Shown in pieces: positions 1-64,000 of a DNA stretch of 64,000 nt. The notes under the pieces are model-generated. The model was not told where the DNA came from and made no database searches. It saw only the letters and a list, made by a program, of their open reading frames with translations. The first letter of the stretch is position 1, and each line of letters starts with the position of its first letter. The position numbers and the translations under genes are program-made. Origin of the DNA: Glycera tridactyla (taxonomy: Eukaryota); NCBI GenBank assembly GCA_965644265.1, contig OZ286460.1:124496001-124560000 (forward strand), in the 5' to 3' direction.

Positions 1-2380
1 TAGCTGTGTTGATTGATAGAGTGTCCTTGAAAATTATCAACGAAGAGCCTTTACTGTCTCAAGTAATAGTGGTTAGTCAAGGTCTCGGAGTCGCCACCTT
101 GTGGAGCAAGTGTCAATCAAATAGTTGATCGAGCGTGTACTTTGTATGCCACCTGTTGACAGATGGTTACTTCTGATTACTCCGATCCATAGATGTCACT
201 GTTGCTACCGGCTGTTAGTCTCTAGAGAGATCAACGGCCTAAAAAAAAGTGGAGTATCTCTATCCACTAACACTTGAACAACTCTAGTGATCCTTGTTTG
301 TAGTAACACGGAAAGTAGACTCAGGTTCCCTATATTCAACCAGCAAACGTTGATGAAGGTTGAAGGTTTCCTGACGTCAACTCTTACTCAGTCAGTCAAC
401 TGAAGTGCAAATGTAACTCCTTTGGCAGAAGTGTCAGTCCATCAGTCAGGTGTCTTGTCCAATGTAGAGTAGTCCGTTGATGTAGTCAATTGATCGTATC
501 AATCAAGCAATGCTTGTGGGGAAATAAAATAACAAACTTGCTTTGGCTATGCTTTAAACAAAATCGGGTCCGGAGACACCAACTAAGTGAGGCAGGGGAA
601 GGTAGAATCGGCGGGTAATGCTTCAAACAATACTCTCCCAACAACACACTAAGAATGAACTGACTTCGTCAAACAACAGACGCAGAGTTCTGATCAAGTC
701 CAATCCAATGAACCTCTAAGCAATCAACTAGAACTTTAGCTGACCACCAACTAGATCCAATCAGGCACTACCCAACTAGCAACTGGTTGTGCTCGAACGA
801 ATGAACAATCAAAATGTGCTTCCAAACGCTCGATAATATATGTGGCCCACTGATACAGGCCTGCTAATGCTTCATACAAAGCTCGTCGTTCTTGGCTGGT
901 TAATCTACTGGGTCAGTGCTCACTGTGTGTGTGTTGATACAAGATACAAGATACAAGATACAAAAATCTTTATTTAGACAGGCGTCAACAGTACATATCA
1001 TGGCATTAGAACATCACATAGTCAAATAAAAGTTATGGTTAGGCCAGGGGCCTACTCTCACACTGTAGCCTGCTTCTGTGGTGTTACTGCAGGTTGTTCA
1101 ATATGGAATGTACACATATTCACATATATTATTCTTGATTGGTTGTAGGTATACGAAGGTTGGAAAATGGTATGGTACAAATGAAGAGGCAGGATAAATC
1201 TAATCAATCAAGTTGAATTGGGAGAAATGGAACAGCCCTCCGAGTCCCCTTAGCTGGATATTTATCTGAATTCGGTACTTCCAGGGTATCAGCTAACCAC
1301 CATTCAGCAATTTCTGACATGTTCCATGTTCATATTCAATCAACACTGTGTTATGGTGAACTGTATGATGTTCTAGGCTAAGATTGAGAACTACATCCTA
1401 GTCATCAAGAGGCAATGTAATGATTAAACATCAGGTTCGTTCATGATAGTGTGTACGTCCACCATGCATGCGCTGACTGTGCGTGCATTTGTCATGTGTG
1501 CGCTGACTGTGCGTGCATCAACTGTGGGTGCGCTGGCCGTGCGTGCGTCCGCTGTGCGTGCGCTGACTGTGCGTGCGTCCGCTGATCATCCGAGTGCTGG
1601 TGAGTCATATAAGATTCTGGCAAACACAGCAGAGAGGCGGTGGTGGCTTCGGCTTGGAGAAGGTATCCAGTTTCCCGTGTTTTGCCGTATTTTTGTGTTT
1701 CGTGTGTTGTGTGTCAGAGCTCGCTTTTGCAGCCCCGTTTATAATGCATTCCGAGGTATTGCACCACCATGGTGCAATCCAAAATCAAACATGGTATTGC
1801 CACTTCCGTTTGACTGTCCATGATGTCATTAATAATCAATCAGTGGCAAGTCTCGTAGTTTCTCGGATGTTAACGGATCCGTGGCCGCAGTTGGAGTTAA
1901 AGCGAATCCCATAAGTGCCCCTGCGGTCAGTACTGATTTATGTGATTTATGTAATCTTGAGAGATATGTTACTAATAATAGCAGATCGGTGCCTCGGCGT
2001 GCCAGGTACTTCAAACCCTGATCCTGCGGCACACTTTTACCCTATTCCCGTTAATGGGTCATGATAACGAGGCTGTGGTCAGCCGAGGCTCTCTCTAGCG
2101 GTAAATATGTGAACCATATGTCAGTGCTGGTCATATATCAAGAGGTCGGGGGTTCGTGCCCTCTATAGTTACCCTGCATTTCTGATGGTGGAGGGTACGC
2201 GAAGGCAGGATGTGTAGGCAGGTGCCGATCACTCTGCTAACCACGCGTCAAAGAATTATGAAATGGTCAGTTGCCTGTATCTTTCAATCGTGAGTAATCC
2301 GATGATTAGTTGGTGGTCAATAATCGTTAAGAATTGTGTAGCCATGGTAACCGTTTAATAGCCGTGGTACACGGCTATAT
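1..2380 (-). repeat. Putative 3' LTR of the outer Gypsy element (truncated by the window edge)
   Basis: Colinear with 60250-62155 (6 differences in the first 60 nt). Carries an extra insert at 940-1443 and a 15-bp degenerate repeat tract near 1470-1585. Confidence 0.85.
940..1443 (-). mobile_element. 5'-truncated non-LTR retroposon 3' end inserted in the LTR
   Basis: Absent from the other repeat copy and flanked by TGATA on both sides (935-939, 1444-1448). On the minus strand it ends AATAAA followed by a (TTGTATC)n tail. Confidence 0.75.
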
Positions 2381-4027
2381 AAAATATTCCCCAAACTTTC
2401 AAGGTTTTTGCTCCGCTCAAAAACAATACTTATCGATGACTTTGCAGTTCATTCTTGTACAAAATAAGCAAGTCACTCAGAAAAGAGTGGTGTGTGTTGG
2501 TTCTATCAATTTTCTTGACAATCTTCTGACATCTAACACATGTTCGCCTTGTGCCCTCACACATAAAGCTGTCATCCTGTTACAAATACACGTGTTGCTA
2601 ATGTCCCTGAAGTTGTGAAAAAGGGGGGGTATGGTAATCGTTCTGCCATCACTTTCGTATGGTGCCCTTTCCCCATCAGTTTTATTATCTTATCTAATTC
2701 ACATATAATCAAATCCATCAAAGCACTCAAAGGCATCATGCTCTGCCTTTTAATGTCAAACTAATTTTGTCGATAAAACCATATCAGTGGTACAACAATT
2801 TTCATAGTACAATTTGCTACAAGGCACGTTATAGAGCCTTCTCTTTAAATTCATCATAAACAGAGACATTTGTGCTCAGTCGACTTGGCTGAGTCATAAA
2901 TCACTACATCACTCATTTTGTCAATTCTATCAGTTGCTACACTTCCAAATCCTTCATATGGACATCATGCTCTATCCGTATTACATACTTCACATTTTGC
3001 TAATTTAATTGCTAATTTTAGGAGACATCATGCATTGTACCGAAATGATGCATTTTTTTTCTTTGAAAAAATATTTTCACATAATGCATATGTATAGTGC
3101 TGGAGTTGTCACAGCTGGCACGCAGGCTGCTGGAGCAACTATGATGGGAGACCTTATACCTGGTCGACTAATAAGCTTGCACATAGTAAACTACACAGAT
3201 TTTCAACTTATGTACATTTCTGGTGTTGCCACACAGAATTCATCAAACTCTACTGAGGCATCATGCATTACCTCTTTCTCGAAAATATGATAGTGTTGGC
3301 TTGTTTCTGTCATGTTGGCATAGTATACAAAACGTCCAGTGTTTGTTTTGCTGCGTGTAGGTTGCATAATACTGCTGTTCCGGCACAGTATACAAATCGT
3401 CCTTGGGTTTCATCTCGTCAATTCTTGATGTATCAGGATAACGTTAGACTGCCATTTTGGCACAGTATACAAATCGTCAGTATATCCATTCTGTCGGTTC
3501 TTGAGAACTCAGGAGAACTTGTGACTGCCACATTGGCACAGTATACAAATCGTCAGTATATCCATACATTTGTTTTTGATGTATTTATCTGATGAATTTT
3601 CCTTCTGGTGATTTACTATCTCACAGGTGTGGGATTCTGTGTTCGTAGGGTGCGTGAACCCCTTTTTCAGGACAAGACTTTTGAATCATGCTTTGTGTTT
3701 AAAAATGAGCTGTCCAGATTATTCCTTAGATCTGATTTCTTTTACTGGTTCCAAAATATAAATCGAATGGGCTTGATGGTGTCAGACACTACTTAATCTT
3801 CAGTCATTACTGCTATCACATGTGTGAGATGGTTACCTTGTGTGACCCGCTGTCATCACCCTTCGCCGTGAATGCTTCCAAATTGGCCTAATGTGGTAAG
3901 TTGTCGGTGAATTTACCAGCTGAAATTATTTCCAAAAAAAACTTTGTGTTGGTTTCCTTATTTTTATAATTGGTCTTCTATGTCGAATCTTACTTTTAAC
4001 TTTGGTGGGAGTGGAGCTGGTCTTTTT

Positions 4028-4710
4028 CTAGAGCTTTTGGATGATGCTGTCTGAGAAAGTTTTTGCATAAGCTGGGATTTCTTTTCTGGGATCCATTCTC
4101 TTAAAATGGATCGGTGATGATGTTGATGGTTTTGGTGAGCCATCCCCCAAACTTTCATGATGATGCTTCCCAGCATCATGATATATTAATTGGTCTGGCG
4201 GTAGATTTGGCAAAGGATTGCTTGTGCATCGTTTCATCCGAGGCATATATTTGTAACGAAATAAACAAATGATCAACGTGATCATGATGATGATTGCCAA
4301 AGCCGCGCCCATCAACAAGGGCCAATCAGCCTGAAAGACACCTGGTTTCATTTCACCGAGGTGCTTCAAACCAAATGGGTTGATGTGTTGGCCCTGTTTG
4401 GCCTGCTCCACTGCATCTTCCAGATCCATTCCAAATTTATATAATTCATGAAAATCTAAATCTGCATGATCAGAGTTGACTGTGAATCGTGGTTCAGGAA
4501 TTTGTGATTCAGACTTCACGTAGGTGTTGGCAGTGTAATTGATTAATTCTGCTGGGTTCATTAGTCTGGAAAGTGCTGCAAGGTTTACTGGAAATTGGGC
4601 CTCTCGAGTCCATGTGGTTTGAGAGCAGTTATGCAGGACCAGTGAAATTGACAATGACCTGCCCTGCTCATCCATCACAGTGATACCACATGCACATGGT
4701 CGTTCCAGGA
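4028..4710 (-). pseudogene. env: C-terminal part of outer-element Env (Cys-rich stretch, PVNLAA motif, TM helix, cytoplasmic tail)
   Basis: PCACGIT...FPVNLAAL...WPLLMGAALAIIIMITLIICLF. Matches the inner Env (CGCAL...YPVNLAAI). The first ~30 aa of ORF 4028-4801 come from the transposon end, not from env. Confidence 0.8.
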
Positions 4711-4713
4711 TGC

Positions 4714-4835
4714 TAGTCCAGTGGCTTAGTGAAAAAATCGTTACGCGCCGGACTAAAGCACCAAATTTTGCACATGTGTTCTTTAGGTCCCCAAAACACA
4801 TCCTAGGTATAGGTGCCCAGGCTCAGGTGTCTAGA
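4714..4835 (+). repeat. Left terminal inverted repeat of the Academ-like element
   Basis: Imperfect reverse complement of about 45035-45166, sharing TAGTCC, CCGGACTAAAGCA, GGTGCCCAGGC and TCTAGATC blocks. Confidence 0.8.
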
Positions 4836-6003
4836 TCTCAAATTGGGTGATTTTTCAAAATGGCCGCCACCATCTGGAAAAAACACTCATTTTGGCCATA
4901 TAATCATTTTATTTCTGCAAAGAACATAATTGTAAGTCACAATTTGACAATGTATCTTCATGATAAACCATATTAGGTACCTTTCCATGAAGTAAAAAAA
5001 ATGAAATTTGTTGCGTTAAATTGAAAATACAGGCAATTTTCACCAAAATCGCCTGATTCACTGAGAATTTGTCGGATCTATACGATTGTCATTGACATAA
5101 TCCATAACATTTTCACAAGGTATGTCTCACGAGCTGATTTCTACCGTCTACTAAACTTCGAGTGAATGGCTATAGAAGATGTCCTGGCTACTAGACTCCA
5201 TCTAGATGACTATAGAAGAGATAGAATCTCCTCAGCTCGGACAGTAATAGGGGATTACTCGGGATCACTCGATTTTATCGGCTTGAGTAGACGACAACAC
5301 TCTTCCCTGATGAGAAGAGATGAAGGACGAATAGATGTAGAGTTTCCAATCTTTATTCCACACTTCACAACAAGTATGGACAATACAGTTGTTTCGGAAG
5401 TGGGGAGAGCGTGGACAGCAGGTACTTCTTGCACTAGCACATGACCACAGCAGTGCAATATCCCAAATCGATCTCCTGTGTCCACGTTCTCCCACAAGTA
5501 TTTATACGGGACTCATGGGAGTCCAATCAACCAATCATATGGCATCATGAGAACTGGTCGCCATGCTGATGTCATATTCACCATAGTATTTCTCTCTAAA
5601 TCATGCTTGTTGCTGATGAGTCACTTCGAATCCGCCTGGCTACCAACACACCTCGGATACAGATCATTATAGGCAATTTGCCAACTAAATATAGATCAAC
5701 CAATGGTCGGCCAACAAGCAGGTGATACACTCGTGATGTATGACTGATACCCACGAGTTCTTCACAAGATGGCTGACGAGTAAACAAGCCGTGAAACGTA
5801 GCTCTGGGAATATCGCCTATCCTCCCGCCCTATGGATTGGAAAGCTAATACTAATGGATAAATGGATTTAGGATACTACCCCCATTCTATATGGACATTA
5901 CTGTGACTTAACGAGTTTGATATAAAATTATCTCGGCAAACGACGGCGTTGACATTTCCCGGTAGCGAGGAACGTACTGAATATCGCTCAGTGACAGACG
6001 GTC

Positions 6004-8019
6004 ATGGCGGAGTCTATGAGTACGCCGGCATATAGCAAAGGTAGAAAATTTGACAAGCTGACGCCGGACCATGAAGCACCTGAAATGGATGACAAAAAGC
6101 CTAAGTTTAATCCCTCGCTGAGTATAATACACTACGACGGTGAGAACAATGATACAACTGGTGAAATCAATGAAGAAGGAGGGCTTTTTACCTCCACTCA
6201 GAAAAGTACGACAAAGGATTATACTGGTAGAGATTCAATGTCGGGAGACAGCCATTATAGTTCATTAGGAGTAAACAACGACGAAGATTTGACGGAGATT
6301 GACGAAGAGGAAACGAACACATCCGATGCCGAGAGCATGCTAGCCGAACAATCGAATAGTAACGATCGAGTACCGAACATAGCCGAGTCAAACACGAAAG
6401 TAAAGGCGAAAGAGTTCGGACCAACAACATGTGCTCTCGCGCCAGATGAAAACATTGTGATTGCGGAAGCCAGTCTCCACGCCTCAATAGGTGGAACACT
6501 ACAACCGCCCATAAATCTAAAAGAAGGAGTAACCAATGCACCAGATGTGACACCACCTTATAGAAAGGAAAACTTACTTGATCCGAACAAGTTAGCACAG
6601 TCAGCTGTCTTTAATAAACTGGTAGAAGACAAAGTTAGAATGGCACTGTCAAACATCATCATTCCAGCAGGAACTGAGCATTCGGAACTTGAGAAAATCA
6701 GTGCAAATCAAATGAAAAAACAAGCCAGAAACTACCTTGATGAACATGTGAAACCGCAAATTGATGAACTGGAGAGGAGATGCCGATTCGACATGGAGAA
6801 ATACGTTGAGTCTACAATGGAGGAAAGCACTGAGGCATGTAAAGAAGAATTGCTGGTGAAATTTGATGGAATTTTGAAAATAGTTGATGATCAACAAAAC
6901 CAAATCAATTCGGTCAAGAGAGGACTTAATGATCTATCTAGTAGCATTCAGAAAGAGCTTCATGCACTTAGACAGAAAAGAAATACAACAACGGGTCAGT
7001 ATACTGATATACAAATTCATGATGCATTAATGTCAGAAATTAGAGAGGCATTAGGTCAGATCACATTGTTAGTGGGGGAGCACCATGAGCGCATAGAGAG
7101 AACAGAAATCGATATTGACATACTGCAGAAAATTGAAAGACTCAGCGTGATTGTAGTTGATGGCCTTCCTGTAAGTAAGGACAAAACATTGCTTGAGCAA
7201 ATCATTGAATTTTTCAACAAAGAAACTGATGTGAAGTTGGTACCTAGTAACATTAGTCAAGTGATGAGGTTTGGCCCATCTAGATATGGAGTACCCCGAT
7301 CAATTAGAATTAGGTTGTGTGATCCAGATCTGAGGAGGAAAATCCTAAGCCAGAAAGGTAAAATAAGGGGATCAAAATATTTTATCCGGGAACACCTCAC
7401 CACGTGGGAAAGTGGCTTGCTACATGATGCCAAGGATGCTAGAAAGAAGGGAAAGTTAGCATTTGTCTGGACACAAGATGGGCGGGTATGCGTTTCCCAT
7501 GGTAGAGATTCAACCAAATTTATGATTAGTAATCAACAATCACTCATGAATGCTATTAGGAGGGGAGGGCATACCACTGATGACCTTGAAGCTGATGAAA
7601 ATCAGACCATAGATAACAAGGCTAATGGAGCAGTACAAGAAGAGGAAAATCAAAGAAGTCATGAAAAAGACACTTTGGCACCGGAAATTGGGGAAACTAC
7701 TCATTCATTAAATACTGAAGATCAAAGAGTAAATGATGATGAACAACAACCTACATCTGAACTTACAAAATCGAACACATTAGGAATTGAGCAAATATCA
7801 TTAACATTGAGAAATATACGAGCAAATATAAAAGCAAAAGAGCAATCGTTTCTTGACCAACGAGAAAGTCCAAGACAGAATCAGAGTAAATTAAACAAGA
7901 CTGACTGGCCAACACTGAAACAAACAACATTGACAGGCGAATCGGTTAGAACCGGTGTTTCTCAGATCGGGTTCACTACCGTGTATTCGAAACGCGGCCG
8001 GAGACCCCGGAAGTCGTAA
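6004..8019 (+). CDS. LINE ORF1 protein (acidic disordered N-terminus, coiled coil, RRM and CTD of L1/CR1-type ORF1p)
   Basis: 671 aa intact. Heptad-rich region, then VIVVDGLP...PRSIRIRL...YFIREHLT...WTQDGRV typical of L1-like ORF1 RRM/CTD. Same motifs in 31975-34680. Confidence 0.8.
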   Translation: MAESMSTPAYSKGRKFDKLTPDHEAPEMDDKKPKFNPSLSIIHYDGENNDTTGEINEEGGLFTSTQKSTTKDYTGRDSMSGDSHYSSLGVNNDEDLTEIDEEETNTSDAESMLAEQSNSNDRVPNIAESNTKVKAKEFGPTTCALAPDENIVIAEASLHASIGGTLQPPINLKEGVTNAPDVTPPYRKENLLDPNKLAQSAVFNKLVEDKVRMALSNIIIPAGTEHSELEKISANQMKKQARNYLDEHVKPQIDELERRCRFDMEKYVESTMEESTEACKEELLVKFDGILKIVDDQQNQINSVKRGLNDLSSSIQKELHALRQKRNTTTGQYTDIQIHDALMSEIREALGQITLLVGEHHERIERTEIDIDILQKIERLSVIVVDGLPVSKDKTLLEQIIEFFNKETDVKLVPSNISQVMRFGPSRYGVPRSIRIRLCDPDLRRKILSQKGKIRGSKYFIREHLTTWESGLLHDAKDARKKGKLAFVWTQDGRVCVSHGRDSTKFMISNQQSLMNAIRRGGHTTDDLEADENQTIDNKANGAVQEEENQRSHEKDTLAPEIGETTHSLNTEDQRVNDDEQQPTSELTKSNTLGIEQISLTLRNIRANIKAKEQSFLDQRESPRQNQSKLNKTDWPTLKQTTLTGESVRTGVSQIGFTTVYSKRGRRPRKS

Positions 8020-8703
8020 TGACGCGCATCAAGAGGGAAACCCCGTCAGACTCGTGTGGAATACGAAGAAATATCATCTGAAATCCGCAAATATGACGAC
8101 ACAAGCGCTCATTGTAAAAAGTCGTCGCAATAGCGACCAAAATCTAGGTTTCAAGAACGTGGTGAGTAAACGCCAACATTATTGAAATATACGAGAAGTT
8201 GTAAAATACGATTTATGCTGAAACCGCGTGTCAATTATGCAAGCAAATCCGAATTGAGAGGACAGGCCGAGTGGTCGTAATACCTTGTGTAATGACTTAT
8301 CTCTGGAATTTATCCAATGGACCTTGAAAAATAGGAATGATATAATGGATATCGATATATGGCGAATAGACTCCAATATCTGTAAGCAATTAACAAATTT
8401 GAAATTTAGGTTAGTTACAAAATGTTATTCGGCATGTCAATCTGACTTAGGATGACTAGAGAATTGTGCATCAAATAGGTTATTGAAATGCTTAAAATGT
8501 ATAATCTAATTGTTTTAATATCTCTCTCTACCATCAATAAAATATAAACCATTCAATAATTCTGTTCTGTAATTAGATATTGGACAGTAAAAATATAGAC
8601 CATTTAATAATTCTGTTCCAGTGTTTCCCAAAGATAGCTGATGAAATTGCAGAACAATTGTAATTAGAAATTAAACAATAAAAATGTAAAATATTTAATA
8701 ATT

Positions 8704-9609
8704 TTGTTTCAGAGTTTCCCAAAAACAGCTGATGAAATTGCAGAACAACGCGTTGCATCTATACTACAGAACAGTCCGGTTGATCGAAGAAAAGCCTTAA
8801 TTGATGAATATGATGCTCCAGAAGTCCTAGTGATGGGAAGCAGCCATGTGTGGAGGTTGGGCAGATTTGTCAAAAAACAACTCACTCACAACATCAGATT
8901 AAAGAAGGTTCTGTCAACTTGGCACTTCAAGGGCATCAGTGGTGGAAAATGGGAAACATTCATGAAGGAAATCCAGGGTATTTTCCCAGAAACCAAAAAT
9001 GGTATGAAAAAGAAGAGGGTCTATGGGAACACATTCTCACAGATTATCGAAGAACAAATTGCTCCCAATTACCTGGTACTTATTCTGGGGTCAAATGATG
9101 TGGACAGGATAGATGTCAAATTGAAGGGAATTATGTCAAGAACCAGAGATCCTAGAATTTGTAGGAGGGCCATCAACGATAAGCGTAGATCTGAATATTT
9201 GAAATTGTGTGGCATCATTGATGCAACTCTGATCTTCTTCAAGAGTAACTTTCCATCAACTACACTGTACCATATACCCATTACATGGCGTCCCTCATGG
9301 GACGATGAGGCAAGGGTTTTTGCACTATGGATTGACACATATATTCGCATGAATGCAGCAAAACACAATGAAAGATACACTGTGAAGTTCATACATACCC
9401 ACTTTTTGTTCGTTAAGCAACACAAAACACCACAGAAATCAAGGCTCCAAGGTCAAAAGAAGAAGTCCAAGAACAGACCATGTACACATGGAGATCTTCT
9501 GACAGGCATGATGGATACAGACCGCATTCATCTGAGCAAGCATGGGAATATGAGTTTATGTTTATCCCTCGTAGGACCTATCCTTGATGACTGGTTCCAA
9601 ACAACCTAG
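8704..9609 (+). CDS. SGNH/GDSL-family esterase of LINE A (main exon; probable upstream exon 8093-8161)
   Basis: Blocks VLVMGSSH, FKGISGG, LILGSND and DRIHL. The ORF-track start is a TTG lying inside a splice-acceptor-like tract (TTTTGTTTCAG). Confidence 0.8.
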   Translation: MFQSFPKTADEIAEQRVASILQNSPVDRRKALIDEYDAPEVLVMGSSHVWRLGRFVKKQLTHNIRLKKVLSTWHFKGISGGKWETFMKEIQGIFPETKNGMKKKRVYGNTFSQIIEEQIAPNYLVLILGSNDVDRIDVKLKGIMSRTRDPRICRRAINDKRRSEYLKLCGIIDATLIFFKSNFPSTTLYHIPITWRPSWDDEARVFALWIDTYIRMNAAKHNERYTVKFIHTHFLFVKQHKTPQKSRLQGQKKKSKNRPCTHGDLLTGMMDTDRIHLSKHGNMSLCLSLVGPILDDWFQTT

Positions 9610-11203
9610 GTTATAGATGGGATCAGAAATAATGTGGTGATGCTAAAAGTTCAACTCATGGTACTAATGACTGTTTCCTTCTTTGTATTTGAAAATACTT
9701 CCAGCAGCAGAATCGTTTCACCAAAAAAGTGTATTGATCAAAATTGACAAAGGTTTTGTCATAACACACTTCGTAGAACAGCAACTTATGGTTTTGCAGT
9801 AGCACATCATATTAAACAACAATCATTACCGTTGTGTATTCCTATGGAATCTCGATATGCTAGAGGAATGATGATGCCATGTAATATTAAAAGTAAAAAT
9901 AATAAAAGGCTAGATGAGGTGGGGACCATTGAGTGAAGATGGCAGCTCCTACAATTGCAGTGGTCCTACTATACTTCACTCACTGAGACCCATCCTCATA
10001 CAGCCCCAAGTATGAACCAGATTATGATTATAATCATTAAAGATGTTAATATAATCTTGAAGGTTGGAATAGTCGTGACAATCCATAAAATTAAAATTAA
10101 TCAATCAAAATCAAATTGATCTTGGATCAAACACTTGGTACAGCATATGCTCCTACGATTGCAGTGGTCCATAGCAATGCCATGTGTGGGAACCTAACAA
10201 TGCAATGAATAAGTGGAACTTGGGATGCTGTGCTCCTACAAATTGCAGTGGTCCACAGATTACCCTGGTGCCATGTAATGTAAAGCAAAAATTATAGAAA
10301 ATATTTTGGCATAAAATACAAATCTCTTGTATTTTGACTGTTCAATATTAGACCAGGGGGGTTGACCAAAGTGTTGATTATATTGCTGTGGTTTCTTTTG
10401 CCAAGAGTAATGATGAGAATGAGTGTCTTACCATGATTGTGATTTATTTTACTTAACAATGGAAAGTTGATTATGATGAAGATGTAATATGAATATGAAT
10501 ATGAAAGAAGAAGGATGTAGATCTTTTGTTGCCCAAGTTAAAGAGAAAGATTGTGTTTATATGGGCTGTCAATTAATTTTAATTATTTTCAACTGGCTCT
10601 GACTTTAGACCAACATATTACATTATTAAATTTCCTAAGTTTACTACCTTGACTATGTTTGTGAATCTGGATCACAAAATTAGACGGGAGCCTAGACACT
10701 GAAATTTGTCTGCTGGAACTAAAAAGCAGGGAATGATATCAGAGCATTTTTAGTTAATGGTTTCCATCTTGGTTTAAAGAGTGTCACCTGCTTCATATTA
10801 TTTGATTTATTGAATCAATTAATTCATGTGTCCCGGGTAGTTGCACCATTATTGATTAACCTACGTTTGAATTTAACCTATGGATAATTAAAAATGATTT
10901 AATGAAAAATCACTGGATTCACCAGACAAATTTATTAGTTGTATTAGTTCAACTCTTGCTCCCACAGAGAGGGTGTCTGTATTCGCAGAAAAGGGTGGGG
11001 GATGGGGGAGGGGTGTAACCCGAGCTTCAGTTCCTTTCAGATTCTTAATTTTTGACCTAATCAATCCTCTGATTATTAATATCATTGTTGGATGTGATTA
11101 TTTGTGAATTGGCCATTTTGTTTTGTTTCAAAATTGAGCTAAGCAACTTAGCGTAAATAATCTTCATACTTTTCATTTATCATATCATATACTGTATATT
11201 TGA

Positions 11204-14119
11204 ATGACTACAACTACGAATTCGACTCTTCCACCGAGATATGAGACAGTTCAGTTAAACAGTATTTCTGAAATATCTGGACTCAAAGGAGTCAAACTTG
11301 CATATTTAAACATTCGAAGTTTAATTAACAAATTAGATGACATACGAATAATTCTGCTCCAAACAAGGATGGATGTATTATTATTGGGCGAAACCTTTCT
11401 AACTGAACAAGTGACCAATACTCAATTGCAGATACCTGGCTATTATATACATAGATCAGACCGTACATCGAGAAGTGGAAAACGAACAGGAGGGGGGCTA
11501 CTAGCCTATATAAGGGAAGACCGAGCAACAGAAATGGTAACTGCTATGACTATATGCAATCAGGATGTTGAAGGCATGTGGTTGAAACTCCAGCTTCCCG
11601 ATACCAGACCAGTTTACTTATGTGGGGTCTATAGACCCCCTCATGGCAATCCTGGTGCATATTGTGAATGGATAGAAGAATGTATTATAGATATAGGAAT
11701 CCAGAGAGTAAGTGACCAAGCAATTCTTGGAGATGTAAATATTGACGTTGAGAATAGACAAGTGTCCAAAGCATACAAATCGTCATTAAAAACAAGTAAT
11801 CTGAAACAAATCATAACAAAATACACCAGGGTAGCCATGGGGTCTAAGACTCTAATTGATCATGTTGTGGTAAATAATGTTGAAATGTACCATCAAACAG
11901 GAGTGGTGGAGACAGGTCTATCTGACCATAGTATGATCATAGTTTGCAGAAAACGTCCACCCGTCTCACGCAAAACCGAATATGTGTATTTCAAAGATTA
12001 TAAAAAGGCTAATTTCATTGAAATCAAGAAATGCCTATTAGAACATGACTGGACTGAATTTTACAATACCACAGATACTGACACTTGTACCGACATCTTG
12101 CATCGAATCATAGATGAGATACTTGATCAGCATGTCCCTCTGAAACGATATCGAGTCAACGAAAATTGGCCCAAATGGTTGAACGGGGAATACATGGATC
12201 TCATCAGGGAACGAGAAAATGCAAGTAGAAATTTCAAACTATCAAATACCGAAGAAAACAAACTTCTGAAGAAAAATTTAGAAAAGCAATGCAAAAAACT
12301 AAAAAAGAAACTGCAGAGACAGTACATCGAGAATGCTTTTGTTGAACATTCATCAGATTCGAGAAAACTTTGGGAGACAATAAATAGCTTTTGGGGCAAA
12401 GAGAAAGGCAGCACAAACATAGTGAAAATTGGTGAAAGTACGGATAGTAAAGAAATAGCATCAAAGCTTAATGAATACTTCTGCACAGTGGGAGAGAAAT
12501 TGAGCAATCTGATTAGGGATGATGGCATTGATGCATTAGATAACTTCCCATGTAACTTAAGAAATACACTGACTCTTCATGAAACAAACAACACAACGGT
12601 CATGAATCTAATAGGCAAATTATCAACCTCAAAATCGGGTAAGGACGATGGACTTCCTACCAAAGTGATAAAGGAATGTTCAGAAGAACTGTGTCCATTA
12701 CTCTGCCATTTGTACAATGTGAGTATTAAAAACGGTCATTTTCCGATCAAATGGAGGACAGCAACTGTTATTCCACTCTTTAAGGAAGGTAATCGATCAC
12801 TAGAGTCCAATTATCGGCCAATCAGTTTGTTGTGTACCATAAGTAAAATACTAGAAAAAATAATACATGCTCAGATCGCCTCGTATTTAGAGACCCATGG
12901 CCTACTGTGTCGGGAGCAATCAGGATTCAGGGAGGGCTGCTCCACTGGTACTTGTCTATTAGAATTTCTTGATAAACTTTATCTAAATATAGAATCGAGA
13001 AAGACCAGTGGGGTGCTCTTCCTGGATCTCAAGAAGGCCTTCGACACGGTGGACCATGGGTTGCTTCTACAAAAGCTTGAAAGATATGGAGCGGATCCTA
13101 ATTGTATTTCATGGTTTAATAGCTATTTGTCAGATAGACGTAATCAAGTTAAAGTCAACGGGGTTACATCAGGGGAAGAATTCATACGTTGTGGGGTACC
13201 GCAAGGGTCCACACTGGGGCCTTTATTGTTCTCGATTTATGTGAATGATATATCGTATCATATGAAGGGTCCCAGTGTGAACTTATTTGCTGATGATACT
13301 GCTATATTGGTCGAAGACGCATCTCCCCAGATTCTTAAGAACAAATTAGAAAATTCCTTATCAGAGGTATCAATCTGGCTGAAAAGGAATAAATTAAGTC
13401 TCAATACCAAAAAGACAAAGATCATGATATTTGGAAGTAAACAAAGCATATCGAAATGTAACTTCAATATCTTGCTTGGATCAGATATTATAACACAAGA
13501 ACAAACTTTTAAATATCTGGGAGTTGTGTTGGACAGCCAATTAAAGTTCAACCATCACGCCGAACACATAAGGAAGAAAACGATTGTTAGGACAGGTGTG
13601 CTGGGACGACTCAGGGACGTGCTAAGCCAATGCACGTCCCTGATGTTGTATCGGTCCCTTGTCCTGCCACTGTTTGACTATTGTGATATTGTCTATGACA
13701 GTCTGGGACTGGCAGATGCAACAAAACTGCAAAGAGTACAAAACAAAGCGTTAAGAATAATTACAAAAAGTCCACCAAGAACAAGATCTATTGAAGTACA
13801 CAAGCAGGTTGAGCTGCCATTCCTTGACTGTCGTAGACAGTATCACACTCTATTGCATGTGAACAAAATAATGATGGGAGAGGTACATCATCAATACACA
13901 CCATTGTGCGCATTTCCATCAATATCACATCATTACAACATTCGCTCAAAAGAAAAATCCTTTCTTGATGTCTATGTACCACGGACTAAACAGGCAGAAG
14001 GCTCATTTCGGTTTAGAGGACCCAATGTATGGAATAATTACTTGAGAAGTCATGTAGATGCCACATTCTGTGAATCAGATAGCTTTAAAACACAACTGAG
14101 CCATTTTCTCAAAATATGA
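11204..14119 (+). CDS. APE endonuclease + reverse transcriptase (LINE ORF2), intact
   Basis: 971 aa. LNIRSL, GETFL, GDVNID, IDH and SDH APE motifs; NYRPISLL, QSGFR, FLDLKKAFDTVDH, VPQGSTLGPLLF, FADDT and KYLGV RT motifs. Confidence 0.95.
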   Translation: MTTTTNSTLPPRYETVQLNSISEISGLKGVKLAYLNIRSLINKLDDIRIILLQTRMDVLLLGETFLTEQVTNTQLQIPGYYIHRSDRTSRSGKRTGGGLLAYIREDRATEMVTAMTICNQDVEGMWLKLQLPDTRPVYLCGVYRPPHGNPGAYCEWIEECIIDIGIQRVSDQAILGDVNIDVENRQVSKAYKSSLKTSNLKQIITKYTRVAMGSKTLIDHVVVNNVEMYHQTGVVETGLSDHSMIIVCRKRPPVSRKTEYVYFKDYKKANFIEIKKCLLEHDWTEFYNTTDTDTCTDILHRIIDEILDQHVPLKRYRVNENWPKWLNGEYMDLIRERENASRNFKLSNTEENKLLKKNLEKQCKKLKKKLQRQYIENAFVEHSSDSRKLWETINSFWGKEKGSTNIVKIGESTDSKEIASKLNEYFCTVGEKLSNLIRDDGIDALDNFPCNLRNTLTLHETNNTTVMNLIGKLSTSKSGKDDGLPTKVIKECSEELCPLLCHLYNVSIKNGHFPIKWRTATVIPLFKEGNRSLESNYRPISLLCTISKILEKIIHAQIASYLETHGLLCREQSGFREGCSTGTCLLEFLDKLYLNIESRKTSGVLFLDLKKAFDTVDHGLLLQKLERYGADPNCISWFNSYLSDRRNQVKVNGVTSGEEFIRCGVPQGSTLGPLLFSIYVNDISYHMKGPSVNLFADDTAILVEDASPQILKNKLENSLSEVSIWLKRNKLSLNTKKTKIMIFGSKQSISKCNFNILLGSDIITQEQTFKYLGVVLDSQLKFNHHAEHIRKKTIVRTGVLGRLRDVLSQCTSLMLYRSLVLPLFDYCDIVYDSLGLADATKLQRVQNKALRIITKSPPRTRSIEVHKQVELPFLDCRRQYHTLLHVNKIMMGEVHHQYTPLCAFPSISHHYNIRSKEKSFLDVYVPRTKQAEGSFRFRGPNVWNNYLRSHVDATFCESDSFKTQLSHFLKI

Positions 14120-14306
14120 GTTTGTATCAAACAGAAAACATAACACTATGTCGTTGGGGCAAATCTGAATGGTTTATTGAAATCATATGTCGAATATACA
14201 ATATCATCAAACAATCACCAATAACAATTCATTTCATCTCATTACTAACACTCATTGAACATATGTAAACCATTGTATTTGTGTTGATTATCGTCGGACC
14301 GGGAAA

Positions 14307-14381
14307 GCCCCAACATGCTGGGGCAACTGTTTGAATACATCTGTATGACGATTTAAAATAAAGAATTATACTATACTATAT
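14307..14381 (+). terminator. LINE A 3' end: GCCCCA-ACATGC-TGGGGC stem-loop, AATAAA, (TATAC)n tail
   Basis: 6-bp perfect hairpin 14307-14324, AATAAA 14357-14362, then short tandem tail. 3' stem-loops plus microsatellite tails are typical of CR1/L2 LINEs. Confidence 0.65.
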
Positions 14382-17300
14382 TACGATGCGAATGTGCAGT
14401 GCAACTCCCCCTCCCACTGGTTTATAATGATTGGAGGATCCCACTGGGACTCCTTTTAGTAGAGTCATATCCCCGTATATTCGGGTCCAGCAGGCACAGT
14501 GCCAATAATGACATGTGCCAGCCTTGTCCGGTCTCTATAGTCAATCTCGCTGCAAGTTAATGTGTAGATTCATGTCTATAGTTGGTTTGTGTTTGGGAAT
14601 ATAAAAATATCCGTGAGATATTACATCTCTTCTCTGGATGCTTAAGCCCTCGAAGCATCGGATCCCTTCTTTGAATATTGTTTACTTTATTTGAGTCCCT
14701 GGGAATCAGAAAGGCCACCGTCCAGGATCATATAGGAAAATGGGCCAAGTGCCAACTAGCCAAGTGTAAGTATCAACATCCCTCAGGGACGTTAGTCAGT
14801 GGCCTGTTCAGCAATCAACCCCCTCTCCATCAACCCTAGATTGTGGTAGGACCTCTAGTTTTGGTCCTAAGTCTATAGAATCAAAATATAGGGATCTTGC
14901 CCTAATCAATTCCCTTAAGGTATTTTATTTCCTCACAAAATGACTAAGTGCCAACCTCTTTGGATCAGAACCTGTCTTCCCACAATTTGGGTATCCCCTA
15001 AACGTGACATCAGTGCCTTAAATATGATGTCATTATCCCCTGCAATGCGGTCAGTACCCAATGCAAGTGGGTCCTATATTTTCCCCCAATGTTCAGGCAC
15101 GTGACGGGGTGCCTATCCACTATCACCCATAGTGATCAAAGACGTCACTAGGCCCCACTGCTAGTGTATCTGACCAATCCTATGTTTTTCATGCCGCTAG
15201 CTCCCAATTCTGTCTATGATGCTCCCAGGATAACGTCACCAAGGCCAACATCATCCCTGTAGACCAATCAGAAGATATTCGCATGATTCTGAATTCTGGA
15301 GTCATTACAGTCTAATGCCAGGTTTCTAGCATCAACTAGTGAAATAGAGAGAGACTATAAAGTGACCGCCTCTTCTCGCCAATCGTCACGTACGAACATG
15401 ATTTTCGCGCATATTACTGAGAGAGATTTTCTTGCTAATTCCCGCAGCAATCGGTGGTCACGAATTTGGTTTCGGGCTGGGCACCATTATTAGGAGCGAA
15501 ATCGTAGCGCCCGTACTCGGAGACCGAGCAATGCATCATCTCTTTAGCCGCACCAAGTGGGCTTTGTCCGGGAACGACTGCAGCTCACGGTCTCCGTTGG
15601 TCAAAAAGTCAAGTTCGTCGGGGCTTCTTTGTGTATGTTTAATATTCGAAGCGAAGCCTCGTTCTGGATTCTTGCGTATCATACTGCAACCTTTCGACAT
15701 ATGACGTCATTTCTCGACCTTCACACTTGACCTCACGAACATTATCGTATCACGTCCGGCAAATTCCTGATTTTTCCGGAAATGGCGCCAAATTGTCGAA
15801 ACTTATTCTAAATCAGCGAATGCATGTGAATTATGGCTTATAGTGAAGAAAACCGGTCACACCCGCGCTTCGAGTGACTCTATCCGCATGATATTTCACA
15901 AACATGACTAGAAAGAACCATAAATGAGATATTACATCTCGGAACCCACCGTAGTGGCTATTTAGTCTAAAATGCGATGACTTTGAATGCATTGGAGCCA
16001 GCCCTCCGCACGAAAACTGTAGCCATAGATCCCAGGAGATCTCTCGGGTCGGCAAACCGAGAGGTCTGAGATCCGGTTCACACTACCTTCTGGCCAAGAT
16101 TTCATACAAGAGCACAGGCTCTCGTGCTGCCAAAATGAAAACCCGTTTTCCATCGAATTTCGGACAGATAGGGGTAAACCCCCGAAAACAAACTAAGAGA
16201 GGGATACAGACGCATGGTAGCGTTCTCAGGAGGGACTCTAGAGAACGACAGAATTTTAGAATAAGAAAAAGACATAAGATGAGAACACGGTATCATGCTC
16301 AAAATAATACTATACAAACCCAACCAGAACAGAACCGACTCCCGGTAAAACCAACCACCTGACGGTCATAATCAGGTCACGTGTCTCACACACGTACCCT
16401 GTTATCACGTCAGGCCCATCAGATCTCCCAAGAGGTCATGGGGACCTGCTCTCGTGCGGTAATACTCAATCAGTTACAAATGTCACAATTATACCCTGCT
16501 TCAACACTGGTACTGATCCAAGTGACCTGCGGTTGAACCCACATGACAGTCAACCCACTATTGACTAGAATGTCCACTCTCTCTCATGCGAGTCCATCAC
16601 TTGGAACAACCATAGGGAGACGAATACAAGTATAGTTCAACACAGTATAAACGCTAAATTCCTGAGCGTATGTCCATGGTATATATGGATATATAAACGA
16701 GCAGCCATTTTTATACAACATCCTTGCTGGTTGTCCCGAGATCATTATCCTCCTACTCTCGTGCTCCAGCTAAACTATTGAGGGCTCAACCAGAAGATGG
16801 CTCTCGTAGAATCGTGATCATATGGTGGAAGGGTCGGCGATTGGTCGTTGCACAGCGATTAGTTATCCTCTTCCCTGAATGTTCCAAATGCGAGAGCCAG
16901 AGGCATACCTCTCGTGCGATCCAAGGCGCATGTCTCTGAAACTCAAGCAAGTGAAACATATCAGGTTAATAACCGTACAACACGTAAAAATCCCCATCAA
17001 CCCACCCGACATGCAGTCCAACATAGATCACTCAGAAACATACTGTCCAGTATAACTACTAACATCGAGCATCACAGCCTATTTGACAGTAGGATATATT
17101 CATCCTAGGAGCATGTATGAACGGCAAAATGGAGCAGATTATAATGGCAGAATACATAGATCAAATACGCTTACCTATAAATAGATATATATAAGAATAA
17201 ATATGATTAAATAAGATTACATATGGTTTGAGCATAGTAAAAGTACGTGAACACTATATTTTTTGAAGTTTTTCTCTTTTTGTCAATTTCTGTTTTGTTT

Positions 17301-17908
17301 TGCGTATATATATAATTTTTTCGTAGATTCTCTGTTTTATAAAAGTTTTTGTTTTTGTTTTGATTGTAGAAGGGGGGGGGGGGTATCAAACTCTCTTGCA
17401 CACTCACATAGTACTTTACAAAAACAACCGAGGCGGGCCACGCAGGTCGACATGCCCCCTCTCATACTAGGATGCAGCAGTCAGTTACTGCAAGTCAGTC
17501 CCATGGACAGCATCGTATAACCCTCTCTCGGTTGCTAGACAATACCTGTCTGAACCAGCCCACTCGACACTCATACCATACAACAACAACAAGAAACTTT
17601 CGAGAGGGTGGTTCATTCAGGGGTGAGAGGTTGAAACCCCCAAGAGAGACACTAGGTCATTTGGTCCCCCTTGGAGGTTCCAAGTTGAAATGTATCTATA
17701 ACTGGCTCGACTGGACAGTTGGTCATGAAATGTAGTCGTTATCCCTACTCTCGTGCGCCCCAGATAACTAGTCTATCATGTGGAGAGATCCCTGCGTGTA
17801 GTGCGATGTGACTGTGGATGTTGCATTGTGTTTGGAGAATTCCTATCTCTTACCATGCGAGCCTGGGCTCTTGGCTCCGCATGAGAGGCACTACCTAGCC
17901 TGTAACAT

Positions 17909-20900
17909 CTATTCTGCATTACACCCCAAGTTATGAGAGGTTAGAGGGACCTGCTCCCTCAATGTGATGGGTGTCTGATCCAGGTTTGGATAACAGAGAG
18001 GTGCGGATGGTGGTGGTGCATAGAAACCTTTACATGCGAAACCATCGCATGCTGGGGTGCATAACTTTGGAATGATGTACACCCTTCCATTCATTTCTAT
18101 CTTGAACACCGCCGAGAACCGCCCTCTCAGAATACGCTTCACTCTCCCTACTTGCCATGGTAGTAGCATTATCCTGCATGGTAGTTCAATTGGGTTCAAC
18201 CCTAACCAGTTCCCAATGATCAAGCCCCTCCAATATACATCTAGATATCTGCAGAAACCCCTCCGCATTATCTGATATGGTCCTGGGTTCCCACAGCTCA
18301 TCAAGTGATAGTTGGCTGAAGCACCCGGCAGTTTCATGACTAGTATATCCAGAGTATCTACCAAATTCCCTAGCTCGAGATACGGCTTGCATCTCATGCA
18401 AATCCGGATTGTATATATGAGCCAAGACAGGAACACGACCACAGCGATGAGTGAAATAATCGAAAGAGACCCTAATACATTCATAGCTGATGCGTACGTC
18501 TCGCTAAAACAAGCAGAGGTTTCCGGATGTGCGATTCGATTTCCGGTAATAACCGGAAGCAAAGGCATCACAGACGAAGACTGAGTGGTTCCCGCCAAAA
18601 ATATTCCTTGTGGAACTTCTAACATCTCGACTGTTTCGCATGGCTTTATCAGTCCCACTAGACTATATGCTTTCACCGCATGCTCTAACAATCTGACATT
18701 TCGCCTCAGATAAAGCGAGAGTCCGGTGGAGCCTGCAGCAATCAGCATACTGGATAATGCGAAAATATTGGTTAATGTAAAGAAATCTGCCGCTTGATCA
18801 AAGGTCCACGTGCTAGCCAGAATTTGCTTGATAGGGTCCACTTTCAAGCCTTCTTTGGCTTGCTTCATCACAGCTGCCAATTGCATCGAATATTCGTAGT
18901 CTCTATTAATATTGACTGCAAAATTATCGCTAACGTGGATTTTTGGTGGCTCTGGTAGCCATTTCTCTTTGGATAATGAACCCCCTGTTATCTCGTGTAA
19001 TTCGTGAGTATCATATACTAACGATATAGCTGCAAGATTCACTGGATATTCAACACTATACACGTCTGCTGGAGGCAGACAATTATTAATGCAAGGAGGT
19101 AATGCGGCTGCAGATATCTGGTTTGAAACATGCAACGCACAACCGCATTGTAGAGCAATCTGGCAGTATACACAGCCTGGCTTCTTTTGAGGTAACTGTT
19201 TTTCGCATTGTATCATCATTGCATTAGCATTATGTACCAAAATGCGACCATTCCCTAACTCAACCAGGTCTACCATGGGGTCTGTTCGTTCGAACCTAAA
19301 CCCACAGAGTCCTCTCACATTTTCCGAATGGTCTAGAAATATTGCAGCCATACAGGACGGCTGATCAATATCAAATATCTTCAGAGAGAAAGTGCAGCAA
19401 AATGCGGTAGTATCATCGCATCGTGAGAGCTCTTTATGAGTCATCTCGATGAAATTCCTTTTGCCTTTTGTAATTCCAAAATATTCCACCCCTGTCTTCA
19501 GCCTAGTGGTCTGAGTAGCAGTATCCGTGATAGGGGTGTTATGAATATTGATTGAATACAGATAGAAATCCTTCTGCAGGGAAGACATAGGAAACTCTAA
19601 CGTGATCAGCAATTTCTCTTCAGTAGTTCTGAAATAGTTCACTCTACCATGCTTATAGTAGTACTGTGGGTTCACTTCAGTCAGATGGAAGTGTGGGTAA
19701 TCATACACGATTTGTTCTTGTAGTGAAGCTGTGGTGGTGGTCAGTACTGTATCGTTAATGAGATAAGGGCTCAAATTTTCCTGAACCAAATCATGAACTG
19801 CTGACCTCAGGTGTTCAATTTCAGGATTTAAAACCTGCAACCTCTCTATCATGGTTGCCAACACATTGCCAGTCAAAATTGAATGCTGTAACACCTGCCA
19901 CAGCCTGGCATCCACCTCATCAGACAATTGCTCCAATTACCTATAGACGTCCCTCTGCAGTCCTGTAAGTGCCCCAGCCATGTTCTCAAAACGTTTGGAT
20001 GTAACATCCATAAAGGATGCAGTTTCCTGTTGGAATTTAGTGAAACGATCTGAGAGGATAGTCTGTGAATCGCTGACCACCCTCACTACGTCCTTCAGTC
20101 TAGTCATATCTGATCCAGTGGCCAGACCAAACACGTGCTTCCCTAGCCAGGCGAACGGATTCCATCTACGAAGACGATCTCTTGTGATCATTGGTAAGTT
20201 CACTTTCAAATACTCCCCTATGTCTTCTAACTGGGCCGCCGCATTGTCCAGCAGTCTCTCTGTAATATTAAACATGCCCGAAGCAGTCGCCAATTGGTCA
20301 CGTACAAATTTCCGGTTGGAGCTCGAGAATGTCACCCTACGGTTCGAACTTCCCTGATCAGCTCGCTGCGTGATTTTGCGTTTACGCCTCACGAGCAAGT
20401 TCATCGATCGCATGGTTGGATCGAAACATCACCTTTCTCGACATATTTCCCGTCTGCATTCCATTCGCGTGCCGCAGGTTTCGTTGACCGCTTTCTTCAC
20501 ACACTCGCTGGATGTGGAATCTTGTCGTCGCAATAGGATAGAACTGTTAGTGACTATCAGATTCACGTTTTCTGCGCATTGTCCATAATTATCGTGAAAC
20601 TGTCGCATGAGCATTATTCCTATAGCGGTATTACTTCTATCTACTGTCTCTCGTCTGAATCTGGGTCTTCTCGTGGTGACGTTTCGAGAAGTCAGCGATA
20701 GAATAGATTCTCTCGCATTATTCAAATCAGCAGCCATGCGTCTTCTACACTCTCGCAGCCTCTCCAATATGTGGAAATTGTCTGAGCAGCCTGACTCTCT
20801 ACATGTGTCGTTACTGCCCTGGGTATTGTGCTTTGAGAAACATGGGTCCATGCGGATGAAGAGGGATAAAGGGTTTTCAATGGTTGGAACATTATCCCAT

Positions 20901-21148
20901 AATTGGGTCTACTTACCGGGTCGAGAGGTGTTTCTGTCGACCCGAGAGTAACCATCCTCCATACGACATAGGTGGTTATCCAAACCACCCTCATACCCAT
21001 ACTGTCGTCGTCTGAAACAGACGACAATTGGACGAAAATCAACCCTTTTTGATCCAAACCCCATCATATTGTAAACTCTAGGAATCAATATCATCATCAT
21101 GCGACCGCATGAGATCTTACAATATGATGTTGAGCCCCCTTGTCTCAT
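17909..21148 (-). pseudogene. env: Env of inner Gypsy element (putative class I, F-like fusion protein), in several ORF pieces
   Basis: NYGIMF motif (outer: NYGVHF), basic sites RPRFRR, RRKRK and RLRR, then hydrophobic WNPFAWLGKHVFGLAT, heptad region, Cys-rich domain, PVNLAA and TM segments. Confidence 0.75.
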
Positions 21149-22985
21149 AGAATCAGACTTGGAGTGACATGTGTGTTCTGTTTGTGTTTCAGCATTGCTC
21201 CCTCATCACCCTCTCAGCTACGATTCCTCTTGTGCACGTTCCTCACCTCAAAAGAAAAATATTCTAACCTCTCTTGCTACTTCTTTTTCGTAGCTCATAA
21301 CCTCTCTTGCAACCTCTTTCTTGACTCACTATCTCTTCTCTTTACTCGCCATTTTCTCCCCCCAAAACATGGCTTCTATTCACCCTTCAATTATTGAGTG
21401 GTCTGTGGCGATGTTAACCCGCGCCTGGGCCGACTGGGGAGTAGATCGAGTGGACATGGTTGTTGGTTAAGACGTTATCCTCTTCCTGATGAGGCCCCTG
21501 CCGGGGCAGTTGGGACTGTCCCTGGCCTCACACATGGTGGGGAATATGGTTCCATACCACCATACTGCCCATGTGGCAGCATGGGGGGGGGGGGTGCTTT
21601 GGAGGTGTCGTCCGCCTGGACGACCCTGCCATACCCCTGGTACCATGGGGACCATCCCTTTCTCGGGTCCTAACGGACATGCCGTCCCTGGGACACATTG
21701 CTATTGCCCCTTCAGGTGGTCCTTCAACTTTTGGCTCCTCAGGGTATGCCCCTGCCACCCTGGCGGGACTGCCCTTGGACTACATGTCCCCCGGTCCCTT
21801 CCGTCTTCCCTCCCATGGGTTGGTCATGGACCAACCCATGGTCCCTGCTGGGTCCGGTCAGACCCCGCCTGTAGAGTAGCTGAGCCTATGCCCCAGCGGT
21901 CCAGTCTCCCGGAACCCAGGGGCCCTGGACGGCTCATGCCCAGTCCCACCCTGCCCCAGGTGGGTCTGAATCGTTGGTTGGAAGCCCTCACACATGCTCA
22001 ACCCCAGGTCCAACCTCCCCCAGCCCATCGTCTCATTCCCCCATCACGACCCATACCAACACCCGTTGTACCCCTACCCAACAGGGTCCCCCCACACAAA
22101 AGAACCTCCTCCTGAGGGGTCTCCTGAGAGGAGAGGACCCGCCTGTGGCCCCCACTCAGGACAACACATTGTCCTCAACTCTGGGTCCATGGGACCCTCC
22201 CATGTACGAGGACGAGTCCTCTTCCTTAAATGAGGGGGAGCCAGGGCGGGGTATCCGTCGCTAAGTTACATTTCTAACCTTCTCCTTGTTCGCATGCTGC
22301 CTTCCCTTGTAGATGAATGTATATGCTCATATCATCCTGTGGCCATGTATAAACATTCTATACCCTATTCATCCTCTTTATCATCATGCGATTATCCCAG
22401 GATCAATATCTTACTATAGTGATTCTCTTTAATTATTGGTGATTATGATAAGGAGTGTCTATGATCACCACGGCTCACCTCTAGGTGGCCCAGGCAAAGG
22501 AGACGTCGTAGATACATCGCAACCCTCCCCCATATCCACAAGGTAAGTGAATACTTATTCATCTTTTTGGCAATGATCAGTTGCCAAGGCCCAAGATGAC
22601 AGGACCTTCATTAGGGTGATACTCTATCTGCATGCTATCTTTCATTCTAAAACCAGCTATTCAGAGAGTCCCTCTTGGCACCGAGACCCCGGGTCTAATT
22701 TCTATCTCTTTCCGACCCTAAATAAATGACTGCAACTCTCTCTGGCCTGACGACTGAGCATGTTGAGTCTGACCTCTCCTATTTACTGAGCATGGCGCTG
22801 GTACCTGACTCAATCGTACCCCAATTGATTTCTCGTTAGGCTGAATTCTCACTAATTCAATATTCTGGCCTTCCTAACGATAATAAGCGCTATCAGGCTT
22901 TATTCTGGCTGGATTATGGAGCGGTAGTCTTGGACGCTGATACCTCGTCTAATCTCTTATGCGAGTATCAGTCACTATACGCTGA

Positions 22986-24442
22986 TTAACTTTTATCCTG
23001 TCCTTCCAATAATCGTTTCTGACTACGAGTCACTGGCCCGTGTGAGCGTATAGTAATTCCCTTGGCTTTTTGTGGTTCTAACTGTTTCCTAGCCCTTCTC
23101 AGATTAGATATTCGGACCGCATCTGCCCCTACTCTTGGATTGCATGGCGTCGGCGCCTCGTCTAAGGTGCAAAGCCGGCTATCGTCCTCACGGCCTAATA
23201 ACGATAATTTGTTGCCATGCATTAACGAACCCAATGCGAGATTTGACTTCGCATCTTATAGTCGGAATAGTACGCCACCCAGCGTATCCATGATACGATA
23301 AGGTCCGGTTCGCTGATTGTCGGTCTTCCCCACTGCTTGACCTGCGGGGCGAGCCGTCTTCAGCCAGACCAAGTCAACTTTAAATGGCATGCAACTCACG
23401 TGATATCGCTTTTCGTATACATCTTTGTACCGCTGAGCTGCCTCCTCTAAATTCTTCCTAGCAATCTCTCTATGGGCAGTCAGTTCTGGTAAAAGGCATT
23501 TGAGGACATTTTCGACATTTACTTTTAGAAATGCCGCGTTTTTAATATCACAAAACTCGCCGAACCTAGTATCTACCCCTGTAGCCAAGAACAGAGGAGA
23601 ATACCCTGTAGATTGGGATGCTGAAGTGTTCAAATTCAGTCTTACTACCGGCAGATATTTAACCCATTCTTTTGTCTTGCTCACCAGAACTCGCATGAAC
23701 TATTGACTCTCTCAACCTTCGCATTACTCTCTGGTCTATGGCTACTAGTATACAACCTCTTGTATCCAAACTGCTGAGCTAGACATTACATAATCTGACT
23801 TAGGAAACTTTGATGTCTGTCTGTCGTTAGTATGACTGGACATCCATGCCTACAGATCCATTCTCTGAAAAATGCTTTGGCGATGGTCTCAGCCTTCTCA
23901 TTTGGAATAGCAACAATTTTTACATAAGCGGAAAATGAGTCTATGATCACTAACAGTTTGGTGTGTCCTGTATTTGGATCCATAGGCAGTGATAGTACAT
24001 CCATATGCACGTGATACCAGATAGGGAATATCTGACGCAGTTCTAGAGGTGCCTTATAGGAGTTATAGGGTCTTTTGCCTCTACCGCATGTTTCACAGCT
24101 CCGCACGTAAGCTTTGATATCACTGGTCATCTTAGGCCAATAATACTTAGACTTAACGTTGCTAAGCAGTGTCAGCACTCCCATATGGCATCCCATCAAA
24201 CTATCGTGATGGACCTCCGTCACGTAACGTCTGAATTGGACTGGTAAGCACAGTTGGAGGATCTCACTACCCCTGGCCTTAGTCCCATGCAAGTAGAAAA
24301 TGTGATAGAGCAAATTTTCCTCACTAAGAACGTAGTGCTGATGGTCCCTCAGCACCAGCTTGGCCTGATAGGTCCTCTTGGGCAGAGTCTCGTGTTTCAA
24401 ATAGTGATACATGTGTTTGAAATCATCGCTGTCTTTCTGCAT
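22986..24442 (-). pseudogene. Integrase of inner Gypsy element
   Basis: HHDSLMGCH...CETC zinc finger, HMDVL, TTDR, and GPY motif (RTGPYRI). Split over several frames. Confidence 0.9.
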
Positions 24443-24640
24443 GTTTCTGAGAATTTCGGCATCGGACTTAAATTGCTCAAGTTGTTCCTCAAGCAGCTTA
24501 GGACCTAAGAACGCATGATATGTCAGCTATCTCACTTATCGTTCTAGCAGCTGGGCCATGACTTTGTTTCAGAGTATGCACAAACATCACTATAGTATCA
24601 TCTAAGGGCGTACCTAATTCCTTCTTGGAATAATTCAGTT

Positions 24641-26316
24641 TCACCGTATTATCCTCTGGGATGCGTCTACTGCTTCTATTGTCTTGCCAGGTGCATGTTT
24701 GATTTCTATGTTCAACCCTTGTATTTCCAGAGCCCACCTAAGCAACTTAGGCGCTGACGAGGTCACAAGTCCCTTCAAATATCTGGCAGTCAGGTTATCT
24801 GTGATCACGTTTAATTTCTGCCTACCTAACAAATGATGATATAGCTGTATGGACATTATCAGACTGAAAGCTTCTTTTGAATTTATGTCCCATACACATT
24901 GTTGAGTGTTTAGTTTCTTAGAGAAAAATGCGACAGGACGCAAAACGTCGTTATCATCTTTCTGACTAAGAATGGACGAGATGCTATGCTGAGATGCATC
25001 CGTGGTTAAGAAAAATTCTCTATCAATGTGAGGATAATAGAGAACCGCATTTTTGAGCAGCTCTGCTTTCAATCTGTCCATACTCTCTTGACATTTCTGA
25101 TCCCATTTATACTCAACATCCTTTCTTGTTAAGTTTGTTATGGGCTCTGCAATTTCAGCATACTTTTTCACAAATTTTCTGTAATATCCAGTCAATCCCA
25201 GCCACCATCTGACTTCAGTCACGTTTTTGGGTGCAGGGAAGTCCTGAATAGACTTCACCTTCTCAGGATCAGGTGTTAAGCCGTCCTGGGTCCAAATGTT
25301 GTCCCAGGAATTTAAGATTTTTGCGAGCAAAGTCGCATTTTCTGGGATGAACAGTGAAGCCATACTGTCTGAACTGATTAAACACTTTAGACAGATGTGT
25401 TAAATGCTCTTGAAATGTCTTACTCACGACGAACACGTCATCAAGAAAGTTGAAAATATAGGTCTGTCTTAGTCTGCTTAGTGCTGCAGACATGGCTCTA
25501 CTGTAGGTAAATGGAGCTAAACTTAAGCCAAAAAGCATCCTAAGAAACTTATAACATCCTTTTCCTGTTGTAAATGTGGTATAATCTTGGCTGGATTTCT
25601 CCATAGATATCTTGTAGTATCCGGACAACATATCCAGAGATGACATCCATTTTGGAGACTGACGTGATATCGCATTATGGATATCGTCAAAAGTAGGCAT
25701 AACGAAATAGCCAGTATCTTTTTGAGTGGCCGCATTTAGGGCACGATAGTCAATACATGCACGATACAGGACTGATCCATCTGGTGCACAATTTTCTTTT
25801 TCACCATGACCACAGGTGACTGCCAAGGACTATCTGATTCTACTATGAATCTAGCAGCAAGTAATTCCTGGATTTGTTTATCCAGAGATTCTTGCTTCTC
25901 TGGACTAAGCCTATAGGGTCTCTGTCGGATAATGCGATATCAGGTTCTAATCTAACTTCGTGTTCCATGCAGGTAACCTTCCCTAACTGTTCAGTGGAGG
26001 TAGCAAAAATATCACGATTCTTCTCTAACATGTCTACTAGTTGCTGTCTCTGATGCTTATTGCAGTCGGACAAATCTAGAATATCAAACCACGGAATCGG
26101 CTCGAAATCCCAATTCTGCCGAATCTCCAAATCGAGAACGTTTTCTCTAAAGGCTTCTGTATCAAAGTAATTTGGTGGAACGGTCACATCAGTCTGTGCC
26201 GCTGTTTCCGCATCCTGTGTAAGCATGCAGATCTCTCGCCTAACCTCAGACGATTCCATTATGGAGAAATCGTCATCTAACTTAACGTGACCGATGATCG
26301 TTCCCGCCGGGATCAC
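24641..26316 (-). pseudogene. RT and RNase H of inner Gypsy element
   Basis: RACIDYRALN, SLDMLSGYY, FLDDVFV, LGLTGYYRKF, TTDAS, EAF and TDN motifs; frameshifted. Confidence 0.9.
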
Positions 26317-26931
26317 TCATTCCGAGCTGCTTGCGTTTGCAAGCTTCACGATCAGCGATCCCGATTTCATGGCCGTAGTGAGGCACGGATCGAATTCTTT
26401 TCCAGGCGGGAGGTCCGCATGGTTAGTCTCGGTCGCAGCATCGGCTACGGCCGGGGCTGATAAAAAGCGTAAGAATTCTTTACTCGCGATTTGCAACTGT
26501 ACTATTTGAAGTGTGTTAGCTAGAATCGTGATAGATTTGGTATTTATGACATCGACGGCTTTGTGAGTTGTCATGTTGGGGAGGATACTCGCGATCAAAG
26601 GCGAGTCATCGAAATACACCACGCCTTGTTCGAAATCTATTTTAGCATGGTGATTCTTCAAGAAGTCTACCCCTAAAATGAGTGAAACTGGTAGGCCATC
26701 AGCGACCGCGCAGGTACGCTGATACTCCCTCCCCACTATCTCAATTATCAAGTCGATTTGGCCGATGACTGGCATCTGCGCTCCCGACACATCGGTCAAA
26801 CGTATCGTACTGCCAGTCGAGATTGGCAGAGCGCCATCTATGTTGCAATTCCTCCATGTTTCTTCACTGATCAGAGTAACTGACGCACCTGTATCTACTA
26901 GCGCTTTGAACCTTACCCCTTGATGTTTCAC
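26317..26931 (-). pseudogene. Aspartic protease of inner Gypsy element
   Basis: ALVDTGASVTLIS and LILGVDFL retropepsin motifs. Confidence 0.9.
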
Positions 26932-27099
26932 GTATACAAAGTTACCATGCTAATTGAGTGTATGCAAAAATTCCTGGTCTCTGACTGATAAAACCTTTGG
27001 CACCCAAAGATGTTGAGAGAGTCCCCCTCACTTTCATGCTGATATTTTGTTGTACCAACACTGGTATGTGGCATGGTTATTGCCACAGGTCCCACAGGT

Positions 27100-28977
27100 C
27101 CTTTTCCGATTCATATCTGGTAGACTCCTGGCCCTACTGGCCTGTCTGTCCATTCAATTATTCATATAGTGACCATCTTGGCCACACCAAAAACAAATCA
27201 CCCCCAGGAAATTTTGACGCCCTGAATTTCCAGGATGTTGTTCTGGTGCCAAGGAGGTTTTTCCCACCTTCATGGCACAACTGGCTGTCCAGTGCCCTGT
27301 GTTTCCACAATTCTGGCACCTAGCCTTTGCTTTTTCGTTTTCCAGAGATCTGCAATTTTTCTTCATATGCCCCTGTTTCCCACAGTGGAAGCACTTCACA
27401 CTTGGAAGGGATGGAGGGGGTCCCCTATTACCTGGTCTGGCCCTTCATCTGCCTCTGCCTCTGCCCTTCCCATGATCTGTGGTAGTGGCAGTGCCACGAG
27501 AGGTCCCCACCATATTTATCTGGCCCTGTGGATCTTCCACCTGTGTGAGGGTGGAATTTTGTGGAATTTTCTGGACTGTGGAGATAATCCCCTCGTCCAG
27601 TCCTTCCGTCATTTTTGCATCTCTGGCAGCAGAGATGACCCCTTCCAAGGTGTCAGGGGCCCTCATCAGGATTAGATTCCTGACAGGGTCCCTAGAGCCC
27701 CTGATGATGGCATACATCAGGTGTCGTTTTCATCCTCTGTGAAGTCAATGTTGGCTTCTTTTTTGAACACCCTTTTCCCTCGTCCTATCACCTTCCTGTG
27801 GCTTTGTCTGTCCCTTGTGTCAAGGAATTCAGATCATGCAGCCTGTCCCAGCTCCTATAGCCTATATCCCCAAATTCTTCTAGAAATTTTGGTTTTAGAT
27901 TTGTGGCTTTGTCCTTGAGGGCCTCGAACCATATACAAGCAGTGTCCCCCAGCACCATAGGCATGACATCTTCAGGCTTGATGTCCTTGTAGGTGCAGTA
28001 TTTTTCAAACTTGGACCACCAGACATGAGCATCATTCTTGCCTGCCTCAAAAATGGGCAGTTTCATGATACTACCCCCTTTATCCAATTTTTGCAGCATG
28101 ACAGTCAGATCATCCGCTGTCACTGGTGCAACCCCTCTGGGTTGTTGGTTAGCCATGCCTGGATTGTCTGGATTGTCTGGATCCGAACGGTCTGGATCTG
28201 AATTTTCTGAATCAAAGTGGCCTGGGGGATCTGGATCCTGTGGAGGGTCTGAACGGTCTGTGTTGACAGATCCGCCTTGATACTGTGGATTGTTTTGTTC
28301 AGGGTGATCTGGACGTGAACTAGGTTCACTAAGAGGGTAGTGATGTGGGTCCTGTTGTGTAGGACTTGCCTGAGTAGAGCCTGGACCTCTCGGCGCTTGG
28401 ACCTCGAGATCTGAACTGTCTCTGGAGGATCCGTTGGAAATTCCAGCTGCCCTTCCAGATCAATTTCCCCTGAAACTTCGTCTATGATCCCCTCTGGAAG
28501 TGTGGCTATTTCTTCAGGGCTTAAGTATGGTACATCAACTGAGCTTTCTGCGATGCTGATATCTGATTCTAATAGATCTCCCTGTAAAAGTCGTTCGGAA
28601 ATTCCCCCTCTATCTGGAAATTCAGGCTGGTGAGCCTGTCCCTCTTTCTGTGGTGGACCTGCGATTTGTTGTGCTAAAATTTGCTGGACGTTATTTTCTT
28701 TTCTACTTCTGGTGGAGAGGGCTGGAGGTAAGGTGTCAGCAATCCCTTGTTCTATAGACACAGAACCCCAGGTGTCTGGAATACGTCAAGCCCCTTTTTC
28801 TTTGGTGACCTTGGTGGTGTCTGTGGTGCCTCCTGTGGTAGTGGTGGTGGTGGTGTAGGTATTATGTGTGTATGTACAGTTAAGGTTGGAGGTGTGAGTG
28901 ACACCACCTGTGGCTGTATTGGTGTCAGTGGTGCTGCTGGTGCAATAGCTTGTAATTCCATCTGGTCTAGATCATAG
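27100..28977 (-). pseudogene. gag: Gag of inner Gypsy element with long Pro/acidic N-terminal extension and three CCHC knuckles
   Basis: WWSKFEKYC...LGDTACIWF capsid-like segment; CFHCGKQGHMKKNC, CQNCGNTGHWTASC and CFWCGQDGHYMNN knuckles; frameshifts. Confidence 0.8.
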
Positions 28978-30099
28978 TCTATGGGATATCCCCCTTTTTG
29001 GTCCCTTTCTTCCCTTGACGTTTGAGATGACTACGTCACTTGTGTGCTCACGATTTCGACTGCACGACCACACACCTCTCCTGTTTCAATATAGCTCACA
29101 GGGAAGATGAGAACATCTTCTGGTCCCCTTAACGAATCATCTACGGCACGACAGTACTGCCCCGAAGTTGAGCTTGCGTAGACTTGGATGGCGTCCTTTT
29201 ACGTCCTCGAACACGACCTGGTCCCTCTTGAACAAATCATCGACGGCACGACAGTACCGCCCCGAAGTTGAGCTTGCGTTGACTTGTGTGACGTCCTCCT
29301 ACGTCCTATTACGTCCTCGAGCACGATCTGGTCCCCCTCAAACGAGTCAGGCTTGCGTAGACTTGGCTTGCGTAGACTTGTGTGATGTCCTTCCACGTCC
29401 CTCTACATCCTCTAGACAGGATGCAGTCTATTCCAGTCTCATACAGTCGTCATCGACGGCACCACATGCACCGCCCCGAACGTTGAGGTCCCATAGACTG
29501 GCTTCGTAGTCTCACTGTCTTCCTTCGCTGGTGAGGTCCCAAAGAATCTGCTCATCGACCGGCCACACAAGTACCCAACCCGAACGCTGCGTTGATGTTG
29601 AAGCGATGAGCCGATCGTGAAGACTGTAGTCGTGGTCGAATTCTGGTACACAAGGTCCTTCCGTTGTAGAAATTGGAATCTGTGTCGTCTTTTTCGATTG
29701 AACGTTGGTCTGCTCGCCTAAATGACGCTCCAACTGTATAAATCGCACCGCCGCTACTCCCTGATCTGTTGTGGCGAAGTCGCGGTACTTTTGTTGGTCA
29801 CGAAACTGGAATCACTTTTCCTCCCCCGTAGTGTGTCTTCTTCACGAAAATCCGTTCCCCTCACGGATAAATGACGTCCTCGCATCAGACGTCACCTTGG
29901 ACGCTGTCTGCGCTCAAGAAGTATCGACGAAAGCGCTGCTCACCTGCAGACGACGAAAATTGCCTTTTTCAAAGTTCCTGCTTGCAGCTTTTGTTCATAA
30001 TATTTACCAAGTGACTGTTGATCGTGCTGATCACCCAGAAATGATGCATTGGTATGCACAATCTATGGGCACTTGGTAGATGTTATTATCTTTGGCAAT

Positions 30100-31774
30100 A
30101 ACTGAAAACTTTGCAGGTCTCCCGATGAAACTCATATTAGGATTCCCCAGCATATTATCAAAATGATGATGTACAAACTACTTTGAACAACTTCCAGAAT
30201 TTTCCACCCAAAGTCATCGGGACATGGAGCATGCTGTTCAGCTTTCAGGCTGGATGACCAAATACTAGCTCGATGTAAGCTGTGTTTTGTATGTTAAAGC
30301 AAAGCTGCTTGGAAACAGGTTCCGTCTCAAGTCATTGACCCTTGAAGGTGCTTGTGGCTGATTACTTGGTACAATCGGATCTAACTACATATGATGTTTT
30401 GCTAAGCAATCTAAGTATACATTCCCTGGCTAGAAGATCAAGGCAAAGGATAGTTTTGATCTGAGAAAAATTGACTCAGGTCACAAACCTGACATGATGG
30501 GAATAGCTGACTGAACAGGCTATAATCATTCTCAATATCTTCCATCTGCTGCTTCATCTTTGTTTGTCAACTTGCAGTTGGCTTTTTGGAGATGAGAATA
30601 TAATTTCTCTCATCGGTTGATGAATACTGACATTGCTATCAACTTCCTTCACATATGAGGAGTACTGTAGTTTCCTGAGAGCTTCAAGTGTTTTCAGTGT
30701 GATTACAATCGACTGATCAGCACAGTCATGTGGGTCAATGTTCATCAAGTCATTTGAGCCTTCAATGAAAGGATTTTTCATGGATCTGATTGTTGGTCAT
30801 TGTCTATTGATTTGATTTTTGAAAGAATGTTGCATGGAAAACGATTGGTCATGGCACTGAAGGTCCAATCCAGCTTCGGGCATGTATTTTTTTCACAAAC
30901 TCTGTGTGCAGTTCAGGTACCTCTCGCCCAGAAACCATATATTTATCTTTTCAGAGCTACAGAATTTTCAGTCAATCAAGTTGCTCCACCAGTCTCACTT
31001 TGGCATTATTTTGTTTGTTTGCCTGGACAAGTGGCATGATGGAGTGTCTTTGAGAAGACCCAAAACTGTTCAACTGTTTCTTTCTATGACCCTCACACAA
31101 TGTCAGGGTTCCCATGCGCCCGGGAATCCGGGAAAAACCCGGGAATCTGCAAATCTTTTGCTAAAATGCCCGGGAAAACCTTCAAAATCCCAGGAAAATG
31201 ACTAAAATTGCGTGAAACTCAACGAACTTTGTTTGCGTGTAATCAGAAACGAAACACAAACATTCGAGCAATGGCTGGTTTCTAGACATGGCCCGGGGAT
31301 AATTAAGAACGTCTCGGGGACTAACACGAACAAAAGAAGGCGGTGTATTACCATTAGATTGGCTTATAATCGATAATCCTACTGGTTAATTGTAATTGAC
31401 AATGCCGGTTCAAAATCTGCGCGCGAAATACACGGGATGCTCGTGAAAAGGTCTTCTGCGCATCTTCTTTTTGCGTTAGTTCCCAATAATTTCGCCGAGT
31501 GGCGCTGCGATTGAAGCGCAAACAGCGCCACTCTGTGCGAAGTGAGATTGATGTGAGCTATCAGCAGCCTACGTTTTTGGCGCGAAAAATTTGAATGCTA
31601 TCGTGAACATGTCAGACTGACAAAGTAGCCCGGGAAAAATGACCATTTCAGCAAGGGAGAAGCCTGGGAAAAGCCCTTGAATTTCATTTGGCCAAAAGTG
31701 TGGGAACCCAGCAATGTCTTCATGACTCTGATATGCACAGGGATCTATTGATTATAAATCTGATGGTCAATGAT
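30100..31774 (-). pseudogene. Academ-like transposase, C-terminal remnants (split by a MITE; internal deletion)
   Basis: DHQ...IPVHIRVM, QNNAKV...GGA...LTEN...MVSG.EV, KNPF.E.S.DL..ID, FFS.QN.P, RVNDLRRNLF and HAPCPDDFGW. These match the C-terminal motifs I associate with Academ transposases. Confidence 0.7.
31104..31711. mobile_element. Non-autonomous TIR element (MITE, possibly hAT-like), about 608 bp
   Basis: Ends CAGGGTTCCCA...TGGGAACCCAG, subterminal CCCGGGAA repeats, CAATGT on both flanks. Interrupts the transposase pseudogene. Confidence 0.7.
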
Positions 31775-31974
31775 GCACTGCGCGTCTTTGACTCGGCTAC
31801 CAATGTTCCCGCGTTCCCTGACGCTGCTACACAACGTGGTGACTCTGCTACCAATGTTCCCGCGTTCCTTGACGCTGCTACACAACGTGGTACTTTTCAC
31901 TTCAAAGAATCCTCAGTCATTCTGTCAGATATCATGAAAACCCCTTGTTTGATTTTAGTTCCAAGATGTGATGG

Positions 31975-34680
31975 GTGAGTAAGCGGAGCGGAGAAAATTC
32001 TACCAGCATGTCCGAAACAACCCTCATATCGACGGCAGTACAGCACGCCGATGTTCATCATATTCCCGAGAAGTCAAAGGACGAAGAAATCGACTCGCTA
32101 GACAAGGGTATAGTTGCCAAAAGTAAGTTTTATTCAACGGTGAGCGATAATATGCAAGACGTCCGTACGCTGCCCTTGGCAGACGCCCCACCAGGCACTG
32201 AAGCCGTCACACTGCGCGTCTTTGACTCGGCTACCAATGTTCCCGCGTTCCCTGACGCTGCTACACAACGTGGTGACTCTGCTACCAATGTTCCCGCGTT
32301 CCTTGACGCTGCTACACAACGTGGTACTTTTCACTTCAAAGAATCCTCAGTCATTCTGTCAGATATCATGAAAACCCCTGATGTTCAATCAAATCATGCC
32401 TCTCCACTTAGAGCTAAAAGGCGTATAAAACAAGTACGAGACGTGCGTTCAAAGTCATGCGAGAGACCAGCAAATGACACCAAGGCGAAAATGAATTTGA
32501 CACCTGGTCTGATATCAATGCGTGATAAATCACAATCCAATCTCACGTTGGACAACATGTCACGATATAGCCTTTCCGATACTGAGTCCATAGCTTTGGA
32601 ATCAGACTCCGAGTCTACCGACAATAACAAGATCTCCTCACCTTGTGGAAAAGAAAGTGTCAGCAACACCCAAAGTAAAAAGAGAAGATTTAAGTCACCT
32701 CTTATTGAAACCACCATTACTACGAACATTGAAATGTCTGATCCTGATCTTGACTCTCATGCTACCAAACCTATCACAGATGAAGCGGTCCTTGATGACG
32801 ACGATGATTACTTCGAATGTGGTCAAAGGGTTCGAGATACTCAAGATTCAACAAGTTCTGACGATAATAGTTCTCCTGTTAAACCGTTTCTGCTGGACAC
32901 ATATCTAAACCATGCTGCTATTTCTCAATCTGCCCCATTTAATGATTTAGAAATCTTGCTCCCCACACATGACCAATCTCAAATTGAACCAGTTTCTACC
33001 CAGAAGGAATCGGCACGAAAAGATGTTATAGCCGAAACTTCTACAGGACCTGTCGAAAAAGACCCATCACGAAAAGAACTCGCAACATCTCAAGATAACG
33101 AACCCAATTCTCTACAAGGTGATCTTGAATCCTTTGAAACCAGACTATGGAAATCAGTTATTGACAAGCTTCCCAAAATGATTGAGCTTGTGACGGCAGA
33201 TAAATTTGACGAAGTTTCATCAGACTTGAACGAATTATCCAGAAATCATAACTACAACATAGCCGAGCTTGAATCCAGCATGCTCGCGGAACTTACTGCA
33301 CTGAAAGATGAAATGAAATTCCTAATTTCCGAAAATGGGAAACTCACTCGATCACTGAAAAAGCATGAGGATACTCACACTGACATCATCAAATCAGTGA
33401 ATGACTTCAAACGTGAAACTAGTCTCTCCATTGAAAAAATCAGAAAAGAACTTCAAGAAGTCAATTTGATCAATACTCACAAAATCCTACCCGGAAACAG
33501 ATCCAATGAATCAGAGCAAAATATTATAAAACCTATAGAAGACCAACTAAATCAACTCACAAAAAATCTTGGTCTTACTGACTTCCGTCTCGGTAAGCTT
33601 GGACAACGAATTGAAGCAGTTGAAATTGATGAGCGCCAAAATGTTGTCATCATAGAAGGTATCTCTATTCGTCCAGATGAAAACCTTCACGACAAAGTCA
33701 TTCTCACTCTAAATGAGCTACTGGAAACTGAACTCGACCACAAAGACATAATAGCATGCCAGTTCTTCAGTAAACCGTCCAATGACTCTTGCCCGAGATC
33801 TATTCGAGTTAAATTCAGATCTCAGAACCTAAAGAGATGGGTTATGCGGCAAAAAGGCAAGCTCCGAAATACGAAAACGAAGATTTTCATAAATGAGCAT
33901 CTGACCACGAACAACAATAGTATTTACTATTTGGCAAGACAAGCATGTAGGAATAAACTTCTACATCATACTTGGACAGATATGGGTCGGGTATGGGCCA
34001 CTAAATCAAGAGATTCAGTCCCCACTTGGATAAAGGATCCAGAACGCTTGAAAGAAGAGCTTGAGGCTATCGCCCATGGCAAGTATGATGACATCCCATC
34101 TAACAAAGATGGAATCTCCCCAAATCTTCATTTTCAACAACCTTCTTTCTCTCAGGAAGTCAACTCGGTTCTAAACGATCCCAAAGAGACAGAGAAAACA
34201 CGTATGGGTCTAACTGATTCTGAATCAGCGGTAAAGGCACGCATCGTAAATCGAACTGTACCACGTCACGGCCAAGTTCAGCGCGAAAATAGCAAACATA
34301 CTCCCGCACACTTGGATCGGTTTTCATCGCGCGATCAAGGACAACAACGGGATCTTCCTACAACTTCGAGGTTTAGCAATTCTGCTGGAATAGGAAACCG
34401 TCTTCTGAATATTGCACTTGGAGATCAACCTGAGCAACTACTGGATAATCCCGGTCGTAAATCTTGGAACCAGCGAGACGCAAGCTCTTATTCCGTTCAG
34501 AACAGCAAACAGCGTCACAAACAGCTGCCCTCACGCTCCAACACATTTGGAAACTATAGTTCATTCACGCCAAATAACTATAGTTCATTCGCACCAAGAT
34601 CTATAAACAAACAACGTGAGTACTTCTCTGACTACCCCCTACCTCAATATGGCAGAAGGGGACTACATTCCCATATATAA
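31975..34680 (+). CDS. LINE B ORF1 protein (first ATG at 32008)
   Basis: Long Ser/acidic N-terminus, coiled coil, then NVVIIEGI...PRSIRVKF...IFINEHLT...WTDMGRV, homologous to 6004-8019. Confidence 0.8.
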   Translation: MSKRSGENSTSMSETTLISTAVQHADVHHIPEKSKDEEIDSLDKGIVAKSKFYSTVSDNMQDVRTLPLADAPPGTEAVTLRVFDSATNVPAFPDAATQRGDSATNVPAFLDAATQRGTFHFKESSVILSDIMKTPDVQSNHASPLRAKRRIKQVRDVRSKSCERPANDTKAKMNLTPGLISMRDKSQSNLTLDNMSRYSLSDTESIALESDSESTDNNKISSPCGKESVSNTQSKKRRFKSPLIETTITTNIEMSDPDLDSHATKPITDEAVLDDDDDYFECGQRVRDTQDSTSSDDNSSPVKPFLLDTYLNHAAISQSAPFNDLEILLPTHDQSQIEPVSTQKESARKDVIAETSTGPVEKDPSRKELATSQDNEPNSLQGDLESFETRLWKSVIDKLPKMIELVTADKFDEVSSDLNELSRNHNYNIAELESSMLAELTALKDEMKFLISENGKLTRSLKKHEDTHTDIIKSVNDFKRETSLSIEKIRKELQEVNLINTHKILPGNRSNESEQNIIKPIEDQLNQLTKNLGLTDFRLGKLGQRIEAVEIDERQNVVIIEGISIRPDENLHDKVILTLNELLETELDHKDIIACQFFSKPSNDSCPRSIRVKFRSQNLKRWVMRQKGKLRNTKTKIFINEHLTTNNNSIYYLARQACRNKLLHHTWTDMGRVWATKSRDSVPTWIKDPERLKEELEAIAHGKYDDIPSNKDGISPNLHFQQPSFSQEVNSVLNDPKETEKTRMGLTDSESAVKARIVNRTVPRHGQVQRENSKHTPAHLDRFSSRDQGQQRDLPTTSRFSNSAGIGNRLLNIALGDQPEQLLDNPGRKSWNQRDASSYSVQNSKQRHKQLPSRSNTFGNYSSFTPNNYSSFAPRSINKQREYFSDYPLPQYGRRGLHSHI

Positions 34681-35605
34681 CCTTTATTCTTACCCAATCG
34701 TACGGCGAGAAATTTTAATAACTGACTCAGACAATAAACAAGCTGACTTTCAACTCACTCCGTCAAATGAATTTTCCCTGAGATTGGCCGCAGAGAGAAC
34801 AATGTGGGAATTCAGTACCCCAAATGTTTTGTTTATCGGTGATTCCAATGTATGTCACCTCAGAACTGACGTTTACAAGGATAGTTTTCCTCCTCATCTA
34901 AGTCACATGTTATCTAATGCATATTTCATGGGGTTCAGAGGCATGACCTTGGTGCGCGCTTACAACTACATGAAAGGAGAATATGAATCTTGGAACAAGT
35001 GGAATGATTATGGCATGCCTTGGGAGATCTATGATGTCAAAAGACATGATCCTAAATATGTTGTACTAGTACTCGGAGGAAATGACGTGGACAATTTCAA
35101 CCGTCATATCAATGCCTTGGAAGACCAATATACAGGCCAACAATTTATTAATGCAGCAGAACATGCTCTTGAAACTTGGAGTAATGATCTTAGACCAATG
35201 ATCAGACATTTTATCTTTGATGTATACTGCAGATCCAATGGTATACCTATCTATTTTATAACTATTGCTCCAAGAGAGTGGTGGGGAGACTACGCCCGCA
35301 GATCAGCCTCGCATATAGATTTTTTTATCAACCGCTTCCTCAGGAAAGAAATATCGATCAAAAGTCTTTGCTGCCATACCCTGTTTCACAACTATAATCA
35401 AATTTCGTTCAATCCTTCTAAAAATGACATTGTCAAGGGTTTTCTCCAAATTGATGGTGTACATCTGAACCAAAAAGGAAATATTGCCTTCTCTCGAGAC
35501 ATCATATACAGATTGCTGGAAGCTCACAGACGTGAACTCCGTGAAAAACGGAATAAATCATTAAAAGCACAGAAACGAGCGGCATACTACTCCTATTATT
35601 ACTAA
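34616..35605 (+). CDS. SGNH/GDSL-family esterase of LINE B (first ATG at 34649)
   Basis: VLFIGDSN, FMGFRG, LVLGGND and DGVHL: all four SGNH blocks with Ser/Asp/His present. Confidence 0.85.
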   Translation: MSTSLTTPYLNMAEGDYIPIYNLYSYPIVRREILITDSDNKQADFQLTPSNEFSLRLAAERTMWEFSTPNVLFIGDSNVCHLRTDVYKDSFPPHLSHMLSNAYFMGFRGMTLVRAYNYMKGEYESWNKWNDYGMPWEIYDVKRHDPKYVVLVLGGNDVDNFNRHINALEDQYTGQQFINAAEHALETWSNDLRPMIRHFIFDVYCRSNGIPIYFITIAPREWWGDYARRSASHIDFFINRFLRKEISIKSLCCHTLFHNYNQISFNPSKNDIVKGFLQIDGVHLNQKGNIAFSRDIIYRLLEAHRRELREKRNKSLKAQKRAAYYSYYY

Positions 35606-36049
35606 CTTCGTACTTGCACCTCATCACTTTGAGTATTTCAGACATGGGTACCCTCTCATAGCTGAACAGTCAACCTGAGCTGACCTACTACTTGTCACCT
35701 CCTTTCAGACGCTCCTATTTTGGAAACGTCAATTTTTTACTGTGTAATATATTTATCTACCTGCTCTCTTATGCTAACACCACATCTTGAGGTGTCTGAC
35801 CTCTTCATTTGAGACATCCTACTGACAAATTGGAGAACCAAACCAAATTGAATCAGGCAAACTGACCTTGCTGCTCTCGTTATTTGATCACCTTCAACAG
35901 CTTATCCAGTGGCAACTGTCGTATTCACCCGCTGTCTTGAATTCTTATGATTGGAGTCTCCCAATGTCTCAAGTGGGCATACTATCATGACATTAGGTCA
36001 CTTTCACTTTTATCTTATTTTCACTTCAAGAAAGACAACCTATCCTACC

Positions 36050-36365
36050 TTTTCCTGAAGTGAACCTCTTGTCAAGATCCGTGACGTTCCTAGTTTGGAA
36101 ACGTCTGCGTAACCGCTGATGAATCTCGCTGAAATTGCTCCACTTTCACTTTCACTCACACTCCTGAAGTGAACCTTTTCCAGAATCCGTGACGTTCCTA
36201 GTTTGGAAACGTCTGCTGAAACCACTGATGTCTCGCTGACATTGCATCACCTTCACTCTCACTTTTATTTTTCACTTCGAGTAGCCAACTCCTGAGATGA
36301 GCCTTTTAACAGGATCCGTGACGCTCCTAGTTTGGAAACGTCTGTAGTAGCCACTGATGAATCTC
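36050..36365 (+). repeat. Tandem repeat, 3 degenerate units of about 108-129 bp, each containing the 23-nt hairpin motif
   Basis: GATCCGTGACG(T/C)TCCTAGTTTGGAAACGTCTG blocks with the motif at 36083, 36191 and 36320. Confidence 0.8.
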
Positions 36366-37124
36366 GCATTTATGAATCTCACAAAGCTTACAGTACGCTC
36401 GTGCTGTTGTCTGGGAGGAACGTCCATTCATCTGACCGCTATAGAAATGCCTAAGCATACTGCCTAAATTAGCTGTTTTTCACACTCTACCATGCAAACA
36501 TTATCAGCTAACATTGACGTTCCTAGTTGGGAAACGTCCAAATCATCATTTACTATGCTCATCGCCCTAAGTGCCTATGCTCATATTGTATTATGACCAT
36601 ATTATGTCTCGCTTTGCCCTGGTCTGGTCACATCTCGCTTAAGTTAAGATACATCAACCATTTCTAGCCTGTATCACTGCCTGCTCCAGCTGATCACCCA
36701 CTAGACATTTGCTCTATGCATATAACATACTACCGGATCCGAACGTATCTTAGCTGCCTTCTCTGAGCATCAACATTCCACAATCTCCAGACGTTCCTAG
36801 CTTGGAAACGTCCCAAATGATAACGAACATAATACCTGATTTGAAGTACTCTCTCCATAGTACCTGAATGTATGTTGGTCAAACTGCCAAACGCCCGCAA
36901 TGTGAAGAGGAACTGTCTAATACCTCTTCAAAGAAGACCGAGTCTATAGAACACCCCTTTATGAACCTGACATTTTGAAATATCAATGCTTACCACCCCG
37001 TCTAATGAGAGGCTGTGATGTCGTGCCTATCTCTCCTTCTCATGGAAGACTGTGGATGATCATACCTTCACACTTACCTGTTATTGGTTTTCGCTCTATT
37101 ATCATACGTCCACAATGCATCCAT

Positions 37125-37456
37125 GTTAAAGGGTCGTTCCTATTTTGGAAACGACAACTCCTCTCCTCTTACCCTATCCGTTATGCATGTAATCTCACTA
37201 ATCGAACCATTTCAGGAACTATAACCGAATATTTCTGAAACTGTGATTTTCTGATTTTCTCCTTTATGTTTCAAATATGATCAAAGTTCTGTTAAAGGGT
37301 CGTTCCTATTTTGGAAACGACAACTCCTTTCCTATTACACTATCCGTTATGCATGTAATCTCACTAATCGAACCATTTCAGGAACTATAACCGAATATTT
37401 CTGAAACTGTGATTTTCTGATTTTCTCCTATATGTTTCAAATATGATCAAAGTTCT
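37125..37456 (+). repeat. Tandem duplication, 2 x 166 bp, containing the hairpin motif
   Basis: Units start GTTAAAGGGTCGTTCC at 37125 and 37291. Confidence 0.9.
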
Positions 37457-38780
37457 CTTGAAGTACTTCTCCACCATAATGCTATCTGCAGATCTTACTA
37501 CAGATACAGTCCAATGGACTGAATTTTCAACCGCTTCCTTTTCGAATCAATATGACTTATCCTATGTCACAATGACAATGACAATCACTACCTAGCTTCT
37601 ATCTGCTGTAACAACATGAGTAACACACTTGCTATGTGCTCTGCCTCTATAGTACAGACATCCTACTTCACTGAGTTAGATCTTTCCCAGTTGTACATAT
37701 GATGCACAATGTTAAATTTGACACTACTACTGATGTTGTCTCTTTCATCCCGTTTGTAGTTGTTGTTCATCTACCTTTTCCTCATGACACGTCTTAAAGT
37801 ACATATGTTTAAATGCACATGGTTTATTGATTTCTACATGTTCTGTTCCAAGTGCATTTGTGATCCATGTTTCGTGCTATGATACTTTTAAATATACCCT
37901 TTCTTTAAATACCATTATGAAGCGTGTGATTGACAAAGTTGAATTAGTATTGTTACTGCTCTTCTCATCCTTGATGTATTCCTTCCAAAAGTTTTCTTCT
38001 TTCTTCATAATACTGCCCTAAAGGTATTCGATGTTTATATGCTGCATGAATAACCTCATGAACGCTCTGACAGTAATTGGCTTCTGTAAACTCTTTTCTT
38101 TTCAATGCTGCCTGTAAATATGCCTATACTCATACTATGTTTCTCCCCTGGAATGGTCCAGGAACTGAACTGTTCTGTACTGTCATGCTGTATGACTTGG
38201 CCACGAGATGTATTTTATGCCCTATTTGTAGCCCCTTTATTCTGAGCACTTTGTAACATTATATGTTTGACTCTGTATTAAGGTTTTATTATTACCAATT
38301 GCCTGCATTTTATTAATATATCTTCTATGTATTTTTCTCTATATGCCTTATAGAGTCATTCGTACACAACCATTAGACTCTTGAACCACGCCAATAACAG
38401 CATGTCTTTCCTACATTTAAATGGCAGCCTACTATGACCCCTTGCTTCTATAACTACATTAACAACGGTCAAATCCTGTTATCTTACAATCCTATCACAT
38501 GTGTACCCTTATCGAATAAATTTATATTTGTACTTCAATATCCCCAATATCCTTATCTCCTACTGCCCTCATATCATACACACCGCTGGTAGCTCACTCT
38601 CCTGTCTCCCTCATGTCTACCTGCTGTACTGTTTTTCACTACCTATAGCTCTCATTTCTCCCCTAGCCTCAGCTTCCTCTCATGTTTACTGTATATAAAT
38701 ATTCTATTTTTTCACTACTGTCTTGTAACTACTGAAATAACTGTTACAAACTTTCTCAGCCTATTTACTGTTGTTTACCG

Positions 38781-41725
38781 TTGTACTTTATTCGTGCATT
38801 GTATGCCAACCTTGCAGTGGTCAATTTCACTATGTCTATAACACCTAGTTTGCCCAGTCTTGAAACATCAGTCACCCATCTTAATTCTCTTAGTAAAATG
38901 GGATTTGCTGCACTGAACATCCGAAGCATCATTAGGAAATTTGATGAAGTTAAAATTCTACTCTCTCGTAGCAATCTAGATGTCCTTATACTCACTGAAA
39001 CCTTTTTAAACAGCTCTATCAGTGATTCTGAACTCAATATTGATGGTTACAATTTCTGGAGAGCTGACAGAAGCACATTATCCGGAAAACACAGTGGTGG
39101 TGGAATTATGATTTACTGTAAAAATAGTCGAAACTTCTATGAGGTTGAAAATGGCCGTCACTGCTCCCCTGATCTTGAATACCTTTGGATCAAGTTGAAA
39201 TTACCCAATACTCGCAGCACATATATCTGCGGAATTTACAGACCCCCTACTGGGAACATCCCTAATGCTCTCAACTTTCTAAATGATTCTATAGAGGATC
39301 ATGTGGGAGGCAAACATGCAGATATTTTAATTCTTGGAGACACAAACATTAATACACTCATACATAATTCTAACTATCATAAATTAAATACTTTCTTATC
39401 CAAACAGCATCTTTCCCATCTGATCACTGAAGCTACTAGAGTGACAGACAATAGCATTAGTTGCATCGATCACATTCTATCCAACAACCCTGGCCAATTC
39501 TCCTGCTCTGGAACTCTAGATCCAGGACTTAGTGATCATTGTTTGACATATACATTTAGGCAAAGAAAGAAAATTCCTAAAACCAAGCATCTCATCTCCT
39601 TTCGCAGTTTTAGAAATTTTGATAAAAACAAATTTCAAGAGGATATTTCTCTGCTCGACTTCAATGCTTCTGATTATGAAAATATTGATACTTGTATTGA
39701 TGCTTTTGATGTATGTTTTACCCGCCTGCTTGACAAACATCTCCCCATTGTATCCCTTCCCCGTCGAATCAATAATGCCGGCTGGGCGGATAACCACTTT
39801 CTGTCTCTTCTAGATGCCAAGAGTTACTGGGCAACTAAATATCTACGGAACAAGAATCCACTATATAAATCAGAACGTAATCGAATTGCCCGTGAATGTA
39901 ATCGCCTCAAAATTTCACTGAAAAAGAATTTCATACTGAATAAAATCAAACAAACAAACGGAGATTCTAAAAAGCTTTGGAACGTCATTAGAACCTTCTG
40001 GCCTAAACAAAATTCATCCTCACAGCAAACTTCCCTCATTGATGGCCATCACGGAGCCCCCGATATTGCTAATTATCTCAACACCCATTTCTCAACAATT
40101 GGCAAAAAACTTTCTGAAAATATCCCAGAATCCCCTGTGGATGCCTCTCACTATCTCATGCACTTACCACCTGTCTTTGACATTCATGAAATCGACATTA
40201 AATTCCTCAATGAAGCAATGACCAAACTCAGTGACTCAAATGCTTGTGGAAGAGATGGTATAACTAGCCGCATTATTAAAGAGGGTGGTTGTCCGCTACG
40301 TCAACTGATTCTTGACATTGTGAACCTAAGTATCAGAACAAGAAAGTTTCCCTTTCCTTGGAAAGAAGCAATCGTAACTAGCCTTCACAAAGGCGGCTCT
40401 CTATCTAAGGCAACCAACTATAGACCTATCTCTGTTCTACCTTCTATGTCAAAAATACTCGAACGTGTTATACATATGCAGTGTCACTCATACTTAGACA
40501 AAGTAATATCCTTTCCGACGCTCAGTCAGGTTTCAGGAAGAACCACTCTACTGTATCATGCCTTGTTGACTTTTGTGATACCATCTACTCTGGCATGGAC
40601 TCAGGTGAGGCATGTGGAGTGGTCTTCCTGGACCTGGCGAAAGCATTTGATACTGTCCACCATGAGATTCTTCTCTCCAAACTTCAACTGCTTGGTTTCA
40701 GACCCTCAGCCATTGACTGGCTCACTTCCTATCTGTCCCATCGCCAACAAATTACCAAATTTAATAATTGTATGTCTGAACCCATGCAGGTTGACTTTGG
40801 AGTGCCCCAGGGGTCCATACTTGGCCCTTTGCTATTTGTCCTTTATATTAATGACTTATCTTCCACTGTTCAGTTCTCACGTATATTCATGTATGCTGAC
40901 GACACTGCCATTATGGTTAGAGGAAAGAATGAGGATGACATCATTGACAAATTAACAACTGACATGTCTACTCTGGAAAACTGGTTTAAAGCGAATAAAC
41001 TCACTCTTAATCGACAAAAATCCAAGCTCATGATGTTTGGCACTAAGCAAAAACTCTCCCACTTTTCAACAACTCACTCCTTCCTTGGTCTGGATAGAGT
41101 AGTCAGTTATAAATATCTCGGTGTCAACCTCGATCCTAGCCTCACCTTCATTAACTATGTCAATTCCATTGTATCTAAAGTTAAAAGCCGCACTGGCTTA
41201 TTGTGGAGGATAAGGCGTTTTATTGATCTTCCTCTTGCTCTGCATCTCTGTAACAGTCTGATTTTACCCTTATTTGACTATAGTGACATTCTCCTGCTTG
41301 GCCTAAACAAGACACTTAGTTCAAAATTGAATGTATCTTTCAATAATGCCTTGCGTGCTGCACTTACTAAAGATAGCAGAACATCTTCAGCCATTCTTCT
41401 TGAGGAATCCAATCAAATATCTCTTTTATCTAGAAGAAATTCCCATGGTCTCTGTGAATTTTACAAAATTCAAAATGGTCTTTGTTCTTCTCGTCTCACT
41501 CAACTCTTTAGCCAATATTATCTTACTCAAAATCCCCAACCTAGATCCACCCGTATGAATTCTGACAAACTGCTCCACATTCCTCGCTGTAATCTGAGAA
41601 AGACTGATATGAACTTTATGTTTTGTTGTGGCCACCTATGGAATGCTCTCCCGTTTGACATACGCACTGCAAAAAGTATTTCCTCTTTCAAACGTAAACT
41701 AAAGAATCATATGAAAAGATTCTAA
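38781..41725 (+). pseudogene. APE-RT ORF2 of LINE B with one frameshift near 40500 (first ATG at 38832)
   Basis: APE motifs in 38781-40500. QSGFR, FLDLAKAFDTV, VPQGSILGPLLF and YADDT continue in the frame of 40481-41725. Confidence 0.92.
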
Positions 41726-41769
41726 AATGTGTAAGTGATACTCTGCTTGAAAACACTTTGTCCTTCTGT

Positions 41770-42700
41770 TATATTCTCTTAATGTCAATCATAACATATC
41801 CTGCCGTTCCTAACTTGGAAACGACAGACTCTCCCACTATTGTTTGACTTGAGACCATCACTCCATTGAAACAACCTGTCTGTATTCTTCCTTGTATATG
41901 CACTTTATTGAAACACCCTATCTGTATTTTTCCCTGTATATGCATATGAACCTATCATTCCTCGGAAAGTTAATTATTTTGTCGTTCCTATTTTGGAAAC
42001 GTCAAACATCTTGTCCTTATGTTATATTTTCTTAATGTCAGTCATAACATATCCTGCCGTTCCTAGCCTGGAAACGACAGACTCTCCCACTATTGTCTAA
42101 CTTGAGACCATCACTCCATTGAAACAACCTGTCTGTATTGACACACCCTGTCTGTATTTTTCCCTGTATATGCCTTATGAACCTATCATTCCCCGAAAGT
42201 TAATTAATTTGTCGTTCCTATTTTGGAAACGTCAAACACCTTGTCCTTATGTTCTATTTTCTTAATGTCAGTCATAACATATCCTGCCGTTCCTAGCCTG
42301 GAAACGACAGACTCTCCCACTATTGTCTAACTTGAGACCATCACTCCATTGAAACAACCTGTCTGTATTGACACACCCTGTCTGTATTTTTCCCTGTATA
42401 TGCCTTATGAACCTATCATTCCCCGAAAGTTAATTAATTTGTCGTTCCTATTTTGGAAACGTCAAACACCTTGTCCTTATGTTCTATTTTCTTAATGTCA
42501 GTCATAACATATCCTGCCGTTCCTAGCTTGGAAACGATAGACTCTCCCACACTGTCTAACTTGAGACCATCACTCAATTGAAACATTCTGTTTGTATTGA
42601 AACATCCTGTCTGTATTTTTCCCTGTATATTCCTTATGAATCTATCATTCCTTGGAAAGCTGATTATTTTGTCGTTCCTATTTTGGAAACGTCAAATCTT
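41770..42700 (+). repeat. 3' UTR tandem array, about 4 units of 230 bp, two hairpin motifs per unit
   Basis: Motif copies recur at 41981, 42211, 42441 and 42671, and at 41803, 42056, 42286 and 42516. Confidence 0.9.
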
Positions 42701-43622
42701 TTCGCCCTCTATTGCTATCTCTTTTTCTATCTCTATTGCTATTTCTATTTCTATTCCTATATCTGCGCTGCTTTTCAATTCCAATGCTCCTGCGCTTTCA
42801 TCTCACATCATTATAATATCCTCAGATTCTAAGTTCTGCTACTTAATTGTGAATCAACACGTGTTTTCTCTATAAACATCCTATCCTTCCTGAGCGGAAA
42901 CGTCATTTTTACAAGCCCCTCTTTTCTCTGCATATCAATGTATATTGTATTGAAATTGACTTTGTAATTTGAAAATTCTTGAAGGCCGGAACATGTAGAC
43001 TATATTTTTATGTGAATCTGTATGCTTGACTTGTATGCTTGAATTGGTCTACTAGCATCCTGTGCCCTGGTTATATCAGTATTATATACTTATACTCTGA
43101 CGTCCCTAATCTTGGAAAGGCCAGATAAACAAAACAAAGCGAAACAAATCAGAACCAAACAACACAAAACAACAAACACTCAATACAATCATGAATCACT
43201 GCACACAAACATCTCAATCACATATGCACACACATACCTACGCTTACATAACCGCCTTCATGCACTCATACACATACATAGGCATACGCACTCGTACACA
43301 CTCACTCATTTGACTCGTTTTCATATGGCAATACTGAAGACCCTTTACCATCTATTCTTCACTTGTCTGAATAGCTACTGCTTCTTCTAATATATACCAT
43401 CACGGTTTTGCTTATTTTGATTTGATACTTCTTCATTTGACTACAACCAACCGTTAATCAACCCAACTCACCATATATGACTGGTCATTATGTCTTGTAA
43501 TATTCTTTGTAACCACTGCTCTTTTTTTCTAGCTGTTAAATTGTTCCCACTGTATATATGTTGTAAATGTTCTTGTGCTCCTAAGGACAAAACATAGTCA
43601 CTGACATGTCTGGCCGGAGCTT

Positions 43623-43688
43623 AATAAAGTCTTTTCATTGTCATTGTCATTGTCATTGTCATTGTCATTGTCATTGTCATTGTCATTG
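43623..43688 (+). terminator. LINE B 3' end: AATAAA and (TCATTG)9 tail
   Basis: Read directly from the sequence. Confidence 0.85.
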
Positions 43689-44560
43689 ATGGTTAATCAA
43701 GGTCTTCAATATATAGACAGATTCTGTCCGTGATGAGAATGAACAAATATCAAGACTACCCTGTCCAATTCCAAAATGAGATTCCAGTACTTGAATACAG
43801 GGCTGTTGGAACACATCTGCTCCAATGAATCATATGAGCATGTCACTCTACTTGCATTTTAGGCCTCTTTTTGCTGTACTGACAGGCAAGGAGCAGTGAC
43901 CTGATGGGAATGTCATGTCTAGGCTAAATGTGACAGATGAAGAGATGAGTCTGCAGTTCCAGCAGGCGCAATACCGGCATCACTCAGAGCTATTGCTCTT
44001 CCTCTTCTCTCCAACAAGTGACCCATAGAGCTATCTCTATGTGTAGTCCTCTGAGCATTATCATGAATGAGACCTCTCCAAATCGTTCTGGCCAAGTCCA
44101 CTGAACATATTTAGCCAAAGCAGAAAGTGACATATCAAGGGCAATCACCAGGATATGACCTGGATTGCAATATTCTGTGGCCTGCTTCGCTATATGCATC
44201 CCATGCTTAACCAGTGAAATTGTAGCTGCTCTCTTGAAGAAGAGTGGAAGAAGGCCACTGCTACCAAGTGGGTTGTTGGGGTCAGGATGCCAAGCTGATC
44301 ATTTTTGGAATACGTGGAATATCAACTTGAGGTTCTTCCACATCATTGATGTTACAGGCTACTGCTGGTTCCACATTATAGGGTTCACACCTATGGTGAA
44401 TTCTGAATGTTGGTCTGCAAGCTCCAGGACTGTCATTTGTTGAGAATTGGGATCCCGGTGCTGTGGCAGAACTCAGATTGTGATCTAGTTCATCATGGGC
44501 CCTGACAGTAAATAAGCCTTCTCAAATATTGGTTCGAAAAGGTTAATAACTGGTTTAAAA
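43689..44560 (-). pseudogene. Academ-like transposase, central remnants
   Basis: LLPLFFKRAATISLVKHGM...NPGHILVIALDMSLSALAKYVQWTWPERFGE...MLRGLHIE...FQYWNLILEL..VLIFVHSH. Confidence 0.78.
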
Positions 44561-45034
44561 TGTTTGAAAAAATATATATATGTAATTTTATATGAATTAA
44601 ATGATGTAGTGATTCAAATGATAATCACTTGGGTATGTTTCCTCTTCTTAATGCTTCTGAGCCATTTGGCTCCAATATTCTATTACACTGCCTAAGCACC
44701 CTGCCTCATTCTGACTTCATATATTTTCAGGATATTCAAGCAAAACATCAAACATTTCAAAGAAATAAAGCAGATGGGTAAAAGGGATTGCTGTGTTCAA
44801 GTCAGCAATATTTACCATGGATTTATATGATAATTTCTGCCTATCATCATCCAAAATGGCTAAATATCGATGTGGCCAATACCCTGATAGTATCATTCAA
44901 CTTCATGTAATCCATCTTGAAGGTTTACAAACAGTTCCAATAAGATTATTGAAGAAGAAAATGATATTTGATTGACATACTCAATTCAGGCCCCAAAATG
45001 CACCATCTGACCTTTGACCTTGACCTGACCTTGA

Positions 45035-45166
45035 TCTAGAAGGCCAGGCCTGGGCACCCTCCTCCAGAATTATTACCTAGTGCCTATACTAGAAGTATTC
45101 AAAGTTTGTTGCTTTAGTCCGGTCTGTAACGATTTGGTCAAAATTTGACGCTAAGCCACCGGACTA
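45035..45166 (-). repeat. Right terminal inverted repeat of the Academ-like element
   Basis: Ends CCACCGGACTA, followed by the TSD TGC. Confidence 0.8.
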
Positions 45167-45169
45167 TGC

Positions 45170-47382
45170 AGAATTTGCAGCCTTTATGTACGGCCATGGC
45201 TCGAGAAGGGCATCCTATCGAATCCTTGTCAGCGTTTATCACTAGCACACGCCCTGGGGATAGAGGGTGCATATAAAGCGGTTGATGGGCTAATTCCAAC
45301 CGATATGTACAATATTCATCTATCTTGACCTTTTCACCTAGATACAAACTGAGATCACAGGTGTAATGGTAGGTGTCATGTATTATGGCAGCTTGCCTGC
45401 ATCGGATTGTGTCAGATTTTGTGCACGACATGAAATCTAGCCTGTTCATTTCAAGGAAATGTGAATTGTCCCTAGATTTTCCAAAGATTTCATTCCGAAG
45501 TACAGGTCGAGTCACCAATGAGTCATTCGAGCTTGCCGGTACCCTAAATGTCTTGACATGAAACAGCTTGAAAGTGGCGTCTGTGGAACTTGATGGTACT
45601 GACAGATGTACTATGATAGTGTTTCCTTCCCATGCGTAGACTGGTTTCGCATATTTGTAATAATATGCTGGTCTCATTTCTGCTACTTTAAATGTCTGGA
45701 ATTGTTGTCTGATACATTTGTCCAAGTCAGTTAGGGCGGATGTCAGGTCATTTTCTGAAATCAAATCAACTGATAACCAGTCCCTCAACAAGTATCTGAG
45801 TCCTCTGAGAAAATTGGACATCTGTCTCTCTACTTGTGCCAAATCTTGTAGCAGGGTTATTACCATTGAAACTGCAAATGAAGTATACCTCAAACTAGCG
45901 TATAACCCTTCATTCAAGTTTGAAACTAACTGGGTGAATTTTTCGTCAATTCTGGTCAACAACCGATTTAGTTGCAACAGGTGTTTGTTGTTGGCTTCTA
46001 CCGATGCCACAGTTTGTTGATTATAAAATGACATGCCTCCCTGTAATTTGAATTGATTCGATTCTAGCACTTTCAGAGCGTCCTTGATTCCAGCTAATTC
46101 ATCATCAGTCACAACCCCGAAGAGTCCATCAAGCAGTTTTCCTCCAAAATTGAAGAGACCTCTCTTATGTCTCTTGTCTTTTTGCTTATGTCTGTTACCA
46201 GCTACTGCTGATAAGACTTATTCTAAATCAGTGACCTGGGATTGAACTGTGTCTATGGAGTCTGTTACCGCATTCATCAATGAAAACAAGGTTTGGGCGG
46301 CCATCCGGTGTTTTTTCTTGAGAAACACGGCGTCTTTGCCTGCCAACTGGCTCACGTAATAATTCCATAAGTCTACCTGCATCCATACTGTACTGTTCAG
46401 TCATAGTGGCCGCTAGCCGACTAACGCTTTTTAAGAGTCGTTTGACAGGAAGGCAAACATAGTCGCTTTGTGTATGCCACTCGGCATCACCAGTGATGTC
46501 GACTAAAGTACATGTGGATTCGTATAATTCACGAGCGTTGGATAACTGCATCTCAGCGTTTTCTAGTGTCACATTGTGGTGTTCAGATAACAATGCCTGA
46601 ACTATATGCAAATCTTTGTTGATCACTGAAATGTTTGCTGCTTCGAACCCAACTTTTCCCGCATCTACAATCCCTTTTTCAACTAAAGTTGGAAAAGTGG
46701 ATGCATCGCTTTCGTGTAAGGCTCTGTCAAAAACTGCAGTGGCTTCATTCAAACCAATCATAGTGCGTTCAAGTAACTCTCTGTCTGGCTCTGCTGGTAT
46801 AAATCCAGCATTTCTCTTAGTTCTCCTACTGTGGGACTGTCCTATTTGTAAATGGGCAGCCATATTTTTCATTAAGTTCATTGAAATTGCCAATCTCGTG
46901 GCTTCAGATTGCTTAATTAGTTCAGCCATGTGTAAACAGGTTTCATTTCTAATCTCATGTCCTTCTGGATTTCTCTCAACTCCTGAAATTACATCACAAA
47001 TCTCATCGTATTTGCATTTCTGTCCATCTTCGGTAATGCACTCTAGTGGCTTTGGTTCTTCCATCAGGGATTTGGGCAAGCGCAAAGTTATGATCAAATT
47101 ATAAGCATCTGTACTTGGTACATAATCACCTTCAATTGGTGAAAAATGCACACCATAATTCAGTCTTTCTACTGCATTCATAGTCTCGTCAGATCTGCTC
47201 TGATCCGGGACAGAAGTTGGCATACCTTCATAGTCAACTGGTATGGACAAGTCTGACCGTCCATACACAGCTGAAGTCCACATAGTCAAAAGTATCCACA
47301 TCCACTTAGTGGTGCCAGACCTTGGCATCCGCCACACTGCAACACACAAATGGAACACCCGTCTCAGTAATAGGTTTACCAT
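45170..47382 (-). pseudogene. env: N-terminal part of outer-element Env (signal peptide, furin site, fusion peptide, heptads)
   Basis: WMWILLTMWTSAVYG signal-like segment, RLNYGVHF, RRTKR, then RHKR followed by GLFNFGGKLLDGLFGVVTDDEL (read between the two track ORFs). One break near 46230. Confidence 0.82.
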
Positions 47383-49567
47383 TCAGTAAGACATGAGTGC
47401 CGGTTTTCTAGGGTTTGGAGAGCTCAAACAATGGGTGATCAATCCACTGATGGAGCATCCAACTTATTGTGCTATTTCATTTGCTTTCGGTGGGGCAATT
47501 CTGATCAAAACAGGCTTACTTTATGTGTTAGGTGTCTCATGTCCGAATTTCATAGTACTGAGGGTATTCACCATTGCTGCAGTATGACCTGTGGATATTT
47601 GTATGAAATATGAAATAATTTCCATCTTGAATATTTCGCTCTCTTTTAGCAAAAGTATTCCTCCGTTGAGGCATCCACGTCTTTCGCAGACTACCCCTCT
47701 CTCACATCATTTTAGATGTCAATCATCCAGCGTCTTCTCACAAGACTTCTGGTACCTTAGCTTTATGATTCTCATTTAGAGCGTGCAGCGTACGCAAGCC
47801 CCGCCTTTCTGGCTTGGAGGATCAGGGGCACCACGCTGCTCCCCTATGGAATTTGCCATCTTCTTACCGGCAGATTCCGTCATAATCGTTGGTGATGTCT
47901 TACATCACACTATGTTTATGCTACATTTTGTCCACATAAAATCTCACTCTTATGTGATGCAACATAATTGGATCAAAATTCTTTTCACTGTTCATTTCTA
48001 TCTTTCCTCTTTTGTGTTTTTTGTTTGTTTGAACTGACTTGCGCTGCCTTGTCAGTGGTCATCTTTTGGACGTCAACACAGACTCTTCCGGTCTTTGCTG
48101 AAAACTTTTCTTCCCCTGAGTGAGTCTCGTTCGTCACTCTTGTCTGAGATCTCCATCCGTCTACCTCACAATTTCTCTACACGCTTATTTCATCATGTCT
48201 GCCCTCGCAAGTGCCTACGACATGGTCACTGGCATGTTGTCTTGCCTTGAGGACTGGTCGTAGTTGGTTGCGACTTTTACGTTCTGGAGAGGTCCCTACG
48301 CCTGACCGAGGGGACCAAATTTGATCGTCCTGGTGCCAGAGACATTCTTCCAGGGCTACGGACCTTTTTGGAAAGGGCTCCTCTTGCCTGCATCCAGCAC
48401 CGGCAGGACCTGCAGGGGGCCCTCCTGCTACTGAACTTCAACACTGAAGTCACTACGCAGATGGCCCAGTTGGCCCCAACTCGGCACCGGCTTGGGAGGG
48501 GCCTGCGGACTTCCAATTGGGACCCACACCACGGGTCCCGACTCCCATGCCGACCGGTTCTCGCTCCAGACCGAGGACCAGTGACCTGTCACCTCCGTGG
48601 ATGGGGCAGGTCTCACCTGCCACTCAGCGGCTGGTGTACCTGGTGTCCACCGATCCTCTGTATCCAGTAAGTGTAACCCTCTTTTCTTTTTGCCATGTGA
48701 CTCTTTTTGTGACTCTTTTTGTACTGTAGGCCTTTGCGCCTGATTCGATTGTTCTCAATACCTGAACACGAGATTGGCTTTAGGTGAACAAAAATATATG
48801 GCTGTGGATACTGTAGGGGCCATTATTATACATATGGCCATTTCACATCATTTTCACTTTCATTCTCAGTGAGATATGTGGTCCTGATAAATTTCTCTGA
48901 TTTCATCCATTCTTCCTTGAGAATCATCCATTCTATCTGTATAATTACCCATCATAATTGTTTAAAGAGAGATCGGAGTTCATTCCTCAGATCCTCATCA
49001 ATACAGTAAGTGTGGTTAGTGTGTTTGCTAAAATGTTTTTGTAATGCCTTGTTATTGTTTGTGGTGGTTACCCTGTCTCTTTGCTGAACAGTCCTGACCG
49101 TTTGAACACAATTCAGACTGCTCACAAAAACCTTAGATCTTTTCATATAATCTTGTACAAAGCGCGGAGGCATTTCTCTTTCCCTCAACCAACAGGGGTT
49201 GCTGTGTATCCACTCACATAGAAATGAATTTCAATGGGCCATTTTTTGATAGGCTGATATTTTGCGTAAGCATGTCCAATCAAATTTTGAGGTTGTCGAT
49301 TTGTTTGGTTAACACGCTTCTTTGTCTAATCTGATCGCAGCGATCCGTCTGTCTATTTCTGGGCATGTGTCTATGAGCCCTCTGTGGTTTAGGTGGTTCA
49401 ATAGTGGGTAGATCAGATAGATCAGAACTTTCTGAGTCGGCATCTGATGTGGTACTAGAATGCACTCTTTTCCTCTATGCAACTATTTTCCGTTTAGCTG
49501 AGGTGGTCTTACTTACAGGTTGTACCGTTTTTTGTGTAGACGCTTTGTGGCTTTGTTTTGCTCTGTT

Positions 49568-51163
49568 TCAAGCTGATCTCCTACCAGATTTCTTAACTGA
49601 AAAGATGCGTTTTCGTGATTTCATAAGATTCAGAGGTACTTGTCTAGTTGCTTTGTCTAGGGGTGTTTCTATCACTTTTACATGTGGTTCAGTCCTACAA
49701 ACTGGCTGCTGGGTTGTCTGATCTATCTTGTCTGGGTTAATGGGTGGTGTGTTGTGGATACTGCGTTCCACGCGCTCCTGAAATTCTATCTCTTGTGCAC
49801 AAAGCACTGATTCCGAAGTGGGCGTGTATCTCTTTAGTCGCTTGTCCGGAATCAATCTGTCTAAAGTGGTGTTCTGGAACCATAATAATTCTAATCCTGG
49901 TCGAGGTGTTGCTAAAATGGTAAATGGCCCTACATATTTTGCTGAAATTTTGTACTGGTGTGAAACATCTGGTCTGACATTTTTCACCCAAACTAGATCT
50001 CCTGGGGAAAACTCCTTGAATTTTACCCTTGGATTTTTCTTGAATCTCCTTTTCATATTTTCGGCACTTTCCTTGGCCTTTTTCATGGCTAACATGTGAA
50101 TGATGGACAAGTCAGGCCATACCTTCTCTATGACATCTTCAGGTGCAACTTCGTCAAGTAAAGGGGGTTCTGTTGACAGATCACCTGACATGTTTGGTTC
50201 TAGACCGTACATAAGTTCAAAGGGTGAATAACCGTGATTCTGAACTGAAATGTCATGTGACCACCTGATGTGTGGTAAAAATTCAGGCCACTCCTTGTCA
50301 GAAAATTCCTGCATGCATGTTTGCAATGCACTCAGTATATTGGAATTTATCCTTTCCACAGCGGCATTTGAAGCAGGGTGCCAACTAGTGATGAACTGTA
50401 ATTTCATGTTGAAAGTGTTTGCTAGTTCTCTGAACAAATCTGAAGTATGAGCTCCAGCGCTGTCCAAAATGACTTGCTTTGGAGGTCCAAACCGTTCTAT
50501 CCAGATTTTGACAAATGTTTTTGCAATTGTCTCAGCGGTCTCATTAGGTATTGGTTCTGCTTCAAAATGCTTCGAGAACCTGTCTATAATGACCAGTGGC
50601 TTGAGGTCTCCCTTTGTAGTGGGTGCGACCTTAAGTACATCCATATGGACCATTTCAAATGTGGATGTGGGTGGTCTAATTTGTAATGGGGCTTTGATGT
50701 GTGAGTAATCTCTCTTCGCAGCTCCACATGTGTCACAAGACAACACATATTTCAACAGTTCCTCATACATGCCTGGCCAGTAAAACCGTTGGCGAAAGAT
50801 ATACAACAGGCTGTTGAAACCTCTATGAGAGCCATTCACACCATGGTGAAAAAGTGCTGCTATCTTGAATCTGTATTCAACCGGCACAACTAGCTGATGA
50901 TATAACCGGTCACCAGGGTGAGGGTGGAATTTCTTGAAAAACACTCCCTTGTCATTTTGATGAAATTTGTCGTGTTCGGCCATGATTCGCTTTGCTGCAA
51001 TCATTTCGCTTGGCAACACTCTGTATTTCTTGAATCTGTACATGTCTCCAGAGTCCCTATCAGAAGACTGTTCCGTCGTTAAAATTTCAGGATTTGAAAT
51101 GATATCGTCAAGCACATCTAAGCATTCATCTTGCTCTACTTGCTCATCTGCTTGATGTCTCAT
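49568..51163 (-). pseudogene. Integrase of outer Gypsy element (open 531-aa segment)
   Basis: HHGVNGSH...CDTC, HMDVL, LDSAG, VERIN and YVGPF. Confidence 0.92.
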
Positions 51164-51175
51164 ATCCTCTGCGTA

Positions 51176-51860
51176 TACACCATGTTAAACCACGCAAAAG
51201 TCATAACACGAATATACACGAGGTGTCGCTTCTCGCGGGAGCGGCCGCGTGCAACGGTACTTCCGCTCTCTCGTGATGATNNNNNNNNNNNNNNNNNNNN
51301 NNNNNNNNNNNNNNNNNNNNNNNNNNNNNNNNNNNNNNNNNNNNNNNNNNNNNNNNNNNNNNNNNNNNNNNNNNNNNNNNNNNNNNNNNNNNNNNNNNNN
51401 NNNNNNNNNNNATGTCAAGCTAGAACTCGGAGATTGACAATGGATTAGTGAGCAGATGTCAGCTAGAACACGGTGTCAAAGGAATACCGCCACTCTGTCT
51501 CTGTTTGATGTTGTCACGCCTATTCTCGGCTTGCTTGCTCACCATTTATGACAACTATGACGACGATATTGTATCCAGCCCCCCCCCCCTCCCCCACCGC
51601 CTACTGGTGGCTGATTGACAATGGATTAGTGAGCAGATGTCAGCTATAACACGGTGTCAAAGGAATACCACCACTCTGTCTCTGTTTGATGTTGTTCACG
51701 CCTATTCTCGGCTTGCTTGCTCACCATTTATGACATATCACCTCTCTCACCCACACTCAAATAGAGAGGGAGAGGGAGAAGGAGAGGGAGAGGGAGAGGG
51801 AGAGGGAGAGGGAGGGGCACGGGCACGGGCACGGGCACGGGCACGGGCACGGGCACGGGC

Positions 51861-51935
<75 letters not shown>

Positions 51936-52057
51936 AATGCATTGAGGAGGCCTAGACCGGAAGTAGGTTTGCACGCGCACTGCGACTCAATAATGCTCTG
52001 CATGAGCCGCCAGATGGCGCCCTTTTGCCTCCGCGAATTCGGCAACTGCGTGGTGTA
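51176..52057. mobile_element. Small insertion with short TIRs in outer pol; contains an N gap, a ~120-bp duplication and a hexamer microsatellite
   Basis: Ends TACACCA...TGGTGTA. Removal restores the pol frame (EMVQY-AEDMRHQ). Confidence 0.7.
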
Positions 52058-54039
52058 TTGGACCATTTCTGACAAAATTTTGTCTACTCTGTCATTAGTT
52101 GCATCTTGTGATATTCTTACATGGAGATCATTGGTCTTGTCATGCGAGTCAGTATTATGTAGGACCTGGCCATTGCCATAGTCCTTCAACAGGTCTATGT
52201 CAGAGTCCTCATCCTCTGAAAATTGCAGTTGGATAGGGTTTTTGCCATGCTCTAATGTTTTTGGTCTGAAATTGGTGCATGTGTGTGTATGTGTCTGGTG
52301 CTTTGGTTTTTCAGTGTGCTCCTGAGCATAGTGTTTGGTTCTCGTTTGTCTATTTGTTTGTTACTGTCGAAAATGTCAAAACCTCTGCCTGCTGCTTCGG
52401 CCTCAGATTCTTTTTCGTGCTGTTTTTGTTGCCTCGTGATTGATGCAACAAGAGGTGTCTCTTCGTCCAAAAATTCTGGTGCATTAATTAGACAGTGGTC
52501 ATCTGTCTCTTCATCTAGATCAGTGGTTAACTGACCATCAAATGTGATCCGGGACATGGTGTCTGCCACCACATTCAGTCGTCCCACACAATGTTGGACT
52601 TTAATGTCAAATTTGTTCAAAAACATCTTGTATCTGGAGAGCCGACCGCTTTTGCTGGACAGGCTGTCTAAGTAAACATTGGTCAGATTGTCAGAAAAGA
52701 CATTGATTTCCATCTTAGTCCCAATAAGATTTTCACATTGCTTTAGCATTTCAACCAATGCAAGGGCTTCTTTTTCGTTTGAATGATGATTTTGTTGCGC
52801 TGGGTTTAGAGTTTTGGACATGAATGCAACAGGTCTCAGGAATTTCTTTTCATCAGCTTGAGATATAGCACCTCCAACAGGGCGCCCACTAGCATCTGGA
52901 TGTATGGTGAATGGTTTGTGCGCATCCGGAGCATAGAGTACTGCATTTTCCAGCAGGGTAGCTTTGAGTTTATCCAGCGACTCTTGATGCACCGTAGTCC
53001 ATTCAAACTCAGCATCTTTTCGTAAAAGAGAATTGAGTGGTGCCGCTAAGGCAGAGTAGTTTTTGACAAATCGTCGATAATAGGTCAATGTTCCTAGTAT
53101 CTGTCTTGTTCCTCTCTCGTTTTCAGGAGTGGGTAGTTTCACTAGAGCTTGCATTTTCTCAGGGTCTGCTTTAACACCATACCTATCAAATATGTACCCT
53201 AGGTACTTCACATTTGCTTTCATGAAATCCGTTTTGGACGGTCAGATTCTCAATCCCACTTGTCTCAATCTCCAGAAGAGCTCATTGAGTACTTCCAGAT
53301 CTTTTTCGTATGATGGTGTCATTACCAAAATGTCATCAAGATAATTTGTGATGTACCTTTTGTCCATTACCGCTAGGCATCATGAAACGATACTAGAGAA
53401 AACCTCAGGACTAGAAATTAGTCCCATGGGAGTCCTAGTAAAACTCCACTTTGCATTTCGGGTGTTAATTGTGCATAAGTCAATGCTGTCAGGAGCTAAC
53501 TGTACCGCATAGAAAGCTGATGCCAAATCCACAACAGTGTAGACCTGGTTCCTTCCTGCAGCGAGTGTGTCAATTATGCTATTGACTGTGGGAATGGGTG
53601 CTTTTGAGGGCACTATCATAGTATTCAATTTTCGGAAATTTGCCACTAGGCGGGGTTTGATTTGATTACCTTCATTGTCATTTCGGTAAACAATGAAGGC
53701 TGGGATGCCCCACATAGAATGAGAGGGTTTCAGAATCCCTGCTTCTGCAAGTTTTTGAATTTGTCGCTCTAACTCTTTCTTGTTGGCAGGAGGCATTTTA
53801 TAGGCTCGCAAGTTGATCACCTGCGCATCTGCTCTTAGTTCGATTCGGTGGTAAACATCTTTAGTTACCGCGAGTTCTGTAAGGTCCGCAGCAAAAGCTT
53901 CTCTGTGAAGTTTCAGAATTCTAAGTAACTCTTCTCTGTAGGGTTCAGCCTCAACTTCAAGTTTCACTATTTCCTCCCAATTGATTGGTTTGAATTTTTG
54001 GATGATGGTCTGATTCCAGATATCACATCTGTAGTGCAA
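52058..54039 (-). pseudogene. RT and RNase H of outer Gypsy element
   Basis: RLVANFRKLN, VVDLASAFY, YLDD (near 53340), LGTLTYYRRF, DASG, EKEAL and SDN; frameshifted. Confidence 0.9.
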
Positions 54040-54631
54040 TTGTTCTGGACTGGTGATCCAAATTCACCACTTCATAAGGGGTAGTATACTCTTGTTTAGG
54101 CCACCAGACTTGTAGTGAAGCTGCTGTTGCAGTTTTGTCTGCTTCGAAAAGGGGGGGGGGGGTCATTGCCTAGAATTACCGAGTCTGGGAGGGTCCTCTC
54201 TGGCTTATTTTTAGGCACTTCAGGTACCACTCCATATGCTGGAGAATAGTCTGCCGGAATTTCAATGCAGGTGGAAAGAGGGTTAATGACAATTACTCTG
54301 TCTTTTCCCTCGTTTTGCCTGAAGGCTTTAGAGCAAACCACTATGAGTGATTCGTCCAAATAAACTGCATGGTCAGGGGTGATATTTAGAGTGTTTAAAG
54401 GGTGGTCTGTTGGGAAGTAATCGAGATCATATTCTGAACAGTCCGTATCTGAAGGCTGACACATAATGTCGGCTTTTGACATCAGAGGCACTTGAGTGAC
54501 CCCAATCGACCTCATGATAAACATGCCATCCGTTACAGGTTGGCATAGCACTGTTTGACAGCCGTTGCCCAATGTTAAAGCACCTATGCTGTAGTCTAAT
54601 TTGACCCTGTTTGTAGCCATGAACGGCACTC

Positions 54632-55234
54632 CTAGAATAATTGTTGCACAATGAAGAATTTGGACGCTATTCCTGTTTCTGCAATTGTGATGTGTATTAT
54701 GATGGACCCTAGTACTTCCATGTTTTTCTGTTGAGCATCTCTAATTATAGTGTCTGTAACTGGTTCCAAATAAGCCTCTGAATTATTGTCCTGGATAACA
54801 GTGTACATCATGACATTCATGCTGGCTCCCGTGTCAATCATTGCTTTATACATACAGTCATTAATTCCAACTTCAATCCAATTCAAGTGCCCGAGCTTTT
54901 CTCGGATGGAGTTAGCACCTGTAGAGGCGATCAAGATTGTGGGATTCAAATCTTCACGCCTTACAGTGTTTACTTCGTTTAAATCACATTCATCAATCTT
55001 TGCAAATTCCTCAACATTTGCAAAGAACTTATTTGTGTAACCTACATGCTTACATTGGCTAAAATGATGTGTTCCATCTAATATGCTACAATCACACACA
55101 TAACTACCATTCGCTAGGGATTTTTGTTCTTTTTGTATTTTGTTTTTGTTCTGGAGTATGCTGCCTGTTTCATTGATAGTACAGGTTGTCTGCATAGTTT
55201 GTGGCAGGGTTGTAATCATTTTGAAAGTTAGCAT
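54632..55234 (-). pseudogene. Aspartic protease of outer Gypsy element
   Basis: AMIDTGASMNVM. Confidence 0.85.
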
Positions 55235-56745
55235 TGGTCATAGCTGTGGTGAAGTTTGGGTGTTGCTGGTGTTGGTTTTGAGTTTGCTCTTTAACTTTAG
55301 CCATAGCTACATCGTATTTGGATGCTTCTATTTGTGGACCAAGTTCCTTCATTTAGGCTTGTGCAACCTTCTAGCATTGTTGGGCTGTGTGACCTGTCTT
55401 GTTACAAGCTTGACAGATGGGTGGAGTTCCAGAATTATTTCTGTTGCTAGAGTTGTTCCTGTTATACTGATTGTTATTTTGTGTGTTTCTAGGAATCGTT
55501 GTTCCTGTTATACTGATTGTTATTTTGTGTGTTTCTAGGAAAATGACCTTGAACCGATTCTCTAGGAGGAAGAGGGAGAGGCCCTCTTGGCATCCCCCCG
55601 CTAGGTGGGTATTTACAGCTATTAGCCATATGGCCATAATTATTGCAGTTATAGCATTTAGTATTACTGAGGTCAATTTGCCTCCTGGGCTTCTGTTGCT
55701 CCTTGCTGTAATGATTAGCCTGTGATCCGCTGGTTTTAGCCATGGAATCCTTTAGTTCGTTTATAGCTGACAGCACTGAAATGTCTTTGTCATTCTCTAT
55801 ATTGGATTTGCTTTGATTGTCCATCTTTGTTTCAAGCCTGGCCATTGTTGAGTCTATATTTCTCAAAACATCGGACATGGCTGATTTTTTGGGAGCATAC
55901 ATAACTGCAGCTGCTTCTTCCTTAGGTTTTTGGGTGTTATCTAAATTTTCTGCAGTGTCAGTGGCTTCCACCATTTTTTTCACTGTGACTGGGTTGGTCA
56001 TGAGGACATAATTTTTCGAAACTGGATTCAGTCCGAACAACACAATTGATTCAAATTCGTCAAATTGGGCTTTGTTGAACGCCTCTCCTTGTTTTAATCT
56101 GAACAGTAAACGACACATTTTTACTATTTTCATGACAAATTGTTTTGTTGTCATGTTGCCTTGTTTCTAGGCATACAATTTTGCTCTGTAAGCTGGTCTG
56201 TTCGCACTACTTACACAAAATTCCTTGAAGAATTCTGCCTCTATGTCTTGAAATCTGGTGTTATCATTCACATGTATTGTACTGTACCATTCTCTGGCAT
56301 CCCCTCCAAGATTAAATGAAAAATAGGCTACCTTTTCCCTGTCGGATAATTCATGTAAACGACAGTACTCATTATACATATCCATCCATTCAATTGGATT
56401 TTGTTTTGTGGTGTAATGCTGTACTTTGACAAGATTCCTGTCACGCACTACGTATCTGGGCAGCTCAGGTGGTGCATAACTTGGTGCAGATTTTGATAAA
56501 TGTCCTGACATCATGACCACTGGTTCTGATATTCCATCAGGTGACACCACTGGAAAATGATCTTCGTCTGGAGACATTAAATATGGGGTATATGGAGACT
56601 TGGGATATGTCTGCGATGATTCCATTTTGGATGCAGAGTCATCAGATCTGCCATAAGTGAGTGGTGCAACCGGACGAATTTTATAACGTTCAGTTGCTCT
56701 TTCTGGATAAGGAGTGTCCCGGGGGGGGGGGGGGGGGGGGGGCAC
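55170..56745 (-). pseudogene. gag: Gag of outer Gypsy element
   Basis: PIEWMDMY...LGGDAREWY capsid-like segment; CYNCNNYGHMANSC and CQACNKTGHTAQQC knuckles; ~49-bp tandem duplication near 55450-55540; in-frame stop and frameshifts. Confidence 0.82.
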
Positions 56746-57169
56746 TGTCTATATGTCCTATAGTATCACCTGCGAACACCAAACTGAAAACCATACCCTA
56801 AAACTGACCTCTAGTATGAAAAATCCCACCCTAAACGCTGACCTAGGGTCGAATATCAGGCCCTTTCCACTAACAATTGGATATTGCTAATACAGAAGAG
56901 GAATTGTTCTGAAGTGACCCCTAAGCATAGATATACATGTATGTGCCTAAATACAAGTCTGAGGTCAGAGTCAACCACAGTCCAAAAATAATGGTGAAAT
57001 TGAGCAATTCGACCCGAAAAGTCGGCGATAAGTCTCCAGTCGAATCTGATGGTAGAAGACTGGGACAGTTGGGAGAGGTCACGGACATTCAGGACATTTG
57101 GTGAAAATTTTGCCTGTCTACATGGAAAACAAGATGGGGGATGACAGGGGATATCGAGGACTGGTGGTC

Positions 57170-58130
57170 CTGCGCTGGTGCTGGTGCTAGTGGTGGTGGT
57201 GGTGGTGCTGATGGTGATGGTGGTGCTGGTGCTGGTGGTCGTGGTCATGTTGATGGTGATGGTTGTGGTGGTCGTGGTCGTGTTGATGGTGGTGGTTGTC
57301 ATCATGTTGATGGTGGTGGTGGTGGTGATGATGGTGGTGGTGGTGCTGGACATGGTCCACTCAACAACTCATCCAACTACACAACAACCAACCACGCATC
57401 CAACCAATCAACAAATCAACCGCCCATCCAACCAACTAACAAACCAACTGACCACCCACCCAACCAACCAACAAAGCAACCAACCACCCACCCATCCCAC
57501 AACCCATCAAACCAACCAACCGACCAATCAATCACCCAACCAAACAGCCAATCAACCCTGGATGGGTGGTTCTGTGGTTGGTTCTTTGGTTGCCTAGTTA
57601 GTTAGGTAGTTGGTCGGTTAGTTGGGAGGTTGGTTGGTTGGGTGAATAGTTAGTTGGGTGGATGGTTAGTTGGTTGGTTGGTGTGTTGTTTGAGTGGTCA
57701 GTAGGTTTGTTGGGTAGTCGGTTGGTTAGTTGGGTGGTTGCTTGGGTGGGTGGGTGGTTAGTTTGTTTGTTGGGTGGTTAGATAGGCGGTTGGTTGGTTG
57801 GGTGATTGGCTGGGTGGTTTGTTGAGTGGTTGGTTGGGGGATGAATAGTTGAGTAGGTTGGTGGGTGTTTAGTTGGTTGGTTGATTTGTTGGTTTGTTGG
57901 GTAGTTGGATGAGTTGTCAAGTGCAACCATGACTAGCACCGCCACCACCATCACCACAACCACCACCACCATCACCACCACCATCAACATCAACAACACT
58001 ACCACCACCATCATCACCATCACCAGTAACAACACCATCACGACCACCTACCCCCCCCCACCACCACCGCTATCACTATCACCACCATCACCATCTTTAT
58101 GCACACACACACACACCCACACACACACAC
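57170..58130. repeat. Fold-back low-complexity block: (GGT)n-(CAAC)n | (GTTG)n-(ACC)n followed by (AC)n
   Basis: The unique core CAACTCATCCAACTAC (near 57365) recurs as its reverse complement GTAGTTGGATGAGTTG (57901). Confidence 0.75.
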
Positions 58131-58638
58131 ATAAACATACTCACACAGACACACCTGGAAACACCCCACTCATCAGTAGAGGGTCAACAGGAAATGTGGT
58201 AATCAGTTAGTGGGAGGTCATCGATGCTCTTGCAGTTGCAGGTTGTGATACATCTGCTTTTGATGAGGGAAGTCTGTGGCAGGGAGAGCTACAGTCAATC
58301 TAGAAACATATTCCATAGGCTTCTGAAAAAGGACCCCTATTTGCGGATTCCAAGTAGCTAAAAAAGACCCTATTTCTATTTCTCAGAAATTACTACAAAT
58401 GCACCCCTAAACATGGACATGTGCGGGTCAGTGCCATCCTCATCAAAACCCACCCTTTCCCGTGTTTTTATGTATGCACTTGAAAACATAGTTTCTCTGA
58501 GTGGCCCCCTGGGGGAGTGTCAGGCCTTTGTCTGAATGGACATCGACATAGTGATTTTATTGAAACCCGCCTTCTGGCATATGATTGTTCTGGTAAGCGA
58601 GGAGTATGGAGAGGGTCAAATTCTGCCAAAATGACATT

Positions 58639-59592
58639 TCAGCTAAAAAGTGTGTCCTGAATGGTGATTTTTCCACATTCATTCGATTCAATTTCACACA
58701 TGTCAACTGACTTGCCTTTTGTGTTTGTATTCTTTGTCCACGAAGTCCCTCCGCTGGTGCGATCTTGTGCTTCATTGGGCAAGAGTGGGCTTCTTCTCCG
58801 AGTCAGTATGCGGCGGTACCACTTATCCTTGGATGCTTCTTCTGTTTGCAGATGGTCCTGTGGTGATGCCTGGTGAGGCACGGACGAACCTCCCCCAAGA
58901 GAAGATTCGACCACGTCCGAGTAGCGGCGCCTCAAGTCTGGAACCATCGTCGTCAAAAAAAATACCCGAGGATCCCTTTCTATCATCTCTACCTCTTCTT
59001 TTTCTTGATCCCCAAACCTGCCTTCTCCTTGGTCCGACTTGTCGTCGTCCTCTCGTCATCCCAGATCGCTCCATCGTCCCTCGTCGTTATCCGGTCCTTC
59101 GTCCTCGTCCTTTTCTTCGTCCTCATTGTCCTGTGCCATCTCACTCATCTTGTCATCCTCTAGCACCATTTCGTTCACCTCATCACCATCTCGTGCCATC
59201 TCTCCCATCTCATCCATGTCCATGTCCTCCTCGCCAGGTCCACTCTCCTCTTCGTCCATCTCGTCCCTCTCCTGCGAGTGCCTGTTCCTTTCAAATCTGT
59301 CATCTTCTTCGAACTCTTTGCTTGCACATTCGTACTCCTCCTCTTCTATCTCTTCTGGAATTGCTGCTATGTTCATCTTCTTCAGTCCTCTGTCTACTGA
59401 CACCAAGTTCCTTGTGTAGCTGAACATATCATCTGCTTCTATTGACTCATACTCTTCTTTCTTCTCTGCTCTTCTCAGTCTTCTTGCCTCTCGTGGCGTA
59501 CTCCTTTTCGGCGGCGATAGTTCCAATAAATCTTGCATCACCAATCTGCACTCGTTTGTTGCTGCTTGCTTTGTTTTCCTGAATAAATTCAT
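58639..59592 (-). pseudogene. Acidic accessory ORF upstream of gag, about 317 codons with one internal stop
   Basis: Track ORFs 59056-59592 and 58639-58986 are in the same frame, separated only by a TGA at 59056-59058. Strongly E/D-rich. No family recognised. Confidence 0.55.
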
Positions 59593-60249
59593 TTGAAATC
59601 CGTTGTTTATAACACTTGGAGTAGTCCACTATGTATCACAGAAGTTAGTCCAGCGAGTATCACTGAAGTTCACTGAAATAGTCCGCTGAAGTAGTTTATT
59701 GAAGTTCACTGGTTTATCCTGAAGTAGTCCACTGAATATCACTGAAGCACTGTTAATGAAGTAGTCCTAAGACAAATCCTCGTATGCTGGCCCTCCAAGA
59801 CTGTTGAAGTCTGTCTAGTCCACCAATATTCCTCTCACAACACAATGCACGTCGATTGACAAGAAAAACCAGCTTAACTGCTCAGACTCACAAAATGCAT
59901 ATCATTCAAAAAGAAGCTGTTACCCGCGCATTCTCCACCATATTTCATAATGGAGTTTTGTTGTTGTTAGTTTGTTTTGGTTGTTTGTTAGTGTAATTTT
60001 TATATAGTGGGGGTTTTCACTAGTAATTCACTGTCTGCTTTAATTTGGGGAGAGTCTATCCTGATAACTGACTGATGCAGTCCAATAGACTGGTTATATG
60101 GATCTCAGTTTGTACAGGAAAGCTCAATCCGAGTATTCCCAGAGTAAGAACTGCCAAAATCAGTAAAGTGACAAAATCCAATAATTATCAGCTTACAAAT
60201 CATAAAAGTGGGGTTTTATAAAATAGCCAATGCTCCTTGGTCCTTTATA

Positions 60250-62155
60250 TAGCTGTGTTAATTGATAGAGTGTTCTTGAAAATTATCAACAAAGAGCCCT
60301 TTCGGTCTCAAGTAATAGTGGTCAGTCAAGGTCTCGGAGTCGCCACCTTGTGGAGCAAGTGTCAATCAAATAGTTGATCGAGCGGGTACTTCGTACGCCA
60401 CCTGTTGACAGATGGTTACTTCTGATTACTCTGATCCGTAGATGTCACTGTTGCTACCGGCTGTTAGTCTCTAGAGAGAGATCACCGGGCTAACAAAAAG
60501 TCGAGTATCTCTATCCACTAATACTAAACAACTCTAGTGATCCTTGTTTGTAGTGCACTCTGTGTGTTCACTTGGTAACACAGAAGGTAGACTCAGGTTC
60601 CCTATATTCAACCAGCGAACATTGATGAAGGTCGAAGGTTTCCTGACATCAACTCTTACTCAGTCAGTCAACTGAAGTGCAAATGTAACTCCTGTGGCAG
60701 AAGTGTCAGTCTGTCAGTCAAGTGTCTTGGTCCAATGTAGAGTAGTCCGTTAATGTAGTCAATTGATCGTATCAATCAATCAATCAATGCTTGTTGGGAA
60801 ATAAAAAAACAAACTCGCTTTGGCTATGCTTTAAACAAAATTGGGTCCGGAGACACCAGCTGAGTGAGGCAGGGGAAGGTAGAACCGGCGGGTAATGCTT
60901 CAAACAATACTCTCCCAACAACACACTAAGAATGAACTGACTTCGTCAATCAACAGACGCAGAGTTCTGATCAAGTCCAATCCAATGAACCGCTAAACTA
61001 TCAACTAGAACTTTAGCTGACCACCAACTAGATCCAATCAGGCACTACTCGACTAGCAACTGGTTGTGCTCGAACGAATGAACAATCAAAATGTGCTTCC
61101 AAACGCTGGGTAATATATGTGGCCCACTGAATCAGGCCTGCTAATGCTTCATACAAAGCTCGTCGTTCTTAGCTGGTTAATCTACTGGGTCGGTGCTCAC
61201 TGTGTGTGTGTTGATAGTGCGTACGTCCACTGTGCGTGCGCTGACTGTGCATGCGTTCGTCATGCGTGTGCTGACTGTGTGAGCGTCCACTGCATGCGCT
61301 CACCGCGCATGCGTCCGCTGACCGTGCGTGCGTCCGCTGATCATCCGAGTGCTGGTGAGTCGTATAAAATCCTGGCAAATGCAGCAGAGAGGCGATGGTG
61401 GCTTCGGCTTGGAGAAGGTATTCAGTTTCCGGTGTTTCGCGGTATTTTTGTGTTTCGTGTGTTGGGTGTCGAGCTCGCTTTTGCGGCCCCTTTTATAATG
61501 CATTTCGAGGTATTGCACCACCATGGTGCAATCCAAAATCAAACATGGTATTGCCACTTCCGTTTGACTGTCCATGATGTCATTAATAACCAATCATTGG
61601 CAAGTCTCGTAGTTTCTCGGATGTTAACGGATCCGTGGCCCCAGTGGGAGTTAACGCGAATCCCATAAGTGCCCTGCGGTCAGTATTGATTTATGTGATT
61701 TATGTAATCTTGACAGATATGTTACTGATAATAGCAGATCGGCGCCTCGGCGTGCCAGGCAGTGCCAGGTACTTCGAACCCTGATCCTGCGGCACACTTT
61801 TACCCTATTCCCGTTAATGGGTTGTGATAACGAGGCTGTGGTCAGCCAAGGCTCTCTCTAGGGGTAAATATGTGAACCATATGTCAGTGCCGGTCTTATA
61901 TCAAGAAGTCGGGGGTTCGTGACTTCTATAGTTACCCTGCATTTTTGATGGTCCAGGGTACCCGGGGCGGGATGTGTAGGCCGGTGCCGATCAGTCTGCT
62001 AACCGCACGTCAAAGAATTATGAAATGGTCAGTTGCCTGTATCTTTCAATTGGGAGTAATCCGATGATCAGTTGGTGGTCGTGTGCCTGAGTCAATAATC
62101 GTTAAGAATTGTGTAGCAGTGGTAACAGTTTAATAGCCGTGGTACACGGCTATAT
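60250..62155 (-). repeat. Putative 5' LTR of the outer Gypsy element (may extend to lower coordinates)
   Basis: Colinear with 1-2380. Extent below 60250 cannot be tested because the partner copy leaves the window. Confidence 0.85.
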
Positions 62156-62159
62156 TAAA

Positions 62160-62400
62160 CTACTACTACTACTACAACAACTACTACAAATACTACTACT
62201 ACTACCACCACCTCTAACACTACCACTACTACTGCCACTACTACTACTAAAATGATGACGACGACAAGGACAACGACGACAAGGACAAAGACAACAACGA
62301 CGACGACAATGACATCAGTGTCGTATTTTCGTCACCATCGTCATCATTGCCATCGTCGTCTTTGTTGTTGTCATCTTCGCTACAGTTCTACCGCTGCTAT
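62160..62400. repeat. Microsatellite block (TAC)n then (GAC)n/(GTC)n
   Basis: Read directly; flanks the right repeat end. Confidence 0.8.
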
Positions 62401-63089
62401 CGCTGCTGCAACCCTGTGCATTCACAAGCCGGAGCATTTGTGTTATTTGTCGATGCGAACAGACAATGCAGCGAAGCGTGTCATCGGCAGATTGCTTTCT
62501 TCAGTGAAGGATAGATATACCCAGTACCACTACTGACCATGGAAGACTGGTGACACCTTGCTAGAGAAACGTTCCCAGCATGCAAACGAATTGCGGTGCT
62601 CATCCAGCACACACAGCCCTGCCACTGCTTGGATCGTCATTCAACTGTTTCGAAAGCCTCACTCATTCTTACACTAGCTACCATCCTTCGACAGATCGCA
62701 GCTAGTCTCATGTGATCTGTATACCTTAGAAGAGGAGTACGCCATCATTTCATAGCATTTTTACGACGAATCCGCCGGCATTATCGTCCGGTCTCTCTTA
62801 AGTGAAAAAATGGAGATACAGCCGCCGCACCTGCCGCGAAACCAGCGTGAAATTGACATATTCAGCGTTCTGAGGAGAAATAAACATGGGAACCTCGGCG
62901 CGATCACATTTCCAGTAGCCAGAGATGTCAACAATGTCTGTGTGCAAGTTTCATTTCAATCTGAAGTGGATTTGCGATGCGAGGGCGAAAAACGTACCCG
63001 CCACGGTTAAGCCAGACAGACTTTATTCCACGGGTTAAGAAATGCGATTCTGATCATTTTCGAAGAGAAAAATAGATTAGTCTTTTAGA

Positions 63090-63154
63090 GGTTTTGAACC
63101 CATTCTTTCCGGGTACTGAAGCAGCACCCCAACCAGTCAGGCCACGGGAGACCC
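63090..63154 (-). mobile_element. Possible tRNA-derived SINE head
   Basis: On the minus strand, an A-box-like TGGCCTGACTGG and a B-box-like GGTTCAAAACC at tRNA-like spacing. No full cloverleaf. Confidence 0.35.
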
Positions 63155-63269
63155 AAGGTCTCATGTGAGTCGGGGAGATTGTGGCGGTCAGTTGACCTTG
63201 TAGTCCTTATTTTCACGTTTTCTCTATCCCTACAACTATCCTTCTATTCCATCGATCATCCATGACCAA

Positions 63270-63725
63270 TCTACTTTGTCAATCAATCAACCTACTCTGT
63301 CAATCAATCAATCTACTCTGTCAATCATTCAATCTACTCTGTCAATCAATCAGCCTGCTCAATCAATCAATCAACTGATACCTACAACCCTACTCACTCA
63401 CTCACTCAATCAATCAATCAATCAATCATTTTGTCACTCACTCACTTAATCACACACTCAATCACTNNNNNNNNNNNNNNNNNNNNNNNNNNNNNNNNNN
63501 NNNNNNNNNNNNNNNNNNNNNNNNNNNNNNNNNNNNNNNNNNNNNNNNNNNNNNNNNNNNNNNNNNNNNNNNNNNNNNNNNNNNNNNNNNNNNNNNNNNN
63601 NNNNNNNNNNNNNNNNNNNNNNNNNNNNNNNNNNNNNNNNNNNNNNNNNNNNNNNNNNNNNNCTCTCTCTTCCAGCTGACTCTCTCATAACACCCACACA
63701 CACACACACACACACCTCACACACA
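63270..63725. repeat. (TCAA)n/(TCAC)n and (CA)n microsatellites around an assembly gap
   Basis: Read directly; N run at about 63467-63662. Confidence 0.85.
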
Positions 63726-64000
63726 TTTTCATCACATTATGGGATTTCTGAAGGATATGATGTTTGTGTATTACTTAGAAGGGGTTTTGTTAGAAATTCA
63801 GTATTTCTACATGTAACCAGTCAGAATCTCTCCTCCAGCAGGAAACATCTTATTTCCTGAGAAGCAGTTTCAGCCAGTTTCTCCACTGAATTCAAAAGCC
63901 CTTTGTTTGGGTCATGCAAGCTATCCCTCAATTATCTGTTGTTTCCCCTTCCCGATTTGAAACACAACTTGCATCATTTTGAATGCCCTAGCATCCTGTA

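Follow-up and report, generated by a model that had tools for sequence, protein, structure and literature searches.

A predicted spliceosomal intron is conserved within the esterase gene of an APE-type LINE clade

Element A is a three-ORF LINE with a stand-alone esterase gene

The window, the whole 64,000-nucleotide stretch of DNA that was analysed, sits inside a 2.04 Gb host genome in which nested retroelements are abundant, and all coordinates are positions within it. It holds two LINEs: element A, which is full-length and encodes ORF1, a stand-alone SGNH esterase and an APE endonuclease-reverse transcriptase (APE-RT), and element B, which carries a homologous esterase. The features are as follows.

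5765..14383, + strand: element A, full-length three-ORF LINE
5765..5782, + strand: 5' end with the AAGATGGC start, the common start of full-length copies, complementary to the RT leader
6004..8019, + strand: ORF1, 674 aa stop to stop, with a weak C-terminal match to the Baculo_FP_2nd domain
7171..7176, + strand: GTAAGT, proposed second donor, rejected
7893..8281, + strand: CpG-rich stretch from the ORF1 end to intron nt 120, predicted internal promoter
8093..8161, + strand: esterase exon 1, 23 codons from the ATG
8162..8712, + strand: predicted phase-0 GT-AG intron, 551 nt
8568..8748, + strand: 91-nt tandem duplication spanning the acceptor, its upstream copy forming a decoy acceptor at 8621
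8713..9609, + strand: esterase exon 2, SGNH hydrolase with a complete catalytic set
9610..11203, + strand: non-coding spacer, 1.6 kb
11111..11152, + strand: RT leader, with the GCCATTTTG motif and the palindrome GCTAAG-N3-CTTAGC (27/57 and 29/57 copies, respectively)
11204..14119, + strand: APE-RT ORF, 971 aa, intact (Pfam PF03372, PF00078)
14357..14381, + strand: AATAAAGAA and (TATAC)n microsatellite tail, the repeat number differing among copies
34649..35605, + strand: element B esterase, homologous, coding sequence without an intron, overlapping the ORF1 stop by 32 nt

Element A is classed as an APE-type LINE on the basis of APE and RT in one ORF, a variable simple-repeat 3' tail, 5' truncation and dispersed copies. 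Other copies start at 5764-5768 (n=5) and stop at 14369-14383 (n=7), and the flanks of the full-length copies, where shown, are unrelated to each other. The shared AAGATGGC start is presumably YY1-like. The three-ORF plan is general, as the N-terminal motif of the RT ORF was found downstream of the esterase in 56/60 fetched A-type loci and a near-full RT in 18/20 distant loci. The APE domain and the lack of a match to GIY-YIG in Pfam set element A apart from Penelope-like elements. It does not have the type IV ORF1 of CR1/L2 elements either, since its esterase is a separate ORF, with the ORF1 stop 73 nt upstream of the esterase ATG. From its architecture and from known features of such elements, it probably belongs to the CR1 group (CR1, L2, Daphne, Crack, Kiri). 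A consistent short target-site duplication was not detected in 36 copies; long flank repeats are present at L067, L071, L089, L100 and L109, and some of these are tandem arrays. At L067, a full-length copy, at least 194 nt are duplicated on both flanks, possibly a very long target-site duplication.

The esterase gene is split by a predicted phase-0 intron

Esterase exon 1 opens with the ATG at 8093 and runs for 23 codons to GTG/GTGAGT, with the donor at 8162. The acceptor, TTTCAG/AGT, lies at 8712, and both junctions are in phase 0. Re-reading of the sequence agreed with the initial annotation on these positions, on the 551-nt length and on the phase. The AT content of the intron is 70%, compared to 59% in the flanking ORFs. 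Exon 2 carries all four SGNH blocks (G42-S43-S44, G74/G77, GSND with N128, and D270-x-x-H273), which are invariant or nearly so in 37 sequences. Its structure model adopts the alpha/beta SGNH hydrolase fold (pLDDT 88), with PAF-AH and GDSL esterases as the best PDB matches. Once spliced, the catalytic nucleophile would be residue 67, compared to residue 66 in the intronless element B esterase (both counted from the translations), in line with the earlier estimate of about 65 residues before the catalytic motif. Without splicing, the first Met would be M41, within strand 38-42 of the model. This bears out the earlier suggestion that an unspliced start would cost the protein the strand before the nucleophile.

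The decoy acceptor at 8621 is out of frame, and the duplication that creates it is present in the window, L061 and L064 (3/9 close copies). Counts of YTRAY 15-40 nt before the acceptor gave no single peak for the branch point. Splice-site matrix ranks are circular, as the sites of the window had trained the matrix, and were not counted as support. The initial annotation also proposed that the phase-0 GTAAGT at 7171 could serve as a second donor, fusing the ORF1 coiled coil to the esterase. This motif is present and in phase 0, and it was rejected because GTAAGT occurs in 7/46 copies, all close kin, and GT is absent from 10/46. It is a by-product of Val-Ser codons rather than a conserved donor. 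No conserved acceptor was evident upstream of exon 1, judged by eye.

Splice signals are conserved across the A-type loci

In the first DNA search, relatives matched query positions 1-221 and 748-1051, with no match in the middle. All fetched loci were then deduplicated by their 990-nt context, leaving 175 exon-2 loci that contain a catalytic anchor and extend 700 nt upstream, 121 of them with an A-type exon 1. These loci are the best matches to the queries rather than a random sample: in one search 150 of 2078 candidates were scored, and a minority of the candidates is covered. GT directly follows codon 23 in 120/121 loci and YAG precedes exon 2 in 116/121 (at the exact boundary in 115/121); both signals are present in 115, and an ATG opens exon 1 in 118/121. 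At ten neighbouring codon boundaries of the same 121 loci, the counts are 0-21 for GT and 0-1 for YAG. The splice signals stand at the exact codon boundaries far above chance. The donor and the YAG acceptor with its pyrimidine tract, conserved at fixed coding positions, are as in U2-type spliceosomal introns. The six exceptions resemble single damaged copies, and the 121 loci form 42 clusters at 80% identity and 20 at 60%. Intron length ranges from 228 to 672 nt and falls into all three frame classes (49/40/32 loci), which indicates that the stretch is not read through. The remaining 54 are of three kinds: copies without a profile match for exon 1, some of which are truncated or carry an interruption or a frameshift; loci of distant lineages, whose exon 1 is of a different type; and loci of intronless lineages.

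The initial annotation had called this stretch a spliceosomal intron, naming splice-site conservation among genomic copies and a search for intronless copies as checks. Conservation holds across the 121 loci and argues for such an intron, and the search returned no intronless copy among them (0/121; upper 95% bound 2.4% if the copies are independent). Three further searches, with 56, 94 and 88 overlapping exon-1 matches, gave none in an open frame of more than 189 aa; an intact intronless esterase gene would need ~320 aa.

Exon 1 of element A differs from seven relatives (L062-L067 and L073) by 51 synonymous and 10 replacement codon changes, which are not independent, and from L063 by 11 synonymous and 0 replacement changes. 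This pattern indicates that exon 1 is protein-coding and under purifying selection. In the intron, matches to six of those seven relatives fall to 65-72%, with large length changes. In an unspliced reading of 53 copies, the frame of exon 1 closes after 25-83 codons, and in 47/61 copies exon 2 offers its first Met only within strand 1 or beyond it. Together, these comparisons support a requirement of the esterase for splicing, and from the conservation of the signals splicing very likely occurs in the cell. The split esterase gene is clade-wide and old.

The intron position extends to distant lineages

The esterase of element B scores above the Pfam PF00657 cut-off and aligns at 99.9% probability. 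It is followed by a 3-kb pyrimidine-skewed spacer (35606-38735) and then a frameshifted APE-RT ORF. With a distant public homologue as query, 30 loci of distant lineages were recovered. Of the 29 with a catalytic anchor, 20 have an AG at the same site, defined as within one codon and counted from the catalytic Ser, and 9 are contiguous. In seven intron-bearing B-like loci, exon 1 has 19 codons, including a PIY motif, and ends in GTRAGT 373-1064 nt upstream. This PIY-type exon 1 (L185, L187, L189, L195, L198) matches the contiguous N-terminus of the intronless L202, element B, P0021 and P0084, a similarity that is the strongest sign that the stretch interrupts one protein. The profile of the A-type exon 1 had no match to the element B N-terminus, from which it has diverged too far.

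In the unrooted RT tree, the intron occurs on both sides of the deepest split, with RTs 32-33% identical to that of element A. Intronless lineages exist, so the intron was lost or gained at least once. Two intron changes are needed on the tree, and on this unrooted topology a single gain or loss was not rejected (p-AU 0.33); several independent losses, which we had considered, were therefore not adopted.

Word-based protein searches found no relatives of the esterase. A HMMER profile run against 1.84 billion proteins returned 125 matches, 72 of which align over the catalytic strand and 37 of which extend to the intron position. Gln stands exactly at that position in 14 of the 37, mostly after Phe or Leu (background 3.5%; binomial p about 1e-11), as expected if a gene caller had read through a TTYCAG acceptor. 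For two of these acceptor-type proteins the best match in the host genome is only 30-33%, so another species is their likely source. P0007 and P0029, kin of the acceptor-type P0014 and P0017, are contiguous without the acceptor signature and may be either spliced-RNA contigs or an intron-loss lineage. These matches suggest, indirectly and from proteins alone, that homologues in other species also carry the intron. As a lead only, atlas look-alikes of the esterase are mostly eukaryotic, molluscs and chordates being the commonest recorded phyla.

A young, high-copy B-type subfamily (L130, L132-L148) has an acceptor-like TTTTCATTTTCAG 38 nt upstream of the esterase ATG. A GTGAGT lies 187 nt upstream of it, inside ORF1, and the pair is a possible second intron position.

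Genomic copies show an unspliced template

Most genomic copies are one-off insertions and therefore sample the RNA that was reverse-transcribed. L072, L089 and L120 start at points within the intron and lack an ORF1 over the preceding 10 kb, and L089 has identical 25 nt on either side. Such copies, 5'-truncated inside the intron, show that the RT template was unspliced. Over 8.5 kb, L090 and L109 share 99.4% identity; their flanks differ, and both have kept the intron. The initial annotation had proposed unspliced RNA as the retrotransposition template; the three truncated copies and the 0/121 intronless loci are in agreement.

A predicted internal promoter overlaps the intron

From the ORF1 end to intron nt 120, the CpG observed/expected ratio is 1.2-1.5, compared to 0.43-0.46 in flanking coding DNA (121 loci), making this the most CpG-rich part of the element. 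The ratio is 1.53 in the 70 nt upstream of the ATG and 1.42 in intron nt 1-120, both largely non-coding. CACGTG is present in 23/121 loci upstream and in 24/121 in the intron, against 0 and 3 in the controls, and GCCATNT in 41 against 2 and 1; these counts are taken over related copies. GCGCAT and CCGGAA are also enriched. The transcription-factor names that we give to the motifs (ETS-, NRF1-type, YY1-like) are presumed labels. At the element 5' end, ACACG is the only one of the upstream motifs that is common (11/35), and the ETS-, NRF1-type and TCGAAC motifs are at 0/35. Judged by composition and motifs, 7893-8281 is likely to be an internal promoter that overlaps the intron. Intronless lineages are likewise CpG-rich at the ORF1-esterase boundary. 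The gap between the ORF1 stop and the esterase ATG is mostly 40-88 nt in the A clade, which is promoter-like; in other lineages the stop lies 2-8 nt before the ATG or overlaps it, which fits reinitiation rather than a promoter.

Sense poly(A) signals after the esterase stop are not enriched (24 against 20.9 +/- 4.1 expected), and early polyadenylation after the esterase is therefore not supported. A short mRNA would thus still end in the 3' tail, and what bars it from being copied would be the cis argument given below. A cluster of 5' breakpoints near the ATG was also considered as a mark of an internal start and set aside, 4/20 checked loci being insertions.

Across 21 families, the first 18 nt of each family pair better with the family's own RT leader than with those of other families. 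Own-family pairing is 2.8 kcal/mol better than the mean, and 0/5000 permutations, which ignore phylogeny, were as low. A control region gave p 0.44, and no family-specific pairing was found upstream of exon 1 (p 0.15). This complementarity may reflect long-range RNA pairing or inverted YY1-type sites. The pairing site for 5765-5782 lies at 11080-11170, 40-130 nt upstream of the RT ATG. The palindrome of the RT leader (11138-11152; CTAAG-N-CTTAG) is ~55 nt upstream of the RT ATG in 29/57 copies.

Why the intron may be kept

A LINE copies its own processed RNA and should therefore lose any sense-strand intron; the same expectation lies behind processed pseudogenes and L1 SpIREs. A clade in which a coding intron has stayed at one position for so long must shield its RT from spliced RNA. 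Splicing would not remove ORF1, as the intron is wholly within the esterase gene, so the esterase needs either a promoter of its own or reinitiation for its start. We lean slightly towards an explanation with two RNAs and two promoters. RNA 1 would be full-length and unspliced, would start at the element 5' end and would be the one that is reverse-transcribed. RNA 2 would be a short, spliced esterase mRNA from the internal promoter at the ORF1 end. This promoter might, as a weakly founded step, set the cap near the donor and so allow efficient splicing. On the 5'-initiated RNA the donor would be 2.4 kb from the cap and past the ORF1 stop, and, given how cap-proximal exon definition and nonsense-mediated decay work, would be poorly used or its product broken down. 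A short mRNA that has neither ORF1 nor the 5' end that pairs with the RT leader would supply neither protein in cis and so would not be copied, with the pairing hypothetically acting as a gate on RT translation. The broader proposition stands at about even chances: an ancient LINE lineage in several animal genomes, with retrovirus-like RNA sorting, RT translation gated by 5'-end pairing and an intron position older than ~33% RT divergence. The initial annotation had likened the arrangement to retroviral env. The combination of an unspliced genome RNA and a spliced message stands; the rest of the analogy does not, since the intron lies inside the esterase gene and ORF1 is left in place, whereas env/ORF3 splicing in LTR elements removes the upstream ORFs.

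The closest alternative, which is also nearest to the model of the initial annotation, has a single 5' promoter. The full-length RNA would be partly spliced, the esterase would be made by reinitiation, and the intron would hold a packaging or localisation signal, as psi is a packaging signal in retroviruses, so that spliced RNA would not be copied. The stop-start spacing of several lineages (2-8 nt or overlapping) speaks for this arrangement, as do the 5'-end pairing, which suggests that downstream ORFs are translated from 5'-initiated RNA, and the spacer without a poly(A) signal excess. We nevertheless consider it rather doubtful. A signal of this kind sits poorly with an intron that cannot be aligned among families and whose length, 228-672 nt in the A clade, reaches 1064 nt in other lineages. 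The promoter-like gap of the A clade and the lack of family-specific pairing upstream of exon 1 also speak against it. A spliced full-length RNA would moreover retain the RT ORF and the tail, so copying in cis would be expected, as for the spliced L1 RNA described in the available text of PMC5860796.

It is unlikely that spliced RNA is copied and its intronless progeny are dead ends, selection alone keeping the intron because it holds promoter elements or because splicing is needed for translation. The CpG and motif richness of intron nt 1-120 and the existence of intronless lineages would fit, as would the near loss of Penelope reporter expression on intron deletion (PMC2377424, in the text available). 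Dead copies should, however, persist in the genome as L1 SpIREs do, and 0/121 were found (bound 2.4% if independent). Very improbable is an account without splicing, in which the conserved GT and AG survive as a relic, or the copies multiplied as DNA, with the esterase made from exon 2 alone. An early Met in exon 2 in 14/61 copies and the lack of clear short target-site duplications in 36 copies would suit it. Against it, splice signals and exon-1 codons are conserved and the intron sequence is not; and the 3' microsatellite tails of variable length, the sharply defined 5' ends, the 5'-truncated copies and the intact APE-RT are marks of retrotransposition.

Relation to known elements

The comparisons that follow draw on the available portions of the cited papers. 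In Penelope-like elements (PLEs; Penelope of D. virilis and Chlamys-3_cRei), a sense-strand spliceosomal intron survives retrotransposition and overlaps an internal promoter, as is predicted here (PMC8557442, PMC2377424). Splicing has been proposed as necessary for Penelope translation, and why PLEs keep their introns is described as an open question (PMC8557442). Unlike the APE-RT LINE element A, PLEs encode a telomerase-related RT, and their endonuclease, where there is one, is of the GIY-YIG type. Of their introns, the two that have been characterised are in the 5' UTR, whereas that of element A interrupts the coding part of an accessory ORF in the middle of the element; one further PLE intron is inferred to split an N-terminal extension (PMC8557442). 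Intron retention is thus already established for PLEs, and what element A adds is a predicted coding intron kept by an APE-type LINE. No such case was found in the literature searched, with Repbase entries, subscription papers and supplements outside its scope, and the available parts of PMC5718144, PMC9977147 and PMC2881922 hold nothing on coding introns kept by APE-type LINEs.

CR1/L2/RTEX LINEs (ZfL2-1) share with element A an SGNH esterase with intact catalytic residues (PMC3905857, PMC4120745, PMC13343379). Theirs is a domain of ORF1, whereas that of element A has an ORF to itself, placed between a different ORF1 and the RT. In the portions available, splicing goes unmentioned in PMC3905857 and PMC13343379 and introns in PMC3905857 and PMC4120745, and PMC13343379 uses 'intron' solely for a group II outgroup. 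Human L1, like element A, is a LINE whose RNA has functional splice sites; in L1, splicing harms the element and the spliced RNAs are copied as dead-end SpIREs (PMC5860796), whereas in element A splicing appears to be needed for a protein and no spliced copy was found. The env/ORF3 of retroviral and LTR elements, including a GDSL-esterase ORF3 of rotifers, combines an unspliced genome with a spliced accessory message, as proposed here (PMC5408684). Those are LTR elements, and splicing of the element A intron would not remove ORF1. TART and, as cited in the same paper, Tad are non-LTR elements with introns in their transcripts (PMC1636488). The TART introns are on an antisense, apparently non-coding RNA (PMC1636488) and so run no risk at reverse transcription.

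With its many natural copies, the clade is suited to studying how a LINE picks its template and why a retroelement retains an intron. Current annotation of such elements truncates the esterase, which appears to be important enough to keep its own expression route.

Minor features of the window

Among the copies compared, the element A spacer yielded neither a conserved ORF or peptide nor a second intron position. An Rfam search gave no credible match, and a PDB sequence search gave no significant one. A conserved island at 9908-10303, which contains a 22-nt motif three times and had no match in Rfam, is kept in the ten closest copies. In the distal spacer (~10300-11100), the 800 nt upstream of the RT leader, TTTATT (antisense AATAAA) is in about twofold excess (95 against 50 +/- 8 expected in 34 family representatives). 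Around and between the two LINEs lie Gypsy-like LTR elements on the minus strand (~4000-4800, 17900-28800 and 45100-56750), whose gag, pol and env-like ORFs are fragmented.
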